Assembly: GCA_016929555.1 (NCBI GenBank)
Contig: JAFGIO010000030.1
Location: 1-49,828 of the forward strand
Length of the DNA stretch: 49,828 nt
From: Deltaproteobacteria bacterium
GTDB taxonomy: Bacteria > Desulfobacterota > Syntrophia > Syntrophales > JAFGIO01
Direction of reading: 5' to 3'
The notes under the pieces: generated by a model
Seen by the model: the letters and a program-made list of their open reading frames with translations, nothing else
Told to the model about the DNA's origin: nothing
Databases searched by the model: none
Shown here: one piece after another, positions 1 through 49,828 of the stretch
How positions within the stretch are numbered: position 1 is the first letter of the stretch
Layout of the letters: the number at the start of each line of letters is the position of its first letter
Made by a program: the position numbers and the translations under genes

Positions 1-849
1 CGAGGCGCCAAGGTCGTGGTCAACGATATGGGCGGTGCCAGGGACGGCGTGGGCTCAGGCGATGCGGCTGCGAACAAGGTCGTTGACGAAATCAAGGCGC
101 AGGGGGGCGTGGCGGTTCCCAATTACGACAACGTCGCGACGGCCAAGGGCGGTGAAAATATCGTCAAGACAGCCCTGGATGCCTTCGGTAAGGTCGATAT
201 CCTGATCAACAATGCCGGCATTCTCCGGGACAAGTCTTTCGTCAAGATGGAGGAAGATACCTGGGACGCCGTCGTGAACGTCCATTTGCGGGGCTCCTAC
301 TGCGTTTCGAGGCCGGCCTTCATCCAGATGAGGGAAAAGGGCTATGGCCGAATCGTCATGACGACCTCCGCCGCCGGCATCTTCGGCAATTTCGGCCAGA
401 CAAACTATTCGGCCGCCAAGAACGGAATCGTTGGGCTGGCCAATACCATGAAGCTGGAAGGCGCCAAGTACAACATCAAGGTCAATGTCCTTGCGCCGCT
501 TGCCGGTACGAGACTGACGGAAGACGTTATGCCGCCGGAAGTCTTCCAGAGGCTGAAGGTTGAATACGTGACCCCCGTCGTGATGTATATGTGTTCCGAG
601 CAGTGCCAGGATACGGGCGTCATCGTCAACGCCGGGGCCGGATATTTCAGCCGCTCCGCCATGATGACGGGTCCGGGCGCGATCCTGACCGATGCGTCGG
701 CAAAGGTTCCCACGGCTGAAGACATCTCGGATAACTGGGCCAAGATCACCTCTTTGGAAAATCCGAAGTATTTCTTCGATGCCAACGGCATATTCCCGGA
801 GATGGAGGCCGTGCTGAGCGGTGATGCGAAAGTAGGGCCGCAGAAATAA
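1..849 (+). CDS. SDR-family oxidoreductase, 3-hydroxyacyl-CoA dehydrogenase-like (MFE-2 type); 5' end cut by window edge
   Basis: Frame 1 is open from nt 1 (RGAKVVVND...) to TAA at 847-849. It has the NNAG motif (ILINNAGIL) and the catalytic YSAAK motif. Confidence 0.8.
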   Translation, partial: RGAKVVVNDMGGARDGVGSGDAAANKVVDEIKAQGGVAVPNYDNVATAKGGENIVKTALDAFGKVDILINNAGILRDKSFVKMEEDTWDAVVNVHLRGSYCVSRPAFIQMREKGYGRIVMTTSAAGIFGNFGQTNYSAAKNGIVGLANTMKLEGAKYNIKVNVLAPLAGTRLTEDVMPPEVFQRLKVEYVTPVVMYMCSEQCQDTGVIVNAGAGYFSRSAMMTGPGAILTDASAKVPTAEDISDNWAKITSLENPKYFFDANGIFPEMEAVLSGDAKVGPQK

Positions 850-871
850 GTTGCTTTCATTTCAGAATCTT

Positions 872-903
872 CCCGCCGCCCCGCTTCCGAGGGGGGCGGT
901 GGG
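872..903 (+). terminator. GC-rich hairpin downstream of the SDR gene (possible terminator / repeat-family member)
   Basis: cccgccgcccc (872-882) pairs with ggggcggtggg (893-903): 11 bp including one G-U, with a 10-nt loop. It lies 23 nt after the stop codon. There is no U-tract. Confidence 0.35.
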
Positions 904-1050
904 ATCTCATCATCCTGGCGTGATGGATCGCGATCATCATGGCTTCTTCAGAGACCTTACCTGTTCAGCCTGACAAGATGGTCCCGGCCGGGGCCTTTCG
1001 CTGCTGATTCCTCACCGTGACCGTTCATAGCATATGATATTCTGCAGGCC

Positions 1051-2055
1051 ATGGAAACAACGGCCGAAAGCCGAGGAGCGGTGCCCGTGTCCAAACCGGC
1101 ATTCTGGAACAACCAGAAGAGGTATTACGATCTAAAGAGCTACTGGCGCAACCGCTTCGGCTGCAATGTGTACAAGGTACCGATCGATGCCGGTTTCACC
1201 TGTCCCAACCGGGACGGAAATCTCGGTGTTGGGGGCTGCATATACTGCGACGGCCGCGGCTCGCTGCTGCGGCGGGAGGGGCCTCTGCCATCCGTCACCG
1301 AGCAAATACGCCGAGGGATGGATTATTATCGGAAGCACCGGCAGGCGGGAAGGTTCATCGCCTACTTCCAGACCTTCACCAATACCTACGCGCCGCTGGA
1401 ACGATTGAAGTCCCTCTACGACGAGGCAATGGGTCAGGAGGGAGTTATTGGCCTGGCCGTGGGAACCAGACCGGATTGCCTGCCCGATCCGGTCATCGAT
1501 CTGCTCGAAACCTATGCACAGACCCACGATGTCTGGCTGGAATTGGGTCTCCAGTCCATCCATGACCGGACCCTGTCCCGGCTGAACCGGAAACATGACG
1601 CCCGTGCTTTTGTCGATGCCGTAGGGCGGCTATCGGGCGGAAAGATACAAATTTGTACCCACATCATCGTCGGACTGCCGGGTGAGAGCCGCGAGGACAT
1701 GATCGAGACGGCCCGGGCGCTGTCCCGTTTGCCGATCGACGCCGTGAAGATCCACGCCCTGCTGTACCTGAAGGGGACCGCCCTGGGCGAGCTTTTCGAG
1801 AAGGGCGGCATCCACCCGATGACGATGGAAATCTACGTGCAGACGGTCTGCGACATCCTGGAAATCCTGCCGCCGGATAGGGTCATCCAGCGGTTGACGG
1901 CCGACGGCTACCGGGACATCTTCCTGGCACCGTCCTGGGCGGCGAACAAGATGGCCGTCCTGAACGCCATCGACGCCGAGCTGGTCCGGCGGGACAGTCA
2001 TCAGGGCATGCGCTTCGTGGGCCGTGACAAGGGGATGGATCCTTTCGAGGCCTGA
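1051..2055 (+). CDS. TIGR01212-family radical SAM protein (YhcC-like)
   Basis: 334 aa. Contains the characteristic CPNRDGNLGVGGCIYCD cluster motif, which in that family replaces the classical CxxxCxxC. Confidence 0.85.
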   Translation: METTAESRGAVPVSKPAFWNNQKRYYDLKSYWRNRFGCNVYKVPIDAGFTCPNRDGNLGVGGCIYCDGRGSLLRREGPLPSVTEQIRRGMDYYRKHRQAGRFIAYFQTFTNTYAPLERLKSLYDEAMGQEGVIGLAVGTRPDCLPDPVIDLLETYAQTHDVWLELGLQSIHDRTLSRLNRKHDARAFVDAVGRLSGGKIQICTHIIVGLPGESREDMIETARALSRLPIDAVKIHALLYLKGTALGELFEKGGIHPMTMEIYVQTVCDILEILPPDRVIQRLTADGYRDIFLAPSWAANKMAVLNAIDAELVRRDSHQGMRFVGRDKGMDPFEA

Positions 2056-2125
2056 CGATGATCGAAGTACGCTTCGGCATGGAATTTGCGTAATAGGGTC
2101 GTTCGGGGAGGAACGACAGGAAATC

Positions 2126-2758
2126 ATGATCGGCATTATCGACTATCGGGCGGGAAACCTGACCAGCGTCGCCAGGGCGCTTCAAAAGCTGGGGCAGCCC
2201 TGCCGGATCACCGATGATCCCGCTGTGCTCGGGGAGGCAACCCATCTCATCTTTCCGGGTGTTGGAGCGGCCGGCGAGGCCATGGCCCATCTGCAGGGCA
2301 AAGGATTGGATCGGTGGATCCGGCAGTGGGTTCGGCAGGGGAAGCCTCTATTGGGCATCTGCCTGGGCACGCAGGTCATCTTTGACCACAGCGAGGAAAA
2401 CGACACGCCCTGCCTGGGCATCCTCAAAGGCTCGGTGCGGAGGTTCCCCGCCGGCCTTGAAAAAGACGGCCTTCCCCTCAAAATTCCCCATATGGGTTGG
2501 AACGAGGTCCGCTTCAAGAATCATCCTGTGTTCGCGGGCCTGCCCAAAGGAGCCGAATTTTATTTCGTTCATTCGTACTATCCCGCTCCCGCCGATGAAG
2601 GCTCGATCATCGGAACCGTCGAGTACGGGCTGACCTTCTGCGCGGCCGTCGCTCAAGGCAACCTCGTTGCCGTTCAGTTCCACCCGGAAAAGAGCGGGAA
2701 CCCGGGGCTTGCGATCCTGGCCAACTTCTGCCGCTGGAGGGGAAACGATGCTCAGTAA
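2126..2758 (+). CDS. hisH: imidazole glycerol phosphate synthase, glutamine amidotransferase subunit
   Basis: [12 protein letters not shown]... with GICLG nucleophile elbow and HSYY/FHPEKS motifs. ATG at 2126 is preceded by the ggggagg RBS. The track ORF start at 2024 overlaps the upstream gene and is unlikely. Confidence 0.9.
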
Positions 2759-3527
2759 AAGGATCATTCCCTGCCTGGATGTCCGGGCGGGCCTCTTGAC
2801 CAAGGGTATCCGGTTCGAGAACAACATCGACCTGGGAGATCCCGTGGAGGCCGCCAGGCACTACTACGAGCAGGGGGCCGACGAGATCGTTTTCTACGAT
2901 ATTACCGCTTCTTCCGAAGGCAGGGATATTCTGATCGATGTGGTTCGACGGGTTGCGCAGGAGATCTTTATTCCCTTTTCCGTCGGCGGCGGCCTCCGAA
3001 CCGTGGAGGATATGCGGCGTGTCATTCTGGCCGGCGCGGAGAAGATCAGCGTCAATTCCGAGGCCGTGAAGAATCCCGCCCTTATCGAGGAAGGCGCCGG
3101 CGCCTTCGGAAGCCAATGCGTTGTCCTAGGCATGGACGTCAAGAAGGTGGAGGCATCGGCAAAGATACCCTCGGGCTACGAGGTCGTCATTCACGGGGGG
3201 CGGATCTTCACGGGTATGGACGCCCTCCGGTGGGCCCGGGAAGCCGAGCGTCTGGGGGCAGGGGAGATCTGTCTCAATTCCATCGATGCCGACGGCACGC
3301 AGGATGGATACGAGATCGACCTGACGGCCCTTATCTCTACCCATGTGGGGATTCCCCTGATCGCCTCGGGCGGTGCGGGACGGCCGGAACACCTCCTGGA
3401 GGTGCTGACCCGGGGCCGGGCCGATGCCGCCCTCATCGCCTCCATGGTCCATTACCGGACATACACGGTTGCAGAAATCAAGGATTTTCTTTCGAATCGG
3501 GGCGTCAAGGTCCGAAGGGCCTGGTGA
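2748..3527 (+). CDS. hisF: imidazole glycerol phosphate synthase, cyclase subunit
   Basis: [12 protein letters not shown]..., a typical HisF N-terminus, with SVGGG and ASGGAG phosphate-binding motifs. ATG at 2748 overlaps the hisH stop by 11 nt. Confidence 0.92.
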
Positions 3528-3582
3528 AGCCTTCACCACACCGCCGACCCGCCGGAAAATAAAAAAGGAAACCTGAACCATC

Positions 3583-3611
3583 TTGATTATTCTTTGGGGG
3601 GGATATATACT
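3583..3611 (+). promoter_or_regulatory. sigma-70-type promoter candidate for pdxS-pdxT
   Basis: TTGATT (3583-3588), 17-nt spacer, TATACT (3606-3611), about 60 nt upstream of the pdxS GTG start. Confidence 0.5.
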
Positions 3612-3670
3612 TACCGACGGAAATCCCAGGAAAAAAATAAATACTTAGGAGTCAGGGAGGCAAGAAGGAC

Positions 3671-4552
3671 GTGGACGCAAGAAGGCATCAACTCAATGTC
3701 CAACTGGCGCAAATGCTCAAGGGCGGCGTCATCATGGACGTAACCAATGTGGAACAGGCGAAGATCGCCGAAGAGGCGGGCGCCGTGGCCGTTATGGCGC
3801 TGGAGCGGGTGCCCGCCGATATCCGGCGGGACGGCGGCGTGGCCCGGATGTCCGACCCGGCCATGATCGCCGAGATCAAGCGGGCGGTATCGATTCCGGT
3901 CATGGCCAAGGCGAGGATCGGACACTTTGTGGAGGCCCAGCTCCTGGAGGCCCTGAAGATCGACTACATCGACGAAAGCGAGGTGCTGACCCCTGCCGAC
4001 GAGGAGTGCCACATCGACAAGAAGCTCTTTTCCATTCCCTTCGTCTGCGGTGCCAGGAACCTCGGGGAGGCGCTCCGGCGCATCGCCGAGGGGGCGGCCA
4101 TGATCCGTACAAAGGGTGAGGCGGGAACCGGCAATGTCGTCGAGGCCGTACGCCACATGCGGACGATGAATCGGGGAATCCGACAGCTGGCGGGCATGCC
4201 TCCGGAAGAGGTGACGGGATACGCCAAGGAGAACGGCATCCCTTATGAATTGGCCCTCCAGGTAAGGGAACTGGGCAGGCTGCCCGTGGTGAACTTCGCC
4301 GCAGGCGGGATCGCCACTCCCGCAGATGCAGCCCTCATGATGCAATTGGGCTGCGACGGCATCTTTGTCGGTTCGGGCATCTTCAAATCCGCGGATCCGG
4401 CCGTGCGGGCCCGGGCCATCGTGAAGGCGACGGCCTATTACAACGACCCGGAAAAGGTTCTCGAGGCGTCCATGGGCCTGGGGGAGGCCATGGCAGGATT
4501 GGAGATATCCCAGATCCCCAAGGAGCAGCTCCTGGCCGGTCGGGGCTGGTAG
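3671..4552 (+). CDS. pdxS: pyridoxal 5'-phosphate synthase, lyase subunit
   Basis: 293 aa, GTG start after the agggagg RBS. Strongly conserved PdxS motifs: [39 protein letters not shown]. Confidence 0.93.
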
Positions 4553-4596
4553 CGGTCCTTCCGTTGGCCGTTGCCATGAGGGGATATAACTGACCG

Positions 4597-5262
4597 ATGG
4601 GCGACCGCACCTTATCCGCAATCGGCGTTCTGAATCTCCAGGGCGATGTGGCGGAGCACCTCGATCATCTGGCCCGTCTGGGTATCGAGGGCACGCCGGT
4701 CAAGGAGCCGGCTGCCCTGAGCGGGCTGGCCGGCCTGATCATTCCGGGGGGTGAAAGCACCTGCCTTGCCCGCCTGATGCGCACCTTCGGCATCGCACAA
4801 GCTATAGAGAATGAATTCCGCAGGGGAATGAAGATCTGGGGAACCTGCGCCGGCGCCATCCTGATGGCTCGGGAGGTCGTCGGCGAAGCACCCTGCCTCG
4901 GCCTTATCGATCTGGTCATCGAACGAAACAGTTTCGGAAGCCAGCTGGACAGCTTCATCAGCGAAGCCGTTATCCCCCGCGTATCGGAAAGACCCCTGCC
5001 GCTCGTCTTCATCCGGGCGCCGAAGGTTCTCAGGATCGGACCCGGCGTGAAGGAGCTTCTGCGAATCGATGACTACATCGCGGCAGCGGAAAGCGGCGAG
5101 GCCCTCGTGACCGTCTTCCATCCCGAAATGACACCCTCCGTAGCCTTTCACAGGTATTTCGCCAGGAAATGCGGGCTTGATCCCTATGGCCCGGATCTTC
5201 AGCCCGACGTGGATCCGAAATGGATCACAACAAGCTGGACCCGGCTCGCACGAATTATCTGA
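4597..5262 (+). CDS. pdxT: pyridoxal 5'-phosphate synthase, glutaminase subunit
   Basis: IGVLNLQGDVAEH, PGGEST, GTCAG (Cys nucleophile) and FHPE motifs. About 25 aa longer at the C-terminus than I would expect for PdxT. Confidence 0.88.
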   Translation: MGDRTLSAIGVLNLQGDVAEHLDHLARLGIEGTPVKEPAALSGLAGLIIPGGESTCLARLMRTFGIAQAIENEFRRGMKIWGTCAGAILMAREVVGEAPCLGLIDLVIERNSFGSQLDSFISEAVIPRVSERPLPLVFIRAPKVLRIGPGVKELLRIDDYIAAAESGEALVTVFHPEMTPSVAFHRYFARKCGLDPYGPDLQPDVDPKWITTSWTRLARII

Positions 5263-5341
5263 CGGATTCCCGTCGGCATGAGAAAACGGTCCGTCCGCCA
5301 GGGGGAGGGGCCACGAAAAGGAAAGCCCCCTCTCGAAGAGC

Positions 5342-5358
5342 GGGCAAATCGTTTGCCC
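5342..5358 (+). terminator. hairpin between pdxT and the mnmG promoter
   Basis: GGGCAAA-tcg-TTTGCCC: perfect 7-bp stem followed by tt. It lies downstream of the pdxT stop and just upstream of the predicted mnmG promoter. Confidence 0.4.
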
Positions 5359-5380
5359 TTCAATCCTCGAAAAACCCGCC

Positions 5381-5409
5381 TTGCCATTCCGGTCTTTTAT
5401 CTATAGAAT
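5381..5409 (+). promoter_or_regulatory. sigma-70-type promoter candidate for mnmG
   Basis: TTGCCA (5381-5386), 17-nt spacer, TAGAAT (5404-5409). The gggagg RBS is at 5431-5436 and the TTG start at 5443. Confidence 0.45.
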
Positions 5410-5442
5410 CTATCCTGTAAACCCTGTAGCGGGAGGTCTTTT

Positions 5443-7332
5443 TTGTACCCTCATTATGATATCATCGTCGTGGGCGGCGGACACGCCGGCTGCGAGGCGG
5501 CCCTGGCGGCGGCCCGGATGGGCTGCGAGGTGATCCTCTTCAATATCAACCTGGATTCCGTCGCCCTCATGTCCTGCAACCCCGCCATCGGAGGCCTGGC
5601 CAAGGGCCAGCTCGTCAAGGAGATCGACGCCCTGGGCGGCGAGATGGGCAGGATCGCCGACAGGACGGCGATCCATTTCCGGCTTCTCAACGCCTCGAAG
5701 GGGCCGGCGGTGCAGTCGTCGCGGTTTCAGTGCGACAAGCAGCTTTACCGGCTCGCCATGAAGGCCGTCGTGGAAAGAGAAAGCCGCCTCCATCTGCGTC
5801 AGAGCCTGGTGGAGCGCCTTCTCGTGGAAGGGGACCGGGTAACGGGCGTCCAGGATCAGACAGGTTTCTGTTACGGCGCAAAGGCCGTGGTCATTGCCAC
5901 GGGAACTTTCCTCGACGGCTTGATCCATATCGGCAAGGCCAGCTTCCCGGCGGGGCGTGCCGGCGAGGTGGCCTCGCTGACCCTTGCCCGTTCTCTGCGG
6001 GAGATGGGCTTCGATATGGGACGCATGAAGACGGGGACGCCGCCCCGGCTGCGCTCATCCTCCATCGACTTTTCCCGGCTCGTTCGCCAGGACAGCGATC
6101 CCGACCCGATGCCTTTTTCCTTCACCACAGAGCAGCTTCGCCCGGAACGTCTTCCGTCCTTCTTCAGCGGCACCCATGCCGAGACCCACCGCCTCATCCG
6201 CGAGAATATCGCCTGCTCTCCACTCTATTCCGGCGTTATCAAGGGAATCAGCGCCCGCTATTGTCCCTCTCTGGAGGATAAGGTGATGCGCTTCGCGGGC
6301 AAGGAAAGCCATCCCGTCGTCCTGGAGCACGAAGGGCTGGATACGGAAGAGGTCTATGCCAAGGGGCTGGGAAACTGCATGCCGCCGGAACTCCAGGAGC
6401 GGATCGTCCACAGCGTGCCGGGCCTCGAAGCGGCCGAGATCATGCGTTCCGCCTACGCCATCGAATACGATTTCGTTCAGCCTACCCAGCTCAAACGAAC
6501 CCTGGAAACGAAGGCCGTCGCAGGCCTCTACCTCGCCGGTCAGATCAACGGCACTTCGGGTTACGAGGAGGCCGCCGCCCAGGGTCTCTGGGCCGGCATC
6601 AATGCGGCCCTCGCCGTCCAGGGGAAGCCTCCCTTTATCCTCGACCGGGCCGACGCCTATATGGGGGTCCTGATCGACGATCTGGTCGTTCGAGGGGTGG
6701 ATGAACCCTATCGGATGTTCACCTCCCGGGCCGAATACCGTCTCATCCTTCGGGAAGACAATGCCGTTTTCCGCCTCTTGGGCAAGGGTTTCGAGCTCGG
6801 CCTGATCGCCCGGGAGCACTTTGAGCGGCTCCAGGAAAAGATCCGGAAGGTTGAGGAGGGTCTTACATCACTTGCCGCCGTTACAATTTACCCTACAGAG
6901 CAGGCCAACGAGGCCCTCGCGAGCCTGGGTACGGCCGCGATCCGGAATCCGGTAACGCTGGCCCAGCTTCTGAAGCGCAACGAAATCGGTTACGACGATC
7001 TCAAGGGGTTTTCGGGCTGGCAGCCCGTCGGCGACCGGGACGTGAAAAAGCAGATCGAGATCGAAACGAAGTACGAAGGATACATCAAACGGCAAATCGA
7101 GGCGGTTCGGAAACTGCGGGAGATGGAAGCGAAGCGGATCCCTCCGGGATTGGATTATCTCTCCCTTCCGGGGCTTTCCAACGAACTGAAGATGAAGCTT
7201 ATGAGAATCGAACCCGCCACCATCGGACAAGCCGAGAGAATCCCCGGGATGACCCAGGCCGCCCTTACCGCTATCCTGGTCGGCATAAGAAAGATGGAAG
7301 TCGCCTCCGGTCCGCCTCCGGAGGCTGCTTAG
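5443..7332 (+). CDS. mnmG: tRNA uridine-5-carboxymethylaminomethyl(34) synthesis enzyme MnmG (GidA)
   Basis: 629 aa. N-terminal [19 protein letters not shown] fold, [17 protein letters not shown] motif, typical MnmG length. Confidence 0.95.
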
Positions 7333-7377
7333 GGGCTGCCCGGCACATTGCTTTCATCTCATTTATCAGGAGGATAC

Positions 7378-8844
7378 ATGAAAACCCAATCCATGACCAT
7401 TCTCATTGCCAAGGCAAAAAAAGAGATCGCCATCCCGGCGAAAATGGCAAACCGGCACGGCCTCATAGCGGGCGCCACCGGCACCGGAAAGACGGTGACG
7501 CTTCGGGTGTTGGCGGAGCGGTTCAGCGACCTCGGCACTCCGGTCATCCTGGCCGACGTCAAGGGAGACCTCTCGGCCCTATGCCGCCCGGGCGGCGACA
7601 ATCCCAAGGTTGCCGAACGGATCGAGGCGCTGGGACTCAAAGACTTCACCTTCGAGGGATACCCCGTCGTCTTCTGGGATGTCTTCGGGCAGAAGGGCCA
7701 TCCGCTGCGGACGACCATTTCCGAGATGGGTCCCCTGCTCTTGAGCCGGATCCTCAACCTGAACGATACCCAGAGCGGCGTTCTCAATGCGGTTTTCAAG
7801 ATCGCCGACGATGAGGGACTTCTGCTGCTCGATCTCAAGGATCTACGATCGATGCTGCAATTCGTCGGCGACAATCCCGATCAATTTCGGACCGGCTACG
7901 GGAATATCTCGAAGGCAAGCATCGGCGCCATCCAGAGGAATCTGCTGGTCCTCGAAGAACAGGGTGGAGACATCTTTTTCGGAGAACCGGCCCTGAACAT
8001 CCAGGACACCCTCCAGACAGACTCCAATGGAAAGGGCATCCTCAACATCATCGCCGCCGATCGACTGATGCAGTCTCCCAAACTCTACGCAACCTTTCTG
8101 CTTTGGCTTTTGGCCGAGCTCTTCGAGCAGCTTCCCGAGGTGGGGGATCCCCCGAAGCCGAAGCTCATCTTCTTCTTCGACGAAGCCCATCTGCTCTTTA
8201 CGGATGCGCCGAAGGCCCTGGAAGAGAAAATAGTACAGGTTGTGCGCCTCATCCGCTCCAAGGGCGTGGGCGTTTATTTTGTTACCCAGAACCCTCTCGA
8301 TCTTCCCGATGAAGTGCTGGGACAGCTCGGAAACCGCGTACAGCATGCTCTCCGGGCATTTACGCCCCGCGATCAGAAGGCGGTCAAGGCCGCGGCCGAA
8401 ACGTTCCGGGCCAATCCGAAGCTCGACGTGTCGAAGGCCATCCTGGAGCTGGGCGTCGGCGAGGCCCTCGTCTCCGTTCAGGATGCAAAGGGAACACCGG
8501 GCATCGTGGAGCAGGCCTGGATCATGCCGCCCCGCAGCCGTCTCGGCATCCTGAGCGCAGAGGAAACGTCTCAGGCCATCAGGGGATCGGTCCTTTACGG
8601 CCATTACGAGAAGATCCTGGATCGGGACAGTGCTTATGAGATCCTGAAGGCTCGGACCGAGCAGATTCAGCGGGAGAAAGAGGCGGCATCGGCGGAAAGG
8701 GGACGGGGGAGAGAAGACAAATCCGAGATGGGACAGATGCTCTCTGCCGCCGTGAAGAGCGCCGCTCACGCCATCGGAAGCCAGCTCGGCCGCCAGATCA
8801 TCCGTGGCGTTCTGGGATCGCTTTTCGGCGGACGGAAGAGATAA
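7378..8844 (+). CDS. HerA-like / DUF853 (YjgR-type) P-loop NTPase
   Basis: Walker A GATGTGKT, Walker B-like LIFFFDEAH, basic C-terminal tail. ATG at 7378 follows the caggagga RBS. The track start at 7348 is a TTG with no RBS. Confidence 0.8.
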
Positions 8845-8882
8845 TCTTGATAAGATGAAAGGCTTAGCGGGGGCCTTGGGTA

Positions 8883-9161
8883 TCAGCCCCCCGCAGCGGG
8901 CGGAAAGAGGGCGATGACATCGCCGTCGCCGATCTGCGTTTCCAACTGGTCGAGAAAGTCGATATTTCTGCCGTTTTTCAGTATATTGTTGAGGGGCTTC
9001 AACTGGCCCGGCCCGTCGAAAAGGGCCTCTTGAAATCCCCCGTGGGATTCACCCAAGGCAGCGAGAAGCCCCCGAATCGTTTCCCCTTCGGGAAGCTCGA
9101 TTTCCAGCTCCTTGCCTAGGATATCACGGAGGTGTGCAAAGGCCCTGACCGTCACCTTCAT
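8883..9161 (-). CDS. MoaD/ThiS-family ubiquitin-like sulfur carrier (C-terminal GG)
   Basis: 92 aa ending ...LFPPAAGG, a beta-grasp MoaD-like sequence. Its start overlaps the stop of the upstream E1-like gene (ATGA). Confidence 0.8.
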   Translation of the reverse strand: MKVTVRAFAHLRDILGKELEIELPEGETIRGLLAALGESHGGFQEALFDGPGQLKPLNNILKNGRNIDFLDQLETQIGDGDVIALFPPAAGG

Positions 9162-9913
9162 GTTCCCTCACCCCCGACAGCAAAAGGCCCGCAGTCGATA
9201 CAACTGGGATTCCGGGAAATATCGATCCCGTCCATCTCGCCGTGCAGGCCGTCCCAGAACAGCAGCTTTCCCAATGGGGTCCCTTTGCCGGATAGATACT
9301 TGATGACTTCGGTCGCCTGAATGGAGCCGATGACGCCACAGGTGGCGCCCACGATGGGGGAGGTCTCGGCAGGCGGGCCTTCCGGAAAGATGCAGCGCAG
9401 ACAGGCCGTCCTGCCGGGCAGGATGGTCGCCGCCTGACCGTAAAACCCTCGAACCGCCCCGTGAAAGAAAGGAATGCGGCGGGCTACGGCGGCTCGGTTC
9501 AGAAGGTAGCGGGTCGGGAAATTATCCATGGCATCAACGATCAGATCCACATCTCCGGCAAAGACGGAGACACTGCTCTCGTCGATGGTTCCGCTGTCAA
9601 TTTCCAGACTGATCTGGGGATTCAGGGCCAGAAGCTTCTTCTCTGCCGATGCTGTTTTGGGCTGGTTTATATCGCCGCTCCAGTGGAGGATCTGTCGGTT
9701 GAGATTGCTCGAATCGACCCTGTCATGGTCCACCAGCCGGATAAAGCCGATGCCCGCCGCCGCCAGATAGAGGGCGATGACGGAACCCAGCCCCCCGGCG
9801 CCGGCGATCAGAACCCTGGCCTGACGAATCTTCTCCTGTCCCTCCACCCCGAGAATCGGGATTTGACGGCTGTAACGTCCGTTCAGCCCGTTCCTGTTCT
9901 CCTTTTCACCCAT
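9158..9913 (-). CDS. ThiF/MoeB/HesA-family E1-like adenylyltransferase
   Basis: 251 aa. Nucleotide-binding VLIAGAGGLGS, SNLNRQ motif, two CxxC pairs (CLRC...CIDC). No rhodanese domain. Confidence 0.85.
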   Translation of the reverse strand: MGEKENRNGLNGRYSRQIPILGVEGQEKIRQARVLIAGAGGLGSVIALYLAAAGIGFIRLVDHDRVDSSNLNRQILHWSGDINQPKTASAEKKLLALNPQISLEIDSGTIDESSVSVFAGDVDLIVDAMDNFPTRYLLNRAAVARRIPFFHGAVRGFYGQAATILPGRTACLRCIFPEGPPAETSPIVGATCGVIGSIQATEVIKYLSGKGTPLGKLLFWDGLHGEMDGIDISRNPSCIDCGPFAVGGEGT

Positions 9914-9938
9914 CAGGAATGCCTCCGCTCCGGCCGGC

Positions 9939-10136
9939 CTAAGCGGCGGGCCGTTTCCAGGGGGAAAACACGGGCACTCGCTTCTTGCAGCTCCGATAGT
10001 CCTCCCCGAAGCGCCTTTCCCGCTCCGTCTCCTCGACAGCCGTGATTTCCAGGCAGAGGATCAGCAGAAGGAGGAACGTAAAGAGGAAAATGAAATCAAT
10101 AACCCTGCTGCGTACTCCCACAACGACATCCACCAA
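9939..10136 (-). pseudogene. probable relic of an isoprenylcysteine carboxyl methyltransferase (ICMT/PEMT)-family membrane methyltransferase (C-terminal ~45 aa only)
   Basis: ...FLLLLILCLEITAVEETERERRFGEDYRSCKKRVP resembles the family's C-terminal EE-x-L-x-x-x-FG-x-x-Y-x-x-Y-x-x-x-VP signature. The ORF opens right after a TAA, has only TTG/GTG starts and no RBS. Confidence 0.35.
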
Positions 10137-10218
10137 GATACATTATTGTACATCTGCATCGAAACTCTTGTTGCACAAATATATCGAATCATGTTAACAA
10201 TCAACAACAAAGTGGGCC

Positions 10219-12363
10219 ATGAGCACCGGGAGCAGGCAGCACGAGGCCAGATTATCGTGCCCCCTGCAGAGGAAGCACGCATCCGGCGAAACGGCCGGAC
10301 AATGGACTTGGGTTGTGAATCTATTATCCATTTCATCTTTTTTCGCGGTCGTCGTCTACCTCTATCTGGGCATCTACGCCCTCCATCTGGATATCCATTC
10401 GAGATTGAACCGCATCTTCGGACTCCTATGCCTCAGTCTGTCCGTCTGGTCCTTCGGCTACGCCTTCGTTTACGCGGCTCCCGACAAGCCGAGCGTCTGG
10501 TTCTGGTTCAGGATTTCCTCCCTGGGCTGGTGCACCTTCGGCGGCATCTCTCTGCATTTTCTGCTGGTTCTGACAAGGAAAGAAAAAATCCTCAAGCAAT
10601 GGTGGCTTTATCCTCTCCTGTATGTACCGGGATTGCTCTTTTTTTACCGGTCATGGACAGATGTTCTCACGGCCGGCGATTTCCTGTGGACACCGCTCGG
10701 ATGGACCGAGGTAATCGCGCCCGAAGGCGCCTGGTTCTGTCTCCACATCACGAACTATATCCTCTGCATCCTCATCGGCGTCATTCTGACCTGGCGCTGG
10801 GGCCGCTCTTCGACCATCCAGAGGGAAAGGAAACAGGCCCGCATCGTCGTGTTCACGATCCTCTTGGCGCTGGTGCTGGGCACCCTGATCAACGTCATCC
10901 TCCCTATCCTGGGCTTCCGTGGCCTTCCCGGCATCGCCCACATCGTGATCCTCATCTGGGCCCTGGGTATCTGGCATGCCATCGTCGAGTACCGGCTGAT
11001 GGTGCTGACGCCTTCCATCGCCACCGATGAGATCATCTCCCGGATGAAGGACATGCTCCTGCTGACCAATACGGAGGGTATCGTCATCCGCGTGAACCGC
11101 CGAACGGAGGAGCTGCTGGGCTACGAGGAAAAGGATCTGCTGGGGAGACCCTTCGACGCCATCCTTTCGGGAGAAGAGATCCCAGAAACCAACCCCTCCG
11201 TCAACAGGGCGCTCTTCTTTAAAACCAAAACCGGCGACAGCATCCCCGTGAGCGTTTCCCGCTCGGCGATCACGGACCGGGCAGGAGACGCCGTCGGCCA
11301 GGTTATCGTCGGCCAGGATATGAGGCCCACCCGGCGCCTGCAGGAAGAGATCCTTATACGCCAGCAGGCGGAAGAGACCCTTAAAAAGGCCCACAACAAC
11401 CTGGAAGTTCTCGTACAGGAGCGCACGGCATCTCTCGCGAAAACCAATGAAGCCCTGCAGGCGGAGATCGATGTCCGGCGGGAAGCGGAGGCCCTCTTCA
11501 AGACCCTCTTCGACAAGACGCCCATCGGGATTTTCATCGCCCAGAAAGGGATCGTCCGGATGGTCAACCCCGAATTCAGAAAGCTAACCCAATTTTCGGA
11601 GGGGGAGCTGCTCGGCATGGACGCGTTTTCGCTCGTCGTCCCCGAAGACCGCCCCTATATCATCGGCAGGATCGAAAAGATGCTGCAGGGCGAACAGGCC
11701 CGCCCGCTGGAGGGACGGATCATCCGAAAAGACCGGAAGACGCGATGGTGCATGGGAAGCTTCAGCGCCATTCGCTATCAGGGAGAGACGGCCATTCTGG
11801 GCAGCCTGATGGACATAACGGACCGCAAGCAGGCCGAGGAAACGATCCTGCAGCTTGCCTATTACGACACCCTGACGGGGCTTCCCAACCGCGTGCTCTT
11901 CCATGACCGCTTCACGCTCGCCGTGGCCAACGCCCTCCGCGGCCAGAAGGAGCTGGCCCTGATGATGATCGATCTGGACCGGTTCAAGGAAATCAACGAT
12001 ACCCTGGGACACAGCACGGGTGACGAACTGCTCAAGGGGGTCAGCCAGCGTCTGACGGGCCTGCTTCGCAAGGGCGATACGATCGCCCGGATGGGAGGGG
12101 ACGAATTCATCCTGCTGCTGCCCGAAATGGCACGGCGTGAGGATGCGGAAATCGTGGCCGCGAAAATCCTGAAGGCCATGCAGATTCCCTTCGATGTCGA
12201 AGGCCACCGTCTCTCCGTGACGGCAAGCATCGGGATCGCCATATACCCCTCCGACGGCAGAGAAATGGATATCCTGATGAAAAATGCGGATCAGGCGATG
12301 TACTGCGCCAAGGAAAGCGGCCGGAACAAATATGAATTCTATCAACCAACCGAATCCCGATAA
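10219..12363 (+). CDS. membrane sensor diguanylate cyclase (N-terminal multi-TM sensor, two PAS domains, coiled coil, GGDEF)
   Basis: About 7 hydrophobic helices in the first ~260 aa, PAS-like segments, RMGGDEF active site with an RKGD I-site 5 residues upstream. The exact start is uncertain. Confidence 0.85.
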   Translation: MSTGSRQHEARLSCPLQRKHASGETAGQWTWVVNLLSISSFFAVVVYLYLGIYALHLDIHSRLNRIFGLLCLSLSVWSFGYAFVYAAPDKPSVWFWFRISSLGWCTFGGISLHFLLVLTRKEKILKQWWLYPLLYVPGLLFFYRSWTDVLTAGDFLWTPLGWTEVIAPEGAWFCLHITNYILCILIGVILTWRWGRSSTIQRERKQARIVVFTILLALVLGTLINVILPILGFRGLPGIAHIVILIWALGIWHAIVEYRLMVLTPSIATDEIISRMKDMLLLTNTEGIVIRVNRRTEELLGYEEKDLLGRPFDAILSGEEIPETNPSVNRALFFKTKTGDSIPVSVSRSAITDRAGDAVGQVIVGQDMRPTRRLQEEILIRQQAEETLKKAHNNLEVLVQERTASLAKTNEALQAEIDVRREAEALFKTLFDKTPIGIFIAQKGIVRMVNPEFRKLTQFSEGELLGMDAFSLVVPEDRPYIIGRIEKMLQGEQARPLEGRIIRKDRKTRWCMGSFSAIRYQGETAILGSLMDITDRKQAEETILQLAYYDTLTGLPNRVLFHDRFTLAVANALRGQKELALMMIDLDRFKEINDTLGHSTGDELLKGVSQRLTGLLRKGDTIARMGGDEFILLLPEMARREDAEIVAAKILKAMQIPFDVEGHRLSVTASIGIAIYPSDGREMDILMKNADQAMYCAKESGRNKYEFYQPTESR

Positions 12364-12378
12364 AGGCGTTTTCGTGCC

Positions 12379-13998
12379 ATGAACGATTCTCTCTGGCGGC
12401 CTTCGCAGATCGGCGCCCCCGACAACCGGAATCTGAGCGTCCACAACTACGAAGAACTGGCCGCCCTTCACGCCATCGCCCGCATTCTGGCCCAACCTCA
12501 GGAATTGAGGGATCAGCTCGAGCGGGTGCTTCAGGAGATGAGCGGCCGCCTGGGGATGCAGCGGGGAATGATCTCTTTGCTGGACCGGGAGACGGGCGAG
12601 GCGTGGCTCGATGTGGCCCATGACTTCAACATCCGGGACATGGAGGTCACCTACCAGCCCGGAGAAGGCATTACGGGACAGGTTGCCCAATCGGGGCGTC
12701 CCATGGCAATCGCCAATCTGGGAAAAGAAACCCATTTCCTGGATCGCACCGGCGCGCGGCGCTTCCTGAACCGGTCCGAACTCGCCTTCCTCTGCGTGCC
12801 CATCATCTACGACGCCCGGGTCGTGGGCGTCCTTTCGGCGGACAAGGTGGCCAGGCAGGTAGAGAACCTGGATCGGGAATTGGCCATGCTTTCCTCCGTG
12901 GCGGAACTGATCGCCAAAACGGTCCATTACCGCGCCCTGGACGAGGACAACCGGCGTTTGCGCCGGATCATCGGCCGCACCCGGACGCCTTCCGTCGATA
13001 TGATCGGCCGATCCAGGGCCATACAGGAGGTTTTCAGCCTCATCGCCCAGGTGGCCCCTTCCAACACCTCCGTTCTTATTCACGGCGAAACGGGAACGGG
13101 TAAGGAACTGGCGGCCAGGGCCATCCATCAGAACAGTCCCCGCAAAAAGGGCCCCCTGGTGGAAGTGAACTGTGCCGCCATGCCCGATACCCTCATCGAA
13201 AGCGAACTTTTCGGCCATGAAAAGGGCGCCTTCACCGGGGCAAGCTACCAGCGGCGGGGCCGCTTCGAAGAGGCCAACAACGGCACCATCTTTCTCGACG
13301 AGGTGGGCGAGCTCTCGGCGGCAGCCCAGGTCAAGCTGCTCAGGGTCATTCAGGAAAAGCAGTTTCAGCCTCTGGGATCGTCCCGGACCATTCATGTCAA
13401 CGTGCGCATCATCGGCGCAACCAACCGCAATCTCGAGGCGGATATTGCCTCCGGACGTTTTCGCGCTGATCTCTTTTACCGTCTGAACGTCTTTCCCATT
13501 TATCTCCCGCCGCTTCGGGAGAGGGGAAGCGATATCATCCTGCTGGCCGATCACTTCATTCTGAAATACAGCAACGAACTGCAGAAACCGGTAAAGCGGA
13601 TCTCGAAGGCGGTGATGGAGCGGTTTCTCTCCTACCACTGGCCGGGCAACGTGCGGGAGCTGGAAAACTGCATCGAAAGGGCCGTTCTATTGGCCTCGGG
13701 AAACATTGTCGATACCGTCCACATGCCGCCATCGTTGCAGGCCAGATCCCAGGAGGGCGATTCAAAGAAGGTACAGGGAACCCTGAACACGGTCATTTCA
13801 TCCCAGGAGAGGGCCATGATCATAGAAGCCCTGAAGGAGACCCGGGGCAATCAGAGCGAGGCCGCCAAACTCCTGGGGACGACCAAGAGGATCATCCAGT
13901 ATAAAATCCGCAAGCTCGACATCGACCCGGCCCGCTTCCGTCGGAAGCCGGGTATCAATGATGCGGACAAGGTTGCGACAGATCCTGAGGATGCCTGA
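12379..13998 (+). CDS. sigma-54-dependent transcriptional activator with N-terminal GAF domain (NifA-like architecture)
   Basis: GAF region, AAA+ GETGTGKE Walker A, GAFTGA loop ([15 protein letters not shown]), C-terminal Fis-type HTH ([22 protein letters not shown]). Confidence 0.9.
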
Positions 13999-14239
13999 AC
14001 ACCCGGTGCAGGGCTGCCGGCAGCAGATAGAAAACATTTTCGTTCCCTCAGGCGGCCCGGGGTACATTTTTGTCTCTGCCAAAAGCCTGTGGCGGGCGGA
14101 TGACTCCCTGCCGAGCGGGCAGGTGTCGCATCCGGCGAAACTTTCCATGGCCTCATTCCTCAGGGATTTCAAGATTCCAAAGCCGCCGGGACAGCGCCCC
14201 GTACAAAAAGGGCACCCGACCCCCCACCTTGTTTTGATA

Positions 14240-14255
14240 TGGCATAAATCTGGCA
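14240..14255 (+). promoter_or_regulatory. sigma-54 (-24/-12) promoter candidate for the glutamate synthase operon
   Basis: TGGCAT-aaatc-TGGCA: GG and GC are at the canonical 10-nt spacing, one mismatch to TGGCAC-N5-TTGCA in the -12 box. It lies 67 nt upstream of the ATG at 14322, directly downstream of a sigma-54 activator gene. Confidence 0.45.
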
Positions 14256-14321
14256 AATCCGTGATACTGGATTCTTTCCGGAAGATGCAAACCTGAGCAG
14301 ATCTATCGAAAGGAAAAAGCC

Positions 14322-15452
14322 ATGTGCCGTTTATTTGCCGTGACCAGCGATGAGCCCTTCTCTCCCATGGTTGCCCTCCGGGCCATCGACGTGATGAAAG
14401 AAGGTCACGACGGTTCCGGGGTTGGCCTCTATCTGACCGATCTGGGTTCCGATTTCGAGCAGTTCAAGGGGGAGCCCATCCTCTCGGGAATCTTTTCCAA
14501 CGAGGGTCTCAAGGCCCTGGACCGCTACATGATGGACCTCGACTTCATGGTGAAGTACAAGCTTTCCATCCGGCCGGCCAAAAACCCGCCTCCCGGAACG
14601 CCGCGCCGGGACAACTATGTGATCCGGGTCTACGAATATCCTCCCGACTGGGAATCCCTGACGACCGAAGAAATCCAGCATCGTCTCCTTCTTTGCCGCC
14701 TGCAGCTCCGCAAGATGGGGGAGGCGGACGAATCCATGATGGTCTTCAGCTTCTGGCCCGACGCCATCATGATCAAGGAAGTGGGCGATCCCATGGCCGT
14801 GGCGGAATATCTGGGATTGAACCGCAAGGAGCTTCAAGCCCGGACCATGCTCGCTCAGGGGAGGCAGAACACGAACTACGCCATCAACATTTACGCCTGT
14901 CATCCTTTTTTCATCCAGGGCTTCGCCACCATGACCAACGGGGAGAACACGGCCTTCGTTCCGATCCGAGAATTCCTGATGTCCAGGAACTATCCCGGCT
15001 ACACGGGCTACCAGTCGGATTCCGAGGTGTTCACCCACATCCTCCACTATACGAGGAAAAACCTGGGGCTGGGGCTGGACATGTACAAGCACATCATTAC
15101 CCCCCTGAAGGACGAAGAGCTGGTCCGGCATCCCGACGGTCAACGGCTGCGCCTTTGGAAGCAAAGCTGCCGGCCCCTGATCATCGACGGGCCCAACTGC
15201 GTGATCGGCTGCCTGCCCGACAAGACCCTCTTCATGGTTCAGGACAGCAAAAAGCTCCGTCCCGGCATCGTCGGCGGCCATCCGGGCATGTTCGCCTTCT
15301 CCTCGGAGATGTGCGGACTGGACGCGGCCATCCCGGCACGGGACAAGAGCAGGGATTTCCAGCCGATGAAATACGATACCGTGGCCGTGGGGCCGGATCG
15401 CAAGGAGGTGAAGCGATGGAGCCAATGGGAAGGCTCGATCCCTCTGAACTGA
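14322..15452 (+). CDS. glutamate synthase, class II (Ntn) glutamine amidotransferase subunit (split, archaeal-type GltB domain 1)
   Basis: Starts MCRLFAV (catalytic Cys2). 376 aa. First gene of a three-gene glutamate synthase set. Confidence 0.8.
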   Translation: MCRLFAVTSDEPFSPMVALRAIDVMKEGHDGSGVGLYLTDLGSDFEQFKGEPILSGIFSNEGLKALDRYMMDLDFMVKYKLSIRPAKNPPPGTPRRDNYVIRVYEYPPDWESLTTEEIQHRLLLCRLQLRKMGEADESMMVFSFWPDAIMIKEVGDPMAVAEYLGLNRKELQARTMLAQGRQNTNYAINIYACHPFFIQGFATMTNGENTAFVPIREFLMSRNYPGYTGYQSDSEVFTHILHYTRKNLGLGLDMYKHIITPLKDEELVRHPDGQRLRLWKQSCRPLIIDGPNCVIGCLPDKTLFMVQDSKKLRPGIVGGHPGMFAFSSEMCGLDAAIPARDKSRDFQPMKYDTVAVGPDRKEVKRWSQWEGSIPLN

Positions 15453-17050
15453 GCGTCAAGGACCTGCCCTGGCAGATCCTCTGGGACAAGGAGAAATGTT
15501 CCCTCTGCGGCCGCTGCACCGCCGCATGTCCCGTCCGAGCCATCGAACTGGGCGTGCATCGGAAACGGATCCTGCAGATCCCCGTGGGGCTTCAGGAACA
15601 TCCATCGAATCTGTTCAGCCTATATCACGGAATCCGCCAGCGGACCGACCCGGCCCATGCCTGTACGGGTTGCGCCCTGTGCAGTCTCGTCTGCCCCAAC
15701 GGGGCCATCGTCCCCATCCGCAGCGCCGAAACCGACAAGCTTCGCTTCCATGTCAACGCCGGGGGCACGCCGCGCAGGCGGGGCGGGCGCCGCAACGATC
15801 CCCGGAGCCTGCTGGACGAGATCAAGTTCATCCGCATTTCCATGCTGACCGATCCGGCCCTCGATGCGGGGCGCCATGAGTTCGAGCTCCGCACCCTGCT
15901 GGGCCGCGTTTTACCCCCCGAGCAGATTCCGACGGTCATCGCACAGGACGGCTGGGCGCCGCCGGTGCGGGAAATCTACCCGCTCATCATCGGCAGCATG
16001 TCCTTCGGCGCCCTGTCGCCCAACATGTGGGAGGGGATCCAACTGGGCGTAGCCTATCTGAACGAGGAGATGGGGATGCCGGTCCGGGTCTGCACCGGCG
16101 AGGGCGGCTGTCCGCCGAGACTTCTGCGTTCGCGGTTCCTGAAATATGTCATCCTGCAGATCGCCAGCGGCTACTTCGGCTGGGACGAGATCATCCACGC
16201 CCTGCCCGATATGAAGGAGGATCCCTGTGCCGTCGAGATCAAATACGGCCAGGGGGCCAAACCGGGGGACGGCGGATTGCTTATGTGGTACAAGGTGAAC
16301 CGGCTCATTGCCGCCATCCGGGGGGTGCCGCCGGGCATCAGCCTTCCCAGCCCGCCGACGCACCAGACCAAATACTCCATCGAGGAGGCCGTGGCCAAGA
16401 TGATCCAGTCCATGTCCATGGCCTGGGGATTCCGGGTTCCCGTTTTCCCCAAGATATCGGCAACCTCTACGACGCTCGCCGTCTTGAACAACCTGACGAG
16501 AAACCCCTATGCCGGGGGGCTGGCCTTGGACGGCGAAGACGGCGGCACCGGAGCAGCCTACAACGTCTCCATGGACCATATGGGCCACCCCATCGCAAGC
16601 AATGTCCGCGACGCCTACCTCAATCTGGTCAGGCTCGGCAAACAGAACGAGCTTCCGCTTCTGGCCGCGGGAGGCATCGGGAAGAACGGCAACCTGGCCG
16701 CCAACGCCGCCGCCCTGATCATGCTGGGAGCGAGCGGCGTGCAGATCGGGAAATATCTCATGCAGGCCGCCGCCGGCTGTCTGGGTTCGGAGGCTGATCG
16801 CTGCAACATCTGCAACATCGGCCTCTGCCCCAAGGGGATCACTTCCCAGGATCCGAGGCTGGATCGACGGCTGGACCCGGAAAAGGTGGCCGAACGGCTG
16901 GTGGATGTCTATCTCAGCTTCGATACGGAGCTGAAGAAGATCGTCGCCCCCCTGGGGCGCTCCACGTCACTGCCCATCGGGATGTCCGACGCTCTCGGCA
17001 TCGCGGATCACCCTGCGGCCGAGCGCCTAGGCATCCGTTATGTCATATAA
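15416..17050 (+). CDS. glutamate synthase FMN/substrate-binding subunit with N-terminal 2x[4Fe-4S] ferredoxin domain (GltB domain 2)
   Basis: CSLCGRCTAACP and CTGCALCSLVCP cluster motifs, then a GltS FMN-domain sequence (IGSMSFGALS, EIKYGQGAKPGDGG, AAGGIG). ATG at 15416 lies 7 nt after AAGGAGG. The upstream 241 codons of track ORF 14693.. are an out-of-frame overlap of the previous gene. Confidence 0.85.
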   Translation: MEPMGRLDPSELSVKDLPWQILWDKEKCSLCGRCTAACPVRAIELGVHRKRILQIPVGLQEHPSNLFSLYHGIRQRTDPAHACTGCALCSLVCPNGAIVPIRSAETDKLRFHVNAGGTPRRRGGRRNDPRSLLDEIKFIRISMLTDPALDAGRHEFELRTLLGRVLPPEQIPTVIAQDGWAPPVREIYPLIIGSMSFGALSPNMWEGIQLGVAYLNEEMGMPVRVCTGEGGCPPRLLRSRFLKYVILQIASGYFGWDEIIHALPDMKEDPCAVEIKYGQGAKPGDGGLLMWYKVNRLIAAIRGVPPGISLPSPPTHQTKYSIEEAVAKMIQSMSMAWGFRVPVFPKISATSTTLAVLNNLTRNPYAGGLALDGEDGGTGAAYNVSMDHMGHPIASNVRDAYLNLVRLGKQNELPLLAAGGIGKNGNLAANAAALIMLGASGVQIGKYLMQAAAGCLGSEADRCNICNIGLCPKGITSQDPRLDRRLDPEKVAERLVDVYLSFDTELKKIVAPLGRSTSLPIGMSDALGIADHPAAERLGIRYVI

Positions 17051-17069
17051 ATTGCGTTAAGGAGCCTTC

Positions 17070-19403
17070 ATGTCACCCAAACCGACCATCATTCTCCCCG
17101 GCATGGAGAAAGGCCTTCGCGTCGACTCCAGGATCCTGGAAGAACGCATCCAGAAGGCCGTCAGCGACGGGCACCGCGTTATCGAGGTCATCGCGCAGGG
17201 GCAGCACGGCATCGGCGGCCGGCTCTGGAAGGCGGGCAGCGAGTCCGTAATGGTGCGCATCCTGGGGACCTCGGGCCAGCGCGTCGGTTCCATGGGTTTC
17301 CCCAACACCGTCATCGACGTTGTCGGGCCCGCCTCCGACGATGTGGGATGGCTGAACGCCGGCGCCCGGATCGTGGTGCGCGGCAACGCCACCAACGGCA
17401 CCGGCAACGCCATGGCCCAGGGCAAGATCTACATCGCGGGCAGCATCGGCGCCCGGGGCATGACAATGACGAAGCACAATCCCCGCTTCGACCCGCCGGA
17501 GCTCTGGGTCCTGGGGGGGGTGGGGGACTCCTTTGCCGAGTTCATGGCCGGCGGCATCGCCGTGATCTGCGGCCAGAACCCCCAGAACACGGAAAACGTT
17601 CTGGGCTATCGTCCCTGCGTTGGCATGGTGGGCGGCAAGATCTTTTTCCGGGGTCCCCATCAGGGCATCAGCGATCAGGATGCGAGGATCGCTCCTCTTT
17701 CCGACGAAGACTGGGAGTGGCTGACCCAGAACATGAAGGAATTCCTGGAGATCGTCAAACAGAAAGATCTTCTTCCGCGGCTCACCGGCGACCGCGGGGA
17801 CTGGCAGCTCATCGTGGCCCGCAAGCCCCAGGAAAAGAAAAGCGGGACCGTAAGAAACCTGAAACAGTTCCGCGAGGCCGTCTGGAATCGGGAACTGGGA
17901 GGCGGCGGGCTCATCGGCGATCTGACCGATAGGGACCGCAGCCCCATCGAGATCATCACGACGGGGACGCTGCGCCGTTTCATCCCGCTTTGGGAAAACG
18001 CGAAATACCTCCCGCCCTGCCAGGCCAGCTGCCCCACGGGCATCCCCGTTCAGAAGCGGTGGGCGCTGATCCGCAAGGGACAAATCGACGAGGCCGTGGA
18101 TCTGGCCCTCCTCTATACCCCCTTTCCGGCCACGGTGTGCGGCCATCTCTGTCCGAATCTCTGCATGCAGAACTGCACCCGGCATTTTTCGAGCCTGCCC
18201 GCCGTCGATACGACCCTTTTGGGGAAGGCGAGCCTCCAGGCGAAAAGCCCCGAACCGCTGCCTCCCACGGGCAGGCGCATCGCCGTTATCGGCGGCGGCG
18301 CCGCGGGCCTTTCCGTGGCCTGGCAGCTCTGGTTGAAGGGCCACGAACCGGTGATTTACGAGATGCGGGACAAACTGGGCGGAAAGATTACGGACAGCGT
18401 GCCCCGGAGCCGCATCCCCGACGAGGTTATCGAGCACGAACTGAATCGTCTGGCCGAGAAGCTCAGCCATCGGAATCTGGGACAGGCAATTTCCCTTGAG
18501 GCTTTTGTCAAGCTCCGGGAGGAGTTCGATTTTATCGTGATCGCCGCGGGCGCCCAGACGCCGAGGACGCTTCCCATCCCCGGCAGTGACCGGGCCGCAG
18601 CCGCCCTGGATTTCCTGCGCCGGGCCAGAAATGACGAGGCTTCCGTAGGAGAGAAGGTGGTCATCATCGGCGCGGGCAACGTCGGCTGCGACGCCGCCGC
18701 CGAGGCGGCCAGGGCCGGCGCGCGGGATATTACCCTGGTCGACATCCAGGAGCCGGCATCCTTCGGGGTGGAGCGCAGGCATGCAGAAGCGGCGGGCGCG
18801 CGCTTTCTCTGGCCCCGGAATGTCCTGGCCATTGCATCAACAGGAGTGGAGCTCTCAGGCGGGGAGGTGCTGCCGGCGGACACGGTCATCGTGGCCGTCG
18901 GCGACCAGCCGGATCTCTCCTTTCTGCCCGAAGAGATTGCCACACAGCGCGGTTTTGTCGTTGTGGACGATCGCTTCCGGAGCAGCGATCCCCGGGTGTT
19001 TGCCATCGGGGATGCGGTGAGGCCGGGTCTTCTGACGGAGGCCATCGGCGCAGGGCGCATCGCTGCGGAGGCCATCGACGATCTGCTGAGAGGCCGCCAG
19101 GAGACTTACGACCGGCTGCCCATGCTGGACCGGCGGAGGGTCAAGCTGGAATACTTCGATCCCCGGGTGCTTTCCTTCGAGGATCCAGCCTCCTGCGCCC
19201 TGCAATGCGCCTCCTGCGGCGCCTGCCGCGACTGCCGCCTCTGCGAGACGATCTGTCCCGAGAGCGCCATCACGCGGCGTACCCTTGAAGGGGAGGCCTT
19301 CGAATACGTCGTGGATGCCGACCGCTGCATCGGCTGCGGGTTCTGCGCGGGCGCCTGTCCCACCGGCGTATGGGCGCTTGTCGAAAACGACCCGATGGAA
19401 TAA
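17070..19403 (+). CDS. fusion protein: glutamate synthase GXGXG domain (GltB domain 3) + GltD-like NAD(P)H/FAD oxidoreductase + C-terminal 2x[4Fe-4S] ferredoxin
   Basis: N-terminal repetitive GXGXG-type beta-helix sequence (GQHGIGG, GNATNGTGN, GSIGARG), central RIAVIGGGAAGLSVA and VVIIGAGNVGCD dinucleotide folds, C-terminal CRLCETICP / CIGCGFCAGACP. Confidence 0.8.
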   Translation: MSPKPTIILPGMEKGLRVDSRILEERIQKAVSDGHRVIEVIAQGQHGIGGRLWKAGSESVMVRILGTSGQRVGSMGFPNTVIDVVGPASDDVGWLNAGARIVVRGNATNGTGNAMAQGKIYIAGSIGARGMTMTKHNPRFDPPELWVLGGVGDSFAEFMAGGIAVICGQNPQNTENVLGYRPCVGMVGGKIFFRGPHQGISDQDARIAPLSDEDWEWLTQNMKEFLEIVKQKDLLPRLTGDRGDWQLIVARKPQEKKSGTVRNLKQFREAVWNRELGGGGLIGDLTDRDRSPIEIITTGTLRRFIPLWENAKYLPPCQASCPTGIPVQKRWALIRKGQIDEAVDLALLYTPFPATVCGHLCPNLCMQNCTRHFSSLPAVDTTLLGKASLQAKSPEPLPPTGRRIAVIGGGAAGLSVAWQLWLKGHEPVIYEMRDKLGGKITDSVPRSRIPDEVIEHELNRLAEKLSHRNLGQAISLEAFVKLREEFDFIVIAAGAQTPRTLPIPGSDRAAAALDFLRRARNDEASVGEKVVIIGAGNVGCDAAAEAARAGARDITLVDIQEPASFGVERRHAEAAGARFLWPRNVLAIASTGVELSGGEVLPADTVIVAVGDQPDLSFLPEEIATQRGFVVVDDRFRSSDPRVFAIGDAVRPGLLTEAIGAGRIAAEAIDDLLRGRQETYDRLPMLDRRRVKLEYFDPRVLSFEDPASCALQCASCGACRDCRLCETICPESAITRRTLEGEAFEYVVDADRCIGCGFCAGACPTGVWALVENDPME

Positions 19404-19486
19404 CAAGGAAAGGCTTTTCATCGTAGCATCTGTAATCAAAGGCGAGATTCCACTTAACCATACTGTAGCCAAGAAAGGAGAAAAAG

Positions 19487-20818
19487 ATGTTTACCTGTAA
19501 AACGGAAAAAGATGTCCTGAAGGCTGTAAAAGATAACAATGTGAGTTTCATTCAGTACTGGTTCACCGATGTTCTGGGCGTACAGAAGATTTTCAGCATC
19601 ACCCCCTCGGAGCTGCCGGAAGGTATGGCCGAGGGCATGGGCTTCGACGGTTCCTCCATCGAGGGATTCTGCCGGATCGAGGAAAGCGATATGATCGCGA
19701 AGCCGGATCCGACAACCTTCCAGTTTCTTCCCTACCGCCCCAGCGACCGGCCCGTGGCGCGCATGTTCTGCGACATCCTGAACCCCGACGGCACCCCCTA
19801 CGATGGGGATCCCCGCTATGTCCTCAAGAGAATGCTGAAGAAGGTCGGCGACAAGGGTTATACCTTCTACGTGGGTCCTGAACTGGAATTTTTCTACTTC
19901 GCCTCCGACAAGGCGCCGGAATGCCTGGACCGCGGGGGATACTTCGACGGACTTCCCGTGGACCGGGCCACCGATCTGCGCCGCCAGACGATCTTTGCCC
20001 TGCAGGACATGGGCATCCGCGTCGAATATTCCCACCACGAGGTGGCCCCGAGCCAGCATGAAATCGACCTCCGCTTCGCCGATGCCCTGGTGATGGCCGA
20101 CAACGTCATGGCCTACCGGGCGGCCGTGAAGGAGATCGCCCGGCAGAACGGCGTTTATGCCACCTTCATGCCGAAACCCATCTTCGGCCAGAACGGCAGC
20201 GGCATGCACACCCATCAGTCCCTCTTCAAGGGAACGAAGAACACCTTCTTCGACGGCCGCGACCCCTACAACCTGTCGAAGACGGCCAAGCATTACATCG
20301 CGGGACTCATGGTCCACGCCCCGGAGATCACCGCCGTCTGCAACCAGTGGATCAACTCCTATAAGAGGCTGGTCCCCGGTTACGAAGCGCCTGTATACGT
20401 TTCCTGGGCGCGCCGCAACCGGTCCGCGATGATACGGGTTCCCATGTACAAGCCCGGCTAGGAACATGCAACGCGGATTGAATACCGATCCCCCGATCCG
20501 GCCTGCAATCCCTACCTGGCCTTCGCCGTTATGCTGGCGGCGGGAATGAAGGGCATCGAGAAATCCTATCCGCTGCCCGATCCCGTGGAAGAAGATATCT
20601 TCGAAATGGACGAAAATGCCCGCAACGAGGCCGGGATCGCCTCGCTGCCCGGCAGCCTTTACGAGGCGCTCCAGGCGGTCATGGCCAGTGATCTTGTGAA
20701 GGAAACCCTGGGCGAACACATTTTTTCAAAGTTCATCGCGAACAAGAAAGTAGAGTGGGACCGCTTCCGGACCCACGTCAGCCAGTATGAGATTGACCGA
20801 TACCTTCCCATACTGTAG
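19487..20818 (+). pseudogene. glnA: type I glutamine synthetase, single 443-codon frame interrupted by one in-frame TAG at 20459-20461
   Basis: The two track ORFs (19487..20461 and 20531..20818) are in the same frame. The 23 codons between them encode [23 protein letters not shown], a conserved GS motif. Total length matches GS-I. Confidence 0.85.
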
Positions 20819-20875
20819 AAGGACCGGTCAGCGCAAGGACCCTTAACGACTGGCGGCAGTCGAAAGGATTGATGA

Positions 20876-20916
20876 AATCCCCCTTGCCCCCCTTCGGAAG
20901 GGGGGGTGGGGGGATT
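20876..20916 (+). terminator. GC-rich hairpin after glnA (terminator and/or intergenic repeat element)
   Basis: aatcccccttgcccccc-ttcggaag-ggggggtggggggatt: C-run/G-run stem-loop 58 nt after the glnA stop. It shares the core CCCCCTTGCCCC with the element at 45616-45653 (opposite orientation). Confidence 0.5.
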
Positions 20917-20964
20917 CTTGGATATTGCCGGTTCAAGCTTCTAAATTGAACCAAGGAAGGGTTC

Positions 20965-22203
20965 ATGGCCATCGGTCAAGAGGATCGTCCCGCCCTGCTT
21001 GTGCTTGAGGACGGGAGCGTCTATCCGGGGGCGGCCTTCGCCGGCGAGGGGGAGGTCCTGGGGGAAGTCGTCTTCAACACGGGAATGACGGGCTATCAGG
21101 AAATCCTCACGGATCCGTCCTATAAAGGGCAGATCGTCACGATGACCTTCCCCCTCATCGGCAATACCGGGATCAATCCGGAGGACATGGAATCGGACGA
21201 CATCCATTTGGAGGCGTTCGTCGTCCGGGAATATGAACCCCGTCCCAGCAACTGGCGGAGCCGGCAAAACCTGAAGACCTTTCTGGAATTCCACGGCAAG
21301 CTGGGTGTGGAAAACATCGATACACGGGCGCTCACGCGCCGCATCCGCAGCGCCGGCGCCATGCGGGGCATTCTGTCCACGGAGAGCCTGGACACGGACC
21401 TGCTGCTTGCACGGGTTCGCGCCTTCCCCGGCCTCGTCGGCCAGGACCTGGTCAGGACCGTAGGTTGCAGGAAACCCTATCTCTGGAAAGACGGCGCACC
21501 CTGGAAGGCGACCCTCACGCCACTCACCCCGCCGGAGAGAATGGGGGAGATTGTCCCTTCGGAAGGGGATATCCCATCCCCGGGGCGTCTCCGGGTGGTC
21601 GTTCTGGACTGCGGCGTCAAATTCAATATCCTGCGCAATTTGGAAAAGCGGCGGTGCGAGGTTATCGTCGTCCCGGCGGCAAGCACGGCCCAAGACATCC
21701 TGTCCTGGGAACCCGACGGTGTCCTTCTGTCCAACGGACCCGGCGATCCGGCGCCCCTGTCCTACATCGTAGAGGCCGTGCGCGGGCTTCTGGGAAAGGT
21801 TCCCCTGTTCGGCATCTGCCTTGGCCATCAGATCCTGGGACAGGCCCTGGGCGGCCGGACGGCCAAACTGAAATTCGGCCATCACGGCGTCAATCAGCCC
21901 GTAAAGAACCGGCGGTCGGGGCGCGTCGAGATCACCTCCCAGAATCACGGTTTCGTCGTCCTGCCCGAATCGCTTGGTGGTTCGTTCGAAAAGAGCCATG
22001 ACAACCTGAACGACCAGACCTCGGAGGGCATTGCCGTGGCCGACCTCGGGGCCTTCAGCGTTCAGTACCACCCGGAGGCGGCGCCGGGCCCTCACGACGC
22101 CGTCTATCTTTTCGATCGGTTTATCCTGGCGATGCGCGAGGCCAAAGCGGCTCGGACCGTCTTCACCGGAAAGAGGAAGGGCAGGGATGGAGGGTTCCGA
22201 TGA
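20965..22203 (+). CDS. carA: carbamoyl-phosphate synthase small (glutaminase) subunit
   Basis: [29 protein letters not shown] and HPEA motifs. RBS aaggaagg. Confidence 0.93.
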
Positions 22204-23729
22204 TCCTGATCATCGATTACGGCTCCCAATACAACCAGCTCATCGCACGGCGCGTCCGGGAGCAGCACGTCTACTGCCAGATCGAACCTCCCGACATTAC
22301 CCCGGAGATCATCCGGTCCCTGCGCCCGGAGGGGATCATCCTCTCGGGCGGCCCGGCGAGCATTTACGAGGCGGGCGCCCCGAAGGCGTCCCGGGCGATC
22401 TTCGAGACGGGTATTCCCGTCCTCGGGATCTGCTATGGCATGCAGTCCATGGTGGCAGCCCTGGGCGGAGAGGTCATCGGCGTCCGCAAGCGCGAGTATG
22501 GCTTTGCGCAACTGCATATCCGGGAGCCCTCGCCGCTGTTTAGCGGCATCGCCGAAGAGACGACCTGCTGGATGAGCCACGGCGATTCCATCCGCCGCCT
22601 TCCTGCCGGCTTTCGCATCACGGCCTCGACGCCCAGCACGGAGATCGCCGCCATCGAAAACCAGGAGCAAAGACTCTACGGCCTGCAGTTTCACCCGGAG
22701 GTCGCCCATACCCCCGGAGGCAAAAAGATGCTGGAAAACTTTCTCTTTGCCGTCTGCGGCTGCCGCCGCAGTTGGACCATGCGCTCCTTCGCGAGGGAGG
22801 CCGTGGCGGAGATCCGCTCCCAGGTCGGTGACGGCCGGGTCATTCTGGGGCTCAGCGGCGGCGTGGACTCCTCTGTGGCGGCTCTCCTGCTGCACCAGGC
22901 TCTCGGGGAGAGACTAACGGCGATCTTCGTCGACAACGGGGTTCTCCGCCAGGGGGAAGCGGAAGGGGTCCGCGCCCTCTTTCGAAGGCATCTCCAGATG
23001 AACGTCCGCTTCGTCAACGCAAGAATGCAGTTCCTTGCCGCCCTGAAGGGCGTCGTCGATCCGGAGCGCAAGCGCAAGATCATCGGGCGGCTCTTCATCG
23101 AGGTTTTCGAGAAGGAGGCGCGCCGCATTGCCGAGGTTGCCTATCTCGCCCAGGGCACCCTCTATCCCGATGTGATCGAGTCCCGGTCCGCCTTCGGGGG
23201 GCCCAGCGCCGTCATCAAATCCCACCACAACGTCGGCGGCCTGCCGAAGCGGATGAAGCTCAAGCTCGTCGAACCGCTGCGGCACCTCTTCAAGGACGAA
23301 GTCCGGCTGCTCGGAAAGGAACTGGGACTGCCGGACGACCTGATCTGGCGGCAGCCCTTTCCCGGTCCGGGGCTTGCCGTACGCATCATCGGCGAGGTGA
23401 CACCGGGAAGGCTCTCCATCCTCCGCGGGGCCGACGCCATCCTCCAGGATGAGATCCGGGCCGCCGGCCACTACCGAAAGCTCTGGCAGTCCTTCGCCGT
23501 TCTGCTCCCGCTCAAGAGTGTCGGCATCATGGGCGACCAGCGCACCTACGAGCACATCATCGCCCTGCGGGCCGTGACGAGCGAAGACGCCATGACGGCG
23601 GACTGGGCGAGGCTTCCCCATGACCTGCTGGGCAGGATCGGAAACCGGATCATCAACGAGGTCCGGGGTGTGAACCGTGTGGTTTACGACATCAGTTCCA
23701 AGCCGCCCAGCACGATCGAGTGGGAATGA
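22200..23729 (+). CDS. guaA: GMP synthase (glutamine-hydrolysing)
   Basis: 509 aa. GATase GICYGMQ, ATP-PPase P-loop [10 protein letters not shown]-terminal ...PPSTIEWE. The start overlaps the carA stop (ATGA). Confidence 0.95.
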
Positions 23730-23730
23730 G

Positions 23731-26991
<3,261 letters not shown>

Positions 26992-27001
26992 GGAGAAGAC
27001 G

Positions 27002-28417
27002 ATGTCGAAAATGCATGAAAGGGAGGAAAGGCCGCGGGATTCCTGCGGGGTCTTCGCCATTTCCGGACATCCGGAGGCGGCCCGGGTCGCCTTTTTCGGC
27101 CTTTTCGCCCTCCAGCACCGGGGCCAGGAAAGCGCCGGCATCGCCACCTCCGACGGCTTCCAGGTCTGGACGGAGAGGGGAATGGGTCTCGCCTCCGAGG
27201 TCTTCGGAGAAGAGAAGCTTGCGAGACTGCCGGGCAGGCTGGCCATCGGCCACGTGCGCTACTCGACGACGGGCTCCTCGGTCATCGCCAATGCCCAGCC
27301 TTTTGTCGTCCACCACGCCGAAGAATACTACGCCCTGGCCCACAACGGCAACCTGATCAACGCCAGAGCCCTTAGAGAGCGGCTGGAGACCCGCGGCTCG
27401 ATCTTCCAGTCCACCATGGACACCGAGGTGGTCGTTCACCTGATGGCGCCCTATTTCAAACACGGGCTCGAAAAGGCCCTCACAAGGGCCTTTTCCGAGA
27501 TCGAAGGCGCCTACAGCATCGTCATGCTGACCCGCGACCGGATCATCGCCGCCCGGGACCCGCGGGGATTCCGCCCCCTGTCTCTGGGAATGCTCAACGG
27601 GGGCTGGGCCGTCGCCTCCGAAACCTGCGCCTTCGATCTGGTGGGGGCAAGGCACGTCCGCGACGTGGAGCCCGGCGAGATCGTCGTCATCGGCGAAGAG
27701 GGCCTTCACAGCTACCTTCCCTATCCGAAGGTGCGGCACGCCCACTGCATCTTCGAGCTGATCTACTTCGCCCGGCCCGACAGCCAGGTCTTCGGCCAGA
27801 ACGTCTATCTCGCCCGCAAGAGCCTGGGGCGTCGGCTTGCCAGGGAGTACCGGCCCGAGGTGGATCTCGTCATGCCCTTCCCCGACTCGGGCAATTACGC
27901 GGCCCTGGGCTACGCCGAGGAGAGCCGCCTCCCCTTCGAGATGGGCATGATCCGAAACCATTACGTGGGGCGGACCTTCATCCAGCCCACCCAGCCCATG
28001 CGGGACTTCGGCGTCCGGGTCAAGCTGAATCCCGTCAAACCGCTGCTGGCCGGCAAGAGGGTCCTGATCGTCGAGGATTCCATCATCCGGGGCACAACGA
28101 GCCGCAACCGGGTAAAAAGCCTGCGGGAGTGCGGGGTCCGTGAGATCCACATGGCCGTCAGTTGTCCCCCGACGCGCCACCCCTGCCCCTACGGCATCGA
28201 CTTCTCCTCCAAGGGCGAGCTTTTGGCCGCCCAGAAGGAAAGAGAAGAGGAAATCGCCTCCTTCATCGGCCTCGACTCCCTCCATTACCTCACCCTCGAG
28301 GGCATGCTCGATGCCACGGGCATGTCCCCCGAGGGCTTCTGCCTTGCCTGCTACACCGGTCAATACCCGATCGTCCCGCCCGAGGATCTTGGGAAGTTCT
28401 GCCTCGAAATGAAGTAG
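27002..28417 (+). CDS. purF: amidophosphoribosyltransferase
   Basis: Propeptide followed by CGVFAI (Ntn Cys), PRTase motif VLIVEDSIIRGTT, C-terminal Cys residues for the [4Fe-4S] cluster. Confidence 0.93.
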   Translation: MSKMHEREERPRDSCGVFAISGHPEAARVAFFGLFALQHRGQESAGIATSDGFQVWTERGMGLASEVFGEEKLARLPGRLAIGHVRYSTTGSSVIANAQPFVVHHAEEYYALAHNGNLINARALRERLETRGSIFQSTMDTEVVVHLMAPYFKHGLEKALTRAFSEIEGAYSIVMLTRDRIIAARDPRGFRPLSLGMLNGGWAVASETCAFDLVGARHVRDVEPGEIVVIGEEGLHSYLPYPKVRHAHCIFELIYFARPDSQVFGQNVYLARKSLGRRLAREYRPEVDLVMPFPDSGNYAALGYAEESRLPFEMGMIRNHYVGRTFIQPTQPMRDFGVRVKLNPVKPLLAGKRVLIVEDSIIRGTTSRNRVKSLRECGVREIHMAVSCPPTRHPCPYGIDFSSKGELLAAQKEREEEIASFIGLDSLHYLTLEGMLDATGMSPEGFCLACYTGQYPIVPPEDLGKFCLEMK

Positions 28418-28504
28418 CAGGGATTCATTGCCTTTCAAAATGTTATCCAGTCACCGGACCGACGAAACAAATTAGTGAGTGCTTTTCCTGAAGTGCGCAA
28501 TTCG

Positions 28505-28533
28505 TTGACAGGTTCCGGACGTTGACCTATACT
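28505..28533 (+). promoter_or_regulatory. near-consensus sigma-70 promoter
   Basis: TTGACA (28505-28510), 17-nt spacer, TATACT (28528-28533), about 34 nt upstream of the ATG at 28567. Confidence 0.6.
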
Positions 28534-28566
28534 CGGCAAAAAAGCGAGATACGAGTCCATCAGACC

Positions 28567-29553
28567 ATGCCGGCGAACCTGCCCCCCGACTATTTTGAAG
28601 CGGAGCAGCGGTTTCGAGAGGCGAAGACCCCCGAGGCCAAGATCGAAGCCCTCGAAGAAATGCTTGCCATCATGCCCAAGCACAAGGGCACGGACAAGCT
28701 CAAAGCCATGCTGCGCGAACGGATCTCGAAACTCAGGGAAGAGGCGGGCAGGCGCAAGGGTGGGGCCAAGGCGCGAAGCGCCTACTATATCGAAAAGGAG
28801 GGCGCCGCCCAGGTGATCCTCGCCGGGCCGCCAAACTCGGGGAAGTCCTCCCTCGTCGGTCTCATCACCAAAGCCGTCCCCGAGGTGGCTCCCTTTCCCC
28901 ACACGACGCACCGGGTGACACCCGGCATGGCTCATTACGAGAACATCCAGTTCCAAGTCATCGACACCCCTCCGATCACGACGGAGTATGCCGACCCGGA
29001 ACTGCTCGATATGATGAGAAGGACCGACATCATCGTTATCCTATTGGATCTCGCTGCCGACACCCTGCAGCAGTTGGAGGACACGCTGGGCATCCTTCAC
29101 GGTGCCCGGATCTTCTCGCCCTTCTGCGACATTCCCGAGGGCCTGAAGAGGAAGCCGATCATCCGCAAGATGCTCGTCACCGTCAACAAGATGGACAGCC
29201 GGAAGCTCGAAGAGGACTTCGAGATCTTCCGGGAACTTTCGGGAACGAGGATTCCCTGTCTGGGCATTTCCGTCAGCGGAGGACGGAACATCACGGCCTT
29301 TCTGGAAAGGCTTTACGAGATGGCGGAGATCGTCAGGGTTTATACGAAGCGGCCCGGCAGGGAGGCCGACCGGACGGCCCCCTTCGTCGTGCCTGTGGGG
29401 AGTACGCTGGAAGAGCTGGCGGGTAGGATCCACAAAGATTTCGTGGGCAGGCTGAAATACGCCCGCATCTGGGGGCGGACGGTGCGAGACGGCCAGATGG
29501 TCCAGAGGGACTACGTTCTTCAGGATGGAGATGTGGCGGAACTCTGCCTCTGA
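28567..29553 (+). CDS. DRG/Obg-family GTPase with C-terminal TGS domain
   Basis: G1 GPPNSGKS, G3 DTPP, G4 NKMD, TGS-like C-terminus. The TTG start given by the track (28522) lies inside the predicted promoter, so ATG 28567 is preferred. Confidence 0.8.
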   Translation: MPANLPPDYFEAEQRFREAKTPEAKIEALEEMLAIMPKHKGTDKLKAMLRERISKLREEAGRRKGGAKARSAYYIEKEGAAQVILAGPPNSGKSSLVGLITKAVPEVAPFPHTTHRVTPGMAHYENIQFQVIDTPPITTEYADPELLDMMRRTDIIVILLDLAADTLQQLEDTLGILHGARIFSPFCDIPEGLKRKPIIRKMLVTVNKMDSRKLEEDFEIFRELSGTRIPCLGISVSGGRNITAFLERLYEMAEIVRVYTKRPGREADRTAPFVVPVGSTLEELAGRIHKDFVGRLKYARIWGRTVRDGQMVQRDYVLQDGDVAELCL

Positions 29554-29622
29554 GGGCCGCCACCCCGAGGAGGTCGCTCCGATAATCGGTGATCTTGTAA
29601 CAAGGCGAGTATTGAAATGAAT

Positions 29623-29649
29623 CGTCATTCCTGCGCGAGCGGGAATCCA
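29623..29649. repeat. short palindromic intergenic element (ATTCC-N-GGGAAT type)
   Basis: gtcATTCCtgcgcgagcgGGAATccag. A similar hairpin, gATTCCCtctgccgcGGGAATt, is at 39085-39106. In the ORF track it produces the WIPARAGMT-type pseudo-peptide. Confidence 0.4.
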
Positions 29650-29832
29650 GTGTTGTAAAAGGCCATAGACACCAGCTTTCTCGGGAGTGACAGGTTTTTT
29701 CCGAGGCAGCAAACCATGGGGAGGCAGCGATTTTGACGGCCATTAGGAGGTTTTTACTTGATAATTCCCTATGTTCCTTTCTTGTAAAATGTAACGGGAT
29801 CATGGGCGATAACAGCAACGGCGAGGTGAAGA

Positions 29833-31032
29833 ATGTTGACGGATGAACAAATAGAACGCTATGCCGACGTGCTCCTCTGGGCCTTGAAGGTCGCCCGCAG
29901 GGGCCGCTTCCACAGCAGGGACATCGTCCTGCTGCAGTACGATCGCCAAGCCCTGCCGCTGGCGGAAATCCTCTACGAGCGGATCCTCTCGCTGAATATG
30001 AACCCGGTCCAGAGGATGATCTCTACCGCCGTCATGGAACAGAGCTTCTTCGAACGGTCGAAGGGCCGCCAGCTCGCCTTTCTGGTCCCCGGTGACAGGG
30101 AGCTATACGGGAGTCTCAACGGGCGGATCTATCTCCGGGCGCCGGACTCGCTGACCCATCTCCGCCATGTGGAGCCCACCCGGATCGGAAAGGCCCTCCT
30201 GGCCAGGAAACCGCTGCGGGACATCATGGACAAGAGGGAGGATGCCGGCGTCTACGGCTGGACGCTCTGCACCCTTCCCACGGGTGAACTGGCCGGACAG
30301 GCGAGGCTCTCTCTCGATGAATACACAAATCAGATCGTCAAGGCCTGCTACCTGGATGAGGCGGATCCCGTGGGCCGGTGGAAGGCCATCCGCGCCGAGG
30401 TGCTGCGCCTGAGACGCTGGCTGGATGGTCTGCCCATCCGGCAGCTCCACATCGAATCGAACAACGTCGATCTGAAGATTACGCCGGGGGAGGGTCGGCG
30501 GTGGATCGGCGTCTCGGGCCACAACATCCCGAGCTTCGAGATCTTCACGTCGCCGGACTGGCGGGGAACGGAGGGCCGCTACTTTGCAAACCTGCCGTCA
30601 TTCCGCAATGGAAACTACGTCGAGGGCGTTCGTCTTACCTTCGAGCGCGGAAAGGCTGTGGGGATCGAGGCGGAGTCGGGCGGCGAGTTCGCTGCCAAGC
30701 AGATCGCCATGGACGGCGGGGCCTGCCGCCTCGGGGAGTTTTCGCTTACGGACCGGCGCTTCTCCCGGATCGACCGCTTCATGGCCGACACCCTCTTCGA
30801 CGAGAACCACGGGGGACAGTTCGGCAATTGCCACATCGCCCTGGGGTCCTCCTATACGGCGACCTTTGCCGGAGATCCCGAGACCCTGACAAAGCAGGCA
30901 AAGCGAAAACTCGGATTCAACGACTCGGCCCTCCACTGGGACCTCGTCAATACGGAGAACAAGCGGGTAACGGCCCGTCTGGCCAAGGGTGGAACGGTCG
31001 TCATTTACGAAGGCGGCGCCTTTGCGCGTTGA
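29833..31032 (+). CDS. M29-family (AmpS/PepS-type) aminopeptidase
   Basis: 399 aa. [19 protein letters not shown] and CHIALGSSY match the M29 metal-binding signature regions. Confidence 0.8.
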
Positions 31033-31084
31033 GGACCGGCTTCACAGCCGCAGCGGAGCAGGAGACAGTGTAGGGGGGAACAGT

Positions 31085-32209
31085 ATGATTGTCGGGTTAC
31101 CCAGAGAAATCAAACCCTCGGAAAACCGTGTCGGCCTCGTCCCCGGCGGGGTGGAGGTCCTGGTCAGGCAGGGTCATACCCTTCTGGTAGAGGTCGGCGC
31201 CGGAAGGGGCAGCGGCATCGGCGACGCCGAGTACGAAGCGGCGGGGGCGCGGATTGTGGCGGCTGAAGAGGCCTGGGACGCCGGCCTCGTCGTCAAGGTC
31301 AAGGAACCGGTGCCCGAGGAATATCCCTTTTTGCGAAGGGATCAGATGCTTTTCACCTACCTGCATCTTGCCGCCGATGAGCAGCTGACCAGGGTATTGG
31401 TCGAGAAGGGGACCACGGCCATCGCTTATGAAACGGTCCAGCTTGCAGATGGTACGCTGCCCCTCCTCGTTCCCATGAGCGAGATCGCCGGCCGAATGGC
31501 TCCCCAGGTGGGAGCGAAATATCTGGAGAAGCCATACGGGGGCCGCGGCATTCTCCTGGGAGGGGTGCCCGGCGTGGCGCCCGGCGCGGTGGTTATCCTG
31601 GGCGGCGGGACCGTCGGCACAAACGCCGCCAAGATCGCCCTGGGGCTTGGTGCCCAGGTGACGGTCATGGACGTTAATCACCAGCGACTCCAGCACCTGG
31701 ACGATATCTTCGGAGGTTGCATCATCACCCTGAGTTCGAATGAATCCTCCATCGTCCGGGCGATCCAGTACGCCGATCTGCTTATCGGGGCGGTTCTGAT
31801 TCCCGGCGCCAAGGCCCCAAGGCTCGTGACGCGAGATATGCTCTCCACGATGAAGAAGGGCGCCGTCATCGTCGATGTCGCCGTCGATCAGGGCGGCTGC
31901 GTCGAGACCATCCGTCCCACCACCCACGATCGGCCCACCTATGACGTGGACGGAATTATCCACTACGGCGTCGTAAACATGCCGGGGGCCGTTCCCCGGA
32001 CGTCCACCTTCGCCCTCACGAACCAGACGCTTCCCTACATCACGGCCCTGGCCGAAAGAGGAACAAGGGCCCTGGAGGGGAATCCGGCGCTGAGGAAGGG
32101 GCTGAACACCCATTGCGGCCGGGTTACCCATCGCGCCGTTGCCGAGGCCTTCGGCCTGCCCTTCACGCCGATTGCCGCAATCGAAGGCGCTGCGACGGCG
32201 GCCCTTTGA
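31085..32209 (+). CDS. ald: alanine dehydrogenase
   Basis: [23 protein letters not shown]..., NAD fold [14 protein letters not shown], 374 aa. ATG at 31085; the upstream part of track ORF 30989 overlaps the previous gene. Confidence 0.92.
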
Positions 32210-32238
32210 CAACCGATCATGCAAAGGGGGTAACGGGA

Positions 32239-33846
32239 TCAGCGTTTCCCGATATGGAGGATCCCTTTCGTGATGTTGCAGAGATGGTCGTTCATACGGC
32301 TGATATAGATGAGGATATCTGAAAAGACGAGTCCCGAATCGTTCACGCAGACGCCCTGCTCGAGACGTTCGATATGATTCAGCCTATACTGGACGGCAAG
32401 CTCGTCGATTTCCTTTTCGATCACGAGGGTGATGCTCGCCGCATTGTGATCGTCATTGCTCAGAGCCTTTTGGGTGAAATGCATCAGGGTCAGGGTCTTG
32501 TCGAAAAGGCGCGTCAATTCGAATTGGGCGGTTTGAGAAAAAGCAAGGTTGTCCTCGTATAAACGCTGGGCCAGCTTGGAAATGTCCTGGCAGTAATCCC
32601 CTACCCGTTCCAGATCATTAACGCTGTGAATCAAGGCGGGAACGGTCTTGCGTTTTTCGTCCGATAACTCTCCCTTCGTAATCTCCACGAGATATGCGGT
32701 AATATCACGCTGCATTTCGTCCACGGACTGTTCGTCAATGGAGATCTCATTCTTGAGTTTGTGATTGTAATGAATGATGCATAGTCTCGCTTTCTCCAGC
32801 ATTTCCAGGTTGATGGCAAGCATGACCGAGAGCTGGCGGATCACCGCCCTGATGGCCAGTTCCGGTGTGGCCAATAGGTTTTCATCCAGGTATTTCGTTT
32901 CCTTCTTCTCGTAATCTTCTCCGGGAATCAGCTTATTCAGGGCTTTCAGAAAGAGAGAGACGAAGGGAAGGAAAAGGATCACATTGACTATATTGAACAG
33001 GCTGTGAAAGTTGGCGATCTGGCGGGAGATATCACCAGAGAGCATCGCGATGAGCTTGAAGGAAAGGGGCAACATGGCCAGCGCCACCACTGTTCCCAGG
33101 ATGTTGAACATGGCATGACCGGCAGCGAGCCTGCGGCTGGCGAGCTTTCCCCCGATGCTGGCAATCACCGCGGTGATGCAGGTCCCGATATTGTCTCCCA
33201 AGATGAGGTAAACGGAGGCATTCAGGTCCAGCAGGTCCGCTGAGGCAAGGGCGATGACCATCCCGATGGAGGTGCTGCTGCTTTGCAGTATCATTGTCAT
33301 GATGAGTCCCGTGACGATACCGAGGAGGGGGTACTTGCCGAATTGCAGAAAGAGATTCACGATATCTTCATTGCCTGTAAGGGGTTTGACTGCCTCCGTC
33401 ATGATGTTGAGACCCGTGAAAAGCATGCCGAAGCCGAGGATCGCCAGTCCCTTGTTCTTGTGCTTGGTTTTTCTCGCGAAAAAGAAGATCAAGGACCCGG
33501 CAAAAACAAATAGGAGCGCTGAATCTGTGAGCTTGAATGCGATCAATTGGGCCGTGACGGTCGTGCCTATGTTGGCGCCGAAGATGACGGGCAGCGCCGC
33601 TGCAAGGCTGATCAAGCCGGCGTTGATAAAGCCGATCAGAAGCACCGAGGTGGCGCTCGAACTCTGGATGAGGGAGGTGAATCCTGCACCGACCAGCATG
33701 GATGTGATGCGGTTTATCGTAATCTTTGTGAGGACGGTCTTCAGCAGACCCAGGGAAAGTTTCTGAAGGGAATCGCTGAGAAGATAGATGCCGTAAATGA
33801 AAATGCCGAGTCCGCCCAAGATACCGAAAACGATCGAATGATTCAT
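32239..33846 (-). CDS. Na+/phosphate cotransporter family protein with C-terminal PhoU-like domain
   Basis: 535 aa. Duplicated membrane repeat (QSSSATS / QSSSTS) typical of NptA/YjbB, cytoplasmic helical PhoU-type tail. Markedly lower GC than its neighbours. Confidence 0.85.
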   Translation of the reverse strand: MNHSIVFGILGGLGIFIYGIYLLSDSLQKLSLGLLKTVLTKITINRITSMLVGAGFTSLIQSSSATSVLLIGFINAGLISLAAALPVIFGANIGTTVTAQLIAFKLTDSALLFVFAGSLIFFFARKTKHKNKGLAILGFGMLFTGLNIMTEAVKPLTGNEDIVNLFLQFGKYPLLGIVTGLIMTMILQSSSTSIGMVIALASADLLDLNASVYLILGDNIGTCITAVIASIGGKLASRRLAAGHAMFNILGTVVALAMLPLSFKLIAMLSGDISRQIANFHSLFNIVNVILFLPFVSLFLKALNKLIPGEDYEKKETKYLDENLLATPELAIRAVIRQLSVMLAINLEMLEKARLCIIHYNHKLKNEISIDEQSVDEMQRDITAYLVEITKGELSDEKRKTVPALIHSVNDLERVGDYCQDISKLAQRLYEDNLAFSQTAQFELTRLFDKTLTLMHFTQKALSNDDHNAASITLVIEKEIDELAVQYRLNHIERLEQGVCVNDSGLVFSDILIYISRMNDHLCNITKGILHIGKR

Positions 33847-33995
33847 GATGTAGTCAATGGGTAGCGAAAGTCAGGATAATACAACAATTATAGGGCCGAA
33901 TGTCCCGCCCTTTCTTCACGATCAGATCATGATGAAACCGAATGTCTCCTTTGGTTCCTGCGCATGGAATAGCGCAACGGGTCAATCGAAGCGCG

Positions 33996-34958
33996 TTAGA
34001 CGCCCCATTTGCGGATCGCTCCGACGGCTTCATCGGCAGCGAATTCGATCAAACCCCTGCAGACAGCAGCCTTCCCGATGAATCCTTGAAAATCGTCATA
34101 ACCTTCAAAGGACTGACCGGTGAGTTCCCGGCAATTCATCGAACCGGCCCTTTGGCGGAAATTGGCCACGATTTCTTTGCCGATGCAAAAAGGCTCCGGC
34201 GCCCCCATTGGGTGCTCCTTGAGCAAATTGATGTGGCCGATGAGAAAAGCCTTGATCGTATCCCGGAGGTTGCCCTGGCGGATGTCCAGACCGAACTTGA
34301 GGTTGATGCCGAGAATTGCCCCAACCAGGGCGCCGCAGACGCCGCCGCTCAGTCCTACTCCGCCGTCGAGCACAAAGGCTATCCGGTCCAACGGATCGTT
34401 GCCGATTCCTGTTCTTTTCCTGAACAAATCGAGCACTCCAAGTGCGCAGTGGACCGGTTGATGGACGGCGCCGCCGGAGAGACCGCCGGTTTCGGGCAGT
34501 CCGGCCCGAATTCTGTCGTGCAGGTATCGAATGGCGCCTCGTATATGCCACAGGCAGCCGGCCACCCGGTCTCCCGGCAGCAAATATCTGATCTGCCCCC
34601 AGGGCTTGTAAAAATCCGCCCTGCTGCGCAGACGGCAGAAGGTCGTTCCATAGGAATCGCCGAACCACCGGCTGTATTGTCCAACCAGATCCGTGATCCC
34701 TGCCTCCGCGGGCGGTCCCCGCTCCTGCAACGCCCGGTCAAATGCCAGGGCCAGTCCCAGAGCGCCGCCGGTGATTACCCCGCAGGTCGACCCGGACGCG
34801 ACCACGCCCCCCTCCAGACCGGTTACCGCTCGCAAGACCGAGTCTTCCTGCCGCCCGATGATGCCCTGAATGGCTTCGTGCGAGGCCAGGGCGCAGTTCA
34901 AATCCTTGATCAGATAAAATGCAGCCCTGCGGCCCCAATAGGCCCTGTCGTTTTTCAT
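33996..34958 (-). CDS. C_GCAxxG_C_C-family protein, tandem two-repeat form
   Basis: Two copies of the family core: GLEGGVVASGSTCGVITGGALGLALAF and VLDGGVGLSGGVCGALVGAILGINLKFG, each preceded and followed by conserved Cys residues. Confidence 0.7.
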   Translation of the reverse strand: MKNDRAYWGRRAAFYLIKDLNCALASHEAIQGIIGRQEDSVLRAVTGLEGGVVASGSTCGVITGGALGLALAFDRALQERGPPAEAGITDLVGQYSRWFGDSYGTTFCRLRSRADFYKPWGQIRYLLPGDRVAGCLWHIRGAIRYLHDRIRAGLPETGGLSGGAVHQPVHCALGVLDLFRKRTGIGNDPLDRIAFVLDGGVGLSGGVCGALVGAILGINLKFGLDIRQGNLRDTIKAFLIGHINLLKEHPMGAPEPFCIGKEIVANFRQRAGSMNCRELTGQSFEGYDDFQGFIGKAAVCRGLIEFAADEAVGAIRKWGV

Positions 34959-34970
34959 AGGGGACCCTTG

Positions 34971-36239
34971 TTATGCAGCCGGGGAGTCCTGGCGCCACGG
35001 CACGGTGTCGCGTGGTTCGTCCGTGACCGTTTCCGCAGGTTCGAACCGGGGGTAGCCGTCATCTGCTGCCGCAGATCGGCAGCCCTGCTCAAGCAGGATG
35101 CCGCAGACCAGATGGCGCCATGGATAAGGAAAGGCGGCCAGGCACGAATGGGTGGCCCGCATGAATCGAATGCCCCACTCGTCCCGGTTCCTGACGGCTT
35201 CCGCGATGTCTGAAACCTTGGCCGGGCCGAGGTTCCGATGCGCAGCGATTACCGCGTCCCTCTGGTCGCGATGGAACCGTTCAAAAAGTTCAAAGAACCT
35301 GATGCAATTATCCCGACCGACGATGTAATCACCTTCCCGTACCTTGTCGCGCAGATCGTCGGGAAACCGGGCCAGGACCTCTTGCCCCCAATTGCTTTGG
35401 GAGCGGTGGCCGTCACCGGCCATCTCGATGTATCCTTCTTCGGCCATGGTCTTGTAGAAACCGTTGTAGCGGATCAGGCCGTTCACCGAGCTGTACATCA
35501 GCACCGGATTGATCTCGATGGTCACGTCGCCGGCGATCATGATCTTGAACTCCGGATCGTAGATCGACACATGGCCGGGCGAATGGGCGCAGTCGGGGAT
35601 CAGGACCAGTCTGCCCAGCGGCCAGCCTTTGACCGTGACACTGCCGAAAGTGAAGTCCCGGCACTCGTCCATCCGCAGGGGTTCTACCTGTTCACGTTTC
35701 GACACCAACCCACCATAGGCCATGGCCACGATGTTTTGCACGGCCATATCGGCCAGTTCCCGGGAATGTTTTCCGATGGCGGGAATCAGGGGAAGAATCG
35801 GCGACAGGTCTTCGCGCCAGTCGTAGTAAGGCTCCCGGGCCTTGAAATCCGCCACCCAATCCAGGGCAAATTCCAGCACCGGCCGCTCCCGTTCGTTCAG
35901 CACAAAATGTGTTTCACCGATGGCGTGTTCGTCGAGAATCTCGTTGTTGCCGGCATGGTCCAGGTGCGCCTGCGTCAACGTCATGTATAGACGATCCACT
36001 TGGCCGGCATAGGCGTCGATCAGCGAGACCAGTTTTTCCATCATCACGGGGCCGCGGCCGTTGTCGATCAAAACGAGGTTTCTGTCGTCTTTGACGAGAT
36101 AGGCATTGCTGCAGACGTGCTGGCCGAAAAAAACATTCGGAAACCAGCCTTCAATCCACCAGAAGTCCGGCGCCATCTGGCGCACCTGCTTGAGGAGAAT
36201 GGGATCCTTGCGGATCAATACAGCGTCACTGAGTTTCAC
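34971..36239 (-). CDS. metallo-beta-lactamase-fold protein with altered first metal motif
   Basis: GTG start at 36239, 6 nt after AGGAGG. TQAHLDH in place of HxHxDH, then CAHSPGH, IAGD and GDGH. The remaining 129 upstream codons of track ORF 34971..36626 have no family signal. Confidence 0.7.
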   Translation of the reverse strand: MKLSDAVLIRKDPILLKQVRQMAPDFWWIEGWFPNVFFGQHVCSNAYLVKDDRNLVLIDNGRGPVMMEKLVSLIDAYAGQVDRLYMTLTQAHLDHAGNNEILDEHAIGETHFVLNERERPVLEFALDWVADFKAREPYYDWREDLSPILPLIPAIGKHSRELADMAVQNIVAMAYGGLVSKREQVEPLRMDECRDFTFGSVTVKGWPLGRLVLIPDCAHSPGHVSIYDPEFKIMIAGDVTIEINPVLMYSSVNGLIRYNGFYKTMAEEGYIEMAGDGHRSQSNWGQEVLARFPDDLRDKVREGDYIVGRDNCIRFFELFERFHRDQRDAVIAAHRNLGPAKVSDIAEAVRNRDEWGIRFMRATHSCLAAFPYPWRHLVCGILLEQGCRSAAADDGYPRFEPAETVTDEPRDTVPWRQDSPAA

Positions 36240-36470
36240 GAGTCGCCTCCTGTCGTTTCGGGGTATTCCATAAATGCGTCGCCATGGGACTTCGTTTCTG
36301 CCGGTATGTCCCAAAGAACCTGATTGAATTGATAAGTTTGAGAATACATTGTCTTTCGGCGGATAGAGCATAGGCGGAAGGGTCTTTTGTGTCAAGGAAA
36401 TCCTGCTTGCGGGTCTGTTCTTATTCCGGTGCTGGCTTTGTCCTCCAAGCTCTGCTATGATGCCGCCGCT

Positions 36471-37895
36471 ATGTCGAAACCCGATTTCCTGACGAGCGAC
36501 GGGACCGCCGGGAAGCCGGAACCCATGGACCTGTTCCGGGACCCCATGGGCGGTCCGGAACTCCGCGCCCTCTACGGTTCCATCTGGAAGCTGTCCTGGC
36601 CGGTGTTCCTGAGCGAAGGCATCCATTCCGTCGTGAGCATGATCAACCGCGTCATCGTAAGCCAGTTGGGCGAAAAGGCTTTCAACAGCGTGAACGTGGG
36701 CTTGATGGTCTTTCTGCTCATCATCACCGTCATCGCCGCCGTTGCAGTAGGAACCACGGCATTGGTGGCACAGTCCTGGGGTGCGGGCGACCGCAGGAAG
36801 GCAGGGCAGGTCCTACAGCAGAGCCTGCTCTTCGGCCTGCTGCTCACCCTGGTCATCACTTTGCTTGGCATGCCCCTCTCCCGGATAACCTACTATCTGC
36901 TCGGCGCCGACCAGGAAACCGTGACACTGGGCTCCCAGTACCTTTTTTGGCTTTTTGCGGCCCTGCCCCTGTTGGCACCGGGATTCTTCATGGCGGCGGC
37001 CCTGCGGGGGGCCGGCGACACCAAGACGCCCATGATCGTTGGGATCTTCATGGGCCTCGTTTCCCTGCTGCTTTCCTACGGCCTGATCCTGGGCCGGCTG
37101 GGCATGCCGCGCCTGGAGACCCTCGGGGCGGCCCTGGCCATCGACGGGTCCTTTACCTTCTACACCCTGGTCATGGCAATCCTTTTCCTTTTCAACAGAA
37201 ACGTCCTGAAGCTGCCGGTGTCGGGCTGGCGCCTCGACCTCCGTCTGGGGGCGTCGATCTTCAAGATCGGCATCCCCTCGGCCCTCGAATGGATCCTGAT
37301 CCAGTTTGGGATTCTCATCTATGTATTCATCATCTACCGGTACGGAAACGCTGCGGCGGCGGGATACTTCACCGGAATCGCCATCCTCGCCTTCGCCCAG
37401 ACGCCGGCCTTCGGCATCCAGACGGCCACGACGATCCTCGTGGGCCAGGCGATCGGAGCGAGGGATTTCGGCCGGGCCGAAAGCGCTTTCCGCCACACCA
37501 CGTTCCTGGGCTTCATCTTGATGGCGGCGATCGGGGGCCTGATCTATTTCGCCTTCACTCCGACAACCCTCTCCTGGCTCTTTGGGAAGCTCACGGCAGA
37601 GTCCATCGCCTTTAGCAGGCTTTACGTCGTTCTGCTCGTTTTCGTGCTGCCGCTCATGGGGATCGCCTTACCCATGGCGGGCGGCCTGCGGGGGGCGGGT
37701 GACACGGTGCCGCCGCTGATCGCCTCCACCGTCGGGGTATATGGCGGAAGAATTCTTCTGGCAATGGGGGCCTACCATCTGTTCCACCCCTCTGTGCTGG
37801 TCATCTGGTGTTCCATGTTTCCGGATCTGATCCTGCGGATCGCCATCATGGCCTTGCGTCTTGCCTCGGGTCGGTGGAAGCGGGCCAAGATCTGA
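36471..37895 (+). CDS. MATE-family efflux transporter
   Basis: 474 aa, about 12 TM segments. Two-fold repeat, each half carrying a LRGAGDT motif (AALRGAGDTKTPM, GGLRGAGDTVPPL). Confidence 0.85.
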   Translation: MSKPDFLTSDGTAGKPEPMDLFRDPMGGPELRALYGSIWKLSWPVFLSEGIHSVVSMINRVIVSQLGEKAFNSVNVGLMVFLLIITVIAAVAVGTTALVAQSWGAGDRRKAGQVLQQSLLFGLLLTLVITLLGMPLSRITYYLLGADQETVTLGSQYLFWLFAALPLLAPGFFMAAALRGAGDTKTPMIVGIFMGLVSLLLSYGLILGRLGMPRLETLGAALAIDGSFTFYTLVMAILFLFNRNVLKLPVSGWRLDLRLGASIFKIGIPSALEWILIQFGILIYVFIIYRYGNAAAAGYFTGIAILAFAQTPAFGIQTATTILVGQAIGARDFGRAESAFRHTTFLGFILMAAIGGLIYFAFTPTTLSWLFGKLTAESIAFSRLYVVLLVFVLPLMGIALPMAGGLRGAGDTVPPLIASTVGVYGGRILLAMGAYHLFHPSVLVIWCSMFPDLILRIAIMALRLASGRWKRAKI

Positions 37896-38254
37896 CCGAT
37901 TCCCGGCCGTAAAGGCGCGGAGAGGATAACCTCTTCTTTCGGTACCGCCGTTTTCCATATCGGAATCCCTTCAAAGACAGGATAGGATCTCATGCAAACC
38001 GCAGGAACCGGAGGTTTCGGAAGGGAGATTGAAATGGAATTGCCTGATATGCTATGCATCATTCATTGCTTTTGGGCAAAAGCCAGGGTCAGGAGCCGTA
38101 CCTGGGGTCAACGGGCCGTCGACGGCGACCGGTTTTCTTGCAACGGGACGGGGCAGGAAACCTTTCCGGGATGGATCACGGCCGTAGTCGTTTTCGGCTG
38201 GCCCTTCGTTTTTCTCCAGAATGTCCCGATGTTCACGGATAAGAGAAAAGTGCA

Positions 38255-39064
38255 ATGGGTCCTTCGTACGTTCATGGGTACAATTCAAGGGAAAACATAA
38301 GGTTGCAGGACCAAGCCTCTACCCTGGTCGAACTGCTGCACTTCGATACGGCCTATCCGGCGGGATGCCGGGTTCTGGAAGCCGGTTGCGGGGTGGGGGC
38401 GCAGACCGTTACCCTTGCCGCCAACAGCCCGGATGCCTTGATCACTTCCATCGACATTTCCGGCGACTCCCTTGCCGAAGCCGACAGGAAAGTGAAAGCG
38501 GCAGGTTTGAAGAATGTTCGATTCCGGCAGGCGGACATCTTCGCCCTGCCTTTCGAACCTCGATCTTTCGATCACGTGTTCGTCTGTTTTGTCCTGGAGC
38601 ATCTGTCCCGGCCGGGGGAGGCGCTCGGTATCCTGAAGGAACTCCTGATAAGAAATGGAACCATTACCGTCATCGAAGGGGATCACGGTTCGGCCTATTT
38701 CCACCCCGACAGCGAGGCCGCCCGTAAGGCCATACAATGCCAGGTGGAATTGCAGCGGCGGGCGGGCGGCAATGCGATGATCGGGAGAGAGCTCTATCCG
38801 CTGCTGCGGGAGGCGGGATTCGAATCGATCCGGGTGTCGCCGCGGATGGTCTATGTCGATTCCAGCAGGCCGAAATTTGTCGAGGGCTTTACAAAGAACA
38901 CCTTCACCGCCATGATCGAGGGGGTTCGGGAGGCGGCCCTTGCGGCCGGCATCGTCGAGCGGCACGTTTTCGATCGGGGGATTCGAGACCTCTATAGAAC
39001 GACGGAGGCGGATGGCGTTTTCTGCTATACCTTCTTCAAGGCGGTTGCCCTGAACATCGGATGA
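38255..39064 (+). CDS. class I SAM-dependent methyltransferase
   Basis: Motif I VLEAGCGVGAQT, motif II/III region FDHVFVCFVLEH. Confidence 0.8.
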   Translation: MGPSYVHGYNSRENIRLQDQASTLVELLHFDTAYPAGCRVLEAGCGVGAQTVTLAANSPDALITSIDISGDSLAEADRKVKAAGLKNVRFRQADIFALPFEPRSFDHVFVCFVLEHLSRPGEALGILKELLIRNGTITVIEGDHGSAYFHPDSEAARKAIQCQVELQRRAGGNAMIGRELYPLLREAGFESIRVSPRMVYVDSSRPKFVEGFTKNTFTAMIEGVREAALAAGIVERHVFDRGIRDLYRTTEADGVFCYTFFKAVALNIG

Positions 39065-39085
39065 TTGCCGGGACGAAAGGACCGG

Positions 39086-39105
39086 ATTCCCTCTGCCGCG
39101 GGAAT
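39086..39105 (+). terminator. hairpin after the methyltransferase gene (member of the ATTCC/GGGAAT element family)
   Basis: ATTCCC-tctgccgc-GGGAAT: 6-bp stem, 22 nt after the stop codon. Confidence 0.3.
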
Positions 39106-39325
39106 TGCGGTGGATGCTGAACCGGCGCAGGCGTCTGCCCTGAAAAAAAGATAGACAGATCTCCTGCGGGATCGTGTATACTGTCCCCGGTATTTCCTTT
39201 GCGAACTCTGAATGAAAATCAAGGGCTCGATCCCGTCTTTACGGGGGTTTTAACCCGTTTCAAGGGGGCAGGCTGAGAGTCTGGAAGGGTAAGGGCTTTT
39301 TTTGCAAGATCATCAAAGGTGACCC

Positions 39326-40546
39326 ATGTTCGATAAACGCATTTTCCACAGATATATATTCCTGATGGCCTTCGTGCTTGCCGGCTTATCCGGCACGGCA
39401 CAGGCTGCCATCGTTTTTGGCCAGCTTCCCCCGCCCCCGCCCAATGCCAAACTGAGGGTTTTCGTCCTGCCCCTGACGGAAGGCAGCGGACCCGGAGGCC
39501 GCTGGCTGGTGCCGCATGAGGATTATGCCCGGAATATGGCGCAGCTCACCGAAAAATATCTCGACAAAACGGGTATCTACGAAGTGGTTCCCGAGACGGA
39601 AATCCGGTACATCCTGGGGGATCAGTCCGTCGCCGATTGGCAATGGCGCAGGAGCGATTACGCCTTGGCCGGTAAAGCCGGCAGGTCCCTCCATGCCGAC
39701 TTTATCATGATTCTCGATCGGAGCTATGTTCTGCATCTGAAGTGGAAGATGCGGCTGGTCCATCCGGAGACCGGCAACTTTTACGAGGTCTCGGATTATC
39801 TGCCGATGATGAGGCAGGGTGGAGATACCATCCAGGATCTTTACAAGCGAATCATCATGACGTCCTATCGGAAGATATTCCATGAAGCAAAGCGGGATAT
39901 GCTGGCCACGGCCGTCCGCAAGGGACGTATTACACGGCCCCTGCCTCCCTCGCAGGAGATGCCGGCCACTCCGCCGGTGATGCAGCCTGAAAGGGCAAAG
40001 GCGCCGTCCGCCCCGGATGACGCCCCTCCGCAGCCTCGGCCGGAAGCGGCGACGCCGGCAGTCTCTGAGCCGGCGGCGGTTGAGACAGGGGGTGACAAAA
40101 CAGGGACCGTGCCCCGGGAAGGAACCGCCGCAGCGGGCAAGGCACGGCTCGTCGTCTATGATTTCGAGGCGAGTGAGGGCCTCGAAGTCGCAGCCCTCAT
40201 TCTGGCGGAATCCCTCCGGGAGGAACTCCTCAAGCACGGTCATTTGACCCTGGTCAACAGGGAAAACATGGTTCAGGCTCTCGAGGAGCTCAAACTGCAG
40301 CAGTCCGCCCTTGTGGATGAGGCAAACGTGATCCGGACGGGCCGGTGGCTGGCCGCCAGCGAAGCCGTTACGGGCAGGTTCAGCGTGCTCGGTGCTATCT
40401 GCCTTCTCCAGGCGAAGCTCACGGATCTCAAGACCATGGGTACCCTGGCCATGAGGTCTCTCAAGTGCAGGATCGGCCGGGAGGAAGAACTCCTCGATGG
40501 CATGGTGGAACTCGCCGATCAGCTATCGAAAGCAGCAGCGCGGTAA
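39326..40546 (+). CDS. secreted hypothetical protein: two LpoB/FlgO/CsgG(TolB-N)-like modules separated by a Pro/Ala-rich linker
   Basis: Signal peptide (FLMAFVLAGLSGTAQA|A), about 70 aa P/A-rich spacer. The C-terminal module has the pattern ARLVVYDFE...LTLVNRENMVQALEELKLQQS typical of that fold. Confidence 0.6.
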   Translation: MFDKRIFHRYIFLMAFVLAGLSGTAQAAIVFGQLPPPPPNAKLRVFVLPLTEGSGPGGRWLVPHEDYARNMAQLTEKYLDKTGIYEVVPETEIRYILGDQSVADWQWRRSDYALAGKAGRSLHADFIMILDRSYVLHLKWKMRLVHPETGNFYEVSDYLPMMRQGGDTIQDLYKRIIMTSYRKIFHEAKRDMLATAVRKGRITRPLPPSQEMPATPPVMQPERAKAPSAPDDAPPQPRPEAATPAVSEPAAVETGGDKTGTVPREGTAAAGKARLVVYDFEASEGLEVAALILAESLREELLKHGHLTLVNRENMVQALEELKLQQSALVDEANVIRTGRWLAASEAVTGRFSVLGAICLLQAKLTDLKTMGTLAMRSLKCRIGREEELLDGMVELADQLSKAAAR

Positions 40547-40560
40547 TTTCCCCGTCCTTT

Positions 40561-41394
40561 TCAGGAGTTCTCTTCCGCCGCTTCCTCTTCGATGAAATCC
40601 ATAATTTCCCGCCACTGCCCTGTGGCTACCCTCTCCGGCCAATCGTTGTGCCCGGCTCCCTTGATCGTCCACATCTTCCTGTGGCCGCGGAGCGCCTCGA
40701 ACAATGCGACAGCATGTCTTATCGGAATGATTTCGTCACGCTCTGCACCGATGACGGCGATCGGCCCCCGAAAGGATTTCAGGTTTTCGATGTTGTCGTA
40801 ACCGTCTTTCATGAGCCATCGAACCGGCAGGAAGGGAAATTTGGATTTCGCCACAGCCCACAGGGTATCCCAGGGCGTTATGAGGACGATGCCGTCGATC
40901 GGGAGCGACCTGTCCGCGGCCGCTCCGGCCGCGACGCCGCATCCCAGGGATTCTCCCAGAAGGAAAAGGGGCTGCCCGTATGATTCGGAGGCGAGACGAA
41001 CGGTCACCCGGGCGTCTTCCACAAAAGATCGTTCGCCCAGCGCTCCCTCCCGCGTCCCGTAACCCGGATACTCTGCGAGGATGACGCGATAGCCTATCGA
41101 GCCCAGTATCGATACGTAATAATCCCTGTCGGAAGCCGTTCCTGCGTTTCCATGAAAAACGATGACCGTCCCTTGGCATTTGCCGATTTCGGCTGTACCG
41201 GTGAAACCGCGATAACCGGCCGGTCCGGACGGCCAAAAACGAATCTGGCCGGCAGCCAGCTCCGTCTCCGAAGGCAATGACGTGCCTGGATAGTAGAGCA
41301 TTTTGGTTTGCAGGTCGCAGCCGAACATTGACATGAAAAATGCGATCAGAAGGAAAGCTCTCGCAGCGGAGCTGCAATGCATTATACACCACAT
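40561..41394 (-). CDS. alpha/beta-fold hydrolase, probable lipoprotein
   Basis: GESLGCG nucleophile elbow, HG oxyanion region (IVFHGNAG), C-terminal GAGHND His. N-terminal signal with Cys (SMFGC). Confidence 0.75.
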   Translation of the reverse strand: MWCIMHCSSAARAFLLIAFFMSMFGCDLQTKMLYYPGTSLPSETELAAGQIRFWPSGPAGYRGFTGTAEIGKCQGTVIVFHGNAGTASDRDYYVSILGSIGYRVILAEYPGYGTREGALGERSFVEDARVTVRLASESYGQPLFLLGESLGCGVAAGAAADRSLPIDGIVLITPWDTLWAVAKSKFPFLPVRWLMKDGYDNIENLKSFRGPIAVIGAERDEIIPIRHAVALFEALRGHRKMWTIKGAGHNDWPERVATGQWREIMDFIEEEAAEENS

Positions 41395-41499
41395 CGGATC
41401 ATAGACTCGAACTCAAAGCGCGGGAATGCCAAGAAGGGGTCAAATCGGACTTTTTACGGTTTCATCAAATCCGGCCTAGATTGTACGTCGACCGTCCTG

Positions 41500-41728
41500 T
41501 CAAAACTTGGTCGGCCAGTTGGCCAGCTTGTGTTCGCTGACGAGACCCTTCCGGTAATCCTGGCAGATCTCCAGGGTTTTGATGATCTGTTCCCTCGTGT
41601 CCCGTGGATCGATCACGTCGTGAAGGGCATGAAGACCCGCCGGAGTAGGGAGAGGCATCGAAACGCCTCTGCTGCCGGGCGTGGCTTCTCCGCTGCTGCA
41701 GTTCCTCCAATTCCCTCTCGAACGGCAT
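41500..41728 (-). pseudogene. relic of an acyl-CoA carboxylase beta / carboxyltransferase gene (N-terminal ~20 codons joined out of frame to the last ~45 codons)
   Basis: ATG at 41728 gives MPFERELEELQQRRSHARQQ. A different frame then reads ...AGLHALHDVIDPRDTREQIIKTLEICQDYRKGLVSEHKLANWPTKF*. D-VIDP-x-DTR is the C-terminal carboxyltransferase signature. The expected ~450 central codons are absent. Confidence 0.45.
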
Positions 41729-41845
41729 CACCCCACCCCCCTCGCTTTTGATCGGGACCGTTTCGCCTCCGCTTTGACGGCCCGGTATACGTCCAAAACC
41801 ATGCCACCCCATTACAGCCTTGCGCGGGGAAGACCTTGAAAATTC

Positions 41846-43393
41846 TCATGCTTCGCGGCGTCTCCCGAAGGGGATTCCCAGTTTTCTCATCCTGTTCCGG
41901 AGGGTGTTGGGATTGATTTTGAGGATTTCCGCAGCCCCTCCCGGACCGTTCACCCTGCCCTTCGCCAGCTTCAGCACGTGCCGAATCTGCCGGGACATCG
42001 CCTCATCGAGACTAGGCGGTCCCTCTGCCGAATCCGCATCCATCGAGGTCTTCCTGGCTCGATTGAAGAAGGCCAGCTCACTGAAGGACAAAAGCTCCCT
42101 TTCATGGATCATCGCCCGTTCGATCAGATTCTCCAATTCCCGAACGTTGCCGGGCCAATGGTAGTTTGTGAGGCGATCCAATGCGCCGGGTTCCAGGCGG
42201 GGCGGCTCGGTCAAGCCCATTTCCCGATACTTCTTATGAAGGAAATGATGCACCAGGGCGGGAATATCTTCTTTTCTCTCGCGCAGGGGCGGGATGTCGA
42301 TGGGAAACACGTTGATGCGAAACCAGAGATCCTCGCGAAAATGATTCGATCGGACCATGCCCTCCAGATCCCGGTGTGTGGCGGCGACCGTGCGGATGTC
42401 CACCGTGATGGGGCTCGACCCGCCGACCCGTTCGATTTCCTTGTTCTGAAGAACCCGGAGCAGCCTGCCCTGCGCCGTCATCGGAAGATCCCCGATTTCA
42501 TCCAGAAAGATCGTGCCGCCGTGGGCCCTTTCGAAGCGCCCCCGTTTCTGGCTCAGCGCGCCGGTGAAGGCCCCCTTTTCGTGGCCGAAAAGTTCGCTGT
42601 CGATGAGGGTCTCCGGGAGGGCGCCGCAATTGACCTTGATGCAAGGACCGTTTCTACGCGGCGACAACTGGTGAATGGCATTGGCGATGACCTCCTTGCC
42701 CGTTCCGGTCTCTCCGAACAGCAGAACCGGACTGCCGAGTGGGGCGACATGGCGCACCTTATTCATCACGTCCTTTAGCCCCATGTCCCTTCCTACGATC
42801 TCTTCGCTCGTCTTGCTCAGAAGATCGAGTTCCTGCTGCAGGTAGCGGTTGTCATCGGTCAGCAGATCTTTCAACTGCACGATCTCCTCGTGCGACAGGC
42901 TGTTCGACAGGGCCATCGCGAAGGGCTCGTTGAGCTGGCGGAGCAGCCGGACGTGCTCCTGGTTGAAGACGCCTTTTGCCTGCGCTCTCAGGATGACGTA
43001 ACCGATTTCGTTGTCTTCGAGGATCAGGCGCATGATCAGAAGGGATGAATCCGGTGTGGAAAACCCCATGGGTTTGGTGATCGGATCGAGGTCGGGCCGG
43101 TTGACGATCACGACGTCCGGGACGCCGCCGCCCGCAAGGAATTGGCGGGCATTTTCGGGCAGGGTGGTCAAGGTGCCGATTTTTTTGCCGCCCATAACAT
43201 CGGCAAAGGCGACCGATCGGGCAATCCCCAAACCGGGCTCGTAAATGTTGAGGTGAACATCCGTGACCGGAATGAATTCCTGAAGGCATTTCAGGCACCG
43301 CCAGAGGGCGGTTTCGAGATTCAAACTGCTGCAGATGCTCAGTGTGGCCTTCCTGAAAAAGGTGTTTTCATCCACCGCGAAAATCCCCCGCAT
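41846..43393 (-). CDS. sigma-54-dependent Fis-family transcriptional activator with N-terminal GAF domain
   Basis: 515 aa. [33 protein letters not shown]-terminal HTH (GPGGAAEILKINPNTLRNRMRKLGI). Confidence 0.9.
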   Translation of the reverse strand: MRGIFAVDENTFFRKATLSICSSLNLETALWRCLKCLQEFIPVTDVHLNIYEPGLGIARSVAFADVMGGKKIGTLTTLPENARQFLAGGGVPDVVIVNRPDLDPITKPMGFSTPDSSLLIMRLILEDNEIGYVILRAQAKGVFNQEHVRLLRQLNEPFAMALSNSLSHEEIVQLKDLLTDDNRYLQQELDLLSKTSEEIVGRDMGLKDVMNKVRHVAPLGSPVLLFGETGTGKEVIANAIHQLSPRRNGPCIKVNCGALPETLIDSELFGHEKGAFTGALSQKRGRFERAHGGTIFLDEIGDLPMTAQGRLLRVLQNKEIERVGGSSPITVDIRTVAATHRDLEGMVRSNHFREDLWFRINVFPIDIPPLRERKEDIPALVHHFLHKKYREMGLTEPPRLEPGALDRLTNYHWPGNVRELENLIERAMIHERELLSFSELAFFNRARKTSMDADSAEGPPSLDEAMSRQIRHVLKLAKGRVNGPGGAAEILKINPNTLRNRMRKLGIPFGRRREA

Positions 43394-43530
43394 TCCAGAG
43401 GACCGTTCTTATCTTATTTGGTAATTCCAAGTGGTATTGCCTCATTCGATAACATATTTTCTCACATTTGGTAACAGTTTTTACCCATGAGAATGCCCTG
43501 GCTGATTCTTGACGGTCTCGTACAAGTCGT

Positions 43531-43544
43531 AGATCACCCTTCCC
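43531..43544. repeat. perfect 14-nt palindrome inside a G/C-run element
   Basis: TCCCCTCGAGGGGA followed by ggggtggggtgggtg. Related to the C-run/G-run elements at 872-903, 20876-20916 and 45616-45653. Confidence 0.45.
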
Positions 43545-43598
43545 CTCGAGGGGGAGGGGTGGGGTGGGTGTGAACCATTTTGAATTTGTTAATTTTTT

Positions 43599-43635
43599 GT
43601 TCACCCTTCCCTGAATCCCATCCCCTCAAGGGACG
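43599..43635. repeat. long near-perfect hairpin in the divergent regulatory region
   Basis: CCCTGAATCCC-a-TCCC-ctcaa-GGGA-c-GGGATTCAGGG: 15 paired positions. Confidence 0.5.
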
Positions 43636-43791
43636 GGATTCAGGGATTTATACGAAGGAGTCCTTATTGGTTACGATAACGTGGAATGGATCATGCGTAG
43701 ATAGAGGGTTCACAAAAGATTGAGATGGAGATCAATGTTTGAACACAGCGCCCGGCACGGGACGTTTCACCAAAGAAAGGAGAGGGACATT

Positions 43792-44613
43792 ATGGGACTT
43801 TTGGAAGGAAAAGTAGCGATCATCAGCGGTTCGGGCAGAGGCATCGGCAGGGCGGCGGCGGAGATTTTCGCCCGGGAGGGCGCTTCCGTCGTCGTCAACG
43901 ATCTGGACAAGGACCCGGCGAACGAGGTCGTCGAGTTCATCAAGGGGCGGGGCGGGAAGGCCGTCGCCTGTCCCGGGAACGTCACCGCACCGGATTTCGG
44001 TGAGAGGTTCGTCAAGACGGCCCTGGAATCCTTCGGGAGATTGGACATCATTGTAAACAATGCAGGCTACACCTGGGACGCGGTCATCCAGAACATGACG
44101 GACGAGCAGTGGTACGCCATGATCGACGTCCACGCGACGGCTCCGTTTCGGATCCTGCGGGCTGCGGCGCCCTACATCCGCAACGCCGTCAAGCAGGAAA
44201 AGGCCGCAGGGCAATACGTTCAGCGGAAGATCGTCAATGTATCGTCCCTTGCCGCTTACGGAAGCGCCGGCCAGGTGAATTACAGCGCGGGCAAGGCCGC
44301 CATGCTCGGGATCATCAAGACCCTCGCCAAGGAATGGGGCCGGTACAACGTCAACGCCAACGCCGTCGTGTACGGCTGGATCAAGACGAGGCTGACGGGA
44401 GAGAAGGAGACCTCCCAGGACATCGTCATCGAAGGCAAATCCATCGCCGTAGGCGTCCCCAAGGCGGGGATCGACAACATGCTCATGACGCTGCCCCTGG
44501 GCAGGGCGGGGACGCCGGTGGAAGCGGCATCGGCCATCTTCTTTTTCGCCTCGCCCCTGGCGGATTACGTCACCGGCCAGGTTTTGCCTGTGGACGGCGG
44601 CATGCACATCTAA
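43792..44613 (+). CDS. SDR-family oxidoreductase (FabG / 3-hydroxyacyl-CoA dehydrogenase-like)
   Basis: GSGRGIGRAAA, NNAG and YSAGKAA motifs. ATG at 43792 follows the aaggagaggg RBS. Confidence 0.85.
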   Translation: MGLLEGKVAIISGSGRGIGRAAAEIFAREGASVVVNDLDKDPANEVVEFIKGRGGKAVACPGNVTAPDFGERFVKTALESFGRLDIIVNNAGYTWDAVIQNMTDEQWYAMIDVHATAPFRILRAAAPYIRNAVKQEKAAGQYVQRKIVNVSSLAAYGSAGQVNYSAGKAAMLGIIKTLAKEWGRYNVNANAVVYGWIKTRLTGEKETSQDIVIEGKSIAVGVPKAGIDNMLMTLPLGRAGTPVEAASAIFFFASPLADYVTGQVLPVDGGMHI

Positions 44614-44629
44614 GGAATGGAGAAACATC

Positions 44630-45589
44630 ATGCTGAAAACGAGAATGACGGAATTGATGGGGATCAAATACCCCATCATTCAGGGAGGAATGGGTTGGCT
44701 CGGCTTGGCGGAGTTGGTGGCGGCCGTTTCCAATGCGGGCGGTCTTGGAGTTTTGGGTTCGGCGACCCATCCCGATCCGGAAGACCTCCGCGAAGAGATC
44801 CGCAAGGTGAAAAAGTTAACCGACAAACCCTTCGGGGTGAACATCGTCATGCTGCCGGCAATCCGAGAACTGCCGAATGACGGTTTTGTCCAGGTGATTT
44901 GCGAAGAGGGTGTGCCCGTGGTCGAGACAGCCGCCGGGAAGCCCGGGAAGTACATCGATGCCCTCAAGCGGGCGAACGTGAAGATCATGCACAAGGTGGG
45001 GTCGGTGCAGCATGCACGCAATGCACAGAAGCTCGGCTACGATGCCGTCGAAGTCGTTGGCTTCGAGAGTGCCGGATTTCCCCTGCCCGACGATGTCACC
45101 ATGTGGAACCTCATTCCCCGCATTGTGGACGCCGTTGATATTCCTGTCTCAGCCGCGGGCGGGACGACGGACTATCGCCAGCTGACGGCCGCCCTGGCCC
45201 TCGGTGCGGATTCGGTGACCTGCGGGACGGTCTTCATGGCGACAAAGGAATGTGCCGCCCATTCCAATCTGAAGCAGCGGTTGGTGGAGGCCAACGAGTA
45301 CGATACGGTCATGATCCAGCGCACGATCAACAACCAAACTCGTGTTTTCAAAAACGAACTGGCCTTGAAGGTGCTGGAGATGGAGGCACGGAAGGCGCCC
45401 TTCGAGGAGCTCGTCACGATGATCAGCGGCGAGAGGGGCCGGAGGGTTTATTTTGAAGGGGACGTGGACTACGGTACGATCTCCTGCGGCCAGGGTGTGG
45501 GCCTGATCAAGGATATTCCCACGGTCAAGGAGGTCATCGACAGGATGGTCGCGGGGGCGGAAAAGCTCCTGAAGCGACTGAGCTCATAA
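44630..45589 (+). CDS. nitronate monooxygenase / FabK-like FMN enoyl reductase family protein
   Basis: YPIIQGGMGWLG...AAVSNAGGLGVLG N-terminus and a TIM-barrel FMN pattern. 319 aa. Confidence 0.8.
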   Translation: MLKTRMTELMGIKYPIIQGGMGWLGLAELVAAVSNAGGLGVLGSATHPDPEDLREEIRKVKKLTDKPFGVNIVMLPAIRELPNDGFVQVICEEGVPVVETAAGKPGKYIDALKRANVKIMHKVGSVQHARNAQKLGYDAVEVVGFESAGFPLPDDVTMWNLIPRIVDAVDIPVSAAGGTTDYRQLTAALALGADSVTCGTVFMATKECAAHSNLKQRLVEANEYDTVMIQRTINNQTRVFKNELALKVLEMEARKAPFEELVTMISGERGRRVYFEGDVDYGTISCGQGVGLIKDIPTVKEVIDRMVAGAEKLLKRLSS

Positions 45590-45626
45590 TGGGGCCGCAG
45601 ATGATCGTTGATAGACCCCACCCTCA

Positions 45627-45653
45627 CCCCCTTGCTAATGCGGGGCAAGGGGG
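45627..45653 (+). terminator. 9-bp perfect hairpin after the reductase gene (repeat-family member)
   Basis: CCCCCTTGC-taatgcggg-GCAAGGGGG, preceded by ccccaccctcaccc, 38 nt after the stop. Confidence 0.45.
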
Positions 45654-45710
45654 ATGTATGCTTCTGTCGGTCTGCCGGATAGGAGACTGACTTATTTTCG
45701 GGAGGAAGTT

Positions 45711-46514
45711 ATGGATTACAAATATGTGGAGGTCGCCATCGAAGATCACATCGCAACGGTGGCGATGAACCGTACGGACAGCATGAACGCCCTCAATGTG
45801 CCTTTGACGGCAGATATCACGGAATCGGTCCGCGAGCTGAGCAACAACAACGAGGTGAGGGTGATCGTCCTGAAGAGCAATGCCAAAATCTTCTGTGCGG
45901 GCCTAGATCTCAAGGCCTTTGCGGGGCGCGAGATGAAAAACCCGGTCCGCGACATCATCGATATGCAGTTTGAGGATCACTATATCCTGGACTGCTGCAA
46001 CGTCCTCGAGGAATGCCGGAAGCCGGTCATCGCCGCGATCCACGGGAAATGCATCGGCGGCGGGCTGGATATGGTATGTGCCTGCGACATCCGCCTCTGC
46101 ACGGAGGATGCCTCCTTTTCGCTCCGGGAGGCCGGGATAGGTCTGGTGGCGGATATGGGCGTTCTGCAGAGGATTCCGCTGATCATCGGCCAGGGTTTCG
46201 CCCGGGAGATGGCCTACACGGCCAGGTACTACACGGCGCGGGAGGTCGAGCGCATGGGACTCGTCAACGGCGTCTTTGCCGACCAGGCTTCCCTGATGGA
46301 AGGGGCGAAGAAGCTCGCTGCGGAAATCGCGGCGAATGCCCCTCTCGCCGTCGAAGGGTCGAAGGACGTTCTGAACTACAGCCGGAACAAATCGATGGGG
46401 GACGGCATTGCCTACGCCATCCAGAAGAACCATCTGCTGTTCGGTTCGGACGATCTGAAGGAATCGATGCTGTCCTTCGCTGAGAGGAGAAAGCCCCAGT
46501 TCAAGGGTTGTTAG
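45711..46514 (+). CDS. enoyl-CoA hydratase/isomerase (crotonase) family protein
   Basis: VIVLKSNAKIFCAGLDL and IAAIHGKCIGGGLDMV oxyanion-hole segments. ATG at 45711 follows the gggagga RBS. Confidence 0.85.
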   Translation: MDYKYVEVAIEDHIATVAMNRTDSMNALNVPLTADITESVRELSNNNEVRVIVLKSNAKIFCAGLDLKAFAGREMKNPVRDIIDMQFEDHYILDCCNVLEECRKPVIAAIHGKCIGGGLDMVCACDIRLCTEDASFSLREAGIGLVADMGVLQRIPLIIGQGFAREMAYTARYYTAREVERMGLVNGVFADQASLMEGAKKLAAEIAANAPLAVEGSKDVLNYSRNKSMGDGIAYAIQKNHLLFGSDDLKESMLSFAERRKPQFKGC

Positions 46515-46603
46515 TGAAGTTTCCCTTGCAACCTTTTGAAATGAAAGGTAGAGGGGGTCTCGAATGCTGCGCGATACATTTGGCAAAGGAGAAAAGACGG
46601 GGA

Positions 46604-47818
46604 ATGAATGATCAAGCGCTATCAGGTGTGAAAATTCTCGAATACTGCAGCACGGTCACGGGTGCCTACACCGCCAAGATCATGGCCGACATGGGGGCCG
46701 AGGTGATCAAGGTGGAACCTCCGGGAAAGGGAGACGATGCCAGAAGGCATCCTCCCTTTGCCGGCGACATCCCCCATCCGGAAAAGAGCACCCTCTTTTT
46801 GTTTTTGAACAGCAACAAGCTGGGCGTTACCCTCGATGTCCGAAAGGATGAAGGGCGCGAAATCTTCAGGAAGCTCGCCGGGGATGCGGACATCCTCGTG
46901 GAGGATGGCCCTGTGGGACAGATGGAGGAGACCGGCCTGGGATACGATGTTCTGAAGGAATGGAATCCCGGCCTGATCATGATCTCCATTACCCCCTACG
47001 GACGGAGCGGACCCTACAGGGACTACAAGGCCTACCAGCTCAATCTGGCAAACACCGGCGGGCAGGCCTATCTCCAGCCCCAGCCTTCCGTGAATCTCGA
47101 TCGGCCGCCGGTCAAGCCGGGAGGCCATCTCACCGACTACGATTCCGCCCTGATGGCCGCCGTGGCCATTGTGGCCGCCTATTACCGGAAAACGATGACG
47201 GGCCGCGGCCAGTTCATCGAGATCTCCAAACAGGAAGCCATCCTCAACATGCAGCGGGTGGACACCCTCATGTTCGCCAACGCGGGAGGCGTCCTGAACC
47301 GATCGGGAAAACTCAATCCCATCCCGGGCGGCGGCGTCTTGCCCGCCAAGGACGGCCATGTCATCATCAGCGCTCCGGAGGATCACCAGTGGGACGCCCT
47401 GATGAAATTCATGGGAGATCCGGACTGGTCCAAGGAGGACTGGTGCAGGGACCGGTTCGTCCGGGCCGAAAACGCCGCGGAGCAGAAGAAGCTGATCTCG
47501 CAGTGGATGACGCAGTATCCCAAAGAACGGATATTCCATGAGGGCCAGGCCGGGAAGGTCCCCGTGGCGTCGGTCAGCACCCCGGAAGATCTGGCCGACT
47601 CGGAACAGTTGCAGGTCAGGGGGTTCTGGAGCGAAATGGACCATCCCGTTGTGGGGAAAATCAAGTTTCCCGCCTCTCCCTATCGGTTTTCCAAGACGCC
47701 CTGGCAAATGCAGCGTCCGGCGCCCATGCTGGGCGAACACAACGAGGCGATCTACAACCACAGGCTAGGATACGACCGGGCGGGGCTGGCGAGGCTGCGG
47801 GAAGAAGGCATTATATGA
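46604..47818 (+). CDS. family III (CaiB/BaiF-type) CoA-transferase, subunit 1 of an adjacent pair
   Basis: GVKILEYCSTVTGAYTAKIMADMGAEVIKVEPPGKGD, a typical family III N-terminus. 404 aa. Confidence 0.85.
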   Translation: MNDQALSGVKILEYCSTVTGAYTAKIMADMGAEVIKVEPPGKGDDARRHPPFAGDIPHPEKSTLFLFLNSNKLGVTLDVRKDEGREIFRKLAGDADILVEDGPVGQMEETGLGYDVLKEWNPGLIMISITPYGRSGPYRDYKAYQLNLANTGGQAYLQPQPSVNLDRPPVKPGGHLTDYDSALMAAVAIVAAYYRKTMTGRGQFIEISKQEAILNMQRVDTLMFANAGGVLNRSGKLNPIPGGGVLPAKDGHVIISAPEDHQWDALMKFMGDPDWSKEDWCRDRFVRAENAAEQKKLISQWMTQYPKERIFHEGQAGKVPVASVSTPEDLADSEQLQVRGFWSEMDHPVVGKIKFPASPYRFSKTPWQMQRPAPMLGEHNEAIYNHRLGYDRAGLARLREEGII

Positions 47819-47835
47819 TCGAGGGGAAAAGAACG

Positions 47836-49050
47836 ATGAACGGAGGACCTTTAGAGGGGATAAGAGTAACCGAATTCACCTCGGCCTGGGCCGGACCCTA
47901 TGCGACCGCCCTGCTGGCGATGCTGGGGGCGGAGGTCATCAAGGTAGAGAGCCGGAAACGCCCCGACTATTCCCGAACGATTTCCTTTACGTCGGGATCG
48001 CAGTTTTCGGGACTCGATGCGTCCTGGGTGTACGATTGCCTCAATCTCAACAAGAAGTGCGTCACCTTGAACCTTTCCAAGCCAAGGGCCGTGGATCTTG
48101 CGAAAAGGCTGGTTTCCGCAAGCGATGTGGTGGCGGAAAACATGCGGCCGGGTGTGATCGAAAGGCTCGGTCTCGGGTATGAAGCCTTGCGCGAATGCAA
48201 ACGGGATGTTATCTATCTTTCATCGTCGGCCTGCGGACAGACGGGCCCGGAAAGGGAATATTCGGGCTACGCTCCCGCTTTCGCCGCCATGGGGGGTGCG
48301 TCTTTCATCACGGGCTATGAAGACTGGCCGCCCAGCACCTTTTTGGGCGACATCGATTTGCGGAGCGCGACGACGGCGGCCTTCGCCATTCTGGCGGCCC
48401 TGGTCCACCGAAAAAAGTCGGGAGAGGGTCAATACATCGATCTGGCTTCCCGGGAGACGATCGCCGTCATGGTCGGTGATGTGCTGCTCGATTACACGAT
48501 GAACGGAAAGGTTCAAACCCGGCGGGGGAACAGGGAAGAGACCATGGCGCCGCACAACAACTACCGCTGCCGCGGCGACGACCGGTGGATCGGTATTGCC
48601 GTGGCCACCGAGGACGAATGGCTCGCCCTGTGCAGGGTCATGGGCAAACCGGAATTGGCGGCGGACGGGCGCTTCAGCGACCGTGACCGGCGGATTGCCA
48701 ATCAGGAGGCGCTGGACCGAATCATCAGCGACTGGACCGTGCATCACGACAGCAATGTGCTTTCGGCCATGCTTCAGAAAGAGGGCGTTGCCGCCGCCCC
48801 CTGCATGAACAGCGAGGATCTCTTCAAGGACCCCCATCTCAAGGCGAGGGAAGTCTACCAAACCGTGGAACACCCGGTGATCGGGAAGGACTGGGTTGTC
48901 GCCCCGCCCTGGAGGCTCTCGGAAACCCCGGCGGCGATCACCCGCCATGCCCCTCTGCTGGGCGAGCACAACGATCTCGTTTTTCACGAGATGCTGGGAA
49001 TGTCCCGGGAAGAAATCCAAGCGCTTGAACAGGAAGAGGTGATCTTTTAA
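47836..49050 (+). CDS. family III CoA-transferase, subunit 2 of an adjacent pair
   Basis: GPLEGIRVTEFTSAWAGPYATALLAMLGAEVIKVESRKRPD. ATG at 47836 is 9 nt after GAGGGG. The alternative ATG at 47815 overlaps the upstream stop. 404 aa from 47836. Confidence 0.85.
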   Translation: MNGGPLEGIRVTEFTSAWAGPYATALLAMLGAEVIKVESRKRPDYSRTISFTSGSQFSGLDASWVYDCLNLNKKCVTLNLSKPRAVDLAKRLVSASDVVAENMRPGVIERLGLGYEALRECKRDVIYLSSSACGQTGPEREYSGYAPAFAAMGGASFITGYEDWPPSTFLGDIDLRSATTAAFAILAALVHRKKSGEGQYIDLASRETIAVMVGDVLLDYTMNGKVQTRRGNREETMAPHNNYRCRGDDRWIGIAVATEDEWLALCRVMGKPELAADGRFSDRDRRIANQEALDRIISDWTVHHDSNVLSAMLQKEGVAAAPCMNSEDLFKDPHLKAREVYQTVEHPVIGKDWVVAPPWRLSETPAAITRHAPLLGEHNDLVFHEMLGMSREEIQALEQEEVIF

Positions 49051-49073
49051 ACATCCGAAAAGGAGGTAGGAAA

Positions 49074-49828
49074 ATGGTTTCGGAAGAATCTCATGTAAAG
49101 ATGGAAATGGTGGAGGAAGGGATCGCGCTCATCACGCTGAACCGGCCGGACCAGGGCAACGCATACACGCCGCTGATGAAGGAACAGTTGGACGGGTTTT
49201 TCCGCCAGTGCAGCGATGACGATACCGTCCGCGTGATCGTCGTGACCGGCGCCGGCCGCGCCTTCTGCGTCGGGGCGGACCTGGCGTCGGGAGGGGCATC
49301 CTTCGATGTCGATTCCGTTGCAGGAGGAGAGCCGGGAAGGGATGCGCATTTCTTCGGCTACCAGTCGAAAAAGCCCATCATCGGCGCCCTCAATGGCCAC
49401 ACCGTCGGCATAGGGCTGACCACGGCGCTGACCTGGGACTTCCTCTTTGTCGCGCAGGAGGCCAAGCTCGCCTTCCCCTTCGTCCGGCGGGGCATCGGTC
49501 CGGAGATGGGAAGCACGTACCTGCTGCCGCGGCTCGTCGGTCTGAGAAGGGCGATCGATCTGATGCTCACGGGCCGCACCTTCAGCGGGGCCGAGGCGGC
49601 AGCTTACGGCATCGCCCTGGAGGCCCTGCCCGCGGACCAGGTTCTGTCGAGGGCGATGGAGATGGCCAGGGAAATCAGGGACAACTGCGCGCCGGTAAGC
49701 ATCGCCATGGTGAAGAAGATGATCTGGGATCACCTGTGGACGACCGACTATGTCGGCGCCGCAGTCCTCGAGGATAGGAGCTGGCAATGGGCGGGAAAGC
49801 ATCCCGACGCCATGGAGGGCGTCATGTC
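49074..49828 (+). CDS. enoyl-CoA hydratase/isomerase family protein (3' end beyond window)
   Basis: Not in the ORF track because no stop is reached. AGGAGG at 49061-49066, then ATG at 49074. Reads MVSEESHVKMEMVEEGIALITLNRPDQGNAY...VVTGAGRAFCVGADL...ALNGHTVGIGL. Confidence 0.8.
   Translation, partial: MVSEESHVKMEMVEEGIALITLNRPDQGNAYTPLMKEQLDGFFRQCSDDDTVRVIVVTGAGRAFCVGADLASGGASFDVDSVAGGEPGRDAHFFGYQSKKPIIGALNGHTVGIGLTTALTWDFLFVAQEAKLAFPFVRRGIGPEMGSTYLLPRLVGLRRAIDLMLTGRTFSGAEAAAYGIALEALPADQVLSRAMEMAREIRDNCAPVSIAMVKKMIWDHLWTTDYVGAAVLEDRSWQWAGKHPDAMEGVM

Follow-up and report, generated by a model that had tools for sequence, protein, structure and literature searches.

An interrupted glnA within a nitrogen-assimilation cluster

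We analysed a 49.8-kb stretch of DNA from a Syntrophales bacterium (hereafter the window), which carries 36 open reading frames (ORFs). Among them is glnA, encoding a glutamine synthetase (GS), which runs in a single frame through 443 codons to a terminal TAG and contains one internal stop, a TAG at codon 325. The features of the locus, all on the forward strand, are as follows.

19475..19480 (+): Shine-Dalgarno-like AAGGAG, 6 nt 5′ of the glnA ATG (read from the sequence)
19487..20818 (+): glnA, type I (alpha-like) glutamine synthetase, 443 codons with a stop at codon 325 (translation, Pfam, TIGR00653)
20459..20461 (+): in-frame TAG, codon 325, ancestral AAG (Lys) (sequence, orthologue codons, homologue residues)
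20471..20518 (+): codons 329–344, conserved GS-I active-site segment, 3′ of the TAG and 5′ of the next Met (translation, alignments with orthologues and M. mazei GlnA1)
20531..20818 (+): 95-codon ORF in the same frame, the C-terminal end of glnA (ORF list, end of Pfam Gln-synt_C)
20876..20916 (+): very stable G+C-rich hairpin (CCCCCUUGCCCCCCUUCGGAAGGGGGGGUGGGGGG) in the 146-nt glnA–carA spacer (folding)

In the ORF list, glnA appears as two entries in a common frame, 19487–20461 (324 amino acids) and 20531–20818 (95 amino acids), with 23 codons between the TAG and the Met at 20531 ((20531 − 20462)/3). A preliminary description of this DNA had proposed an in-frame amber codon at 20459–20461 in an otherwise intact gene, with the 23 intervening codons encoding the conserved R-x-E-x-R/PD..NPYL segment and no further lesion downstream in a combined length of 443 codons; the sequence and its translation bear out each of these points. 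Pfam assigned Gln-synt_N (PF03951, 6.5e-28) and Gln-synt_C (PF00120) to the glnA pieces. Residues 107–322 cover positions 2–232 of the Gln-synt_C profile and the post-TAG piece covers positions 234–344 of 344, which makes them adjoining halves of one domain. With Lys set at codon 325, the product scored 531 bits against the NCBIfam equivalog TIGR00653 (type I glutamate–ammonia ligase; cut-off 429 bits). Type I glutamine synthetases are expected to be uninterrupted chains of ~440–470 amino acids, and the window copy departs from this in its internal stop. The correct gene call is a single glnA with an internal stop; the two-ORF call is wrong.

The closest solved structures were those of M. mazei GlnA1 (8s59 and 8tfb; E ~1e-153). 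Alignment with these and with Bacillus subtilis GS (4lnf and 4s0r) spanned the full length of the protein (E 1e-140 to 1e-153), and all share the Gln-synt_N plus Gln-synt_C architecture. Full-length matches to the M. mazei and M. thermolithotrophicus enzymes, 4lnf and 4s0r (E 1e-138 to 1e-153) point to the GS-I alpha subtype. Entries 1f1h/2gls and 2bvc/1hto, presumably the adenylylated GS-I beta enzymes of Salmonella and M. tuberculosis, aligned only from about residue 148 (E ~1e-80). Compared with M. mazei GlnA1, the window protein and its Syntrophales relatives share a three-residue insertion in the loop that holds codon 325 (…YKPGKE… versus …TR---GN…), and the window copy has a TAG there.

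The gene order around glnA runs from a NifA-like sigma-54 activator (12379–13998) through three glutamate-synthase-like ORFs (14322–19403) to glnA, carA, guaA, carB and purF. This order, from the activator to purF, is matched in the related loci L082–L085 and L081, in which glnA is intact at 443 amino acids, indicating that the interrupted gene is the orthologue belonging to the cluster and no stray paralogue. The earlier placement of glnA in the middle of a nitrogen-assimilation cluster is thereby upheld. Neither the sigma-54 promoter consensus nor the sigma-70 and terminator scans returned promoters or terminators around glnA.

Glutamine-making and glutamine-using enzymes are densely clustered in two parts of the window, 2024–5262 and 14322–28417. 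The former holds a GATase-domain ORF, a His_biosynth-family ORF (hisH/hisF-like) and pdxS/pdxT; the latter lies downstream of the NifA-like GAF/sigma-54 activator, which precedes the glutamate-synthase-like set. The order from ThiF to purF is kept in L082–L085. The first ORF of the glutamate-synthase-like set (14322–15452, forward strand, 376 amino acids) occupies the place where an amidotransferase domain would be expected and had no Pfam or NCBIfam match. In L082–L085 an ORF of equal length, likewise without a Pfam match, stands at this place, and the sole hint to the window ORF's nature came from the GlmS glutaminase domain in the PDB, at a non-significant E of 0.88.

The glnA–carA spacer (20819–20964) is 146 nt long, versus 35 nt in L082, and its predicted fold reached −64 kcal/mol (z = −3.14). 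The hairpin at 20876–20916 has no T tail and was therefore left uncalled by the terminator scan. A similar CCCC..TCGGAAG..GGGG element lies at 880–896, after the first ORF of the window. Lacking a T tail, the element may be REP-like and not an intrinsic terminator.

Elsewhere in the window, two ORFs had no Pfam or NCBIfam match: 39326–40546 (forward strand, 406 amino acids), with a coding-like GC3 of 0.71, and 49047–49802 (reverse strand, 251 amino acids). At 41846–49050, a divergent sigma-54 activator adjoins an operon of an SDR, an NMO-family oxidoreductase, an enoyl-CoA hydratase and two tandem family III CoA-transferases; the operon probably serves the metabolism of acyl-CoA or of aromatic/alicyclic acids, as would befit a syntroph that oxidises fatty or aromatic acids. 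The 423-amino-acid ORF at 33942–35213 (forward strand), which had no family matches, overlaps in antisense a C_GCAxxG_C_C protein (33996–34958, reverse strand) and is probably one of the spurious long ORFs that G+C-rich DNA often contains.

Ancestral codon and selection on either side of it

A protein search across 5.8 billion clusters returned intact proteins, the best 92% identical and almost all of 443 amino acids. Among the 120 closest homologues, 112 were exactly 443 amino acids long and the remainder 442–461; where sources were named, they were mostly metagenome-assembled genomes (MAGs) of Syntrophales, Syntrophus or Deltaproteobacteria. Alignment of the conceptual 443-codon product to its GS-I homologues placed Lys at the TAG in all 119 of the closest (79–92% identical, from Syntrophales MAGs), within the motif MYKPGKE[KNQ..]ATR.

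At the DNA level, we compared the window with its closest relatives (L081, L082 and L084) and with two relatives from the genome collection (L001 and L002). The orthologous codon is AAG in L081, L082, L084 and L001, and AAA in L002. The alignment around it is ungapped, and the remaining differences are almost all at third positions. Together, a Lys codon at five of five loci and an ungapped alignment indicate that the TAG arose by one A-to-T transversion, in agreement with the preliminary description, which had suggested a single change from AAG and expected Lys or Gly-Lys in homologues. The same alignment ruled out a local chimera or mis-join at the TAG. Among the matches listed in a scan of genome contigs, the best were 84–85% identical.

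More distant homologues, at 57–85% identity and from many phyla, mostly carry Lys at this position and also Ala, Ser, Asn or Arg. Judged from these alignments, Lys 325 is conserved in the clade and is no universally required residue. Given this variation and the position of codon 325 in a loop insertion, any residue there would probably be tolerated.

We next consider selection on the two parts of the gene. Nei–Gojobori dN/dS (omega) of the window glnA against L081 and L082, at dS ~0.5–0.7, was 0.054–0.062 for codons 1–324 and 0.074–0.079 for codons 326–443; between the two intact orthologues L081 and L082 it was 0.09–0.11. The low omega 3′ of the TAG indicates that, for practically all of the lineage's history, this part has faced purifying selection as strong as that on the 5′ part. 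Against the 112 homologues of equal length, the only private residues besides the stop were H327 and M399, both in variable columns, and in a leave-one-out control ordinary homologues averaged ~2.3 private residues. No second lesion was found in glnA. Decay into a pseudogene would leave more than one lesion, a relaxed dN/dS and private changes where the family is conserved, and the window glnA shows none of these. The lack of decay implies that the TAG is very recent, or is not real, or that the 3′ part is still translated; if real, the TAG is very recent.

These results bear directly on whether the gene could be an old pseudogene, or could be split into two functional polypeptides of 324 and 95 amino acids. 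That a gene caller would list two ORFs speaks for them, but we find both hardly credible: the gene has one lesion, purifying selection is strong 5′ and 3′ of it, no private changes fall at conserved columns, the 23 codons carrying the conserved segment are absent from both pieces, and each of the 119 closest homologues is one chain of ~443 amino acids. Re-initiation, or a split gene, was rejected because the only in-frame ATG (20531) lies 23 codons on, past the active-site segment, and has no purine-rich ribosome-binding site 5′ of it. The ribosome-binding site of glnA itself is intact (AAGGAG, 19475–19480).

Distribution of the TAG allele, UAG usage and tests for recoding

The TAG allele is called private here in the sense that no independent copy of the gene is available: the collections searched contain no same-species sequence, and the window's carA and purF likewise had no exact match in them. 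Exact look-up in the protein collection found neither the 324-amino-acid product nor the 95-amino-acid ORF. Used as a query, the N-terminal 324 amino acids returned full-length proteins at up to 94% identity and no truncated twin among the 5.8 billion protein clusters; a truncated conspecific would rank first in such a search. In metagenomes, an exact 38-base pattern with NNN at codon 325 had no matches, nor did a degenerate scan for M-Y-K-P-G-TAG-E-x-A-T, which was run without an AAG positive control.

Two other Syntrophales glnA orthologues, P0123 and P0125 from metagenome contigs, have out-of-frame tails (…NPYPGLCSDAGRRA and …TLETTSSRNSWKTRRWNGIDSVRT, respectively). Whether frameshift lesions or assembly errors, they show that disrupted copies of glnA occur sporadically in assemblies.

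The 36 window ORFs end in TGA (19), TAA (12) or TAG (5). Those ending in TAG are pdxS (4550–4552), mnmG (7330–7332), glnA (20816–20818), purF (28415–28417) and the enoyl-CoA hydratase gene; the first four had been noted before, at the same positions. The Pfam profiles of pdxS, mnmG and the enoyl-CoA hydratase are covered nearly to their ends, and purF, at 471 amino acids, compares with 472–473 in relatives. Under genome-wide reassignment of UAG, TAG would be rare or absent as a terminator and genes would run through it. In the window TAG is an ordinary terminator of genes of normal length, and reassignment is unlikely, as the preliminary description had concluded.

Fifteen nucleotides after the mnmG TAG, an ORF for a HerA-like ATPase starts in the same frame with no intervening stop. 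As there is no backup stop, efficient read-through of UAG would yield an mnmG–HerA-like fusion. The junction (7330–7350) is a natural in-frame reporter of UAG read-through.

An alternative to a null allele is suppression of the UAG by a pylTSBCD system or a suppressor tRNA, giving a full-length GS with pyrrolysine (Pyl) or another residue at position 325, possibly only under some conditions, given the dual meaning of UAG in Pyl-encoding organisms. The perfect preservation of the 118 codons 3′ of the TAG would fit this explanation, as would the probable tolerance of a foreign residue in the loop. Pyl systems are present in some Deltaproteobacteria (PMC1976440), and Pyl insertion, according to PMC12626013, needs no mRNA motif and can occur in native proteins at UAGs that arose by neutral drift. 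Nonetheless, we regard suppression as unlikely. UAG was found at codon 325 in none of the 119 proteins, none of the five DNA loci and no metagenome match. The 49.8-kb window has no tRNA gene or Rfam match, and no pyl-like gene is among its annotated ORFs. TAG ends 5 of its 36 genes at normal lengths, with the mnmG fusion an expected by-product of read-through. A full-text search found no paper joining pyrrolysine with Syntrophales, and literature searches turned up none reporting a natural amber codon in glnA.

The RNA after the TAG was also unremarkable. The 120 nt from the TAG folded no better than shuffled sequences (z = −0.82; 43 of 200 shuffles folded equally well), versus z = −1.28 for the corresponding fold of an AAG-bearing orthologue, and no PYLIS-like stem-loop lies directly 3′ of the TAG. 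The missing hairpin is compatible with Pyl insertion, since no mRNA motif is required (PMC12626013).

Set beside the UAGs of methylamine methyltransferase genes and the drift-derived Pyl sites (PMC1976440, PMC12626013), glnA resembles both in having an in-frame UAG followed by a conserved 3′ part. However, in those systems orthologues share the UAG and pylTSBCD is present in the genome, whereas the window UAG is private, the window shows no pyl genes or tRNA-CUA, and TAG is a normal terminator nearby. A more specific version, in which amber suppression in Syntrophales (by a Pyl cassette or a suppressor tRNA) reads a drift-derived UAG at a tolerant loop position of the main GS and ties GS output to the supply of suppressor or Pyl, we consider more doubtful still; if true, it would be a bacterial case of ambiguous UAG decoding in a core enzyme of nitrogen assimilation.

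The preliminary description had held local read-through or mutation to be more plausible than reassignment. Mutation stands; for read-through we found no comparative or structural evidence of programmed recoding, which makes it the least likely of the three options originally put forward (an error, a very recent nonsense pseudogene, or read-through or suppression). That framing is otherwise supported, and it is narrowed by the AAG ancestry of the codon, the restriction of the lesion to this assembly, the lack of decay and the ordinary use of TAG as a terminator in the window. The TAG is best read as a very recent mutation or an error in the consensus, and not as a programmed recoding signal.

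Origin and meaning of the internal stop

An error of sequencing, polishing or consensus building, with AAG at codon 325 in the organism and an ordinary, intact glnA, is possible but has the lesser claim to our belief. It would account for a gene that is otherwise flawless, with omega of 0.07–0.08 downstream of the stop, no private residues at conserved columns and an intact ribosome-binding site, and for a TAG allele absent from every collection searched, none of which contains same-species sequence. A null in a core nitrogen-assimilation gene would also be biologically costly, and lesions of probable technical origin are present in the metagenome orthologues P0123 and P0125. Moreover, the substitution creates a CTAG, a tetranucleotide strongly avoided in the window (8 seen versus ~179 expected from base composition): A-to-T at 20459 makes one of these eight (GGCTAGG).

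On the other side, none of the remaining 35 window ORFs has an internal stop or frameshift. Most of them match their main Pfam profile over nearly its whole length, and wherever relatives have a counterpart the lengths agree. Thirty-five clean genes in ~50 kb suggest that the consensus is accurate. In a polished consensus, substitution errors are rare, and of random substitutions no more than a few percent yield a stop.

On balance, the TAG is probably a private, very recent nonsense allele of an otherwise intact glnA, a reading that includes a population variant fixed in the consensus. A single A-to-T substitution, private to this genome or assembly, would have turned the AAG Lys codon into TAG, and translation would end after residue 324. 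The resulting product would be missing both the R-x-E-x-R/PD..NPYL segment and the C-terminal helices, and for this reason should be inactive; the R-x-E-x-R segment we take, from established structural work on GS-I, to supply the metal-ligand Glu and the substrate-binding Arg residues. Full-length enzyme would come only from the few ribosomes in which a near-cognate tRNA decodes the UAG. The cell would then depend on another source of glutamine, or on a paralogous GS encoded beyond the window. GS is normally indispensable where external glutamine is lacking, which counts against a null allele, and a null allele fixed in a core nitrogen cluster would be costly unless a paralogue exists.

Nonsense alleles confined to single strains are familiar in bacteria, a classic case being the amber alleles of rpoS in E. 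coli K-12. Every bacterial genome contains interrupted coding sequences, with the M. tuberculosis complex as a surveyed example (PMC2277376). The glnA TAG resembles those cases in being one point lesion, caused by mutation or error, in an intact conserved gene of one strain or assembly. It differs in that its target is a core nitrogen-assimilation enzyme and in having no second strain for comparison. It is of an ordinary kind: a conserved gene carrying a lone point lesion.

The finding is, in the first place, a point of annotation and quality control: the locus calls for a single glnA entry marked as carrying an internal stop (pseudo, or a possible sequencing error), in place of two ORFs. Two further consequences can be drawn, neither of which is favoured by the evidence obtained. 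If the TAG is real and this is the only GS, the organism would be a glutamine auxotroph or would depend on a syntrophic partner; if full-length enzyme is made, there would be amber suppression in a lineage where none has been described.
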